Below are positions 1 to 64,000 of a DNA stretch of 64,000 nucleotides, piece after piece. The notes beneath the pieces were generated by a model that saw only the letters and a list, made by a program, of their open reading frames with translations, had not been told where the DNA came from and ran no database searches. The stretch spans positions 4,088-68,087 of the forward strand of contig JAQUMH010000002.1 of the NCBI GenBank assembly GCA_028718185.1. Reading direction: 5' to 3'. The translations under genes were made by a program, and so were the position numbers. Position 1 is the first letter of the stretch. Every line of letters begins with the position of its first letter. The DNA comes from Elusimicrobiota bacterium. Its GTDB lineage: Bacteria; Elusimicrobiota; UBA8919.

Positions 1-998
1 TTTGCTGACGGTTTTATTTCTTCTCCACATCCGCATTTCTTTATTTTAAAATATCCTGCTGAAGCAATCATAGCTGCATTATCTGTACATAAAACTATTT
101 CAGGTATAAATAATTTTATATTCTCTGCCTTGCATTTTTCAACAAAAGTTGAACGTAATTGCGAATTAGAAGAAACGCCTCCGCCTAAAACTATTTTTTT
201 AATATTGTATTTCACAGATGCCATAATTGTTTTTTTTACAAGAACATCAACACACGCCTGCTGAAATGAAGCACAAATATCAAGAATCTGCCGGTTCCGT
301 TTTTTTATGTCAATTTTATTTGCAAAAATATAATTTATAATTGCAGTCTTGAGCCCTGAAAAAGAAAAATCCCAAGAATCATGCATATATGGTCTAGGAA
401 ATTTTATTTTTTCCGGATTTCCCTGTTTTGATAATCTATCTATTATAGGTCCTCCAGGGTAACCCAACTTCATAAATTTTGCAATTTTATCAAAAACTTC
501 ACCCACAGCATCATCACGGGTCCTGCCTAAAATTTCATATTTCCCCATATCTTTAACAAGAATCAAGTCAGTATGCCCTCCGGAAACGACAAGGGCAATG
601 AACGGTGGAACAAGTGCTGATTCCTGCTTTCTATGTCTATCTGTTTTTATGAAACTGGCAAAAATATGCCCTTCAATATGATTTACACCGACAATCGGAA
701 CTTTTAATATATCTGAAACTACCTGCGCAGTTGTTGTACCAATAAGCAGTGAACCAATAAGTCCCGGACCTTTCGTAACACTAACAGCATCAATCTTTTT
801 TATTTTTCTTAAAGCTTCTTCAATTACCACATTTATATTTTCAAGATGCTGCCGTGACGCAAGTTCAGGAACAACTCCACCGTATTTCTTATGAATCTTT
901 ATCTGTGACGATACAACATTTGTCAAAATAAATCTTCCGTCTTTTACAACAGCAGCCGACGTTTCATCACAAGAAGTTTCAATCCCAAGAATATTCAT
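1..998 (-). CDS. tsaD: tRNA N6-adenosine threonylcarbamoyltransferase TsaD (Kae1/Gcp family); C-terminus runs off the window start
   Basis: Minus-strand frame is open from the ATG (reverse complement of cat at 996-998) to position 1. The translation starts MNILGIETSCDETSAAVVKDGR and contains the metal-binding segment VNHIEGHIF plus a Gly-rich ASKH-fold motif. The ORF track omits it because there is no stop inside the window. Confidence 0.8.
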   Translation of the reverse strand, partial: MNILGIETSCDETSAAVVKDGRFILTNVVSSQIKIHKKYGGVVPELASRQHLENINVVIEEALRKIKKIDAVSVTKGPGLIGSLLIGTTTAQVVSDILKVPIVGVNHIEGHIFASFIKTDRHRKQESALVPPFIALVVSGGHTDLILVKDMGKYEILGRTRDDAVGEVFDKIAKFMKLGYPGGPIIDRLSKQGNPEKIKFPRPYMHDSWDFSFSGLKTAIINYIFANKIDIKKRNRQILDICASFQQACVDVLVKKTIMASVKYNIKKIVLGGGVSSNSQLRSTFVEKCKAENIKLFIPEIVLCTDNAAMIASAGYFKIKKCGCGEEIKPSA

Positions 999-1004
999 AA
1001 AGTA

Positions 1005-1075
1005 AAGTTTATAGAGTTTTAGAGTTATAGGGTTTTAGGGTTTTAACTCTATAACCCAATAACCCTATAACCATT
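1005..1075. repeat. tatagagttatagggtttt(t)agag repeat family, copy 1
   Basis: tatagagttttagagttatagggttttagggttttaactctataaccc. A related copy at 9440-9525 reads ttagttatagagttatagggtttttagagtttaaatcctaaaaac. Confidence 0.55.
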
Positions 1076-2147
1076 ATTTAACGGTTCCCTCGTTCTTAAC
1101 ATATTCCGAAACAGTTAAAAAAGAAATACCTGCTTTTTTAAATTCAGGAATAACTTTATAAAGTGCTAACGGAAGATTTTTTGTATGTATGTGTCCTATT
1201 GCTACACATCCGTCATTTTTCTCTACTTTTTTCTTTAGTAAATAAAGTTGTTTTAAAATGTATTCGAGATTGTCCTCGTTATCCAAAAAAACCTCGTTTC
1301 TTCGTGAGATTATATTCATATTAACAGCAACTTTATATGCGACAGATTTATTTGACGTACTTGAATCGACAAAAATAAGATTTTTTTGTTTTATAACGTT
1401 CAAAAATTCTGTAATTTTACTTTTATCTTGTGTAAAAGCACTTCCCATATGATTATTTACGCCTGTTACACCTTCAACATTTTTAAGATTTCTTAATACC
1501 ATATTTTCTATTTCTTTAGCAGACATATTCAGTAAAATTGCTGCCTTGCCGGGATTTACAGTTGGGTATCTTTCGGGTTCCATCGGCTGATGCAAAAAAT
1601 ATTCCTGATTGTTTTTTTTCAACTCGCTAACAAGATAAGCAGAATATCTTTCATAAGGAAGAATACTGTATGTAAGAGGAATATTCAACTTTAAAAAGCT
1701 TTCTAACTCATCTTTTTTATATCCTATATCATCAATTAAAATTGCTGCTTTTAATTTTACAGGTTTAGCCGGCAAAAATAAAATCTTATTTAAAATAATC
1801 CCGTTTTTTAAAATCAAAAGTAAATTATTTTTCCCGTCGAAATCAGTATTTACACCATAATATTCTTCAAGCCCAACTTTCACTTTTACAACTATATCAG
1901 CTATCTTTTTTGTATCAGTTTTTATATCTTTATTAACTTCAATCCACTTTGCGACTTTTGATTCTTTTTCAATACGGAGATTCCGTACTACTTCTTCGTT
2001 AGTTACCCCGGAATCTGTTAATATTTTGTTAATTTTAATGTCAATTTGGTTTGACAATGTAGAAAGATCTTCCGGTCTACTACGGAAATAGAATATAATT
2101 ATAATACATATAATTACAAGAATCAAAAGTCGCCAGAGTTTTTTCAT
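1074..2147 (-). CDS. divergent polysaccharide deacetylase family protein (YibQ-like), N-terminal membrane anchor
   Basis: 357 aa with an N-terminal TM helix. Motifs AILIDDIGY, LPYERYSAY, HQPMEP, NNHMGSAFT and VAIGHIH match the divergent polysaccharide deacetylase fold. Confidence 0.6.
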   Translation of the reverse strand: MKKLWRLLILVIICIIIIFYFRSRPEDLSTLSNQIDIKINKILTDSGVTNEEVVRNLRIEKESKVAKWIEVNKDIKTDTKKIADIVVKVKVGLEEYYGVNTDFDGKNNLLLILKNGIILNKILFLPAKPVKLKAAILIDDIGYKKDELESFLKLNIPLTYSILPYERYSAYLVSELKKNNQEYFLHQPMEPERYPTVNPGKAAILLNMSAKEIENMVLRNLKNVEGVTGVNNHMGSAFTQDKSKITEFLNVIKQKNLIFVDSSTSNKSVAYKVAVNMNIISRRNEVFLDNEDNLEYILKQLYLLKKKVEKNDGCVAIGHIHTKNLPLALYKVIPEFKKAGISFLTVSEYVKNEGTVK

Positions 2148-2150
2148 TCT

Positions 2151-3497
2151 TTATTTACCGATTAGAATATCTCTTACTTGTAAAATCTGTATCCCTCTCT
2201 CAAGAATTTCATCTTTTGCTTTTACATTTTGAACAATTGCAGTTGATGTTACAACATTGTAAGCGTCGGGCTTACCCGCTGCAGGTGAAACAGATTTTTT
2301 ATCTTTATCTTTATCCTTTTCTTTACCTTTATCTTTAGCATTTGCAATTTCATCATCTAATTCCTGTTTCTGAAGTGCAATTTCTGTCTCGCGTGTAACA
2401 TCGATAACTATATCAGGAGTTATTCCACCCGTTTTTTTCACTGGATCTCTATGAATACTTCTCCCGGATGGCGTATAATATTTTTGAGTTGTTAGTCTAA
2501 GCGATGCTCCACCTTCAAGCGGAAGAAGCGATTGGACAGAACCCTTACCGAATGACTGCATTCCTATAATAACTGCTCTCTTGTGATCTTGCATACAACC
2601 GGCAACTATTTCAGCCCCGGATGCAGAACCCTTATTAACTAAAACAACCATAGGAACATTTGCATAAGGAGCAGTTGAATCGCTGCGGTAATCCTGTCTC
2701 GGGAACTTTCTGCCCTGGGTAAAAACAATCAATTTATTTTCACCGACAAATCTTTTACAGATATCGACAGCAGTATTCAGCAACCCGCCCGGGTCATTTC
2801 TCAAATCAAAAACAATTGACTTCATACCTTGCTTCGTTAGCTCAGAAAGCGCAATGTCTAATTCTTCGGTTGTTTTTGCGTTCATTTCAGTAACCCTAAA
2901 ATAACCTATGGTATCAGTAAGCATCTTCGCTCCTACAACCGTTACAACCGGAATATCTTCTCTCGTCAATGTTAAATCAAACGGTTCTTTATCTTTACGA
3001 AATAAAGTTATCGTTACCTTGGTGCCGGGGAGACCCCGCAATTTTTCAACTGCCTTATCTGTTGAAAGATCTTTGGCATCTTCGCCGTTAATTTTTATAA
3101 TTTTATCTTCCGGTAAAATACCCATTCTCCACGCCGGTGTCCCTGGTATAGGTGTAACTACTGTAATCCAACCGTCATTTGATTCGGATATTCTGATTCC
3201 TAAACCCCCAAAATGACCTTCTGTATGAACTTTCATCTCTTTTGCTTCAGTAGGTTCCATGAACTGAGAAAAAGGGTCAAGTGTCCTCATCATTCCGTCA
3301 GCAGCACCGTAAATAAGCTTTTTCATATCCGGCTCATCTACATAACTTTCTCTTACATATACCAGTATCTGTGATAAAATCTTTATCTGGTTATAGACGT
3401 CATCAGAAGCTGCTTTGACCATGTCATACTTTAATAATGATACTCCTATTATTAAAAATAACACCAAAACTAAAAATCCTTTCTTTTTCTTAAACAT
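2151..3497 (-). CDS. ctpA: carboxy-terminal processing peptidase, S41A family (CtpA/Prc-like) with PDZ domain
   Basis: 448 aa with a signal/TM N-terminus. PDZ region (GGLGIRI, ILPEDKIIKING), catalytic-region motifs FDLRNDPGG and VLVNKGSASGAEI, and a C-terminal K/D-rich tail. Confidence 0.85.
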   Translation of the reverse strand: MFKKKKGFLVLVLFLIIGVSLLKYDMVKAASDDVYNQIKILSQILVYVRESYVDEPDMKKLIYGAADGMMRTLDPFSQFMEPTEAKEMKVHTEGHFGGLGIRISESNDGWITVVTPIPGTPAWRMGILPEDKIIKINGEDAKDLSTDKAVEKLRGLPGTKVTITLFRKDKEPFDLTLTREDIPVVTVVGAKMLTDTIGYFRVTEMNAKTTEELDIALSELTKQGMKSIVFDLRNDPGGLLNTAVDICKRFVGENKLIVFTQGRKFPRQDYRSDSTAPYANVPMVVLVNKGSASGAEIVAGCMQDHKRAVIIGMQSFGKGSVQSLLPLEGGASLRLTTQKYYTPSGRSIHRDPVKKTGGITPDIVIDVTRETEIALQKQELDDEIANAKDKGKEKDKDKDKKSVSPAAGKPDAYNVVTSTAIVQNVKAKDEILERGIQILQVRDILIGK

Positions 3498-3588
3498 TTT
3501 ACCTCCTGTAAATTTTTACTTCAAAGCCTGTATGAAACTAATTGTCGGTCGGAGAATTTATGGGCTAATATATTTTAACCCTCATGCT

Positions 3589-3679
3589 GTCATTGCGAGC
3601 CCGCCAACGGTTCAGTGGCGGGCGTGGCAATCTCTATTTAAAAACTACGAGATTGCTTCACCTTCGGTTCGCAATGACA
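3589..3679. mobile_element. MITE-like palindromic element, canonical copy, in the ctpA/envC intergenic spacer
   Basis: gtcattgcgagc + hairpin ccgccaacggttcagtggcggg + gcaatctc, a 14-bp spacer, then gagattgc...ttcggttcgcaatgac. The terminal inverted repeats are perfect (gtcattgcga / tcgcaatgac). The same modules recur at 39700-39850, 60850-60955, 61270-61320, 44005-44230 and 35195-35225. Confidence 0.7.
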
Positions 3680-3751
3680 CCAGTAATAATCTATATTTTA
3701 ACTTCAACAACAACCTCTATTCTTAACCTTTAGTTTTGTGACCGGCTATTT

Positions 3752-5056
3752 TTACTTCAACCAGCTAAGCGGGTCCTGGGGTACACCATCTCGCCTTAAT
3801 TCAAAATATAGCGATGCATCCTGCGTATAAACTGAAATCCCTACGATACCTATGACTTCACCTTTTTGTATTTCCTGTTCTTCTTTAACCATTATTTTAT
3901 CAAGATTACCGTATATGGAATAAAACCCTCCTAAATGGTCAATAATTACCATTTTCCCATATGACTTAAACTCACCGGCAAAAACTACTTTTCCTTTATC
4001 TATTGCAATTATATTCTGACCAAGTATTGATTTTATTCTTATCCCGTTGTTAATTACCCAAGTATCCAGTTCCGGATGTTTTTGTTTGCCAAAAATTGAT
4101 GAAACATTTTTTCTTAAATCAGATGTTTCACCTTCTATAGGCCAGGATATTAAACCTTTCTTTTTCGACATTTTAATCCTGGATAACCGTTCTTCTTCTT
4201 TTTGTTTTTCTGTTTCTTTAGCTTTTTTTTCTAAAAGATCTATTAATTCAGAAAGCATCGTTTCAGAGTCTCTTAAGCTGCCAATTTCCTGTTCATAAAA
4301 AATGCGTTTCTTAACAACAGTTGAAAGAAGCTGTTTTTTATCATTTTTTTGTCTTGAATATGTTTGTTCTGAAATACCTTTCTTTAATTCAAGATTTTTC
4401 AGTTCTTCCATCCCGCTTTCAAGTTTAATTTTAAGTGATTCATATTTGTTTACATTTTTTGCTGTTTGAAGATAAACGAACGATTTTTGTCTTGCTAAAA
4501 GCTGCAAGAATTTATAACGTTTTACCAAATCAGCCGATGAATTCGAAGAAAGCAATATCCTTGCCGAATATTCATCAGTAACCGGTCTTCCTACTCCCTG
4601 GATATATGCAAACCTTATCTCGTTTCTTAGCGTATCTTTCCACTTAATCATTTCTTTCTTTGTTATTTCTAACTTAATTTTTAAACCGTCTATAGATTTT
4701 TGCTGTTGAGCAATCAATATTTTTGTTTTTTGTAATTCAATTTTTGTTGATTCAAGGTTTCTTAGAATATTTTCAAGTTGTGATTCTATTGACGCTTCCT
4801 TTTTTTTTATAATTTTTACATTATCTTCTTTTTTAGAAATTTCTGTTTTAACCCCGGTCAGCTCTTTTTTACTCTTTTTTATTTTCTGTTTATATTCTTT
4901 TATCTGTTTATCATAATTATCAGCATAAGTATAACAAATACAAGAAAAAGCAATTATACTGAAATAAATAATCCCCGCTAAAACCTTCATGAATTGATTT
5001 TCAGTTTGCCGTTTTAAGCCTATTATTTTCTTTTTATTGTTTTTTTGAAAAAACAT
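3752..5056 (-). CDS. envC: EnvC-like murein hydrolase activator: N-terminal coiled coil plus C-terminal M23/LytM peptidase domain
   Basis: 434 aa. An N-terminal TM/signal is followed by about 300 aa of heptad-rich coiled coil and a C-terminal M23 fold (GIRIKS...VVFAGEF.SYGKMVIIDHLGGFYSIYGNL). It overlaps the ftsX stop, which suggests an operon. Confidence 0.75.
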   Translation of the reverse strand: MFFQKNNKKKIIGLKRQTENQFMKVLAGIIYFSIIAFSCICYTYADNYDKQIKEYKQKIKKSKKELTGVKTEISKKEDNVKIIKKKEASIESQLENILRNLESTKIELQKTKILIAQQQKSIDGLKIKLEITKKEMIKWKDTLRNEIRFAYIQGVGRPVTDEYSARILLSSNSSADLVKRYKFLQLLARQKSFVYLQTAKNVNKYESLKIKLESGMEELKNLELKKGISEQTYSRQKNDKKQLLSTVVKKRIFYEQEIGSLRDSETMLSELIDLLEKKAKETEKQKEEERLSRIKMSKKKGLISWPIEGETSDLRKNVSSIFGKQKHPELDTWVINNGIRIKSILGQNIIAIDKGKVVFAGEFKSYGKMVIIDHLGGFYSIYGNLDKIMVKEEQEIQKGEVIGIVGISVYTQDASLYFELRRDGVPQDPLSWLK

Positions 5057-5789
5057 TTTTTGGTATTCTCAATGCTAAGCTTGCAACTATTACAATTATT
5101 AAAATTAATATAATTTCATATCTCGAAAAGAAAACCGGTGCCTTAAAATTTGGAACAAATAAATGTTTATAAATTATATTTAAGATATAAAAACCAATTC
5201 CTCCCCCGACAATTCCGTCATATATTCCGTGAATATATTCTTTTTTATTTGTCGACAAAAATACAGCAACAAATGAAATAATAATAAATAAGCTGAAAAT
5301 AAGATTTCCAAACCTGCTTAAGTTTCTAAATACTTTATTTATCGCTAGCAGATTTTCAGCTTCAACTGAAGTGTAATATATTTCTTCTATACCGTCTATT
5401 AATTTGACTTCTTCTGCTACCCTTTTAATTGTCTCGGGATCTTTTTTCGTTAAATAAATATCGACTGTTGCGGGAAGCGGGTTTTCGTCAAGAATTTTAA
5501 TTTGTTTGGCAAATTCCTGGTTTTTCTTAAACTCTTCAATCGCTTCTGCTTTGGAGGTATATTTTATTTTTTCTATTGTTTCAATATCGCTTATCTTTTT
5601 TAAAAGTTCGTCCTTTTGATTATCATTTTCTACATTATCGCTTATGAATGCAACAATTTCAACCCGTTCTTCAAGTAATGTAAGATAAGAAAACAGATTC
5701 TTTAAAACAAGTGAAAAAAATCCATAAAAAATCAAACTGACTAATATAAAAATAATTCCCAGTAACGATAGTTTTTTAATATATTTCAT
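5034..5789 (-). CDS. ftsX: cell-division permease FtsX-like protein
   Basis: 251 aa with an N-terminal TM helix and a periplasmic domain carrying the FtsX-like segments VEIVAFI and NPLPATVDIYL, followed by C-terminal TM helices. It lies immediately upstream of the EnvC-like gene. No ftsE is adjacent. Confidence 0.6.
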   Translation of the reverse strand: MKYIKKLSLLGIIFILVSLIFYGFFSLVLKNLFSYLTLLEERVEIVAFISDNVENDNQKDELLKKISDIETIEKIKYTSKAEAIEEFKKNQEFAKQIKILDENPLPATVDIYLTKKDPETIKRVAEEVKLIDGIEEIYYTSVEAENLLAINKVFRNLSRFGNLIFSLFIIISFVAVFLSTNKKEYIHGIYDGIVGGGIGFYILNIIYKHLFVPNFKAPVFFSRYEIILILIIVIVASLALRIPKNVFSKKQ

Positions 5790-6874
5790 GATAATTTGTT
5801 CCTTTCAAGCTCTGAAATACACAATTCGGCTGTTTTTTTTGCCTTATTTTTTAAATCTTCCAATATTTCAAACGTTTTATTTATACCATTCTTTTTGCCT
5901 GATATTTCGTTTAGCGTATATTTATAAATATCTCCGGACGTAAACTCATTTATTTTCGCGGAGTTTTCATACCCAATCAGACTAAGGAAATTTGTAATTT
6001 TCGAATATCTTGATATAGGGACAAATGGTATCCCATACTTTGATGCAAGAATTAAACCATGTAAACGCATGCTGACAATTACATCCAGCCGTGAAAACAG
6101 CTTTAATATATCATCAATTTCTTCCCAGATAAAAATTTCTGTCTTTTGAGCAATCTCATTTTGTATCATTCTAAGTATTTTCAAATCTGATGTTTTCTGA
6201 AATGGTATAAAAATAATTTTTGTCCCCGTATTTTCCATGAACAACCTTGAAAGTTCGGAAAATATTTTTATATCCTTTTTCCAATTACCGGTTTTTCTGA
6301 TAATTACACCTATTTGATTATTTTGTATATTATTGTTCTTTTTATACGGCTCTAAATCAAGCCCGAACACCGGATCTGCCGTAATAGTAATTTCTTTCCT
6401 TACCCCGAAAGATTCTAACATTTCTTTATCTTGTCGTGTACGTACTGTAATGCGGTTTACTTTATTAAAACAATTCTTAATAAAATATCTATTGAATAAA
6501 TGCCTGATTTCACCAATACCTACAGCATAAACAAAAACAGTCTTTTTGAAAATAGCTGCAATAAATATTATTAAAAGGTAATACCATAGACTTAAAGAAC
6601 CTGTCGTGTCCTGGAAAAGACCGCCGGCACCCGAAACAAGCATTTTACAATTTTTAATCTCTTTTAATATGGTAAAAAGATTCCATCTGTTAATTGAGCG
6701 CAAATTATATGTTATTGCCGTTTCTTTTGGTGTCGCTGACAATACAGTAATTTTTATCCCAGGCTTGTAAAATCTTAAATCATTTACTATTGCTTTAAGA
6801 ATAAGTTCATCGCCTGTATTTTTGAAACCATAATAACCGGAAATAACTATATCAGACATTTGCTGTTTTACCAA
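5786..6874 (-). CDS. csaB: polysaccharide pyruvyl transferase CsaB-like
   Basis: 362 aa. N-terminal ISGYYGFKNTGDELIL and a central GxGGL segment are typical of the PS_pyruv_trans family. Confidence 0.7.
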   Translation of the reverse strand: MVKQQMSDIVISGYYGFKNTGDELILKAIVNDLRFYKPGIKITVLSATPKETAITYNLRSINRWNLFTILKEIKNCKMLVSGAGGLFQDTTGSLSLWYYLLIIFIAAIFKKTVFVYAVGIGEIRHLFNRYFIKNCFNKVNRITVRTRQDKEMLESFGVRKEITITADPVFGLDLEPYKKNNNIQNNQIGVIIRKTGNWKKDIKIFSELSRLFMENTGTKIIFIPFQKTSDLKILRMIQNEIAQKTEIFIWEEIDDILKLFSRLDVIVSMRLHGLILASKYGIPFVPISRYSKITNFLSLIGYENSAKINEFTSGDIYKYTLNEISGKKNGINKTFEILEDLKNKAKKTAELCISELERNKLS

Positions 6875-8309
6875 GAAAGTATGAATAAATATAAATTAAT
6901 ATTATACCTAAAATTATCCCAAAACATATTCCGTTAAAACTTCTTAAAAGTGAAATATAAAATGGAGTATGAATATGGCAAAATGTATTTATTATTGAAA
7001 TCTGCCCGATTATTCCAATAACAAAAAATGGTTTCCACATATAACTTTTTACATTATACTTAAGATAACTAGCTAACAGCATAAACGGGTGACCGATACA
7101 AAATTCCTTGAGACGAGGTCTGATATAAAATATTTTTTCCAGCAAAGAACGGAAAGTATCTTCCGTAGAAGTAATACTGCCGTAATTTCCGGTTCTCATG
7201 ATATAAAAACCTGCTGCCAAAATCAAAACACCTAAAGAAAACAATTCAATATATAACACAGGTTTTTTTAGAAACCCATTAAAATTATCTTTAAATAACA
7301 TATAACATATAAAAAGCACAGGCATAATTGAAGCTATCTTTACTCCGCTAAATAAATCAACTTCCAGCATAAAATTCTTCATTGATAAAACACCTGCAAT
7401 TATAACTCCGGATAATAAAGAAATTAGTGTTAATATAAGAAAAGCAGCAACTGTCTTTAAAACAGGGGACCTCTTGGTGAATATAAAACTGAGATTTGGC
7501 AATAACAAAAATATAAATACCGGAGATAATAATGCTACAAGCAATGAAATGATTTTTAAAAAAATAGTGTATTTCAAAAGTTTAACGTTTATATCTTTTA
7601 CCGGAGCAGGTCTTTCTATGTTAAATCCGGCTTCTTTCAGGACATTTTTTGATTGACGGATATATTCAATTGCATTCTCCAAATCAGTTTGTGCCAAATC
7701 AACAATAACTATCCTTACATTCCTTTCTAAGACTGCTCTTTTTATTCTTTCAAGATTTTTCTTATAATCCCCTTCCCATCTTGTCTTAAATACCCTGAAT
7801 CCCGTAGATGTATTTTCCAATATTTTTCTAACTTCTTTCTGCTTGGCAAATTCAACAAGCCCGAAAGTATAATCAAAATCTTTTGGAATTTCCCCGTAAA
7901 AATCGTCAGATAAAATAACAGATAATATGCCCGGCGTTTTTACGGGCACTTTAGAAATATCTCCCTGTACAGACAAAACAATATTAAGATTCAGTTTTGA
8001 AGCATTTGAAATTTTTTCCGGCGACGGTCCATAATATTTTTCCTGTGGAAGTTTCTTGTATTTTATCTCGCCGCTTTCCTCATAATATTCTTTTGCTTTT
8101 TCATCTGATATTACGACCGTATTTATTCCGGCATTCTTAAAATCAACTAATTTCTCAACTCCGAAAAAGTTAGCCGCATCATCATATTCAATCGCTAATG
8201 CCACCGAATGGTTGTCTTCGTTATGAATTCTGTTTTTCAACGGTATGATGACCATGCATGAAAGTATAATAACAAAAACAATATAAATAATAACTATTTT
8301 TTTTAACAT
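6852..8309 (-). CDS. DUF5693-like polytopic membrane protein (usual CsaB partner)
   Basis: 485 aa with an N-terminal TM helix, a soluble domain, and about 8 C-terminal TM helices. The call rests on gene-neighbourhood and architecture recall, not on a database search. Confidence 0.4.
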   Translation of the reverse strand: MLKKIVIIYIVFVIILSCMVIIPLKNRIHNEDNHSVALAIEYDDAANFFGVEKLVDFKNAGINTVVISDEKAKEYYEESGEIKYKKLPQEKYYGPSPEKISNASKLNLNIVLSVQGDISKVPVKTPGILSVILSDDFYGEIPKDFDYTFGLVEFAKQKEVRKILENTSTGFRVFKTRWEGDYKKNLERIKRAVLERNVRIVIVDLAQTDLENAIEYIRQSKNVLKEAGFNIERPAPVKDINVKLLKYTIFLKIISLLVALLSPVFIFLLLPNLSFIFTKRSPVLKTVAAFLILTLISLLSGVIIAGVLSMKNFMLEVDLFSGVKIASIMPVLFICYMLFKDNFNGFLKKPVLYIELFSLGVLILAAGFYIMRTGNYGSITSTEDTFRSLLEKIFYIRPRLKEFCIGHPFMLLASYLKYNVKSYMWKPFFVIGIIGQISIINTFCHIHTPFYISLLRSFNGICFGIILGIILIYIYSYFLGKTANV

Positions 8310-8348
8310 TTTTAAATCAAATATTCAGTATTCTTAAAATTAAAACTT

Positions 8349-9410
8349 TTAGTCAAACCTCTTTTTAAGATTATTTCTATCTCTCTCTAAATCGTCCGGG
8401 GTCTTTATCGGAATGAATCTTTTTTCTCTATCAACAACAACATATTTTGTCTTTAGCATTGCAGAAAGGTCACCGGTAAGCCGTTCAAACTGTATAACTT
8501 TTTTATCCCCGACCTTTTTTTCAACATAATAAAAAGGTAATGAAAAGGAGCTTTTTAGTGCACTTGCTTTAAAAACATAAGTTGCTGTGTTGAAAACAGA
8601 AATTGAATCCTGGTTAAAATCCGGAGGGAACTTGAACTGCTCTACAATTTCCACATGCCCGTCAACAACTGCCGGAGCACCGCCTTTATCTCCGGGATAT
8701 TTTACGGCAAGTTCAGCGGTCATTTCCGATTTTCCTTCTATGTGGTACCCCAAAATCTGCTCGTCTATTGTGGCTCCAAGATTATCTACATTAGAATACC
8801 ATAAATGTTCGCCGCCATTCTTAATAAAATCATTCAGAAAACCGCTTTTTTGAAACGCGTAAATAAAATCGCCGTGTCCCGGACCGTAATAACTGTCTTT
8901 TTCCGGCAAAAAATAACTCCCGTCAATATTCAATCGTTTTGCAATAAACTGACTAAAACACTTTATATTATTTTCAAGCCCGAAATAGCCGTTTTCTTTA
9001 AGATATTTAAGTGTCGAATTCTCTGTTGCAAAGCTATTCATTATGTAAATCGGAATTGAAACATTATATTTTAAGTTAACTTTTTTTATTTGTTCAAGTT
9101 TTATCTGTAAAAAACTCTTTTTATCATAAACTTCAACAATCCCTTTGACAACCCCGCCAAATCTTGTCGCCATCCCGCCGTTAACAACCACAATACCTAA
9201 TTTTTTACTCTTTATTGCAGCAGCCCCAACCTCAGCCAATGTTTGTTTTGTATCCAAATCTTTCTCTGAATTAAAAAATTTTGTTTCATCAGGCGATTCC
9301 ACCTTTCCCTTGATAATGTTATTTTTATCGGAAAATTCACCCGACAGAAACTTTTTTCTTAAATCCTCAAACAACTTTTCATCATAATTATATTTTTTCA
9401 AAATATCCAT
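8349..9410 (-). CDS. UDPGP-family sugar-1-phosphate nucleotidylyltransferase (UTP--glucose-1-phosphate uridylyltransferase-like)
   Basis: 353 aa. KLGIVVVNGGMATRFGG resembles the UDPGP signature LNGGLGTSMG. The protein is shorter than canonical UGP/UAP enzymes. Confidence 0.45.
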   Translation of the reverse strand: MDILKKYNYDEKLFEDLRKKFLSGEFSDKNNIIKGKVESPDETKFFNSEKDLDTKQTLAEVGAAAIKSKKLGIVVVNGGMATRFGGVVKGIVEVYDKKSFLQIKLEQIKKVNLKYNVSIPIYIMNSFATENSTLKYLKENGYFGLENNIKCFSQFIAKRLNIDGSYFLPEKDSYYGPGHGDFIYAFQKSGFLNDFIKNGGEHLWYSNVDNLGATIDEQILGYHIEGKSEMTAELAVKYPGDKGGAPAVVDGHVEIVEQFKFPPDFNQDSISVFNTATYVFKASALKSSFSLPFYYVEKKVGDKKVIQFERLTGDLSAMLKTKYVVVDREKRFIPIKTPDDLERDRNNLKKRFD

Positions 9411-9439
9411 ATATATTTTTTTTATTCTAAAACAAAAAG

Positions 9440-9525
9440 GAAAATTGTTTTAGTTATAGAGTTATAGGGTTTTTAGAGTTTAAATCCTAAAAACACTTTC
9501 TATAACCTTGCTTAACGAAATCCTT
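9440..9525. repeat. tatagagttatagggttttt agag repeat family, copy 2
   Basis: Shares a core of more than 20 nt with 1005-1075. Both copies are intergenic. Confidence 0.55.
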
Positions 9526-9536
9526 CTGACAACAGT

Positions 9537-18293: not shown

Positions 18294-19264
18294 AGTTTCA
18301 ACGCTTTTTTAATTTCTAAAATTGTTTGTGATGCAGCATTTTTTGCTTTAAGATTTCCATCTTTAAGTATTTGATTAATTAAATTAATATCTTTTCTAAT
18401 CTCTTTTTGTTTTTTATGAATTGGTTCTAATGATTTTATTATCTCAGTTGCAAGTGACTGTTTGCACTTAACGCATCCGATTTTTCCATTTTTGCACATT
18501 TCCTCAATTTCTTTAAGGTTTTTAGAATAAATTTCACAAAGTGCAAAAATTGGGCATATATCAGGATGTCCTTTATCGGTCGGGTGAATTCTTGCGGGGT
18601 CTGTTATATAGGTCATGACTTTTTTTGAGATTGTATCAGGAGTATCTGAAATATAAATACAATTATTCAGTGATTTTGACATCTTTCTACCGTCATTACC
18701 TGGTATTCTTGGTGTCTTGGTGAGAATCGCCTGCGGTTCAACCAATATATTTCCATAGAGTAAATTAAATTTTCTTGCGATTTCCCTTGTTAATTCCAGA
18801 TGAGGTAGTTGGTCTTCACCTACGGGAACTTTATCGGCTTTGTAAATTAAAATATCAGCCGCTTGAAGCACCGGATATCCCAAAAAACCATATGTACAAA
18901 GATCCCGAGTTTTTATTTCCTTGAGTTGTTCTTTATAGGTTGGACATCGTTCTAGCCATGGAAGCGGAGTAATCATTGATAGAATCAAATGTAATTCTGC
19001 GTGTTCTTGAATTTGGGATTGAACAAAAAACGTTGATTTTGACGGGTCAAGTCCGACAGCTAACCAGTCAACTACCATATCAACTGAATATTGTTTTATT
19101 TTATCTGTGTTTTCATATTCAGTTGTCAAAGCATGCCAGTCGGCAACAAAATAAAAACAATCATAATTTTTCTGAAGCTCAACCCAATTTGAAAGCGCAC
19201 CATGCAAATGACCAAGATGCAGTCTCCCAGAAGGTCTCATCCCCGACAATACTCTCTGTTTCAT
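18278..19264 (-). CDS. trpS: tryptophan--tRNA ligase
   Basis: 328 aa. HIGH-class motif GRLHLGHLHG and KMSKS present. The size is typical of bacterial TrpRS. Confidence 0.9.
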   Translation of the reverse strand: MKQRVLSGMRPSGRLHLGHLHGALSNWVELQKNYDCFYFVADWHALTTEYENTDKIKQYSVDMVVDWLAVGLDPSKSTFFVQSQIQEHAELHLILSMITPLPWLERCPTYKEQLKEIKTRDLCTYGFLGYPVLQAADILIYKADKVPVGEDQLPHLELTREIARKFNLLYGNILVEPQAILTKTPRIPGNDGRKMSKSLNNCIYISDTPDTISKKVMTYITDPARIHPTDKGHPDICPIFALCEIYSKNLKEIEEMCKNGKIGCVKCKQSLATEIIKSLEPIHKKQKEIRKDINLINQILKDGNLKAKNAASQTILEIKKALKLWNME

Positions 19265-19520
19265 ATATAATCCAGTCTGTTACAAGTTAGGCAAAGCTTC
19301 GCTTTGCAGCTACAAACCAATTGATATTGTAGCCGCAGAGCGTTAGCTCTGCTAAATCATTGAAATCCTTATACTCGAGTTAACGCCGACCAAGGTCGGC
19401 AACTACATCATCATTGTAGTGGCAGAGCTTGCTCTGCCTGCATCTTTAATATTCTTACAAATATTTTAAATTTTGTCCCGCTCCAGTTCCGCGCCTGCCT
19501 GCCTGCCGGCAGGTTCCTTA
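19265..19520. repeat. cluster of at least five distinct REP-like hairpin modules in the trpS / M50-protease spacer
   Basis: gcaaagcttcgctttgc (19291-19307); attgtagccgcagagcgttagctctgc (19326-19352); gccgaccaaggtcggcaactaca (19385-19407); cattgtagtggcagagcttgctctgcc (19411-19438); cctgcctgcctgccggcagg (19494-19513). Several modules recur elsewhere in the window. Confidence 0.7.
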
Positions 19521-20165
19521 TCAGACACCCGTAAAAAGAAGCCCTTGCAAAACTGATACTATTGACCACAAAAAATTAAGAAAACCAAACGAAAGTAAAA
19601 TAAATATTATAATAATTCCATATCTTTCAAGTTGGTTATATTTATAAGCAATATGTGAAGGTAAAAACGCCGAAAGTATTCTTGAACCGTCTAATGGCGG
19701 TATCGGAATAAGATTGAAAACAGCGAGCACTAAATTTATCTGAACATTAATGTATAAAAGTTTTATAATTAAATTATTAACCGATGAATAGGGGTCAGCA
19801 CCTGTAATCTTGAAAAGCCAGATAATCAAAGCGGATAATATTGCCATTGCAAAATTTGAGCCCGGACCCGCAAGTCCGACTTTCGCCATATCTTTTACCG
19901 GATTATTAAGACGGTAATAATCTATCGGAACCGGTTTAGCCCATCCGATTAAAATTGGCGCATGAATAAGAATCAATAGCAACGGAAGTATTATTGTTCC
20001 CATCATATCAATGTGCGGGATAGGATTAAGAGTAAGACGCCCTTGCATTTTTGCAGTATCATCACCGTTTAAGTATGCAACCCAGCCATGACAACACTCA
20101 TGAACAACAACCGCAAAAAACAAAAGCGGTATAGCAAGAATTAAATCAACATTAGAAATATTCAT
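19521..20165 (-). CDS. M50-family membrane metalloprotease (site-2 protease-like, small form)
   Basis: 214 aa polytopic protein. HExxH in a TM helix (VVVHECCHGWVAY) and the downstream NLIPIPPLDGS motif. Confidence 0.75.
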   Translation of the reverse strand: MNISNVDLILAIPLLFFAVVVHECCHGWVAYLNGDDTAKMQGRLTLNPIPHIDMMGTIILPLLLILIHAPILIGWAKPVPIDYYRLNNPVKDMAKVGLAGPGSNFAMAILSALIIWLFKITGADPYSSVNNLIIKLLYINVQINLVLAVFNLIPIPPLDGSRILSAFLPSHIAYKYNQLERYGIIIIFILLSFGFLNFLWSIVSVLQGLLFTGV

Positions 20166-20202
20166 ATTTTTATATTATATTCATCTGTTAGAAAATGTCA
20201 AT

Positions 20203-20258
20203 AAAAAAATCCTCAATGTAGCAGTCGCATTACTATGCGACTTTAGTGAGGATTTCTT
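20203..20258 (-). terminator. rho-independent terminator of the giant surface-protein gene
   Basis: On the minus strand, a nested perfect hairpin (aatcctca...agtcgcat-tact-atgcgact...tgaggatt) is followed by a TTTTTTT run, about 140 bp after the stop at 20398. Confidence 0.6.
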
Positions 20259-20397
20259 ATTAATATCACAGTTCTAATATTTTATGCTAAACGAAACCTT
20301 GCGGATTTAGTGTATGCTTTCATTTTACCACTTAAGTTAACCAAGCTAACTCCTCTAAGACCCTAAGACTTTATAATTCTGGACTTCGAACACCTTT

Positions 20398-23300
20398 TCA
20401 TTTTATCAGTCCTACCTTCCCGGTCTTCTTCCTGCCTGTAGCGTCTCTTATCTGATAAATATATACTCCTCTGGCTACTTTGTCTCCATCGTCATTCTTG
20501 CCATCCCACTCAAGCCAGCCAAGATTACCAAAGTCTGCCTCTTTGAGTTCCCTTGCCAATTCACCGGATACAGTGTATATCTTCATTTCACTGTTTATAG
20601 GCAGGTTTATTACCTTTAACTTACCACCTACCGCCATGTTAGGTTTATATGGGTTAGGATATACTTTCACATTACTCAGGTCTGTCGCAAGATAACTGCC
20701 CAATATACGATATGTTGTGAATCGTTTCACATTCGCTGTTATTGTCTTGTTTAGCTTGTCTACTATATGTACTCCAGGCACCAATTCCCACTCCCTACCG
20801 TTCCATGAATATATCCTTAATCCTTCTTCCTTTAATTCACCTATATCCACTAACGTGTATGGGATTGTTATGCTTATCGGCTTTGTAAATATATCTTCTT
20901 CCAATACCGATGTCTTATTTGTAAATGACAATCTTCCAAAATCATAACTTATGGGTTTCACGGTATCTACATATCTCGCTGCGTTTCTTACTACCGCCGG
21001 CGTCTTTGTCTTTATCACTGCCAAATTCCTGGTTTCTGTCAATACGTTTTCGCTCACTATTATCTTTAGTTTGTTTACTCCTTTTATCATTCCGCCATTG
21101 TTTCCTATTGGTTTTGCAAGATACATATCGTTGATATTTGTCAGGGTAGGCAACATGCTGTCTCCGGTAACTGATACTGTCTCTATTTCACTATTGAATG
21201 GTATTGATATCTCCCTTTCTCCTGTATCTTCTTTTGTCAGTATTGCGTCTGCAACGTTCAATATACCGGTTTTTGAGTTCTTTGTTGATAGTGTTAGTGT
21301 CCCGCTGTAATCCGTTGTGGGGTTATTGTCATTTGTATTGTATACTTGTGCTTTGAATTTCAAGCTTGATACTGTTATAGCTGGGTCTAATGACGCTGTA
21401 TCTAATGTCGGTCCGTCTTCGTAGTAATATGACTTTAAGGTGTTACTGTACTTTATAATAGGTTTTGGTGGTGTAGCGAGTCCTGTTACTGTCTCAAGAC
21501 GAACATCATCTATGTAATATGTATCGCCTGCAGTCGCATATGGCGTAAACCAGAACCGGAAACGTCCATCGGTTACCGGAGCTGTAAAGCCTGTGGTGAT
21601 AAATTCGGTAGTAAATGTCTGCCAGCTTGTGCCAAGGTTCGCTGTGTAATTCAAACCGTAGTCTGTGTATGGGGTCCCATGCTTTAACAAGTGTACTGTT
21701 ACGGCATGTCTGGTTGGCGAATAGGCTGTAAATATCAATCTATATCTGGTATTAGGGTTAAGGCAAATTCCTGTCTGGTATAATTGGATGTTACCATTGG
21801 CAGCGGTTATTGTACATTTGGCGGATTTGGCTCCTTCAAAACCTGGTGTTGTGCTAATAAATGTGCCTCCGCCACCTGCATAATATGCCCAGGAATCTGT
21901 ACCTGATTCAAAGCCGGCATTTATAACATGATTTGTGCCGGAAGAAGTGCTTAGTGTGCTGAACGTATAATTTTCGCTTGTTGCTATATTGCCGGAACCA
22001 TCTTTACTTGTTACATGGTAATAATATGTAGTACCTAACGTTAAGCCGGTTATGTTAACGCTATGGCTTGTTACTTTTGTTGTATCTGATGTCGTTGAAA
22101 TACCATATAGTGTTGTTGTACTGTACTCTACCTGTGAATCGCTTGGTTCATTGGTGAGCCAATTTATTACTGCGGAATTCCAGGTTATATTGCTGGATGT
22201 AACGCTCGTTATTATGGGCGGGGTTGTATCAGGTGGGACTGTTTCAAGGTGTATATCGTCTACGTAATACACATCACCTGCTGCTGCATATGGGGCATAC
22301 CACAACATTAAACGGGCATCAGTAACAACAGACGAAAATCCGGTTGTTACAAATTCGGTGGAATATGTCTGCCAGCTTGTGGTCAGGTTCGCCAAATAAT
22401 TATCCAAACCATAATTGGTATATGGGGTGCCGTGTTTGAACACGCGCACTGTCATATCATGTCCTGTATTGGAATAGGCTGTAAATGTTAATTTATATCT
22501 GGTATTCGGATTAAGGCAAATTCCTGTCTGGTATAACTGGATGTTACCGGTGGATTTGGTTATTGTACATCTGGCGGACTTGCTACCTTCAAAACCGGGT
22601 GATGTGGTAACAAACGAGCCTGCTTCTTCGGTATAAAAAGCCCAGGATGTTGTGCCTGATTCAAAACTATGATTACTTATGAAATTTATGTCGCTTGTAA
22701 ACGTATTGTCTTCGCTTGTTGAAAAATTACCTGATTCATCTCTGCTGCTTACCCTGTAATGATATACTGTACCAGGCATTAATCCTGTTATATTAGCACT
22801 GTGATTTGTTAACTTAACTGTACTTAACACTGTTGAGTTTCCATATGATGTTGTTAGTCCGTACTCCACCTGCGAATCGCTTGGTTCATTGGTTATCCAA
22901 TTTACTAATGCGGAATTCCAGGTTATATCGCAGGATGTAACGCTCACTATTATTGGCGGGGTTGTATCAGGTGGAACTGTCTCAAGATGTACATCGTCTA
23001 CGTAATACACATCTCCTGCTACTGCATATGGCGCATACCAGAACATTAAACGGGCATCAGTAACTACAGACGAAAATCCGGTTGTTACAAATTCGGTGGA
23101 AAATGTTTGCCAGGTTGTGGTCAGGTTCGCCAAATAATTACTTAATCCGTAGTTGGTATATGGGGTGCCGTGCTTGAACACGTGCAATGTCATATCACGG
23201 CCTGTATTGGAATATGCTGTAAATGTTAATCTATATCTGGTATTCGGATTAAGAACGATATCTTTTTGGTATAACTGGAGGTTACCGGTGGATTTGATTA

Positions 23301-26300
23301 TTGTACATCTGGCAGACTTGCTACCATCAAAACCAGGTGATGTGGTAACAAACGAGCCTGCTTCTTCCGTATAAAATGTCCAGGATGATGTGCCTAATTC
23401 AAAACTATGATTACTTATGAAATTTATGTCGCTTGTAAACGAATTATCTTCACTTGTTGCAAGATTACCTGCTGTATCTTTACTCTTTACCCTATAATGA
23501 TATACCGTACCTGATGTTAATCCGGTTATATTAACGCTATGATTTGTTACCTTAACTGTATCTAACACTGATGAGTTACCATATGATGTCGTTAGTCCGT
23601 ACTCCACCTGTGAATCACTTGGTTCATTGGTTAACCAATTTATTACTGCGGAATTCCAAGTTATATCGCTGGATGCAACATTCGTCATTATCGGCGGGGT
23701 TGTATCACTCATCACTTCAAACTCTGTTGTTGCAGATGAAGCATTACCTGCTAAATCAATAATATTTACTTTGCAAGTGTATGTACCGGAAGAAACATTT
23801 TGCCCAATTGTATTTTTGCCATCCCACTCACAACTATAATTTCCAGCAGGTACAGCCAAATTACTTATAAGGGCTCTTGTTAGTACATCATTATTGTAAA
23901 TTTCAACATTTATTACCGATTCTTTAGATAGAACAAATGAAATTTCTGATTTAATCCTTGCACCATCTGGTGATATTACTGCAGCAGATACCGATAAATT
24001 AGTTATCTGTGGTAAAGTGGTATCTCTTGTTATTGATGTTATTTTTGATTTAGGGCTATCAAACGGAATATTATTAAACCACCTCGTCGTTTTTGCAAAT
24101 ATTGGATTTGCTCCTTCTGAAAGCGAAATTTCTGCTGAAAATCTGCCATTACTATCTGCTTTTACTGTCTTCAAACTAGCACCGTCATTATATACTGTTA
24201 CATCTGCAACAGCTTCTACTACGCCTGTAATTGTTATATATTGCTGGTTTGTTATTGTTGATATATTTGCGTCAAATTCAGGTATTGGCACTTGTGGGAT
24301 TATTAAATACTGCGAAAATCCTACTACTTCACAACTTACTTCAAAAATATCGTTCTTCCCTGATGCATCTTTTTTCCACCCTAAACTTGTTAGTGTTGTT
24401 GGTTTTACTTTGCCATTACTGTCGACATGATATGCAGTGAGTTTTCCTATATCTACATTTGTAACTTCTTCAGGTAAAAATCGCACTGTTAAAACAGCAG
24501 GAGCAACTAATTTACCATTTCCATCTTTATTAAATTGTATATCTTTTGGTTCCATATCAAATAACGCACCAAGAGGCAGAGGCATACCTGTATCAACAAT
24601 AATATCTGTATCTGACAATTTTACTGGTGTTATGCTTACAGTGGTTGGTTGTAATAATGAATCAGTGTAAAATTCTAAATATGCTTTGTTCCATGGTGCT
24701 GATACATATTTATGTTCGCCAGGAAATACTTGTTTACCAACATATACTGTTTGCTCTATTTCTTTTACACCATTACCGGCAAATACATATAACTTTATTT
24801 TGTACTCTCCATTAAGTCCTGATACATCCCAAAATGATAGTGTATTATTTGAAACAGGTTGAGTGGATATTACCGGTATGGTTTTCAATATTGTATCGCC
24901 TGTCTTTTGATAGAACATTGAATATCCCTTAAAATCACTCCCAAACGCACTACCTTTTATCTCAACAAATCTTTTTGGTGCCGCTTCATCTGTTGATATT
25001 TTTACGGTAAAGTCGTCATTAATATCATTACTATCTGTGTTTGATGCTTTGGTAAGTTTCTTATCCACTACCAAATCATTACACATAGTGCCGTCTGGAT
25101 ATTGCAATTTTATGTCCCATTGTTTTTGAGTATCATAATTATCTGCATCAATCCACACATAAGGATTGTCTATAGTAGTTCCATTTTGTTTCCAAAAAGT
25201 ATATTTGTTTTTAATTTCATCGGGGTTATTCATATTTACCAAAGGATATGCTGCAGAAATCGTTATTGGTCTATATCGGTCAGCAACTGTTGGTTCAAAA
25301 GGTCCTTCTATTACAAAATCTGCTTGAAGATTATTACCACTATTATTAAATTCATTATTTTTACTAATGATCTTATGTTCTGGCAATCCTTGGTCATCTG
25401 TTGTCATATCCCATGATTCTTTCTCGTTGGTTGTCGCTTTTAATTCTAAAAGACCTCTTTCTTCTACTATTGTTTTAAGGACTTTAGGATTTGTTTGAGT
25501 CACAAATGTATAAGGAGATGATGACGGAATATAGTCATACGGTATTCTTATTTCTTCAATTGAATTGTAAGTATCGTGCCCATTATAACAAGTATTATTT
25601 ACAGTTACTGAAGGTTCGTAATTTGCATTTATTTTTACTTCACGTAAAACAGGAGTTTTACTTCCATCATTTGTAGATAAAGTTGCTTTCCATCTGATGT
25701 ATTTTCTTGGTGTTGAGTAAATTGGCTGACCAGGGGTTGCTGTTCTTTCAGATTCCCAACTATATCCATCATCACTCGTTTGAGTCGTATAAGTGATATT
25801 CGTTCCTGAAGGTTTGTATTCAGATACCTCAAAATTTCTCCAAGACGATGGTGCTGTTTTACAATCGTGTGCTTGAGAAATAAGTGTTCCAACTAAACCA
25901 AAATTCTGAGTGACATTGTATATTACTGGAGTTGTTTGTAAATCACGAGTAGCAAAATCTGCCCTCCATTTAAAATACCGTTTCTGACCAAGTGATGGCA
26001 CTACTCCATTTTCCACTATTGGGGCGGCTTCCCAGTTAATATTTTCTCCAGAACTATTGTAGCTTGCAATCCTATATGTTATGTGAGCCCCTCCTAAATA
26101 ACCTACATTATTTTCATCACTCGTTTGAAATAAGTTCCAAATTGGTGAATAAGAATATGTATCATGTTCTTGTGAAATAAACACACCTGTATTTTCATAT
26201 CGTTTTTGGTATCCCTCTATACTATTAAGAAATAAATATGCACCATGATTTGAATTGTGGGGCTGCACAAGGATCTTAAAATATGGTGCATAAAATGGTG

Positions 26301-29300
26301 TGGGAACTTCTTCATCAAATGAAATATTTATACTAGAACCATGAGAAACTACCTGACTCCAATACTTGTAAGTTGTCCATGGGCCATTTGAACTATTGCC
26401 GTATTGCAAGTAGATATTAGCACCACAATTATTTCCATCTTTATGCCATACAGCAACACTTCCTACTACCCGTAATCTATAAAATTTATAATGCCATGGA
26501 TATATAGGTGGTACACCTTGAGGAGGTCCTGAACGACCACAAACAAACGCCCAAGTGTTTCCATACCCAGCCCATGCAGGCCAGACAAGAGTACTATCAT
26601 TTCTATCATTTGCATTTGTCCAAGATGAACTAGGAGCAAGCGGATAATTACCCGAAATATCATCGTATTGTTCATGTATTGCATCCACAACATATTGACT
26701 AAACTGAACTTTATTATCAGCAATTATAAGAGTAGGTGTTTTTTGCCCATTATAAAAAGTAGAAATATCATCATATTTTTTGGTACATATCTTAACATTA
26801 CCCGACTCTGAATTTAGGTCAATATTACTTATGCCTCCTTGTCCAAAATCTTGTTGTGATGTTTGTATCCACGACTGTGCAGCATGTGTTTGCACAGTAG
26901 CAGAAAATGATTGCGGTGAATAATATTCCCCCTTTTTTACAGTTGCGGACCAGTTGAAATTAGAAGACCCTTGATTAACTGAATATGGTGCTGGTGAAGT
27001 AATTTCTGCTAACCCACTTCCTGGTCCTCCAATAACTGCAATTGAAACTGACGCGGAACCTTTTGTCTGGTCATCTACTGCAATAACATCTATCTTGCAA
27101 GTATATAACCCTTCTACAATACTACTCCAGACTGTTGTATACTCTGTCAACCCAGATGTAAATTCATTATCAACCATCTTTACAAGATTACCTACTGTAT
27201 CATAAATAGTAATATATACTGTAGCTGCTTTTGTCAGTTCATATGTAATTTGGACTGGTTCATTTAACAAGACATCTGATTTGTCTGATTCAAATTTTGT
27301 AATCTTTAGTGGTTCTGTTATGGTTACATTTACATTTACACTAACAGATTTCTTATCCATCCCGAGACCGTCTATATCTACTGCTGTTAATTGTATCCTG
27401 TAAATCCCATTTTGCACATACTGTTTTCTAAAATCCTTACCATCCCACTGTATTGTTTCACCAGCAGTTTTATTAAAATATTCTGAATGTAAAATTACCG
27501 GACCAAATGTGTTGACATCAACCATCTTAAAAATATCCAGTACCACATTTGACTTTTTGCCGGTATTCTGCATTAAAGTATATGAGATATTCAATTTATC
27601 ATTTATTGTGGTTATATTAAACACCTGGTCAGAAATAGGTGCTGTGATATTAAGTATCGGCTTGTCAGTTTCTGGAATTGTATTGTCCACTTTTACCGAT
27701 ACTGTTATTGCACTGTAGTTTGATGGCATAGCACTATCCTGTGCAACCAATAAAATTGTATAGGTACCATTTGGTAAAGATGATACATCCCAATACGCTA
27801 ATGTTGAATTTAGTATTGCTCTGTATGATGCATTAGAATTTGGATAATTTACATCATTTGGACTTTGATTTGACACAGGTACTGGTATCGATTTCCATAC
27901 ATTCATATCTGGACTTATGTAATTGTCTGGTGTCGCATTACTATAAGTAGCATACCATACTTTGTAACACAAAAAGTCAATATTATCATTTACTACTGGA
28001 TCTATTGCTATACCAACTATTTCTACTTGATTACCAACTATGCCATTAAATACTGGTGACACTATTTGGGCAGGTATCTGATTTTTTATTACATTTACCG
28101 TCTCTTCTGCTTTATTTCCTACTTCATCTGTTGTCTTTATTTTTATAACATAACTTCCATCACTTGCAAAACTGTTATCTTGTTTCTTTCCATCCCATGT
28201 ATAGGAATATAACACATCTTTTTGTTTTACCTCGGATATTGGACTTCGGACTATCTGTCCTAATATATCTTCAACAGCTACCTCTACTGTTGCATTATCA
28301 CTTATCTTATAATATGCTGTTACAGTATCATTTTTAAGTTCTGGATTAAATATTTGTATATTTGTGTAAAGTGTGGTTACAAATGACGGTGTTCTATCTA
28401 TCTTAAATGTTTGCAATATTGGAATCGTATTGCCTATATTTCCAGATTCATCTGTTGCTTTTAATCCTAATGTATACTCTCCATCAGACGCAGTATTCCC
28501 CAACGCATCTGTCCCATCCCAAGCATATAGAAGATTTTGTGTTATATTCGGTGTAACTACAAAATCTGTTACTTTTGTAAACAATCTTGTTCCTGATGTA
28601 AAAGTAAAACTCACCTTTGCTGATGGTGAAAATCTATCAAATATATCAAATGATATATCTACACTTTTATCATTTTTAGTAAAAATATTATGGGAATAAG
28701 CACCAGGATTTATATATATACTGCCATTTGATACCTGTGGTGGTGTTATGTCTACAATTATATCGCCTTCATATACCTTTAAGTTCTCTGCCTCATCAAC
28801 TGCTGTTATTTTACATTTGTAAATCCCTTCTGCTACTACTACCCCATTGGTATTTTTACCATCCCATATATCTAAATTTGCCCCTATATTCTTTGAAATA
28901 CTATCAATAAGTGTTCTTACTAAATTATTCTGTAAGTCATATATTTTTATTGTTGTTTTAATCACTGTTGAGAAATTATCCGATAAAGTATAATCTATCG
29001 TTGTTGCCTCTTTTATTCCATCACCATTAGGTGAGAATGCAAGACAGGAATAACTCGTTATATCTGGTGGAGTTATATCGTATCTCAACGTAACTGTTGC
29101 ATTTTTAGTGTAGTCAGTATTTCCAGCATTATCTTTAAGCCAGATATATAATATATTATTCCCTTCAACAACAGAGAAATTGGAAGTAAATGTTTGAGTA
29201 TTAGGAATATAATTTGCAGGTTCCGTATTTAACTTATAATATGCTCCTGCTATTCCTGATAAATCAGAAGGAGTTGACCATGATATGGTAAATTGTGTCT

Positions 29301-32300
29301 GGTTTGTCCAACCGGATGGTGAAACAGATAAAGATTGTGGTTTATCTGGCGGGGTCGTATCTACTATTATTCCATCACTGCTAACCGGGGTCTCGGAACC
29401 AGCTCCATTTTTCGCTTTCACTGTAAAATAATAAATACCGTCATCTAAAGGTGAATCAAATGTCCTAGTTATATTACTAAGTGTTCCTGTTGATGTTAAA
29501 GCGATAATATTATACCATCCAGTATTCGGATATTGTGATGTTCCTATTGCATATTGATATTCCACAATTCCAGAGATATCCTCGGTAAAACTCCAATTAC
29601 AAGAAAGTTGTGTGTTATTGTTTGTATATAACCCATCATTAATTGATACACACATTGGCGAAGTTGTATCAATCATTACACTGCCTCCTGTTAGCCATGC
29701 ACTCCATCTACCTGCCCCATTTTGAGCACGAACTTTTGCAAAATATGATTGACCATGAATAAGACCATCTACAGTATAATTTGTTTGACTATTTGGAACA
29801 TCTGCTTGTGCTATTAGGCTATCTGTGATGCTATTATAAATTGCAATATTAAAATTAGATATACCACTTTCCATATCGGTAGCAAAATCGCCTTCCCATG
29901 TAAATGTTACTGTTGTAGAAGAGGAATAGGCACCTCCTGCAAATCTTGGTGCCTTTGCAGGACCACTAGGCATTTCTGGGTCTGTTGTATCAAGATAAAT
30001 TTCATCCTTTATTTCTACTATAGAAATATTTCCTGCTTTATCTTTATATCTCGCCCATACCGTTTTATTACCTGCTCCTGCTGTCAACCACCAAGGAGAA
30101 TAAATATGTGTATACTCAATCCAATCTCCAATAAAAATTATTCCATCATAAGAAAACTGCATCCAACCAACTTCACTATTATCTGAAACTGTGGAATACA
30201 AACTAACTTGCTGACTACCTGTAAAATTTTCTAACGGTGCAAATGTATCTCTAATAAGTAAACTTCCAATCGGTGGGGTAACATCAATCATAAACTCTTT
30301 ACCAATAGTTGGTGTAACATTTGTAGCAATATTCTCTCCAATATCTTTTCCACTTATGGTAACGGAAACCATTCCTTCAACACCAGGACCAGAAACAATA
30401 TTTACTTCACCTTTATACACATTCCCTGATACAAGTATGGTTGCTACTTCTGTTTTATCATTCACAGTACCAGGAGCATCTATACTGAATGTTGGGTTGG
30501 CAGATAATTGTTCACTTGCAGTTATTTTTAGATAAATTGTTTGTGCTTTAGTTATTGGCTTTCCTGTATAAGTTGCTAATGGTTGTGTAAGATTTGAATC
30601 TGCAAAATATTCTACTGTGAAATTTGGTGGTATCATTGCTATTAAAGAGTAATCTAAATTATTAGCAAAAGCGTCTGTATTGCTTGGTATAACAATAACT
30701 TTGGAACAAGTTGTATCAAAATTGGAAATGGATACGGTATTACCAGTTTTATTTAAATCATTTTGTTCTTCTATAGTGCCATCCATTTTAACTTTCAACA
30801 CTTTGCCACCCCATAATGGTGTAACTACTGATGAATCAAAATTAAGGAGAAGCGTTTGTGGAGTTGGTTTATCAGGTGCTGGACGAAATTCAAAATAGTG
30901 ACTTGCAAGATGCATAACAGTATTAACTCCTGATGGGTATTGGTATTTAGCAGAAGTATCTAAAACTGTTATCTTCGGATAAGAATTACCTTCAATATAA
31001 TATTTAGAAGCATCATAATTCCAAACAGTAAATGTCTTAAATTCATTAGATAAACTTGTTCCATGACCTGATATTAATTCGCTATCAATTGCCGACAAAG
31101 AATCGGTAGTTTTACATATATCCCAAATCTGGCGAATTATATCTTTCTCATTAAATCTCTCGGAAAAATATTTTGCAAAAATACAGGAACCGTATTCATT
31201 CCAATCATTTATATAATCCAATGATTGAGTAGAATTTGCAAACCAAGATGGCTTTCCAGCAAATCCTTTAAGATATTGTAAATAGTCATTTACATTAGGA
31301 TAAATTTCATCTTCCATCCAGACAGATGTAGCTTCATTCCACCAATAATTATCATCTCTTGGATTATAACTACATTTAACAGCATGAAAAAACTCATGGG
31401 CGGAGGTAATCTGCATAGCATCTGTACCATGTGTATAAAATTTATCACCAATATAATCATTGTCTACCTGAATTATAGAACCTAAAATTGGATGTTTATA
31501 TGCAGTGCTTCCATATGCGCCATTTCCTAAATTTAAAATATAAACAGGTAATTTATTTTCAATTACAAAATATTCTGATGGTGGAGATTCATAACCATAT
31601 GAACCAGGTTTCACTATTTGGTTCCAACTATATTCAAAATACTGTCCAAAATTATATACATAATCGGGAATACCATTGTGTGATTGCCAACCTGCTGAAT
31701 TGACCTGATTAACATCAGGATTTGAAATTGTATATGCTCTAAAATGAAACTTAAAATTAGTGGTTTTATAAACGCCGTAAGTGTAATATACATCTTTTAT
31801 ATTGCTAACATTACCAGCAACATCCCACACTTGTATCATTATATGATTTATTCCTTGGCGAAGATTAATATTATCAAACGATTTAGTATCATTTGTGCCA
31901 TTTACGTATTGTTCTTTTGCTGGTCCTATTTCTGGTATTACCACTATTTTTTCCAATTGAATCGTATCTGACACAGTAACATTTATTGTTATTGTTTCAT
32001 TTTCTCCTTGATTTTGGTCAGGAGGATTAAATGAGACCACGGTAGGTTTAGTTTCATCAAGTATAATGGAAGTGGAAACAAAGGATGATATATTACCTGC
32101 ATAATCTTTAACTCTAAAATATATTGTTTTTGCACCTTCGCCAGTAGAATTAATATAATAAGATTTTGATATAGAATAATCTTCCCAAGTTGATGGCCAA
32201 TTATTAGAATCCTCAGTAAATTGCATTTTCGCCACACCGGAAGTTGCATCACTTGCTAATAACGCTAATGTAATAATTCTATTATTAGTAAATCCCGTAC

Positions 32301-32976
32301 CAGGAGAAGTAATTAAAACAGATAATCCACTCGGAACTGTTTTGTCTATCTTTACAGTTTGTGAATGAGTGGCTTCGCCATTACCAGTATTATCATATGA
32401 CCAATAGTAAACCGTATGCTCTCCATTAGCCCCAATTGCGAATGGCGTAGTGTAAGTTTGAGCAGACAAGTCACCATCAACCAGGTAAAGCGTTTTATTA
32501 ACTCCAGATGTTACATCATAAGCATTTAACGTTACCGTAACATCCGATTTATACCAACCATTTTCGCCGAATGTCCCTGATAAATTACAAGTTGTTGATG
32601 GCGAATATGTATCAAGGGTTATGCTATCATTTGTACTTCCTATATCAGTTGGGGAATAAGTAGTTACAAACACTTTCATATATACCGTTTTATTGCCATC
32701 TCCACTGCCTCCACCGTAAGCAGTCAAGTCCCAGCTGTATTTTATAGAACTTATTCCTTCCCAAGGGGACCATGACGAATTGTTGTTACTGAATATCATC
32801 CATTGAGCATCGGACGGTATATTACCGATGGTTAGCGTTGTGTATTTATAATTTGTATAATCAGCACCCGAGTTGATGTTCAAAGTTAAACCTATTACTC
32901 TTTGAGCGAAAGAAAATAAAAATACAAAACCTATAAAACATCTTAGTAAATAATAAAATTTAAATTTTTTATACAT
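20398..32976 (-). CDS. giant (4192 aa) secreted multidomain cell-surface protein with a T9SS-type C-terminal sorting domain; putative adhesin/S-layer-like protein with an embedded zincin motif
   Basis: N-terminal signal peptide (MYKKFKFYYLLRCFIGFVFLFSFAQRV). HEFFH...NEAT...E zincin-like motif near aa 525 (nt about 31384-31398). Many Ig-like, FlgD-Ig-like and fibronectin-III domains. Three near-identical about 245-aa repeats of FN3 plus a CBM4/9-like domain (nt about 21300-23720). C-terminal about 85 aa (VYPNPYKPN...GVYIYQIRDATGRKKTGKVGLIK) matches the Por_Secre_tail (TIGR04183) pattern. Confidence 0.7.
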   Translation of the reverse strand: MYKKFKFYYLLRCFIGFVFLFSFAQRVIGLTLNINSGADYTNYKYTTLTIGNIPSDAQWMIFSNNNSSWSPWEGISSIKYSWDLTAYGGGSGDGNKTVYMKVFVTTYSPTDIGSTNDSITLDTYSPSTTCNLSGTFGENGWYKSDVTVTLNAYDVTSGVNKTLYLVDGDLSAQTYTTPFAIGANGEHTVYYWSYDNTGNGEATHSQTVKIDKTVPSGLSVLITSPGTGFTNNRIITLALLASDATSGVAKMQFTEDSNNWPSTWEDYSISKSYYINSTGEGAKTIYFRVKDYAGNISSFVSTSIILDETKPTVVSFNPPDQNQGENETITINVTVSDTIQLEKIVVIPEIGPAKEQYVNGTNDTKSFDNINLRQGINHIMIQVWDVAGNVSNIKDVYYTYGVYKTTNFKFHFRAYTISNPDVNQVNSAGWQSHNGIPDYVYNFGQYFEYSWNQIVKPGSYGYESPPSEYFVIENKLPVYILNLGNGAYGSTAYKHPILGSIIQVDNDYIGDKFYTHGTDAMQITSAHEFFHAVKCSYNPRDDNYWWNEATSVWMEDEIYPNVNDYLQYLKGFAGKPSWFANSTQSLDYINDWNEYGSCIFAKYFSERFNEKDIIRQIWDICKTTDSLSAIDSELISGHGTSLSNEFKTFTVWNYDASKYYIEGNSYPKITVLDTSAKYQYPSGVNTVMHLASHYFEFRPAPDKPTPQTLLLNFDSSVVTPLWGGKVLKVKMDGTIEEQNDLNKTGNTVSISNFDTTCSKVIVIPSNTDAFANNLDYSLIAMIPPNFTVEYFADSNLTQPLATYTGKPITKAQTIYLKITASEQLSANPTFSIDAPGTVNDKTEVATILVSGNVYKGEVNIVSGPGVEGMVSVTISGKDIGENIATNVTPTIGKEFMIDVTPPIGSLLIRDTFAPLENFTGSQQVSLYSTVSDNSEVGWMQFSYDGIIFIGDWIEYTHIYSPWWLTAGAGNKTVWARYKDKAGNISIVEIKDEIYLDTTDPEMPSGPAKAPRFAGGAYSSSTTVTFTWEGDFATDMESGISNFNIAIYNSITDSLIAQADVPNSQTNYTVDGLIHGQSYFAKVRAQNGAGRWSAWLTGGSVMIDTTSPMCVSINDGLYTNNNTQLSCNWSFTEDISGIVEYQYAIGTSQYPNTGWYNIIALTSTGTLSNITRTFDSPLDDGIYYFTVKAKNGAGSETPVSSDGIIVDTTPPDKPQSLSVSPSGWTNQTQFTISWSTPSDLSGIAGAYYKLNTEPANYIPNTQTFTSNFSVVEGNNILYIWLKDNAGNTDYTKNATVTLRYDITPPDITSYSCLAFSPNGDGIKEATTIDYTLSDNFSTVIKTTIKIYDLQNNLVRTLIDSISKNIGANLDIWDGKNTNGVVVAEGIYKCKITAVDEAENLKVYEGDIIVDITPPQVSNGSIYINPGAYSHNIFTKNDKSVDISFDIFDRFSPSAKVSFTFTSGTRLFTKVTDFVVTPNITQNLLYAWDGTDALGNTASDGEYTLGLKATDESGNIGNTIPILQTFKIDRTPSFVTTLYTNIQIFNPELKNDTVTAYYKISDNATVEVAVEDILGQIVRSPISEVKQKDVLYSYTWDGKKQDNSFASDGSYVIKIKTTDEVGNKAEETVNVIKNQIPAQIVSPVFNGIVGNQVEIVGIAIDPVVNDNIDFLCYKVWYATYSNATPDNYISPDMNVWKSIPVPVSNQSPNDVNYPNSNASYRAILNSTLAYWDVSSLPNGTYTILLVAQDSAMPSNYSAITVSVKVDNTIPETDKPILNITAPISDQVFNITTINDKLNISYTLMQNTGKKSNVVLDIFKMVDVNTFGPVILHSEYFNKTAGETIQWDGKDFRKQYVQNGIYRIQLTAVDIDGLGMDKKSVSVNVNVTITEPLKITKFESDKSDVLLNEPVQITYELTKAATVYITIYDTVGNLVKMVDNEFTSGLTEYTTVWSSIVEGLYTCKIDVIAVDDQTKGSASVSIAVIGGPGSGLAEITSPAPYSVNQGSSNFNWSATVKKGEYYSPQSFSATVQTHAAQSWIQTSQQDFGQGGISNIDLNSESGNVKICTKKYDDISTFYNGQKTPTLIIADNKVQFSQYVVDAIHEQYDDISGNYPLAPSSSWTNANDRNDSTLVWPAWAGYGNTWAFVCGRSGPPQGVPPIYPWHYKFYRLRVVGSVAVWHKDGNNCGANIYLQYGNSSNGPWTTYKYWSQVVSHGSSINISFDEEVPTPFYAPYFKILVQPHNSNHGAYLFLNSIEGYQKRYENTGVFISQEHDTYSYSPIWNLFQTSDENNVGYLGGAHITYRIASYNSSGENINWEAAPIVENGVVPSLGQKRYFKWRADFATRDLQTTPVIYNVTQNFGLVGTLISQAHDCKTAPSSWRNFEVSEYKPSGTNITYTTQTSDDGYSWESERTATPGQPIYSTPRKYIRWKATLSTNDGSKTPVLREVKINANYEPSVTVNNTCYNGHDTYNSIEEIRIPYDYIPSSSPYTFVTQTNPKVLKTIVEERGLLELKATTNEKESWDMTTDDQGLPEHKIISKNNEFNNSGNNLQADFVIEGPFEPTVADRYRPITISAAYPLVNMNNPDEIKNKYTFWKQNGTTIDNPYVWIDADNYDTQKQWDIKLQYPDGTMCNDLVVDKKLTKASNTDSNDINDDFTVKISTDEAAPKRFVEIKGSAFGSDFKGYSMFYQKTGDTILKTIPVISTQPVSNNTLSFWDVSGLNGEYKIKLYVFAGNGVKEIEQTVYVGKQVFPGEHKYVSAPWNKAYLEFYTDSLLQPTTVSITPVKLSDTDIIVDTGMPLPLGALFDMEPKDIQFNKDGNGKLVAPAVLTVRFLPEEVTNVDIGKLTAYHVDSNGKVKPTTLTSLGWKKDASGKNDIFEVSCEVVGFSQYLIIPQVPIPEFDANISTITNQQYITITGVVEAVADVTVYNDGASLKTVKADSNGRFSAEISLSEGANPIFAKTTRWFNNIPFDSPKSKITSITRDTTLPQITNLSVSAAVISPDGARIKSEISFVLSKESVINVEIYNNDVLTRALISNLAVPAGNYSCEWDGKNTIGQNVSSGTYTCKVNIIDLAGNASSATTEFEVMSDTTPPIMTNVASSDITWNSAVINWLTNEPSDSQVEYGLTTSYGNSSVLDTVKVTNHSVNITGLTSGTVYHYRVKSKDTAGNLATSEDNSFTSDINFISNHSFELGTSSWTFYTEEAGSFVTTSPGFDGSKSARCTIIKSTGNLQLYQKDIVLNPNTRYRLTFTAYSNTGRDMTLHVFKHGTPYTNYGLSNYLANLTTTWQTFSTEFVTTGFSSVVTDARLMFWYAPYAVAGDVYYVDDVHLETVPPDTTPPIIVSVTSCDITWNSALVNWITNEPSDSQVEYGLTTSYGNSTVLSTVKLTNHSANITGLMPGTVYHYRVSSRDESGNFSTSEDNTFTSDINFISNHSFESGTTSWAFYTEEAGSFVTTSPGFEGSKSARCTITKSTGNIQLYQTGICLNPNTRYKLTFTAYSNTGHDMTVRVFKHGTPYTNYGLDNYLANLTTSWQTYSTEFVTTGFSSVVTDARLMLWYAPYAAAGDVYYVDDIHLETVPPDTTPPIITSVTSSNITWNSAVINWLTNEPSDSQVEYSTTTLYGISTTSDTTKVTSHSVNITGLTLGTTYYYHVTSKDGSGNIATSENYTFSTLSTSSGTNHVINAGFESGTDSWAYYAGGGGTFISTTPGFEGAKSAKCTITAANGNIQLYQTGICLNPNTRYRLIFTAYSPTRHAVTVHLLKHGTPYTDYGLNYTANLGTSWQTFTTEFITTGFTAPVTDGRFRFWFTPYATAGDTYYIDDVRLETVTGLATPPKPIIKYSNTLKSYYYEDGPTLDTASLDPAITVSSLKFKAQVYNTNDNNPTTDYSGTLTLSTKNSKTGILNVADAILTKEDTGEREISIPFNSEIETVSVTGDSMLPTLTNINDMYLAKPIGNNGGMIKGVNKLKIIVSENVLTETRNLAVIKTKTPAVVRNAARYVDTVKPISYDFGRLSFTNKTSVLEEDIFTKPISITIPYTLVDIGELKEEGLRIYSWNGREWELVPGVHIVDKLNKTITANVKRFTTYRILGSYLATDLSNVKVYPNPYKPNMAVGGKLKVINLPINSEMKIYTVSGELARELKEADFGNLGWLEWDGKNDDGDKVARGVYIYQIRDATGRKKTGKVGLIK
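21300..23720 (-). repeat. intragenic triple tandem DNA repeat (about 740-bp unit) encoding FN3+CBM-like modules of the giant protein
   Basis: Near-identical segments recur with about 740-bp period, e.g. gtctcaag(a/g)tg(t/a)acatcgtctacgtaatacacatc.cctgct.ctgcatatgg at about 21490, 22245 and 22980. Confidence 0.7.
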
Positions 32977-32981
32977 AAAAA

Positions 32982-34172
32982 CTATTGTTTTTTCTTAATT
33001 AAAATAATATTTATTTCCTTTGTGCTGGTATTCCCATAACAATCAGTGGCAACTACTTTAACTTTATTTACTCCTTCTTTTTGAAGATATGGTTTAATAT
33101 CATCCAAAGAATATACTTTTTTTCTGAAGCTAGTAGTAAAATTATATGGGGACCCAAAACTTATACGTTTGTTATTAGAATATGTGCATAATAATGTTGG
33201 ACTACTATCTCCATATATAAACTTTATTGAACCATATATCTTGCCTTTCACATATTCTTCATATGGTATCTCATCAAACTTTTGCCCATCTTCTACACCT
33301 TCTATCTCTATTGTGGGTGGGGTAATGTCTGTTTTGGCTTTCGGTGGATAAACAATCCAAACACTATCAAAATCCTCTTGCATCGCAAACTTACTTCCTT
33401 CATTCTCTGCACCAATACTAACATTCCAGATTCCTGTTGATGGTAATACCCCCGTCTCACTGAAATTATATATATTTTGTCCAGGAGGACCATATAATTC
33501 TACAAGTCCAGGTTTATCTTTAAACTGTTCTTTAAATTCAAGATAATATTTTCTACCTCGTTCTTTTCCATACATCTTCTCTTGATATATTTCTTCCGGT
33601 AATATATGTTCCACTTTAGATAATTTTATCTTTTGTTTTTCTGTTATACTTACATCTCCAATTTTTATCCAAGCATTTGTTACATTATAAACCTCTGGCG
33701 TTTCTATTGTGCCTTTTATTACTATATTAGACGAATCTACCACTTCACTATCTTTTGGTTCAATTATCTTAACAATAGAACTTTGCTCGCTATAAAAATT
33801 TAATCTATTTTTCCATGTTATTATTTTTATTTTCTTCTTGTTCACCTCACTTAACTTATTCCATATATTTTCTAATTCTCGTTGAATATCTAATGTAGAA
33901 TTCTTTTTCTGATACAATCGCATATTAGGCTTCTTATATTTTTGAGGTAAAGAATCAGGATCATTTATGCAGTAGAACTTATACATAAATGCCGTCTCTT
34001 CATCTATAATTCCTGCATGCCGATCATCTTCCACCAAATTCCACGACCTTTTTTCACCAGGGTTAGAAACCGCTTCCCTGGCAAACATTATGCCGATTCC
34101 TCCAATCAAATCAACAAATAAACAAATTAACACCCACTTGTTAAACAATTTTCTTATCAACATTTTTTTCAC
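32982..34172 (-). CDS. hypothetical membrane-anchored protein, co-operonic with the giant protein
   Basis: 396 aa. N-terminal signal-anchor helix (WVLICLFVDLIGGIGIMF). The stop lies 6 nt from the giant-gene start. The C-terminus resembles a small Ig-like beta domain. No recognisable catalytic motif. Confidence 0.4.
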   Translation of the reverse strand: MKKMLIRKLFNKWVLICLFVDLIGGIGIMFAREAVSNPGEKRSWNLVEDDRHAGIIDEETAFMYKFYCINDPDSLPQKYKKPNMRLYQKKNSTLDIQRELENIWNKLSEVNKKKIKIITWKNRLNFYSEQSSIVKIIEPKDSEVVDSSNIVIKGTIETPEVYNVTNAWIKIGDVSITEKQKIKLSKVEHILPEEIYQEKMYGKERGRKYYLEFKEQFKDKPGLVELYGPPGQNIYNFSETGVLPSTGIWNVSIGAENEGSKFAMQEDFDSVWIVYPPKAKTDITPPTIEIEGVEDGQKFDEIPYEEYVKGKIYGSIKFIYGDSSPTLLCTYSNNKRISFGSPYNFTTSFRKKVYSLDDIKPYLQKEGVNKVKVVATDCYGNTSTKEINIILIKKKQ

Positions 34173-34260
34173 CTCTATTTTATCTAAAATATTATTTTAT
34201 TTTTCCTAAATCTGTTTTAGTTTTATCACCAAGTTTTACTGGTTTTGTCTCTTCAAATAA

Positions 34261-35262
34261 TCACTCGCTTCCAAAACTATAACCAATTGATACTCTTTGG
34301 TTTGGGTTAAGTGTTTCAACCAAACCAATCCCATAATCAACTTTTAATCCTTTCATTTGGAAACCTGCGCCAAGAGTAACCTTATCAATATCATATCCTA
34401 CTTTATAGCCAAATCGCAGAAATACTGTTTCTTTGAAACTATACTCAATACCAATGTTTTCCCTTATATTACTTTCATTTGGTTTAACTGTGTCAATGGC
34501 AATCAAAAAACTGTGATTTTGTAATACCGTTTTATTATATGCTATTCCTAACCTTATGTTCATAGGAAGTGCGTCTCCCTGTTCAATGTACTTCAGTTTT
34601 GTCCCTACATTTTGAACAGCAAGTCCTGTTGAAAGTCCATCAACGGTTGTATAATATAAAATACCAAAATCCACTGCATATGCAGTCCCTGAATATGTTT
34701 CTACAAGTTTGGATGAAAGATACTTTGCAGTTAACCCTAATGAAAAATTATTGAAAATTTCTTTGCCATAACCTATTGTTCCAACTATATCCTGCTGTGC
34801 TTTAACATTCCTTGAAGTACCATCAAGATTATTCCATTCAAAATTACCACCATCATAATAAAGAAAACTTGCTCCAAAACTGCCTATTCCATTTGATGGC
34901 GTTCCTACCCATCCAACTAAACCGTAATTTTCATCTACTCTGCCTTTTAAATACATACTCGCTATTTCATTACCTTCTATATTTACCAAACCTGCCGGGT
35001 TATAATAAAGTGCATTTGTGTCATCACATACAGCAACAAACGCTTCACCCATACCTACAGTTCTGGCACTTACTGTCTGATTTAAAATCCTTGCACCGGA
35101 GGTACCAGAACCAGCATAAAGACAGGAAGTAGGGAGTAGGAAGTAGGAAGTGGTAAAGGCAATAAATAAAACCAGAGATTGCCACGAGCCAATTGACATC
35201 GGCTCTCGCAATGACTTCCTTTCTAAAATTTCTCTAAACATAACACACATCCTAAACATCAA
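34261..35262 (-). CDS. outer-membrane beta-barrel protein, PorP/SprF-like (type IX secretion cargo-attachment family); true start probably internal
   Basis: 333 aa. Signal peptide, then LYYNPAGLV (NPAxaG-type motif near the N-terminus), alternating amphipathic beta-strand pattern, aromatic C-terminus. The size fits PorP/SprF. It lies between two CTD-bearing cargo genes. The 5' end overlaps a MITE fragment and ggaagtagg direct repeats, so MSIGSW... may be the true start. Confidence 0.45.
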   Translation of the reverse strand: MMFRMCVMFREILERKSLREPMSIGSWQSLVLFIAFTTSYFLLPTSCLYAGSGTSGARILNQTVSARTVGMGEAFVAVCDDTNALYYNPAGLVNIEGNEIASMYLKGRVDENYGLVGWVGTPSNGIGSFGASFLYYDGGNFEWNNLDGTSRNVKAQQDIVGTIGYGKEIFNNFSLGLTAKYLSSKLVETYSGTAYAVDFGILYYTTVDGLSTGLAVQNVGTKLKYIEQGDALPMNIRLGIAYNKTVLQNHSFLIAIDTVKPNESNIRENIGIEYSFKETVFLRFGYKVGYDIDKVTLGAGFQMKGLKVDYGIGLVETLNPNQRVSIGYSFGSE

Positions 35263-35285
35263 CGTTTATCAATTTTGCTTGGCAC

Positions 35286-38200
35286 TCATTTCACAACGCA
35301 AATCTTTTTTGTTTGTTTGAATCCTGGTCCTTCTATATGAATATAATAAATTCCTGAAGCAACTACTTCTTCTTCACTATTTTTACCATACCAATTTTCT
35401 GAATATGTTCCCGCAACCACATCCTTATCAACAAGTGTTTTTATAAATACACCGTCTATCGTGTATAGTTTTATTGTTATATGTCCTGCCTGTGGTACAC
35501 TGTAATAAACTTTACAAATATCACCTTTTATTGGATTAATCACATTATTTACAGGCAATATATGGTCTTGTTCAAGTTTTGCCTGATGCGAAGAATACAG
35601 ATTAACCAAATAAATATCACCACCATAATTACAAACCACTTTTGTACCGTCGAGTGAAAATCTTGAGTTATCATACCCAAAAACATAAGATGCAGGAGTA
35701 AGTTGCTGCCTTTCAGAACCATCAGGATTGGAAATAACAATTTTACGATTCAATAAGGATTCATCAACATATGTAATTTTTGAACCATACCAGTCAATAC
35801 CCCATTTAGTGAGTTGATAAACCATACCAGTTACTGTATCAATTACTCTATCATAATTAACAACTTTTGTAGCATCGGGAGACCATCCGATATCCCATAT
35901 GAACCATATATTACCATCTTTTGTGATTTGTGTGTTTGTTCCATTCTCGTATATCCACAAATCACCATTATAATAATAGGCAACTTTAGAACCAGAAGGT
36001 GAGTAAATCGGATAAGACCCAATCGCAATTTTTTGTTTACTTGTACCATCACTGTTTATAATGTATGTTCCTGAAACACCGCTTATTGTCCCAAAGAAAA
36101 CAACTTTTGTTCCATCTGATGAGAATGACGGTACACTATAGGAAACAAAATCAGGAAAAGAAACAAGTTTGATAAGCGAAGAAAAGTTACTAATAACAAG
36201 TTCAGTTCCTAAAATGAATGTAATTTTTTTATTATCCTGTGACCATCCGATATAATATGTTGGACTGGCGCTATCAACAGAATAAACCGAATTCCCATAA
36301 ATATCTTTCACTTTTACATAATATCTACCATTATAAAGATAAGAATACGCAACTTTAGTGCCATCGGGCGATAATACTTCAGATAAAAACGATGTTGTGC
36401 TAGTTTCAATCAGTGTCTCATTTTTCCCATTCACATCAATAGACTTTAATTCTTCTCTGTCTTCATAATTAGCATTATAAATAATTTTTTGTCCAGCATC
36501 AACCAAATTAAAGTAATAAGATAAGGTATTATTTGTAAGATTTTTCTTATTAGTAGCATCTGTTTTTATCGTATATATATTTTGTTGACTGCCACAACCT
36601 ATACGATCGTTGGTAGGTGAGAATGCAAAAAAGTCATAATCTTCAACAATTTTTATATTTCCGGTTCCATCACTGTTTATGATATAACATGAATTGGAAT
36701 CAGCGTAATAATTATAACCGAGATAGCAAACCTTTGAACCATCAGGTGACCATTTAAATTTATAGTAGTAGTATCCAGCGGTTGTTGTTAACTGTATATT
36801 TCCGGTTCCATCAGGATTAATTGTGTAAAGGTAATCACTTGGAGAGGAACCATAACAGTAAACAATTTTATTAGTAGCTGACCAATCAGGGAAACTTCCA
36901 TCACATAAATAATTTGGCGCACCACCTGTTGACGTTATAATATTTATATCACCTGAAAAATAATATACAATTTTATTACTATCAGGTGCCCATGAATAAC
37001 CCGCCCAACACTCTGCAAGATACATATACCCTGTTCCATTAATATTTATTACTGAAAGCCTATTACTATCTTTAATAAATGCTATTTTTGTGCCATCAGG
37101 TGATACTTTAATATCTTCCATTGTTGATGTAGATGTATATATTACAGTTTTTCCTGAACCGTCATTATTCATAGTACATATAGAATAATTTAAAACGGTA
37201 TCATTTGCTCTGACATATATAATTTTGCTCTGCCCGAAAATAAACTTTGCACCCAACTCAACATATTCATCATTCGTAATTTGTTTTTTATTAGAACCAT
37301 CTGCCGACATAATGTAAAGGTCAACACCATTTTCATTATTCAGTGAATAGACAATTCCTGCTGATGACCAGTCAAAAGCAGTATATTCGGCACGGCTTCC
37401 GGTTAATCTTGTTGTCCAACCTGCAGTTCCTTTTGCTGTGCTTTCAATCGCAATCCCTGTAAAATTCTGGTCTGTTTGATTCGCTGAAAGATTAGAATAA
37501 CTTTTACTTTCCGGTGAGAATGTATAATTTGTCTTTGTCGGTGTAACAGTAAAATTCCCTCCTTCAGAAATACCTGTGAATTTATAATATCCTGTTGCTG
37601 TTGTAGTCGAAAATCTTAAATCTGCACCAGTTAAACACACCAGAACACCATTGATTGCTGTCCCTGAATTATCTTTAACATAACCCGCTATTGCAAAAAG
37701 TTGAGGGGTAGAAACATCGGGTGCATCAATAGAATATGTGGCTCCAATTGCTAATGTATTCCATTTATCATATGCTTGAAAATAATATATATAATCAGTT
37801 CCGGAGGATAAATTTGTAGAATATGTAAAGAGTTTGCCATCAGAATATGAGGTATCGTTGACATCAACTTCGTTCATTATATAGGTTTTTGTTCCTTGCC
37901 AACTCGCACCTAATGCTGTGGATATTACAACTCTTGGATAATATGATTCTGGAGCATCATCATCGGCATCTGTATATTTTACTCTACATGTGAATATTGT
38001 TGAAGGACTGCCTGTTTCAGGATTTAAGCCATCAGAAGTATAATTTGTCTCACCTGTCCACGAAAGCACAGGTGCTGTATTGGTAGAACGATAATTAAGA
38101 TACCCTGACCAACTATTATAAGAAAATTTAAGTTTCAGGTAATATATCTGTGATGATGTTGCATTATAATTAAATGGATCACCAGATGAACTACTTGCTA

Positions 38201-38510
38201 CTTGATTTGTTCCTGCAGAATCGCTGTAGAGGTAAGCATTGCAATTATTGGAATAATTGGTAAAAGAAAAATAATATATTGTGCCTGCTGTCATTGATAT
38301 CTTAAACCAATCTGTTGTATCTGTTGCAGATAAATCGTGTGGTCCATCTGATTGGGTAGTTGCGGTAGGTGTTATAACTGTTCCATTTACTGCATTATCA
38401 TCTGTCGGATCCCATGCATCTGCATAAAGATAGGTAAAGAATATAAATTGAACTAAAAAAAGAAATAAAATGTATTTTATGCAACAGGGAAACTTTAATC
38501 TAATCTTCAT
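35286..38510 (-). CDS. secreted multi-PD40 (TolB-like WD40-like beta-propeller repeat) protein with CarboxypepD_reg-like domain and T9SS-type C-terminal sorting domain
   Basis: 1074 aa with a signal peptide. Repeated SPDG(T/S)K(V/I)(A/C)(F/Y) PD40 signatures (at least 8). IAGYVKDNSGTAINGVLV... matches the CarboxypepD_reg fold. The C-terminal 80 aa (KVYYSVPQAGHITIKLYTIDG...SGIYYIHIEGPGFKQTKKICVVK) match the Por_Secre_tail pattern. Confidence 0.7.
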   Translation of the reverse strand: MKIRLKFPCCIKYILFLFLVQFIFFTYLYADAWDPTDDNAVNGTVITPTATTQSDGPHDLSATDTTDWFKISMTAGTIYYFSFTNYSNNCNAYLYSDSAGTNQVASSSSGDPFNYNATSSQIYYLKLKFSYNSWSGYLNYRSTNTAPVLSWTGETNYTSDGLNPETGSPSTIFTCRVKYTDADDDAPESYYPRVVISTALGASWQGTKTYIMNEVDVNDTSYSDGKLFTYSTNLSSGTDYIYYFQAYDKWNTLAIGATYSIDAPDVSTPQLFAIAGYVKDNSGTAINGVLVCLTGADLRFSTTTATGYYKFTGISEGGNFTVTPTKTNYTFSPESKSYSNLSANQTDQNFTGIAIESTAKGTAGWTTRLTGSRAEYTAFDWSSAGIVYSLNNENGVDLYIMSADGSNKKQITNDEYVELGAKFIFGQSKIIYVRANDTVLNYSICTMNNDGSGKTVIYTSTSTMEDIKVSPDGTKIAFIKDSNRLSVININGTGYMYLAECWAGYSWAPDSNKIVYYFSGDINIITSTGGAPNYLCDGSFPDWSATNKIVYCYGSSPSDYLYTINPDGTGNIQLTTTAGYYYYKFKWSPDGSKVCYLGYNYYADSNSCYIINSDGTGNIKIVEDYDFFAFSPTNDRIGCGSQQNIYTIKTDATNKKNLTNNTLSYYFNLVDAGQKIIYNANYEDREELKSIDVNGKNETLIETSTTSFLSEVLSPDGTKVAYSYLYNGRYYVKVKDIYGNSVYSVDSASPTYYIGWSQDNKKITFILGTELVISNFSSLIKLVSFPDFVSYSVPSFSSDGTKVVFFGTISGVSGTYIINSDGTSKQKIAIGSYPIYSPSGSKVAYYYNGDLWIYENGTNTQITKDGNIWFIWDIGWSPDATKVVNYDRVIDTVTGMVYQLTKWGIDWYGSKITYVDESLLNRKIVISNPDGSERQQLTPASYVFGYDNSRFSLDGTKVVCNYGGDIYLVNLYSSHQAKLEQDHILPVNNVINPIKGDICKVYYSVPQAGHITIKLYTIDGVFIKTLVDKDVVAGTYSENWYGKNSEEEVVASGIYYIHIEGPGFKQTKKICVVK

Positions 38511-38746
38511 ATTCTTTACATCCAGTTTAATAATATCTGTTTTAAAATAATTATAAATATTTTAAGAACTTTGTCAAGTATTTTCCTTATTTAGCAAATT
38601 TTTATGTGCAATTATTAACACTATTTGCCAACTACTAGTTGATTATATTATTTTATGGTTACATTCTTAAATAATTTGTCAAGAGGTTATTTGTATATAT
38701 TGTTGTGCAATTATCGATATAATTAATTAATAAATATTTATTTATT

Positions 38747-38868
38747 ATCCCGATTTTTATTTATAGAATTTGTTATCGGGATTGTGTTCTCGGTCGTTTC
38801 AGCAGAGCCGACCTCCGAGCACTAACCCGATTTTTATTTATGGAATTTGTTATCGGAATTGTGTTTCC
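38747..38868. promoter_or_regulatory. two 41-bp direct repeats, each followed by a GC-rich hairpin, in the 730-bp AT-rich leader of the surface-protein operon
   Basis: DR1 (38747-38788) cccgatttttatttatagaatttgttatcgggattgtgtt; DR2 (38824-38865) cccgatttttatttatggaatttgttatcggaattgtgtt. Each is followed by a GC-rich palindrome (ctcggtcg...cgacctccgag; ccgagcatagactcgg). Upstream, tttgtcaag and tgcaattat motifs each recur. Confidence 0.5.
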
Positions 38869-39244
38869 CCTGATACTACGGGATCATGTTCTCATCCGGG
38901 GCAGCAGCTCCGGATTCCGAGCATAGACTCGGTCGATGCAATTGCTCCGGACCATGTGTGTTAATTTTACTAAACTGCAATTATTCTGTCAATGACCTAA
39001 TGCCACTTTTTTATGACTTTTTTCCACTATATGAAATTAATCGGTTCTGCATATTCAAATCCATTATAAAATAAAACAAACAATCATCCTCAACTATTAA
39101 CATACTTAATTAGACGAACAACTTGCAAAAACTCTGCACAATATATTTTCTCTCGACAAGTCTCGGAATTATTTTTTAGCTTTCAGAAAAGGGGACAGAA
39201 AAAGAGGCCACTTATTTAGAAGAAATACTACTTTTTAAGGATTT

Positions 39245-40285
39245 CTATTGTTTGTATTTTTTAGGTAGGCAGAACTTTTCTATAAAAGTGATTTTTTGTT
39301 CTTTTGTGAAATATTTTAGGAGTTTTTTTAAGCGTTTTTCAACAGGTTCTTGTTTTGGAGAGATTGCTGAGATATTCAAACTATTATCAATGATTTTCAA
39401 AATACCCCGCTTTTTAAATTCTTCCAGGATTTTTTTGGCTTTTTGTTCTTCCAGTGCTTTTACAAATTCATCCCTTATACGCGGTGCTGAAACCAGTGTT
39501 AGCAAGTTTCTCTTTATTGCAGATATCATCCATTTTTCTGTATTTTTTTCAAGCTTAAAACCAAAACGATGAGCATACCTTATTGCCCTTAGAATTCTGG
39601 TTGGGTCATCTATAAAACTGTTACTATGAAGCACACGAATTTGTTTTTTTTTAATGTCTTCTAAACCACCGTGTAAATCAATAATGTTATTAATTGCCAA
39701 GTTAGATTGCTTCGTCGCTCTGCTCCTCGCAATGACTACACTCTTTTTGTCATCGCGAACCGAAGGTAAAACAATCTCATAAACTTTGAAATTCCTAAAC
39801 ATCAAGTTAGATTCCCACTTTAGTGGGAATGATGAATCTTGGGAAAGCGGAAAGGCGAGGGCGTTGATTGTGAAATCACGGCGGAATAAATCGCTTTTCA
39901 AATTAGACGGGAAAACAATCGGCATTGAAGCGGGGGTTGGGTATTTTTCTGTTCTTGCTGTTGCAATGTCAATTACAAAACCATTTTTTAGCTTAAGGGA
40001 TGCTGTTAAGAATTTTTTATATATGTTAAGTTTTCCGCCGAGTTTTCCATGAATAACTTTTGCAACAGCTAATCCATCACCTTCTACCACCAAATCCAAA
40101 TCAATACTTTTTAGACCTAATACTTTATCACGAACATATCCGCCAACAATATAAATTTTACAATTAAATTGTTTTTCTGTTTTTCTTATAATTTCTACAT
40201 AATTATTGATTTTATTAAACCCCATATAAAACTCAGTCCTACTACAAGAATGGCAGAACCAATTATTGAACCTATTGTCAAACAT
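39245..40285 (-). CDS. cca: tRNA nucleotidyltransferase / poly(A) polymerase family (CCA-adding enzyme head domain) carrying an in-frame repeat-element insertion
   Basis: GGYVRDKVLG and RRDFTINALA motifs are present. About 50 extra residues sit between NALA and IIDLHGGLED. The likely true start is MGFNK (about 40225). The 5' end overlaps the downstream-oriented gene 40195-40659. Confidence 0.7.
   Translation of the reverse strand: MFDNRFNNWFCHSCSRTEFYMGFNKINNYVEIIRKTEKQFNCKIYIVGGYVRDKVLGLKSIDLDLVVEGDGLAVAKVIHGKLGGKLNIYKKFLTASLKLKNGFVIDIATARTEKYPTPASMPIVFPSNLKSDLFRRDFTINALAFPLSQDSSFPLKWESNLMFRNFKVYEIVLPSVRDDKKSVVIARSRATKQSNLAINNIIDLHGGLEDIKKKQIRVLHSNSFIDDPTRILRAIRYAHRFGFKLEKNTEKWMISAIKRNLLTLVSAPRIRDEFVKALEEQKAKKILEEFKKRGILKIIDNSLNISAISPKQEPVEKRLKKLLKYFTKEQKITFIEKFCLPKKYKQ
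39695..39855. mobile_element. MITE copy inserted in-frame inside the cca coding sequence
   Basis: The insert carries the modules catcaagttagattcccactttagtgggaatga (cf. 44054-44088), gagattgttttaccttcggttcgcgatgac and gtcattgcgaggagcagagcgacgaagcaatct (cf. 3589-3679, 60920-60953). It is translated as FPLSQDSSFPLKWESNLMFRNFKVYEIVLPSVRDDKKSVVIARSRATKQSNLA without a stop. Confidence 0.65.
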
Positions 40286-40659
40286 ATATATGATTTTTTC
40301 CTATTAAGATGCATCAAGTGGCTGACTAAGACTGCCGAATACATACCGCCGAAATATACAGGAAGTGCAGCTAAAATTGTTATTCCCAAATAACCTAATC
40401 CCCTAACCCTCTTTACCATTCCGGTTTTTTCCACATTCTCCTGCGACGGGAATCTTTTTGATATTAAGATACCTAATTTTTTATTTACACCGGCACCTTC
40501 TAATATATAAAAATATATGAACATCTGGATTATATCACCTGCTATCGCAATGAAAAATGCACCCCACCAGCCAAATCCTGTAACAATACTTATAGGTATA
40601 ACTATAAACCTGTTAAATAAATAATGCAAAAGATTTAATATAAATGCTATTTCAATCAT
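40195..40659 (-). CDS. small multi-drug export-like membrane protein (Sm_multidrug_ex/DUF family)
   Basis: 154 aa with 4 predicted TM helices. The conserved segment GDIIQMFIYFYILEG. The annotation is by pattern recall and is moderate only. Confidence 0.45.
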   Translation of the reverse strand: MIEIAFILNLLHYLFNRFIVIPISIVTGFGWWGAFFIAIAGDIIQMFIYFYILEGAGVNKKLGILISKRFPSQENVEKTGMVKRVRGLGYLGITILAALPVYFGGMYSAVLVSHLMHLNRKKSYICLTIGSIIGSAILVVGLSFIWGLIKSIIM

Positions 40660-40662
40660 AAA

Positions 40663-41589
40663 TTAAAAACTCTGTCGGCTGCGCATTTCACTTAATCGCT
40701 GTCTTGCTTCTTCTTCAGAAATAAAAGATATGTTTCTTATTGATACGGAAACCAGTGATGCAACTGAAGATAAAAGTATTAAATCGTTCCTTGTAAATGC
40801 TTTTTCATTGTTACTAGCAAATAATATAAAACCGAGAAATTTATCTTCAAAATAAAAAGCTGATGATATAAATGCTTTGCCATTTATGAAATCACTTTTC
40901 TGTTCAAAACTTTTATCATCGTTGATAATTATCTCTTTTTCTGATGCAATGCTATTCACAAAAGATTCTGTTCTTGGAATCGTTTCAACGGGTACTTTTA
41001 AATTAACTGATGAATGAACATCTAATTCATCCGTAAATTCATTATAAACCGATATTAATCCGCTATCTGCTTTTTTAAAGAGTTTAGCAACATTTGAAAA
41101 AACATCTGCTGTCATCTGTTTTAAGTTCTTTGAACTGGCAATGATTTTTCCTGTATCATAAAGCAGCGTGAGATGACTGTTTGTTGCTGAAAGCCGGCTT
41201 AATGTTGTCGACATAATTGCTGATAAAAGTTTCATTCCGGTATTCAGGTCGCTGGAAATAAGTTCTACAAATTTATTCTTTTTTATTTCAAGCAAGGTAA
41301 CATCATCTATTGCCCGGACCGATGCAATTCTTGGTTTATCTTCAAAAAGCGACATTTCACCGAAATAATCACCGGTAGATAAAATGGCAAGAGTTTTTGT
41401 TGAACCTTCCGAAAGATGCTTAAAAACTTCAACTTTTCCTTCCGCTATCAGACAAAAAACATCCGCCGAAGATGATTCCTCAAAAATAACAGTATCTTTT
41501 TTTATCTTTCTTTCTTCCAGTATCTTTGATATATGTTTTAGGACACTATCCGACAACCCATTGAAAATTTCAACCGATTTAAGGTTCAT
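40663..41589 (-). CDS. cyclic-nucleotide-binding domain plus GAF-like domain regulatory protein
   Basis: 308 aa. The N-terminal cNMP-binding fold (FNGLSD...VIFEE...GDYFGEMSLF) is followed by a C-terminal alpha/beta region with GAF-like topology. No DNA-binding HTH is evident. Confidence 0.6.
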   Translation of the reverse strand: MNLKSVEIFNGLSDSVLKHISKILEERKIKKDTVIFEESSSADVFCLIAEGKVEVFKHLSEGSTKTLAILSTGDYFGEMSLFEDKPRIASVRAIDDVTLLEIKKNKFVELISSDLNTGMKLLSAIMSTTLSRLSATNSHLTLLYDTGKIIASSKNLKQMTADVFSNVAKLFKKADSGLISVYNEFTDELDVHSSVNLKVPVETIPRTESFVNSIASEKEIIINDDKSFEQKSDFINGKAFISSAFYFEDKFLGFILFASNNEKAFTRNDLILLSSVASLVSVSIRNISFISEEEARQRLSEMRSRQSF

Positions 41590-42680
41590 TTCGTTCCCCC
41601 TGTCTTTTTTGCAAAATCTACCGATTGTATCTGTATTTTCAAATCTGACGGATTATTGCTTGTAGCAAGCGCTTCCTCCATAGTAATAACATCATTCTTA
41701 TAAAGTGATAGAAGTGACTGGTTAAATGATTGCGTTTTGTAAAAAGAAGAACTATCTTCTATCGCTTTTGAAATTTGTCCTGTTTTGCTTTCTGCAATTA
41801 ATGATTTTATAAAAGGTGTATTTATCATTATTTCCATAGCAACAACCATACCTTTTTCATCTTTTCTTTTAATAAGACGCTGTGCAACAACTGCGATTAG
41901 AAACAGTGAAACTTGAAATCTAACTTGTGATTGCTGTTCTACAGGAAATGAATCAATTATTCTATCAATTGTCTGTTTTGTGTCATTCGTATGCAATGTT
42001 GATATAACAAGATGTCCTGTTTCAGCAGCGGTAATAGCGGTTGAAATTGTTTCAGGGTCACGCATTTCGCCGACAAGAATAACATCCGGGTCCTGTCTTA
42101 ATGCTGATTTTAACGCTGTTCCAAATGTTTGAGTGTCCATACCAATTTCTCTTTGGTTTATTATTGATTTTTTATCTGTGTGAACAAACTCAATCGGGTC
42201 TTCAATTGTAATAACATTTTTTTTGGATGTTTCATTAATTTCATTTATTATTGCCGCTTGAGTTGTTGATTTCCCGCTACCAGTGGGACCTGTTACAAGA
42301 ACCAGTCCTTGTTTAGTCATAGCTATATCTTTCAATACAGAAGGTATGTTTAAACTATCAATAGAGGGAATTATCATGGGTATCATTCTAAATACAACCC
42401 CATAATTCCCCTTTTGTATAAAAAGAGCTCCCCTGAATCTTGCTATTCCAGACAGTTCACAAGCAAAATCATATTCTTTGTTTTCTTGCATTTTCTTTTC
42501 TTCATCAATCCCTATATATTTTGAAATTAACTCTTTTATCTTTGCAGACGTAAGTTTCTCACCGTCTACAAGCGGCTCAATATCACCGTGAATACGAACC
42601 ATTGGAGGTAAACCGGCTTTTAAATGTAAATCGGTTCCTTTCTTTTCAATAACCAATTTTAAGAGTTCTTCAATATTCAT
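41586..42680 (-). CDS. pilU: PilT-family type IV pilus retraction ATPase paralog (PilU-like)
   Basis: 364 aa. Walker A GPTGSGKST, Asp box, Walker B DPDVILVGEMRD and His box TLHTND are present. The N-terminus diverges from the upstream pilT. Confidence 0.7.
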   Translation of the reverse strand: MNIEELLKLVIEKKGTDLHLKAGLPPMVRIHGDIEPLVDGEKLTSAKIKELISKYIGIDEEKKMQENKEYDFACELSGIARFRGALFIQKGNYGVVFRMIPMIIPSIDSLNIPSVLKDIAMTKQGLVLVTGPTGSGKSTTQAAIINEINETSKKNVITIEDPIEFVHTDKKSIINQREIGMDTQTFGTALKSALRQDPDVILVGEMRDPETISTAITAAETGHLVISTLHTNDTKQTIDRIIDSFPVEQQSQVRFQVSLFLIAVVAQRLIKRKDEKGMVVAMEIMINTPFIKSLIAESKTGQISKAIEDSSSFYKTQSFNQSLLSLYKNDVITMEEALATSNNPSDLKIQIQSVDFAKKTGGTK

Positions 42681-42787
42681 TTTAATATACGCGAAACTGA
42701 CCTGCCTACCGGCAGGTAGGCGCTAAATGTTTTACGCCTGTTTTGCGCTCCTCTTTACCTCTTTGTTATCCACTAAGCTCCTAATCG

Positions 42788-42910
42788 AAGAGCGAAGAAG
42801 TTGTTGAGCAGAACTTCACGGAGTTCCGCTTAAAACATTCAGCGGAACGAGTGAGAGTGCCCCGACGTAACGTCGGGGACAACGGTTCTGTGAGACAAGC
42901 TCCCGAACGG
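42788..42910. repeat. about 130-bp conserved structured element, copy 2, upstream of the pilT paralog
   Basis: See copy 1. The variable hairpin ccccgacgtaacgtcgggg sits at 42860-42878. Confidence 0.6.
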
Positions 42911-43975
42911 CTATCTGCCGGAAATTGCTGCTTTTACCATCTCCGGATTATGCGCTTTCGCTAAAGCATCTTCCATTTTTATCAATCCATCCCTAACAAG
43001 ACCACCAAGAACTTTATCGAGAGATATCATTCCTGCTTTTGCCCCTACTTCTATTGTCTGATATAACTGGTGCGTTTTACCTTCTCTTATAAGATTTGAA
43101 ATTGCAGGGGTAGCTATCATAATCTCTCTTGCTGCAATTCTCGAGTTACCATCAACAGTTTGAATAAGCGTTTGAGATATAACCGCTTGAAGTGAAGTGG
43201 AAAGCTGCATTCTTACCTGTTGCTGCTGGTGCGGCGGAAAAACATCAATGATTCTATCAACTGTTGAAGGAGCATCGGTTGTGTGAAGTGTAGCGAAAAC
43301 AAGGTGCCCGGTTTCGGCAATTGTTATTGCTGCTCCGATTGTTTCAAGATCTCTCATTTCACCTACAAGTACTATATCGGGATCTTCTCTAAGAGCATGT
43401 TTTAATGCCGCACCGAAAGAAAGTGTATGTTGCCCGACTTCTCTTTGAGTAACAACACAACCTTTTGATTCATAAACAAACTCAATAGGATCCTCAACAG
43501 TAAGAATATGGTCCTTCCTGGTTGTATTTACAAGATCCATCAAACAAGCGAGCGTCGTTGACTTACCGCTGCCAGTAGGTCCTGTTACAAGTACAAGTCC
43601 TCTTGCCAAACCTGCAAGTTTTGTAATTGCTTCCGGTAAACGTAATTGTTCAGGTGACGGTATTTTAGAAGAAATTACACGGAGTACAGCACCAATGCCA
43701 TTTCTGTGCATTAAAACATTTACCCTGAATCTTGAAACATTAGGTAAATTAAAAGAACAATCTAATTCAAGGTCTTCTTCAAATTTCTTCTTTTGTTCAT
43801 CATACAACATTGAATAGATTAACCGCTTTGCTTCATCAGGATTTATTATATCGGCAAATCCTTCAATAGTCTTCATTTCACCGACATGGCGGCACATAGG
43901 TGGTTTGCCTACAACGATATGTATATCCGAAGCCCCCTTTTTTACTGCTGTAGTCAAAATGTCAAAAATTTCCAT
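42911..43975 (-). CDS. pilT: twitching motility ATPase PilT
   Basis: 354 aa. The N-terminus MEIFDILTTAVKKGASDIHIVVGKPPM, Walker A GPTGSGKST, Walker B DPDIVLVGEMRDLETI, His box TLHTTDA and the AIRNLIREGK region are present. Confidence 0.85.
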   Translation of the reverse strand: MEIFDILTTAVKKGASDIHIVVGKPPMCRHVGEMKTIEGFADIINPDEAKRLIYSMLYDEQKKKFEEDLELDCSFNLPNVSRFRVNVLMHRNGIGAVLRVISSKIPSPEQLRLPEAITKLAGLARGLVLVTGPTGSGKSTTLACLMDLVNTTRKDHILTVEDPIEFVYESKGCVVTQREVGQHTLSFGAALKHALREDPDIVLVGEMRDLETIGAAITIAETGHLVFATLHTTDAPSTVDRIIDVFPPHQQQQVRMQLSTSLQAVISQTLIQTVDGNSRIAAREIMIATPAISNLIREGKTHQLYQTIEVGAKAGMISLDKVLGGLVRDGLIKMEDALAKAHNPEMVKAAISGR

Positions 43976-44004
43976 TTATCCTCCTGTATTTTATCTATAT
44001 GAAC

Positions 44005-44230
44005 AAATTAGGCACGCCAAGGGCGTGCTACTACAAACATTGATATTCTTATTCATCAAGATAGATTCCCACTTTCGTGGGAATGACACGCCATGATAGA
44101 TTGTCATTCCCGAGTGTCTCAATCGGGAATCCACAACATCGAAATTCTTATGCATCAAGTTATGCCCGCCACTGAACCGTTGGCGGGCAACGACAAAAAC
44201 ATTGTAGTGGCAGAGCTTTGCAACTATATT
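44005..44230. repeat. mosaic of at least five palindromic repeat modules in the pilT / DUF2851 spacer
   Basis: ggcacgccaagggcgtgctactaca (44010-44034); catcaagatagattcccactttcgtgggaatgaca (44054-44088); tgtcattcccgagtgtctcaatcgggaat (44102-44130); gcccgccactgaaccgttggcgggc (44163-44187, reverse complement of the hairpin in the 3589-3679 MITE); cattgtagtggcagagctttgc (44200-44221). Confidence 0.7.
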
Positions 44231-45766
44231 TTACTGCGGCAATAGTTCGCTCATCGACATATTAAAGATTGACTGAAAACTGCAATTAGTACATATTCCT
44301 TTCTTTATGTCGCAAAAATCTTTAAATATTTGTAAAAGTCCCTGTTGAAAACGCTCGCCCCGTCCCGTAATATCTCCAAAACCTATTTTCCACGAAGTAA
44401 GCCGTGCCGTCCGGTTAGTTGCTATTATAGGTTGTTTTAACCACCACTGATAAATAATTTTACCATCTTTTAATGTCTGAATTTTTGCAATCGCCAAAGG
44501 TAAAAATACATTTATAAGTATCAGCAGATTTCTTTCTTCTCCGATTAAAGCAACAGGTTTTAAAAACTTTTTTGAATTAAATGTAGTTCTGAAAAACCAA
44601 AAATTAAAAGAATCGGCAGTATCTATTTTAATCTCTTTTAAGAACTCCTTTAACTTCAAGTTACCCGAGATAATCTTATCGTAAAAATCCTGGAATATTT
44701 TATCAAAACCATTATTGATATGTTTAGAAATAACCAGACTCGCAGCAGCTAAACGACGATATGGAAAATTATATGGTCTTATTCCCCTGAATTTCCAGGA
44801 CTCTTTTTTAATTATTTCACCCGGTAAAATCTGCTGTCTCAGGACCTTCCATATTTTCTTTATCTTTAATACATATTTTTCAGCTTCATCATCAAGCTTT
44901 TCCATCTTGTCTATTTCCGGAATAAGACCGCATACTCCATAAAACAGTGCCTGAATTCTAATTGGTTTTTCTTCAAACTTTTCTAATTTAATTACTTTTT
45001 CTATCCGCTCAAGCGGTAATATCTCAGCCAACTTCCTGAAATTTTCCCTGTTCTGACCGTAACCAAGCCCGCCAATAATACCTTTGTAAACTATTTGATT
45101 TATTGATTCGCTTGACATTCTTCTTTTAAGCTCTTCACTTTTAAGTTTTATCCTTTCATCCCCGGCAATGCCAATTATATGTTCCAATAATGAATATTTT
45201 CTAAAAGAGAATGCAGCACATTTGCCGGCACGAACTTTGCTTGAATAAGGATAATTTTCAACATCAAAATCGCTATTTATGATTTCCAAATCATCATTTA
45301 CATAATCAATCAATTCAAGAGAGGGAACTGCGCCTTTATTTTGAGTAAGTGTCTTTGATAATTTACTGCTTTGCCATAAAAAGACATGCAGGATAACATT
45401 ATTAAAATTCTTATTTTTATAATGATTATGCTTTTTCCAGTATAAGGAATAAATATCAACCTCAATGTCACCTGTTATCTCCTGACCATCGATATTTATT
45501 TTAGCGTTCTTAAAATCAGGTCCCTCATCAAAATTCCACTCGCCCGGCGAGACTATAACAATATTTTTGCCGGCGATTGTTTTCAAACCTCTTCTTTCAA
45601 TCTTTTGGTCAAACCATATCATTTTTACAAGTTTTTCAGTAACCGGTTGTTTGTCCTTATTATATAATTTTTCAGGTTCACGAATAGACAAGGATTCGTA
45701 TAATTTCTTATATTTATTTGAGAAATCCTGAGGATTATGATATTTTACTTCATCAATATACTTCAT
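44231..45766 (-). CDS. DUF2851-like hypothetical protein
   Basis: 511 aa, soluble. The N-terminal segment EKLVKMIWFDQKI resembles the DUF2851 N-terminal motif. No catalytic motif was recognised. Confidence 0.3.
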   Translation of the reverse strand: MKYIDEVKYHNPQDFSNKYKKLYESLSIREPEKLYNKDKQPVTEKLVKMIWFDQKIERRGLKTIAGKNIVIVSPGEWNFDEGPDFKNAKINIDGQEITGDIEVDIYSLYWKKHNHYKNKNFNNVILHVFLWQSSKLSKTLTQNKGAVPSLELIDYVNDDLEIINSDFDVENYPYSSKVRAGKCAAFSFRKYSLLEHIIGIAGDERIKLKSEELKRRMSSESINQIVYKGIIGGLGYGQNRENFRKLAEILPLERIEKVIKLEKFEEKPIRIQALFYGVCGLIPEIDKMEKLDDEAEKYVLKIKKIWKVLRQQILPGEIIKKESWKFRGIRPYNFPYRRLAAASLVISKHINNGFDKIFQDFYDKIISGNLKLKEFLKEIKIDTADSFNFWFFRTTFNSKKFLKPVALIGEERNLLILINVFLPLAIAKIQTLKDGKIIYQWWLKQPIIATNRTARLTSWKIGFGDITGRGERFQQGLLQIFKDFCDIKKGICTNCSFQSIFNMSMSELLPQ

Positions 45767-45769
45767 ATA

Positions 45770-45865
45770 AACGCTGATTGCCGCTGATGATTAACCGAAC
45801 GCTGATGACCGCTGATTCCGGTAACGCTGATTAACACTGATTCTGATTAAACAAACGCTGATTAA
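45770..45865. promoter_or_regulatory. irregular array of about 8 direct CGCTGAT heptamers abutting the start codon of the DUF2851 gene
   Basis: cgctgat occurs at 45772, 45782, 45799, 45810, 45825 and 45856, with degenerate copies at 45835 and 45843. The array starts 5 nt upstream of the ATG (reverse complement at 45764-45766). Confidence 0.5.
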
Positions 45866-46020
45866 TGCAGATAAAACAACCCGATTCTTAAGTTTACCTT
45901 CCCTATATTGAGCGAGGAAGAAATTTCTGAAGAGCCTGAATTTGCGACCTATACCCAACAGGAGCAAATGTTAGAGCGACCTCAAGGGAGCGTCTCGAAG
46001 AAATTTGCTTCCGAGCGAAT

Positions 46021-46617
46021 CTATTTTTTTACTTTAGGCTTTGGTTTCTCAGCTGGTTTATCATTTGGCTTGTCATTTGGTTTTTCAACATAAACCTTTC
46101 TCATTATATCACCGATTTGTATTTTATGAACAACATCAAGTCCTTCTATAACCTGCCCAAAAACAGTATATTGACCATCTAAAAACGACTGTGGACCAAG
46201 ACAGATATAGAATTGACATCCGGCAGAATCAGGAGATTGCGCTCTTGCCATCGCTACAGTTCCGTCAAGATGTTTCCTTTTGTTAAACTCTGCTTTTATC
46301 TTATAACCCGGGTCACCGGTACCATCACCTTTTGGACACCCGCCCTGAATTACAAATCCCGGAACAACCCTGTGGAATTTTAAACCATCGTAAAACTTTG
46401 CATTAGCAAGCTTTTTAAAGTTTGCAACAGTGTTTGGTGCATCTTGTTCGTAAAATTCAAATTTTATTACCCCTTTATCCGTTTTAATTACAGCAATTTC
46501 TTTCATCTGCTTTTTCTCCTTTCCACAAAGATTATTAAAAACCAAACCTGTAAAACTAAAAATCATCAAACCTATTTTAAACTTTTTCCACATTCCATTC
46601 TTCACTATCTGATTCAT
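46021..46617 (-). CDS. secreted cyclophilin-type peptidyl-prolyl cis-trans isomerase with a Lys/Pro-rich C-terminal tail
   Basis: 198 aa with a signal peptide. Cyclophilin motifs [15 protein letters not shown] and [10 protein letters not shown]-terminal tail [20 protein letters not shown]. Confidence 0.85.
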
Positions 46618-47093
46618 AATTCCTCCTCATTTTTAATAAACTCGACCAATTCATCAAGCCCAAAAAATACTTCAATTTTATAATCCGCTAAAAACATATT
46701 GTCTGATTTCTGTTTAACTGTCTCGTAATCGATTTTTGCTTTTTCTCTTAATTCGTCGCGATTGTCTTTACAGTCGTGATTATACACATAAAACAAATAT
46801 CGTTTTTTTTCATCATGATACAATAGAAATCTTTCCCAGTAGAAAAGTAACCCACAATATGGACAAACGACTACATTCAGCAACCCGTTTAACATCATCT
46901 CTTTTAAATCGGGGTCAGTAGTAACGTTTATGGAATCCCATAAATCCCATTCGAATTCCTTTCCACAGGAACATTCAACATTTTGCTTATTGCTGTATGA
47001 CATATATGCGGAATTATATAAAAAAAATATTAAAAAGTAAAATAATAAAGTTCCCCGCAGCAAACTGCGGGGTATCAAATTGCCACCCCGCAC
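46614..47093 (-). CDS. CpXC domain protein
   Basis: 159 aa. CSCGKEF...VVVCPYCG gives two CxxC pairs with the CpXC spacing. Confidence 0.55.
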
Positions 47094-47191
47094 AGTTTTG
47101 TCGTAGACAAAACTAGACGTGGGGGTTCTCCTTTCCTTATCCCCGTCAAGTGAAACTTGACGGGGTATTTGCTGAAGGAGAATAAAAAAAT

Positions 47192-50100
47192 TTATTCTAT
47201 AAGCCGTTTAAAATAATCTTTTATTATTGTTTCATATTTTTGCGGATATTTTTGTCTGAGTGATTCAATTATTGATTCCCTGAATTCTTTTGGCGGCTTA
47301 TATTCGTCGATTGAAGGTATTTTTACGAAACCTTCCCTGAACCCCGTATAACCGCCTTCTTTATTACCTCTATTCCCGCGTGTTCTAAATTTACCACCCA
47401 TCCCCATTGAACCTTTGCCCCCCATACTACTCGCCTGTCCCATTTGACTTAAAGCGCCTTCTAACCCCTCTTTACCACTTAACAAATCATTGAGCGCTTT
47501 TTTTTCAAAATCAACTGCTGACGGGTCATTGGCGTTTGAAAGTTCATCACTAGCCGAACCCATCGCTTCCTGGGACGATAAAATCTTTTTGGCAGCATCT
47601 GACGGTATGGAAAGCGTCTTGCTTAATATTCCAAGGACTTTTTTGTGCAGTAATTGTGCCTGTTTTTGATTTAATTTTTGTGTTTTTGACAGTTGATTAT
47701 GCTTTTCTAAATCGTTTTCTGTAAAAATACTTGTTTTTGGCGGTGCAAATTTCTTCAATTCATTAAGAATCTCCTGTTCAATAGTTTTGCTTGATAAAAC
47801 ATATTCAGCAGATTTTTTAATATTTACATTTTTGGATATATTTTCAAGTTCCGCTATTATTGTTATTAATAATTCATTTGACTTTTCAATTTTTTCATCG
47901 GTAAATTCCTTTAAAACAATTCCCATCTGGGTTTCAGGCTGGACATAAAGATTAAAAACAGACGGATGTGTTGTTGTGCTTTTTTCAATAATTGTTTTTG
48001 AATCGTTGAGTCTGGACATTGCCAATTTCTGTTTTTCTACAAGTTTTTTAAGCAATTCTTTTTGCAATGACAATATCTTCTTTGCCCGTTGCATGTCCAA
48101 TTCCTGAGTACTATTCAAAATCTTCCGCTGTTCTTCTACTATCTTGTCCAGGTCATTAAGCGATTCTTCTGTTTCCTTTTGAAGTTTCTGCTGTGCACTG
48201 CTTGTTGTTGAATTTGAAGAATTTTCCATTGTATTAAGGATATCGGATATTTGCTTGCTGAGTTTTTCAGCAAGCTCTATCGCTTTATCAATATTACCGG
48301 ATTGAAGAGACCACTTCATTTCATCTGCTGCCGATCTCATTTCAGTAAGATCTATTTTTTTCACATTCTCATCGTTTGCAAAATCTTCCGGTAATTTTTG
48401 CGGCATTTCTGAAACTTTTTTTGATAATTCTTCCATCAGCTTGGAAAGTTTTTCATTTGCTTCCTGAAGTTTTTTCATCTTTTCCGGATCTGAAAAATTT
48501 TTCATATCTTTAAGATTTTGTTCTATATCTGACGAAGTATCCGCCATATCTCTTACAGTGGAAAGCATATCTTCCATTTTTTGTTTTTTAGCAATATCTT
48601 CTGAAAATACACCCAGTCTTTTAAGTTCTTCTATTATTTCATCCTGTACCCGTTCCGCATTATCATATTGTTTATTAGAAAGCGAATCCTCAGCTTCGTT
48701 CATTTTCTGTTCCCCGATTGTCTTTGCCGCTTCAAGTAAATTTTTATACTCTGAATATGCATTATAATCAGTTAACGGATCGTTTGCCATTTTTTCCACT
48801 GTCTTACTGAATTCATCTGTTGCTTTATTCATTAACTCCTGTGCATTTTTCTGCATATTAGCAGCATTTTCAATATCACGTTTAGCAAGTGATGTTCTGC
48901 TCTGAAGCTGTCTGGATAATATTTCCTGCAATTTCCTATTGAAATCAGATATTTCATCTTCTATAATTTTGTGTTCCATTTCATATGACATAACCTCAAT
49001 ACTATATGTTTTTGAATTTCCGGTTAAATGAGCAGGATAAATATTATTATCTGCAACTTCAAGACGATATTGGATTACATCGCCCGGTTTCAACCCCAAA
49101 TCAGCTACTGATATTTCATAATCATCTAATATTTTCTGTGTAGGTTTTATAAATGATTTTATTTTCACCTGTTTTTTAAGCGTTAAATAGTCTATATTGA
49201 TTTCTGATATCCCGAAATCATCTTCTGCGGAATAGATAATTTTTAATTTTTCATTTTCCGAAACTATAATATCGCAGGCAGGAGCAACTATTTCAATAAC
49301 AGGCGGACTGTTTTTAGTTACGCTAACCTTGTACTTCACGGGTTGCCTGTAGATATCCCCGTCAATAGAAACTGCTTCTATCCAGTATTCAGTTTGATTT
49401 TGTATTACAAATTGGGAAGTAATTAGATTTTTAGAAATATCCATTTTATTTTTTTCATTCATATCGGTTATCAAAAATGCTTCTTTGGCTTTTTTATTTG
49501 TCTGTGCAGTGATTTTAACCGTAGTACCTACCGGCGCTTCTATATCGCTTTCTTCAACAATTTTGTCCGGTAATCCTATGTATGAAGGATATATATATTC
49601 AAGTTTTATATCAGCGATTGTAAACGGCGAAGTTATTTTCACATCATACTTATGTGATTTATTGTCCAATACTACGACATAATATTCTGTATTATCTGTT
49701 ATTTTTTCAATAGCCTCCGCATATTCGCCTTTACCTGTTTTTTTCATTTTCTTTTTATGCCATTCACTGTTAGCTTCTCTAAAATAAAGATATGGCGTTG
49801 ATTTGTCAGGTTTAACAACTGCACGAATATTCACATCACTACCAAGATTAACTGAAATATCTCCTGGCAAAACTGCAATTTCCATCGCCGAAAGAAAAGG
49901 TATTAAATATCTTTTTAATTGAAGTGAATTGAAAAATAAAGCAAAATTCACCAGGAAAATTAAAAATACAATGATAATATTTTTCAATGGTTTGAAATCT
50001 GTGAATTTTTTTAATAAATCCTTAGAAATTTTTGATGATGTGATTCTTACGAATTCTTCGGCAAATAACGATGATGTTTCGGAATATTTATTATTTTTAA

Positions 50101-50413
50101 GTTGAATTGCATTTATCAAGTCATCTTTCAATGTGCTGTTTTTTTTCTGAATCAAAATCGCTATATCTTCATTTGCTGTTTTTAAATAAATTATTTTTAG
50201 TATTATCTTCATAATAAATACTATTGAAAACACAATCATTACCAGCCATAGAGAGACTCTTAATGCATATGACGATAAATTAAAAATATCGGCAAAATAA
50301 TTTATAAACACAATAAAAAACAAGAATATGAAGATTTTTGTAATATTTTCAACAATATACAAAAACATTATCCTCTTCTTTGTCTTTGATATTAAATTAT
50401 TTATATTATCCAT
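47192..50413 (-). CDS. large membrane-anchored coiled-coil protein (DUF4175-like), probable member of a Bat-like operon
   Basis: 1073 aa. About 4 N-terminal TM helices, a beta-rich region, then more than 600 aa of predicted coiled coil rich in E/K/Q/L, and a C-terminal conserved block (YKPPKEFRESIIESLRQKYPQKYETIIKDYFKRL). Confidence 0.4.
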   Translation of the reverse strand: MDNINNLISKTKKRIMFLYIVENITKIFIFLFFIVFINYFADIFNLSSYALRVSLWLVMIVFSIVFIMKIILKIIYLKTANEDIAILIQKKNSTLKDDLINAIQLKNNKYSETSSLFAEEFVRITSSKISKDLLKKFTDFKPLKNIIIVFLIFLVNFALFFNSLQLKRYLIPFLSAMEIAVLPGDISVNLGSDVNIRAVVKPDKSTPYLYFREANSEWHKKKMKKTGKGEYAEAIEKITDNTEYYVVVLDNKSHKYDVKITSPFTIADIKLEYIYPSYIGLPDKIVEESDIEAPVGTTVKITAQTNKKAKEAFLITDMNEKNKMDISKNLITSQFVIQNQTEYWIEAVSIDGDIYRQPVKYKVSVTKNSPPVIEIVAPACDIIVSENEKLKIIYSAEDDFGISEINIDYLTLKKQVKIKSFIKPTQKILDDYEISVADLGLKPGDVIQYRLEVADNNIYPAHLTGNSKTYSIEVMSYEMEHKIIEDEISDFNRKLQEILSRQLQSRTSLAKRDIENAANMQKNAQELMNKATDEFSKTVEKMANDPLTDYNAYSEYKNLLEAAKTIGEQKMNEAEDSLSNKQYDNAERVQDEIIEELKRLGVFSEDIAKKQKMEDMLSTVRDMADTSSDIEQNLKDMKNFSDPEKMKKLQEANEKLSKLMEELSKKVSEMPQKLPEDFANDENVKKIDLTEMRSAADEMKWSLQSGNIDKAIELAEKLSKQISDILNTMENSSNSTTSSAQQKLQKETEESLNDLDKIVEEQRKILNSTQELDMQRAKKILSLQKELLKKLVEKQKLAMSRLNDSKTIIEKSTTTHPSVFNLYVQPETQMGIVLKEFTDEKIEKSNELLITIIAELENISKNVNIKKSAEYVLSSKTIEQEILNELKKFAPPKTSIFTENDLEKHNQLSKTQKLNQKQAQLLHKKVLGILSKTLSIPSDAAKKILSSQEAMGSASDELSNANDPSAVDFEKKALNDLLSGKEGLEGALSQMGQASSMGGKGSMGMGGKFRTRGNRGNKEGGYTGFREGFVKIPSIDEYKPPKEFRESIIESLRQKYPQKYETIIKDYFKRLIE

Positions 50414-50447
50414 AATTATTAAATATTATGTGGCTATTGAAAAATTT

Positions 50448-52292
50448 CTATTTTATTAATTTCCCCTTTGCTATTTCAAGATACTTTTTTGCTTCACTGT
50501 TATTTGGATTATTTTTAATTACAGTTTGTAATTCAACAATAACTTTCTTCCAATCGCTTTTTTGCCAATATAAAATTGCGAGCTCATAATGTACATCTGT
50601 ATAATTTGGATTTAAACGTAAAGCCTCTTTGAATTCTTTTATTGCAGCATCAGTGTTGTTAACGCGGGGGAACATTCTGCCTAGATTAAAATGAATATCA
50701 GCATTATTTGTCATATCATAAACAAATATAGAATACCCTATTTTATCTACAGGTTCGTATTTTTTTAACCAATCGAAAGCATGAATATCACCTAAATATA
50801 AACCTTGCAGATAAGTGGCACTTACAGCTAAAAGATTCTGTCCCTTTTTATTTACATAATCAACTTCCGGAGAACAGACAGGCGTTAGTATATGCTGTCC
50901 CTTTAGTCCATAGTACATTGAGTCACCTTGTCCAAAATAACACTCTACTAAATTTGCCGGTTTTACTTTATCAATATATTTTTTAAGACCCTTTAAATCC
51001 TGCCCCCAGTCAAGATTTGATTCTACAACATATTTCCACCCGTTCTTTGGTCCGCCGATAAACTCATTAAAATATGCCAGATGATGAGGGAATATACGTA
51101 CAGCCGAATAAAGATACCACAGACAAAGAAATAACACTGCCATTTTTTTTACTATCTTGCTATTTGCATTAACTGCGTTAAAAACATTAACCACACTTCC
51201 TGCCAATACAAAAAGGAACGGGTAAACAGGCAGTATATATCTTAATCCTAATTGTGTTTGACTTTTAGATGCACTAACAAAAAATATAAATGCCGGAAGA
51301 AAAACAAATATTTCATCATTATTCCACAAGCATTTCATATGCTTGTGGCTTATTTTTATCAAACTCCAAAACAACAATATTATAAATGGAACCGGCGTTT
51401 TTATTAAAAATGCTATTATAAAATAATACCACCAACCGCCTGACGAATAGCTTCCCATTAGAAAATTAGGATTTCCTGCTTCTTTTGTTTTAACAATTAT
51501 AGATGAAAAAACGATACTTATTCCTTTAAAATATGAACCTATACCTGTCACCCTGTAGGATAATAAAATAACACAACATGCAATAATAACAGAACTTATC
51601 AATCTCCACCATTTTTTGTTTAATTTATTATATTCAAAACCTGCTAAAAGCATAAATACAGGAACAAGCACTATACTCGAGACTTTTGATACCTGAGCCA
51701 AACCAAAACAAAACCCTACTAATAAAGCATTTAACCAAGTTTGTTTTTTAGAAAATTTCCAGAAAAAATATACACTTAAAAATATAAAAACCGTTACCCC
51801 AAAATCCGTTGTTGCAATTCCAGAATGCGATATAATGTCAGCTGAGAAAGAATAAAGAAATAATGTCAATAACCCCGCCTTCACCCCATATAACCGGCTT
51901 GAAAATTTGAAAACAAAAAAACCCAGCAAAAGAGCCAGAATAAATATCGGTATTCTGCCAAGAAAAAGTATTTTATCAGCACTTGTTGTATTTTCATATA
52001 GGAACTTTTTTCCGTAAGCAAATAGTTCTCCGGCATTGTCTTTTAAATTTTCCGGAGGAAGAGGCGGAAGTTTTAATTTAAGCGGTAATAGAAAACTTGC
52101 AGATAACATTCTCAAAAAAGGCGGATTATTCGGTGCAAAACTAAAATCCCCTGTTTTTAAATTATAATACCCTACAGCTAAATAATGCGGTTCGTCATAA
52201 ACCGGGCATTTCGTCCATGGACCAAATGCAACCTGGAGTCCAAAAACAATAAAAAGAAACATAATAATCAGCAATTCAATCTTTCTATTCAT
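50448..52292 (-). CDS. GT-C fold membrane glycosyltransferase (PMT_2 / ArnT-like, GT83/GT39-type) fused to C-terminal TPR repeats
   Basis: 614 aa. DEPHY motif in the first periplasmic loop, followed by a PPF.. segment. About 11 TM helices. The C-terminal about 110 aa form TPRs (NLGRMF...AILYWQKSDWKKVIVELQTVIKNNPNN) homologous to the TPR tails of the three downstream DUF2723 genes. Confidence 0.55.
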   Translation of the reverse strand: MNRKIELLIIMFLFIVFGLQVAFGPWTKCPVYDEPHYLAVGYYNLKTGDFSFAPNNPPFLRMLSASFLLPLKLKLPPLPPENLKDNAGELFAYGKKFLYENTTSADKILFLGRIPIFILALLLGFFVFKFSSRLYGVKAGLLTLFLYSFSADIISHSGIATTDFGVTVFIFLSVYFFWKFSKKQTWLNALLVGFCFGLAQVSKVSSIVLVPVFMLLAGFEYNKLNKKWWRLISSVIIACCVILLSYRVTGIGSYFKGISIVFSSIIVKTKEAGNPNFLMGSYSSGGWWYYFIIAFLIKTPVPFIILLFWSLIKISHKHMKCLWNNDEIFVFLPAFIFFVSASKSQTQLGLRYILPVYPFLFVLAGSVVNVFNAVNANSKIVKKMAVLFLCLWYLYSAVRIFPHHLAYFNEFIGGPKNGWKYVVESNLDWGQDLKGLKKYIDKVKPANLVECYFGQGDSMYYGLKGQHILTPVCSPEVDYVNKKGQNLLAVSATYLQGLYLGDIHAFDWLKKYEPVDKIGYSIFVYDMTNNADIHFNLGRMFPRVNNTDAAIKEFKEALRLNPNYTDVHYELAILYWQKSDWKKVIVELQTVIKNNPNNSEAKKYLEIAKGKLIK

Positions 52293-52300
52293 ATATTAAG

Positions 52301-52396
52301 AAACACGAATTATCACGAATGTTATGACACATCACGAATTTATCACGAATATTCGTATCCTATTCGTGATTTTTTGGTTATTCGTGTTCATTCGTG
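52301..52396. promoter_or_regulatory. palindromic array of heptamers (4 x CACGAAT then 4 x ATTCGTG) abutting the start codon of the PMT_2-like gene
   Basis: cacgaat occurs at 52304, 52314, 52332 and 52344; attcgt(a/g) at 52351, 52362, 52379 and 52389. The symmetry centre is acgaatattcgt (52345-52356). The array begins 9 nt upstream of the ATG (reverse complement at 52290-52292). Confidence 0.5.
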
Positions 52397-54568
52397 TATT
52401 TGAGCGTTTTTCCTTGCCATGTAAAGATATTTCTGGGCATCGATATTGTTTGGATTGATTTTTAGAGTTTTTTCAAGTTCTTCAATAACTTTATCCCATT
52501 TATTAAGACGCCAATATGCCACTGCCATATTATAGTGTGCATCCATATAATCGGATTTAATTTTGACTGCTTCGTTATATTCGGAAATAGCTTCATTAGT
52601 TTTGTTTTGTTTTTCATAAATAGTCCCAAGATTATTATAAACAATTGCCCAATCGTAAAGAATTGAATCAACCACTTCCGGAAAAGACTTATATTCAATT
52701 GCATCATTGTACATTTTTGTATAATATTTTATTGATTCCTTATAGTAATACTCGGTTTTTTCTAAATCATTTTTTTGATAATAAAGCCAGCCGAGATTAT
52801 AATATATAGAAGGATAATCTTCTTTTATTGATATTGCTTCATTAAATTTTATTATTGCATCTTTTTCTTTATCTTCCCTCATAAAGAAAAGACCTGCTTT
52901 GAACAAAGAATCGGCATATTGTGAGATAATTTTCTGTGTAAAAAAATCCGGATATGCAGATGCATTGAGAACGCTTCTCTTTATGTAAAATTCCACAAAA
53001 TTAACCGGCTTATCAAATACTGTTTTTATATCTTTTACCTGAAAAACCAGCCCATAAGGATAAACATAATATTTCTGACCAAGCATTTCGTAATCTTCAA
53101 CATCACTTGTAAAACAGACATTCCTGTTTTTATTGAATATATAAAACTGGGAAAATGTATCCGGATTATTTAATGAAAAAACATCCGTATTTTTATATTT
53201 TTTTAACGTTTCCTGATACCATTTACTTCCCGAAAGTCCTTTTGCTATAACTGTAATATCATTACGTTTATTTTCCACATACTGTAAATACCATTCTGAA
53301 AAAACCTGAATATCTTCTCTTGATATAATTATTGAATTGGCCGGAAGAGACCTGAAAACGTTCCTTGCAAAATCGTATGCAGTAAAATTATTACGCATAT
53401 TTTGTTTACCTATATTTAATGTAAATAACCATATTGGAATTATTAAAAAAATAATAGAAACCGTTTTTAACTTTCGGGACACAAAATATATCCCGAAACC
53501 AAACCACAAAGCAAGCATTAAATCAGAAATTAAATAGTGCGGTTCCACAATTGCAAGTGCATACGGGTTAGGCGGCATTTTAGCAATTGTAATGAAAAAA
53601 GGTCCTGTGATAATGTAAATCATTAATGTTGATATCAAAAAATCCTTTTTTGCTTTATACAAATATAAAAATCCAAAAAATACTATCGGAATACCAATAA
53701 TGGTAAATAGATTAAAAGTTCTTTCTAAATAGACCTTCATTCCCGAGTAAAAAACATCACTGATTTTATATCTTGTGGAGATTAAATCCAATGTTTTCCC
53801 GTGCGTTTTACGGGTAATTGTATCCATTACTGTCTGTATATTATCGGGTTTATTCCAATTTAGATATGGCTGAGTTTTTGACCTTGCAGGCAAAAATGCA
53901 AATATAGAAAAACCAAGAAAAAACAGAATTACATAAGTAATTATATTTTTAATTGAAAAAAGGTTTTGTATTTTACTCTTTACAACCCAATATAAAATCC
54001 CGGGAACAATTAAAATTATCTCAATACGGTTGCCTGTCGCTAGCCCTAACAGGAAAGAAACGAGTAACAAGTAACGAGTAGTGAGTAATAAATAAATTAT
54101 CAATACAATAAAAAAGATGTTTAGAGTATACATTTCCGCGACTACTGAAACAGACCATAAGGTCTTGGAAAAAGCAAAAATAAGAACAGGTAAGCAGGCG
54201 GATAATAAGAAAGCGGGATTGTGCGATTGTGGGATTGTGGAATAGAGAGAGTGCGGGATTGCGGGATTGTGGGATTGCGGGATAGAAAAAGAACAGGTCA
54301 ACTGCTTTATAATCAAATATATGATACTACAAGTTAAAGCGCCAAAAACAGCACTCATGCAGTTTACACGATAGGCTATATTTCCGAATGGAATTAAAAT
54401 TGTAAAGATTTTTCCAAGAACCACATATAACGGATACCCGGGCGGGTGAGCTATTCCATACTTGTAACAAACAGATACCATCTCTCCTGCATCACGATAG
54501 ATTGCAACCGACGGGAACAATGTATAAACAAACACCCAAAATGTTAATAAAAACAAGAAATAAATCAT
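52388..54568 (-). CDS. DUF2723 (TMEM260-like GT-C fold putative protein O-glycosyl/mannosyl-transferase) fused to C-terminal TPR repeats; paralog 1
   Basis: 726 aa. N-terminal YRDAGEMVSVCYKYGIAHPPGYPLY, a DUF2723 hallmark shared with paralogs 2 and 3. At least 10 TM helices. An in-frame IPQSHNPA-type repeat encoded by 9-bp gggattgtg/gcgggattg repeats (54211-54285). C-terminal TPRs. Confidence 0.55.
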   Translation of the reverse strand: MIYFLFLLTFWVFVYTLFPSVAIYRDAGEMVSVCYKYGIAHPPGYPLYVVLGKIFTILIPFGNIAYRVNCMSAVFGALTCSIIYLIIKQLTCSFSIPQSHNPAIPHSLYSTIPQSHNPAFLLSACLPVLIFAFSKTLWSVSVVAEMYTLNIFFIVLIIYLLLTTRYLLLVSFLLGLATGNRIEIILIVPGILYWVVKSKIQNLFSIKNIITYVILFFLGFSIFAFLPARSKTQPYLNWNKPDNIQTVMDTITRKTHGKTLDLISTRYKISDVFYSGMKVYLERTFNLFTIIGIPIVFFGFLYLYKAKKDFLISTLMIYIITGPFFITIAKMPPNPYALAIVEPHYLISDLMLALWFGFGIYFVSRKLKTVSIIFLIIPIWLFTLNIGKQNMRNNFTAYDFARNVFRSLPANSIIISREDIQVFSEWYLQYVENKRNDITVIAKGLSGSKWYQETLKKYKNTDVFSLNNPDTFSQFYIFNKNRNVCFTSDVEDYEMLGQKYYVYPYGLVFQVKDIKTVFDKPVNFVEFYIKRSVLNASAYPDFFTQKIISQYADSLFKAGLFFMREDKEKDAIIKFNEAISIKEDYPSIYYNLGWLYYQKNDLEKTEYYYKESIKYYTKMYNDAIEYKSFPEVVDSILYDWAIVYNNLGTIYEKQNKTNEAISEYNEAVKIKSDYMDAHYNMAVAYWRLNKWDKVIEELEKTLKINPNNIDAQKYLYMARKNAQIHE

Positions 54569-56529
54569 AATCTTTTTTTAGCTATTTCCAGATAATTTTT
54601 CACATCAGCTCTTTCCGGATTTATCTGTAAAACTTTTTCAAATTCTTCCACCACACCCTGCCAGTTTTTCATATCCCAGTATAAAGCTGCTAAACTATAA
54701 TGTGCATCTTCATAATTTGGGAATATTTCAATGGCATTTTTAAACATTAATATCGCCGTATTTTTTTGATTAGTTTCAATATAATACTTTGATAATGTAA
54801 GATAATAAAAATAAGCTAAAATAGCATCACGAAACCTCGAATACTTTCCTCTTAATGCATAAATATAAGAAAAATCATGTTGAGGCATTTCCTTGTTAAG
54901 TGAATATAAAAGCCCTGCATTATAAAATTTCATATCACTGAAATAATCAGGATTTTCAGCTAAATAATAAGTGCTTTTCCCGCTATCTAAAATCATTTTT
55001 CTTTCAATCGGCAACCTAACCATCCGCCTTTCACTACCCTTAATCCAATAATACCTATCACCATATATGTTGGGAAAAACACTTGCATTACAGTCAAAAA
55101 CATCTACTGTCGGCCTTCTTTTTTCAACTATTTTCTGATATGCAAGAATAAATACAGATTCATCTGCTTTATCCAGAAAAAGCAATGAGTTATTTGAAAC
55201 AGTTTTCAAAATATTTTTGCCGAGGTCAAACGGGAAGAAATTGTATCTTAAATTGTTTCTTTGAAAGTTTGCCGAAAACTGGAAAACCAAAAATCCTGTT
55301 ATAAAAATATAAGCCACGAACGTGCAAACCGCTTTATGGTAAACCCAGGTTGTTTTATCGACTATATACTTTACCCCCATACCAATCCATATTGCGAATA
55401 TTATTACTGAAGGTATGTGAAAGGGTTCGAGCAGGTCTCTCGTAGAATCATCTACAGGTTTATTAGCCAAAAACATAAAAATTGGTCCAGAAAAAAAGAA
55501 GATTAAAAATAGAAACCAAAAATATTTCTTTTCTTTTTTATAATTATAAATAAAACCGGTAATTCCTAAAATAGATCCAAAGACAGTAAATGAATCTACG
55601 ATATTTTTAATATATTCCCAAAGCTGCTGCATCAGCAGAGGCAGGGGTCTAAATAAATATCCCCCTTTCTCTTCAATATGCATTACACCGCCGTATCCTA
55701 TCCTGAAAACTACTCTTAAAAAATTTATAAACTTACCGGGATTGTCCCAATTGGCTATCGGATTTTGGCGGGAACGAATAAACAAATATAAATATAGTGA
55801 AAAACCAAGTAAAAAAAATAGCGTCCAATGTCCGATGTCCCTGCCCCGTGGCAAGGCGGGCGATGTCCAATGTCTTAAAGGTTTATTTTGAACTGAGTTT
55901 GCTCCGCTCAAAACAGGATACTTAGGACTTTGGAGTATTAAATATAACATACCGGGAAATAAAAGTACTAGTGTATGGTGGTTACAAAGCCCTAAACCGA
56001 ATAAGAAAGAAATGAGTAACGAGTAACGATTAACGAGTAATAAATAAATAATCAATATGACAAAAAACGCGTTTAATGTGTATATCCCGCCTTTTGTCTG
56101 GACACATTGAGACCAAAATATATTAGAAAAAGCTAAGAAAAAGGCGGATAAGAAAGCGGGAAAGCGGGAAAGTGGGAAAGCGGGATTGTGCGATTGAGAG
56201 ATAGCGGAATCGTGGGATTGTGCGATTGTGGGATTGTGGGATAGAGGGTCAGCGGACGAGCTGGTAAGATGCTTCATTAACAAATACATTATACCGCAGG
56301 TTAATGCTCCGAAAAAGACGCTCATGCAATTTACACGATATGCTATGTTTCCATAAGGGATTAAAATTGTAAATATCTTCCCAAGCAACACATACAACGG
56401 ATATCCCGGCGGGTGACTAATACCCAAAACGTACGAAGAAGTTATAAGTTCGCCACTATCGCCTGTACATACAGTAGGTGAAGAAGTGAATAGTAATATT
56501 CCTAAGTTTATCAAAAATACTATTATCAT
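54565..56529 (-). CDS. DUF2723 + TPR membrane glycosyltransferase-like protein; paralog 2
   Basis: 654 aa. CTGDSGELITSSYVLGISHPPGYPLYVLLGKIF. VNTR region 56155-56250 (gcgggaaag/gggattgtg units encoding SHNPTIAQSHDSAISQSHNPAF). C-terminal TPRs. Confidence 0.55.
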   Translation of the reverse strand: MIIVFLINLGILLFTSSPTVCTGDSGELITSSYVLGISHPPGYPLYVLLGKIFTILIPYGNIAYRVNCMSVFFGALTCGIMYLLMKHLTSSSADPLSHNPTIAQSHDSAISQSHNPAFPLSRFPAFLSAFFLAFSNIFWSQCVQTKGGIYTLNAFFVILIIYLLLVNRYSLLISFLFGLGLCNHHTLVLLFPGMLYLILQSPKYPVLSGANSVQNKPLRHWTSPALPRGRDIGHWTLFFLLGFSLYLYLFIRSRQNPIANWDNPGKFINFLRVVFRIGYGGVMHIEEKGGYLFRPLPLLMQQLWEYIKNIVDSFTVFGSILGITGFIYNYKKEKKYFWFLFLIFFFSGPIFMFLANKPVDDSTRDLLEPFHIPSVIIFAIWIGMGVKYIVDKTTWVYHKAVCTFVAYIFITGFLVFQFSANFQRNNLRYNFFPFDLGKNILKTVSNNSLLFLDKADESVFILAYQKIVEKRRPTVDVFDCNASVFPNIYGDRYYWIKGSERRMVRLPIERKMILDSGKSTYYLAENPDYFSDMKFYNAGLLYSLNKEMPQHDFSYIYALRGKYSRFRDAILAYFYYLTLSKYYIETNQKNTAILMFKNAIEIFPNYEDAHYSLAALYWDMKNWQGVVEEFEKVLQINPERADVKNYLEIAKKRL

Positions 56530-64000: not shown

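What the first reader, a model, noticed from the sequence alone, without database searches (positions are those of the whole stretch)
52301..52396. Second heptamer array, this one palindromic (4 x CACGAAT then 4 x ATTCGTG), 9 nt upstream of the first glycosyltransferase gene
The architecture matches the CGCTGAT array: 7-mers at irregular 10-18-bp spacing, placed just upstream of a start codon. The motif is different, and the array has a perfect symmetry centre (acgaatattcgt). This is the layout expected for cooperative binding of a dimeric regulator across a long operator, or for a large cruciform-capable element sitting between paralogous genes. It sits at the head of the GT-C/TPR array, between the PMT_2-like gene and DUF2723 paralog 1.
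Basis: seen in the sequence. Interest (0 to 1): 0.5.

Follow-up and report, generated by a model that had tools for sequence, protein, structure and literature searches.

The report
Orphan hairpin of a nuclease cassette
The palindromic heptamer array is not a private regulatory site: it is a gene-less copy of the inverted-repeat ends of a tiny, apparently undescribed mobile cassette, found in many bacterial phyla and some archaeal genome bins, that normally carries one small nuclease gene, and here it has landed between two glycosyltransferase genes.

Summary
The array is real. There are 4 exact CACGAAT, then ATTCGTa and 3 exact ATTCGTG, with mirror-symmetric spacing; 7 of the window's 12 exact hits lie in 93 bp. 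All genes here are on the minus strand. The array overlaps the stop codon of the last TMEM260/DUF2723-like paralog and ends 11 nt before the ATG of the PMT_2/GT39 gene. In three syntenic relatives these two genes overlap by ATGA, so the array is a roughly 105-nt lineage-specific insertion. In full-length copies the two arms tightly bracket a ~125-aa GxxExxY (PF13366, PD-(D/E)XK) gene. Of 68 such genes picked by protein alone, 55 carry such arms, and the heptamer varies by lineage within the pattern CRCNRAT. The window's CGCTGAT array fits that pattern. Other Elusimicrobia carry CACAGAT hairpins, one with the same 10-19-10 spacing inserted in frame in the GT39 ortholog. I read the array as a gene-less, MITE/REP-like remnant, not an operator. 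How the family moves is unknown. I found no description of it in Rfam or the searchable literature.

The parts
52293..52401 (-). Inserted segment of about 105 nt relative to syntenic relatives: the whole palindromic element plus short A/T-rich flanks. The exact ends are uncertain by a few nt.
   Evidence: Junction alignment of the window against L001, L324 and L326, where the two genes overlap by ATGA with no spacer.
52351..52396 (-). Arm that is 5' on the transcribed (minus) strand. It reads CACGAAT gaa CACGAAT aaccaaaaaat CACGAAT agga TACGAAT. On the + strand the units start at 52390, 52380, 52362 and 52351, the last being imperfect.
   Evidence: The units fit the family heptamer CRCNRAT, and the CACGAATGAACACGAAT part equals the family consensus.
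52304..52350 (-). Arm that is 3' on the transcribed strand. It reads ATTCGTG ataa ATTCGTG atgtgtcataac ATTCGTG ata ATTCGTG. On the + strand this is CACGAAT at 52304, 52314, 52333 and 52344.
52345..52356 (.). Perfect 12-nt palindrome ACGAATATTCGT at the centre. The two arms abut with no loop, so no ORF is enclosed.
   Evidence: Loop-less or nearly loop-less solo hairpins of the same kind occur in L020 and L106.
52303..52397 (-). Predicted interrupted hairpin in the operon transcript: three 7-9-bp helices plus a small inner helix, separated by internal loops.
   Evidence: strand folding RNA -32.3 kcal/mol, z = -4.2, 0 of 200 shuffles as stable. DNA -20.4 kcal/mol, z = -4.2.
52388..52390 (-). TGA stop codon of the upstream TMEM260/DUF2723-like+TPR gene, supplied by the element (CAC GAA TGA). 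The last residues are ...ARKNAQIHE*, against ...ARKNAGL* in the closest relative.
52290..52292 (-). ATG of the PMT_2/GT39+TPR gene, 11 nt after the last heptamer. No Shine-Dalgarno-like sequence lies in between. ATGAATAG is conserved with the relative, where this ATG overlaps the upstream stop.
52388..54568 (-). Upstream gene: the third TMEM260-like (DUF2723) + TPR glycosyltransferase paralog.
   Evidence: Pfam PF11028, E = 3e-33, plus TPR families.
50448..52292 (-). Downstream gene: PMT_2 (GT39-like) + TPR glycosyltransferase.
   Evidence: Pfam PF13231. 100% identical to an NCBI protein named 'MAG: glycosyltransferase family 39 protein [Elusimicrobia bacterium]'.
45772..45862 (+). Sister array: CGCTGAT x6 plus CACTGAT, all in one orientation, at spacings of 10, 18, 10, 15, 10..., directly upstream of the DUF2851 ATG (45766, minus strand). 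It has the same heptamer class (CRCNRAT) but only one arm type.
   Evidence: A CCGCTGAT-type arm flanks a GxxExxY gene in L182, and CACTGAT-type arms do in L191.

Best explanation
The array is an ORF-less ('solo') copy of the terminal inverted repeats of a widespread small cassette.

The full-length cassette is about 450 bp:
- A left arm of three 10-nt units, consensus TTAAC-CRCNRAT-GRA-CRCNRAT-RRA-CRCNRAT.
- A ~125-aa GxxExxY gene (PF13366/TIGR04256, PD-(D/E)XK nuclease fold).
- The reverse-complement arm.

The heptamer differs between lineages: CACGAAT, CGCGAAT, CACGGAT, CACAGAT, CGCAGAT or CACTGAT. Copies without the gene, with the arms adjacent or enclosing a short loop, far outnumber full copies. 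This parallels MITEs relative to insertion sequences and REPs/REPINs relative to RAYT genes.

In this Elusimicrobia lineage one such hairpin inserted at the ATGA stop/start overlap between the last TMEM260-like gene and the GT39 gene (shown by comparison with relatives). The element now supplies the upstream gene's stop codon and separates the two formerly overlapping genes by 95 nt.

Inferred, not shown:
- The element is transcribed with the operon and folds into an interrupted hairpin of about -32 kcal/mol.
- It is mainly a selfish or neutral insertion. Its side effect is to break translational coupling and perhaps to create an RNA processing or stability site.
- At the family level, the heptamers are recognition sites for the cassette's own nuclease acting on DNA.
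For: 1. Insertion. In L001 (64% aa identity), L324/L325 and L326 (about 41% identity, same operon order BatA-DUF4159-GATase1_like-TMEM260 x3-PMT_2-DUF4175-...-CpXC-cyclophilin) the two genes overlap by ATGA. Only the window has a spacer.

2. Recurrence. The stereotyped architecture is ...aaC-CACGAAT nnn CACGAAT nnn CACGAAT ... ATTCGTG nnn ATTCGTG nnn ATTCGTG-Gtt.... I estimate roughly 40 chance hits for the whole collection, and about 1 for the canonical 9-10-nt period.

3. No common neighbouring host gene. The elements are mostly intergenic and occur in all gene orientations.

4. In 7 of those loci the arms bracket a GxxExxY/PDDEXK_3 gene.

5. Independent sample of GxxExxY genes chosen by protein alone:
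- 55 of 68 have at least 3 heptamers upstream and at least 3 reverse complements downstream, mostly at a 10/10-nt period.
- In 34 of 47 the start ATG lies inside the left arm, and the stop usually lies 0-7 nt from the right arm.
- Heptamer class follows the protein's nearest neighbour in 38 of 47, reached by 0 of 2000 permutations.

6. Solo hairpins dominate: 40 with an arm gap of 60 nt or less, 22 with a gap of 61-300, and 4 with an ORF-sized gap.

7. The same sub-architecture exists in the same phylum. L326 has a CACAGAT 4+4 hairpin with 10-19-10 spacing, inserted in frame in the GT39 ortholog (+ about 44 aa). L327 and L328 have intergenic CACAGAT hairpins. L024 also shows 10-19-10 spacing.

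8. Arm mismatches show no sense-strand G.U excess (54 against 59) and sit in the spacers. This points to sequence recognition on DNA rather than selection for RNA pairing.

9. The catalytic E...PD...(D/E)xK residues are conserved.
Against: - The window copy is atypical. It has 4+4 units with 10/19/11 spacing instead of 3+3 at 10 nt. It also lacks the canonical outer TTAAC/GTTAA ends: it has atA-CACGAAT ... ATTCGTG-Ttt, an A/T outer pair seen in only 5 of 65 paired elements.
- No GxxExxY gene lies in the 64-kb window. The rest of the source genome could not be read.
- Mobility rests on presence or absence among distant relatives. It does not rest on recent polymorphism. No target-site duplication could be defined.
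- No biochemical function of GxxExxY proteins is known. Structure prediction failed (pLDDT 40) and there is no PDB relative by sequence.
- Many viral-contig hits are single arms in front of genes with no GxxExxY nearby, so the arms may have a role independent of the nuclease.
- Seven bases is short, so independent origin cannot be formally excluded.
Confidence: 0.8

Rival explanations
1. Exapted RNA element. Whatever its origin, the hairpin now works in the operon mRNA as an intercistronic processing site, a 3'-exonuclease barrier or a translational attenuator. It would set the ratio of the TMEM260-like paralogs to the GT39 enzyme. This is compatible with the mobile-element origin.
For: - A stable interrupted hairpin, -32.3 kcal/mol, z = -4.2.
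- It sits exactly between a stop and a start inside an operon.
- The downstream start has no Shine-Dalgarno-like sequence and has lost the ATGA coupling seen in relatives.
- REPs in comparable positions are thought to act as RNA elements (PMC3733652).
Against: - It is not conserved at this junction in any relative.
- No U-tract and no terminator-like site.
- Across the family, arm mismatches show no G.U bias on the sense strand (54 against 59), so RNA pairing is not visibly what is selected.
- No expression data are available.
Confidence: 0.25
2. Operator array for a cooperative dimeric or oligomeric DNA-binding regulator of the glycosyltransferase operon. This would resemble heptad arrays bound by ribbon-helix-helix repressors, or direct repeats bound by OmpR/PhoB-type regulators.
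For: - The heptamers are conserved while the spacers are not.
- The 10-11-bp spacing puts paired sites on one face of the helix, and the layout is dyad-symmetric.
Against: - It lies between a stop and a start inside an operon, with no minus-strand promoter-like site there.
- It is absent at the orthologous junction in three relatives that keep the whole operon.
- The same array occurs next to unrelated genes in many phyla and as the ends of a nuclease cassette.
- None of the 18 window ORFs scanned with Pfam, including all those from 44231 to 62148, matched a DNA-binding regulator family.
Confidence: 0.04
3. Recombination-site hairpin of an integron-like cassette system. The palindromes would be attC-like sites, and the small ORFs (GxxExxY, toxins) would be cassettes exchanged by a site-specific recombinase.
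For: - Some loci show hairpin-ORF-hairpin strings with small ORFs: L039 has at least 5 elements in 3 kb next to a 3' gene end whose translation I read as RelE/ParE-like (not scanned), and L091 and L189 are similar.
- The size and imperfect-palindrome nature resemble attC sites (from memory).
Against: - In most full copies the two arms lie on either side of the ORF, with the start codon inside the left arm, rather than as one hairpin after it.
- The ends do not match the RYYYAAC/GTTRRRY core sites when inspected by eye.
- No recombinase family recurs next to the elements.
- The elements are scattered singly in operon junctions.
Confidence: 0.05
4. Locally generated low-complexity spacer, from replication slippage or palindrome amplification, with no relation to elements elsewhere.
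For: Short repeated units. Other short-unit arrays exist in this genome's intergenic regions.
Against: - The units are not tandem and the spacers all differ, so no longer unit was duplicated.
- The same heptamer, period and inverted layout occur across phyla.
- The same 10-19-10 layout, with a different heptamer, occurs in another Elusimicrobiota genome.
Confidence: 0.03

Closest known systems
REP / REPIN elements and their RAYT genes ('REPtrons')
   Same: - Short palindromic repeats dispersed mainly in intergenic regions and often close to gene ends.
- They sometimes supply stop codons and sometimes lie inside genes.
- Many solo copies accompany a few copies that flank a single small nuclease-type gene in inverted orientation (PMC3733652, read; PMC3116915, listed).
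   Different: - RAYTs are HUH/Y1 transposases related to IS200/IS605. The gene here is a ~125-aa PD-(D/E)XK-fold GxxExxY protein.
- REPs are 20-40-nt GC-rich imperfect palindromes tagged GTAG or CGTC. Here each arm is a modular set of three 10-nt units with a conserved heptamer CRCNRAT, and the arms encode the start codon of the gene.
- The family is shared across many phyla with near-identical heptamers.
MITEs (miniature inverted-repeat transposable elements)
   Same: Non-coding derivatives that keep only the terminal inverted repeats of a coding element, are 60-300 bp long, and outnumber full copies.
   Different: - No DDE transposase parent and no target-site duplication could be defined.
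- The parent is itself only about 450 bp.
- Only one CACGAAT copy is seen in 64 kb of this genome, so multicopy status in the host is untested.
Rickettsia palindromic elements (RPE)
   Same: Palindromic elements that can insert in frame into protein-coding genes and be translated. L326 carries a CACAGAT-type hairpin in frame inside the GT39 ortholog. RPEs are mentioned in PMC3733652.
   Different: Different sequence, host range and architecture. The window copy is intergenic and only remodels the last four codons of the upstream gene.
Heptad operator arrays of ribbon-helix-helix repressors (for example omega of plasmid pSM19035, WATCACW heptads in direct and inverted orientation); recalled from memory, not tested
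   Same: Arrays of 7-bp units in direct and inverted orientation.
   Different: Those heptads are contiguous (7-bp period), sit at promoters, and are specific to their plasmids. Here the period is 9-11 or 18-19 nt, the site is inside an operon, and the array is a dispersed repeat.
ORF-containing intervening sequences of 23S rRNA genes (Leptospira and others) and other small ORFs bracketed by inverted repeats; recalled from memory
   Same: A small ORF tightly enclosed by inverted repeats and inserted into a transcribed host unit. The window also holds a GIY-YIG ORF bracketed by its own inverted repeats at another junction of the same operon.
   Different: Different protein families and repeats. 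RNase III excision is documented for the IVS, whereas nothing is known here and the G.U test gives no support for RNA-level selection.
Cyanobacterial STRR / tandem heptanucleotide repeats
   Same: Heptamer-based intergenic repeat arrays of unknown function. Heptameric repeat enrichment is noted in PMC4692102 (listed).
   Different: STRRs are strictly tandem with a 7-nt period. Here the heptamers are separated by variable spacers and organised as inverted arms around, or in place of, a gene.

Membership tests
Decamer-repeat inverted arms of GxxExxY (PF13366/TIGR04256) cassettes (unnamed family defined here) | The heptamer fits CRCNRAT, and the same heptamer is used in both arms in inverted orientation. 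| tested here: met
   CACGAAT x4 and ATTCGTG x3 plus ATTCGTa. CACGAAT is the commonest heptamer type around GxxExxY genes.
Decamer-repeat inverted arms of GxxExxY (PF13366/TIGR04256) cassettes (unnamed family defined here) | Three units per arm at a 9-10-nt period. | tested here: inconclusive
   The window has four units per arm, as two pairs (10-11 nt) separated by 18-19 nt. The same 10-19-10 variant occurs in L326 (Elusimicrobiota, CACAGAT) and L024, so it looks like a sub-architecture. It is not the canonical form.
Decamer-repeat inverted arms of GxxExxY (PF13366/TIGR04256) cassettes (unnamed family defined here) | Outer ends TTAAC-...-GTTAA; the inverted repeat extends about 5 nt beyond the outer heptamers. 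| tested here: not met
   The window has caaatA-CACGAAT ... ATTCGTG-Tttctt, with 3 of 5 outer positions complementary. C/G at outer position 1 occurs in 51 of 65 elements and A/T in 5 of 65.
Decamer-repeat inverted arms of GxxExxY (PF13366/TIGR04256) cassettes (unnamed family defined here) | The arms bracket a GxxExxY ORF, or the copy is an ORF-less derivative in a genome that also has full copies. | tested here: inconclusive
   There is no ORF between the arms and no GxxExxY gene in the 64-kb window. ORF-less copies are the majority elsewhere.
Decamer-repeat inverted arms of GxxExxY (PF13366/TIGR04256) cassettes (unnamed family defined here) | Behaves as an insertion: present or absent at orthologous sites. 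| tested here: met
   Absent from the same gene junction in L001, L324/L325 and L326.
Transcription-factor operator | Located at a promoter and conserved at the orthologous regulatory region. | tested here: not met
   It lies inside the operon between a stop and a start. No minus-strand promoter-like site lies in it. It is absent in the syntenic relatives.
Transcription-factor operator | A cognate DNA-binding protein binds the sites. | not testable with these tools
   This needs ChIP, EMSA or a footprint. None of the 18 window ORFs scanned with Pfam, including all those from 44231 to 62148, matched a DNA-binding regulator family.
Intrinsic (Rho-independent) terminator | GC-rich stem followed by a U-tract. 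| tested here: not met
   No terminator-like site was called in 52293-52400. The stem is AT-rich and interrupted and is followed by UUUCUUAAUAU.
REP/REPIN-RAYT | A 20-40-nt palindrome with a GTAG or CGTC tag, and an associated HUH/Y1 RAYT gene. | tested here: not met
   No such tags appear in the units. The associated gene elsewhere is PD-(D/E)XK, not HUH.
MITE | Terminal inverted repeats, no ORF, target-site duplication, multicopy in the genome. | tested here: inconclusive
   Inverted repeats and the lack of an ORF are met. No target-site duplication is recognisable at the window junction or across loci: the outer flanks are complementary rather than direct repeats. Only one CACGAAT copy lies in the window.
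Integron attC site | R''/L''...L'/R' boxes with RYYYAAC and GTTRRRY cores, and a linked IntI integrase. | tested here: not met
   The ends do not match the cores when inspected by eye. No recurrent neighbouring recombinase was found. A formal attC covariance-model search was not run.
Rfam RNA families | A match at gathering score. | tested here: not met
   No hits in the window. Only a tRNA in 18 element-bearing loci.

The most novel reading that the evidence does not exclude
The GxxExxY cassette, about 450 bp (three 10-nt units, a 125-aa PD-(D/E)XK nuclease gene, three inverted units), is an autonomous mobile element. It would be smaller than any known insertion sequence. The nuclease would recognise the heptamer repeats as its own ends. 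Each arm offers ATG (often ATGA) in all three frames, so the cassette can slot into stop/start junctions of operons. Solo hairpins like the one in this window would be its non-autonomous or decayed progeny. It would have spread through many bacterial phyla, some archaea and viral contigs.
Probability: 0.3. Interest if true: 0.85.

Novelty: new variant of a known kind. Interest (0 to 1): 0.6.

Why it matters
For this window, the result removes a false lead. The array is not a regulator-binding operator for the glycosyltransferase genes. It is an insertion that rewrote the upstream gene's last codons and broke a conserved ATGA stop/start overlap.

More broadly, following the heptamer links two things that appear unconnected in Rfam and in the literature I could search:
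- The very large GxxExxY/PDDEXK_3 family of unknown function. It has 8,778 clusters at 50% identity with E <= 0.001, and its function is listed as 'Unknown' in the PD-(D/E)XK survey PMC3424549.
- A repeat family seen in many bacterial phyla and two archaeal bins, made of three 10-nt units per arm.

If the nuclease mobilises these arms, this would be a new and extremely compact class of mobile element. It would also explain the family's paralog expansions and many odd 'heptamer arrays', spurious short ORFs and in-frame insertions in metagenome-assembled genomes.

Tried and rejected
- Exact-protein look-up of the window's GT39 protein and of its 100% match P0001 found no contig on record. The rest of the source genome, a 301-kb contig, could not be read.
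- Rfam at gathering threshold gave nothing in the window and only a tRNA in 18 element-bearing loci.
- The promoter/terminator scan found no minus-strand site in the array.
- Literature searches for the heptamers, for 17-nt arm strings, and for GxxExxY, PDDEXK_3, PF13366 and TIGR04256 found nothing on the repeats. PF13366 is listed with function 'Unknown'.
- The PDB sequence search with a GxxExxY profile gave no hit at E <= 1.
- AlphaFold2 on a 40-sequence alignment (75-100% identity) gave an unusable model, pLDDT 40.3. No fold search was run.
- A search for a common neighbouring host gene around 120 loci found only the GxxExxY cluster and small unrelated clusters.
- No GxxExxY gene was found by tblastn in the window, in the 120 viral loci or in five Elusimicrobia loci.
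- I looked for decayed fifth units inside the 11-12-nt spacers of the window array and found nothing convincing.
- I looked for a target-site duplication. AATA occurs on both sides, but not symmetrically placed, so I did not accept it.
Full report
**1. The observation**

Region 52301-52396 contains CACGAAT at 52304, 52314, 52333 and 52344. It then has ATTCGTA at 52351 and ATTCGTG at 52362, 52380 and 52390. Start-to-start spacing is 10, 19, 11, 7, 11, 18, 10, which is mirror-symmetric. The centre ACGAATATTCGT is a perfect palindrome. Only the heptamers are complementary between the arms; the spacers are not. Seven of the twelve exact occurrences in the 64-kb window lie in these 93 bp, while shuffles give 7.0 +/- 2.5 for the whole window. 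In a 7-mer survey this is the strongest local cluster in the window, and the CGCTGAT array at 45772-45862 is second. The sequence observation is therefore correct, apart from one imperfect unit.

**2. Placement**

All genes in the neighbourhood are on the minus strand. In transcription order, Pfam gives DUF4159, a GATase1_like protein, three TMEM260-like (DUF2723)+TPR paralogs that overlap each other by 4 nt, then the array. After it come a PMT_2/GT39+TPR gene, DUF4175, CpXC, cyclophilin, the CGCTGAT array and DUF2851. The array overlaps the last 9 nt of the third paralog, including its TGA (52388-52390). It ends 11 nt before the ATG (52292) of the GT39 gene.

**3. The array is an insertion**

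The GT39 protein is 100% identical to an NCBI protein from a 'MAG: Elusimicrobia bacterium'. I compared three sets of relatives:
- The closest ortholog, at 64% identity (L001-L003).
- L324/L325, with a GT39 ortholog at 41% identity, named after Elusimicrobia bacterium RIFOXYD2_FULL_34_15.
- L326, at 41% identity, from assembly GCA_040757695.1.

The two more distant ones keep the whole operon. In all three the upstream TPR gene and the GT39 gene overlap by ATGA with no spacer. The window keeps ...GCAAGGAAAAA.GC... on one side and ATGAATAG on the other, with about 105 nt in between. The upstream protein ends ...ARKNAQIHE*, with its stop taken from CACGAATGA, instead of ...ARKNAGL*.

**4. The same array elsewhere**

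They come from Flavobacterium, Chitinophagales, Verrucomicrobia, Planctomycetes, Chloroflexi, Acidobacteria, Nitrosomonas, Halofilum, Cloacimonadota and two archaeal bins, among others. Most show one stereotyped layout...(t)taaC-CACGAAT nn(n) CACGAAT nn(n) CACGAAT, then 1-300 nt, then ATTCGTG nn(n) ATTCGTG nn(n) ATTCGTG-Gtta(a). A minority are unrelated tandem or coding repeats with periods of 7, 8 or 15 nt.

Other properties of this sample:
- The inverted repeat extends about 5 nt beyond the outer heptamers. Complementarity there is 88, 83, 57, 58 and 51%, then falls to 23-31% at the next three positions.
- The elements are mostly intergenic, often within 5-30 nt of gene ends, and occur in all gene orientations: 60 tandem, 29 convergent and 19 divergent.
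- No host gene family recurs beside them.
- Rfam has no family for them.

**5. What the arms belong to**

The only recurrent neighbour was a ~125-aa ORF lying between the arms in L039, L059, L081, L091, L095, L097 and L101. It is PF13366 PDDEXK_3 and TIGR04256 'GxxExxY protein', with E-values down to 1e-44.

To remove the selection bias I fetched 80 GxxExxY loci from metagenomes by protein similarity alone. Of the 68 with complete flanks:
- 63 have at least 2 copies, and 55 at least 3 copies, of a heptamer (one mismatch or fewer) upstream, with the same number of reverse complements downstream. These are almost always at a 10/10-nt period.
- The heptamer differs between lineages: CACGAAT, CGCGAAT, CACGGAT, CACAGAT, CGCAGAT or CACTGAT. 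All fit CRCNRAT.
- Heptamer class follows the nearest protein neighbour in 38 of 47 cases, reached by 0 of 2000 permutations.

The arm consensus is TTAAC-CRCNRAT-GRA-CRCNRAT-RRA-CRCNRAT. The cassette is extremely compact. In 34 of 47 the first in-frame ATG is the AT|G of one of the three units, at offsets 5, 15 or 25. The stop codon usually lies 0-7 nt from the first right-arm heptamer. With a 10-nt period, the three ATGs (often ATGA) fall in three different frames. This explains how the window's upstream ORF is closed within three codons of entering the element.

Solo copies outnumber full ones. In the pattern-selected sample there are 40 with an arm gap of 60 nt or less, 22 with a gap of 61-300 nt, and 4 with an ORF-sized gap. 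The protein family is large: 8,778 clusters at 50% identity with E <= 0.001.

**6. Is the window copy a member?**

Its heptamer, its inverted layout and its behaviour as an insertion fit the family. CACGAATGAACACGAAT equals the arm consensus. It departs in two ways:
- It has 4+4 units arranged as two pairs per arm (10-11 nt), separated by 18-19 nt.
- Its outer ends are A...T rather than C...G, and it lacks TTAAC/GTTAA.

The first oddity recurs in the same phylum. L326 has a CACAGAT hairpin with 10-19-10 spacing, and L024 has CACGAAT at 10-19-10. The L326 copy lies in frame inside the GT39 ortholog itself and adds about 44 residues relative to the window and L324 proteins. L327 and L328 carry intergenic CACAGAT hairpins.

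Elusimicrobia therefore host this repeat class, with different heptamers in different lineages. The window's CGCTGAT/CACTGAT array belongs to the same class, but has one arm type only. CRCNRAT sites cluster at four or more per 120 nt only around these two arrays in the window. No GxxExxY gene lies in the window, and the rest of the genome could not be read.

**7. How it probably works**

Shown: the array is an insertion, it belongs to the repeat class that forms the ends of GxxExxY cassettes, and it provides the upstream stop codon.

Inferred for this copy: it is co-transcribed with the operon and folds into an interrupted hairpin of -32.3 kcal/mol, z = -4.2. It replaces a conserved ATGA overlap with a 95-nt structured spacer, and there is no Shine-Dalgarno-like sequence before the GT39 start. 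Its likeliest effect is a change in coupling or stability, not dedicated regulation. There is no promoter-like or terminator-like signal on the transcribed strand.

For the family I tested RNA-level against DNA-level constraint. Among 47 cassettes, arm-to-arm mismatches that would be G.U on the sense transcript (54) are no commoner than those that would be A.C (59). Mismatches concentrate in the 3-nt spacers, while the heptamers stay intact. This favours sequence-specific recognition of the heptamers on DNA, most simply by the cassette's own nuclease. The E...PD...(D/E)xK residues of that nuclease are conserved.

This inference is untested. Structure prediction failed (pLDDT 40) and there is no solved relative by sequence. 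Many hits there are single arms just upstream of successive genes (L220, L231), with no GxxExxY gene nearby. The arms may therefore have a life independent of the nuclease.

**8. Comparison with known systems**

The closest analogue in logic is the REP/REPIN-RAYT system, in which many solo palindromes accompany a few copies flanking one small nuclease gene. Those repeats also supply stop codons and sometimes lie inside genes (PMC3733652). The protein fold, the modular three-unit arms, the embedded start codon and the cross-phylum sharing of near-identical heptamers all differ.

Other comparisons:
- The family resembles MITEs, but without a DDE parent or a recognisable target duplication.
- The L326 in-frame copy resembles Rickettsia palindromic elements.
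- The operator-like heptad arrays of ribbon-helix-helix repressors, recalled from memory, resemble it only superficially.
- I found no description of the arms or of their link to GxxExxY proteins in Rfam or in the searchable literature. PF13366 is listed with function 'Unknown'. Absence from my searches does not prove that it is undescribed.

**9. Verdict**

The array is real, but it is not a dedicated operator. It is a gene-less member of a widespread, apparently unnamed inverted-repeat family tied to GxxExxY nuclease cassettes, and in this lineage it inserted at an operon gene junction. I rate it a new variant of a known kind (REP/MITE-like). Interest is moderate to high, mainly because of the family it reveals.

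Noticed in passing
window 45772-45862: A CGCTGAT x6 (+ CACTGAT) array, all in one orientation, abuts the ATG of the DUF2851 gene. It fits the same CRCNRAT heptamer class as the GxxExxY-cassette arms, but only one arm type is present. In L326 the homologous cyclophilin-to-DUF2851 spacer holds two ATCTGCG/ATTTGCG units.
   Followed up: partly
window 1008-1072 and 9440-9505: A second kind of palindromic array is built from 8-mers with an 8-nt period: TTATAGGG-type x4, then CYCTAWAA x4. One copy fills the gap between the stop of a polysaccharide deacetylase gene (1074) and the ATG (998) of a tsaD-like gene (identified from its N-terminal translation only). A degenerate copy lies between a GT4 gene and a UDP-glucose pyrophosphorylase gene. 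It may be another solo-hairpin family.
   Followed up: no
window 60809-61353 (ORF 60949-61236, minus strand): A 95-aa GIY-YIG nuclease ORF (PF01541, E = 3e-16) is tightly bracketed by its own inverted repeats (GCAATCTCA...TGAGATTGC) and by GTCATTGCGAGC...GAAGCAATCTC-type hairpins. It is inserted between DUF4159 and the GATase1_like gene. Those two genes overlap in the syntenic loci L324 and L326. This is a second selfish-nuclease cassette in the same operon.
   Followed up: partly
L326 10562-10651: A CACAGAT-type 4+4 hairpin with 10-19-10 spacing is inserted in frame inside the PMT_2/GT39 ortholog of another Elusimicrobiota genome. It adds about 44 residues (…CSHRLTQIKHQDTDKHRYLIRVHHLFYLCSSV…) that are absent from the window and L324 proteins.
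   Followed up: yes
window 12738-12953 and 42681-42910 (minus strand): Two intergenic regions share a conserved element of about 125 nt: TCGGGAGCTTGT.TC.CAGAACCGT, a variable hairpin, then CACTCTCACTCGTTCCGCTGAATGTTTTAAGCGGAACTCCGTGAAGTTCTGCTCAACAAC. The two hairpins have different, each self-complementary, sequences. The elements lie upstream of a GlgE-like gene and a T2SSE (PilT-like) ATPase gene. There is no Rfam match. This is a candidate structured RNA or another dispersed repeat.
   Followed up: partly
L220 (3684, 6138, 6452, 9550) and L231 (2929, 6580, 9784, 10599, 10846), viral contigs: Single three-unit CACGAAT arms recur in one orientation in the short gaps just upstream of successive genes on two IMG/VR contigs. 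In L220 they are followed directly by a Shine-Dalgarno sequence. No GxxExxY gene lies in these loci. The arms may have a role of their own, in translation or regulation, or they may be footprints.
   Followed up: partly
window 54213-54283, 56152-56246, 58432-58462: Runs of 8-nt units (GGGATTGT, GTGGGATT, GAAAGCGG on the + strand) lie inside the 5' parts of all three TMEM260-like paralogs. These are coding repeats near the N-termini, shared by the paralogs.
   Followed up: no
window 38511-39244: A 734-nt gene-free region contains two direct copies of about 77 nt (…GAACACAATCCCGATAACAAATTC.ATAAATAAAAATCGGG…), repeated AATTGCA motifs and two TTGACA-type sequences. It lies upstream of the 1074-aa gene at 35286-38510.
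   Followed up: no
window 3498-3751, 13953-14063, 19265-19520, 42681-42910, 43976-44230, 47094-47191: Many intergenic regions carry short GC-rich hairpin repeats that recur across the window, for example ACCTGCC(N4)GGCAGGT, CGCCACTGAACCGTTGGCGGGC, GCAGAGC.{4}GCTCTGC and GTCATTCCCACGAAAGTGGGAATC. The genome is rich in REP-like palindromes of several families.
   Followed up: no
window 20398-32976: A single 4192-aa ORF lies on the minus strand. It was not examined.
   Followed up: no
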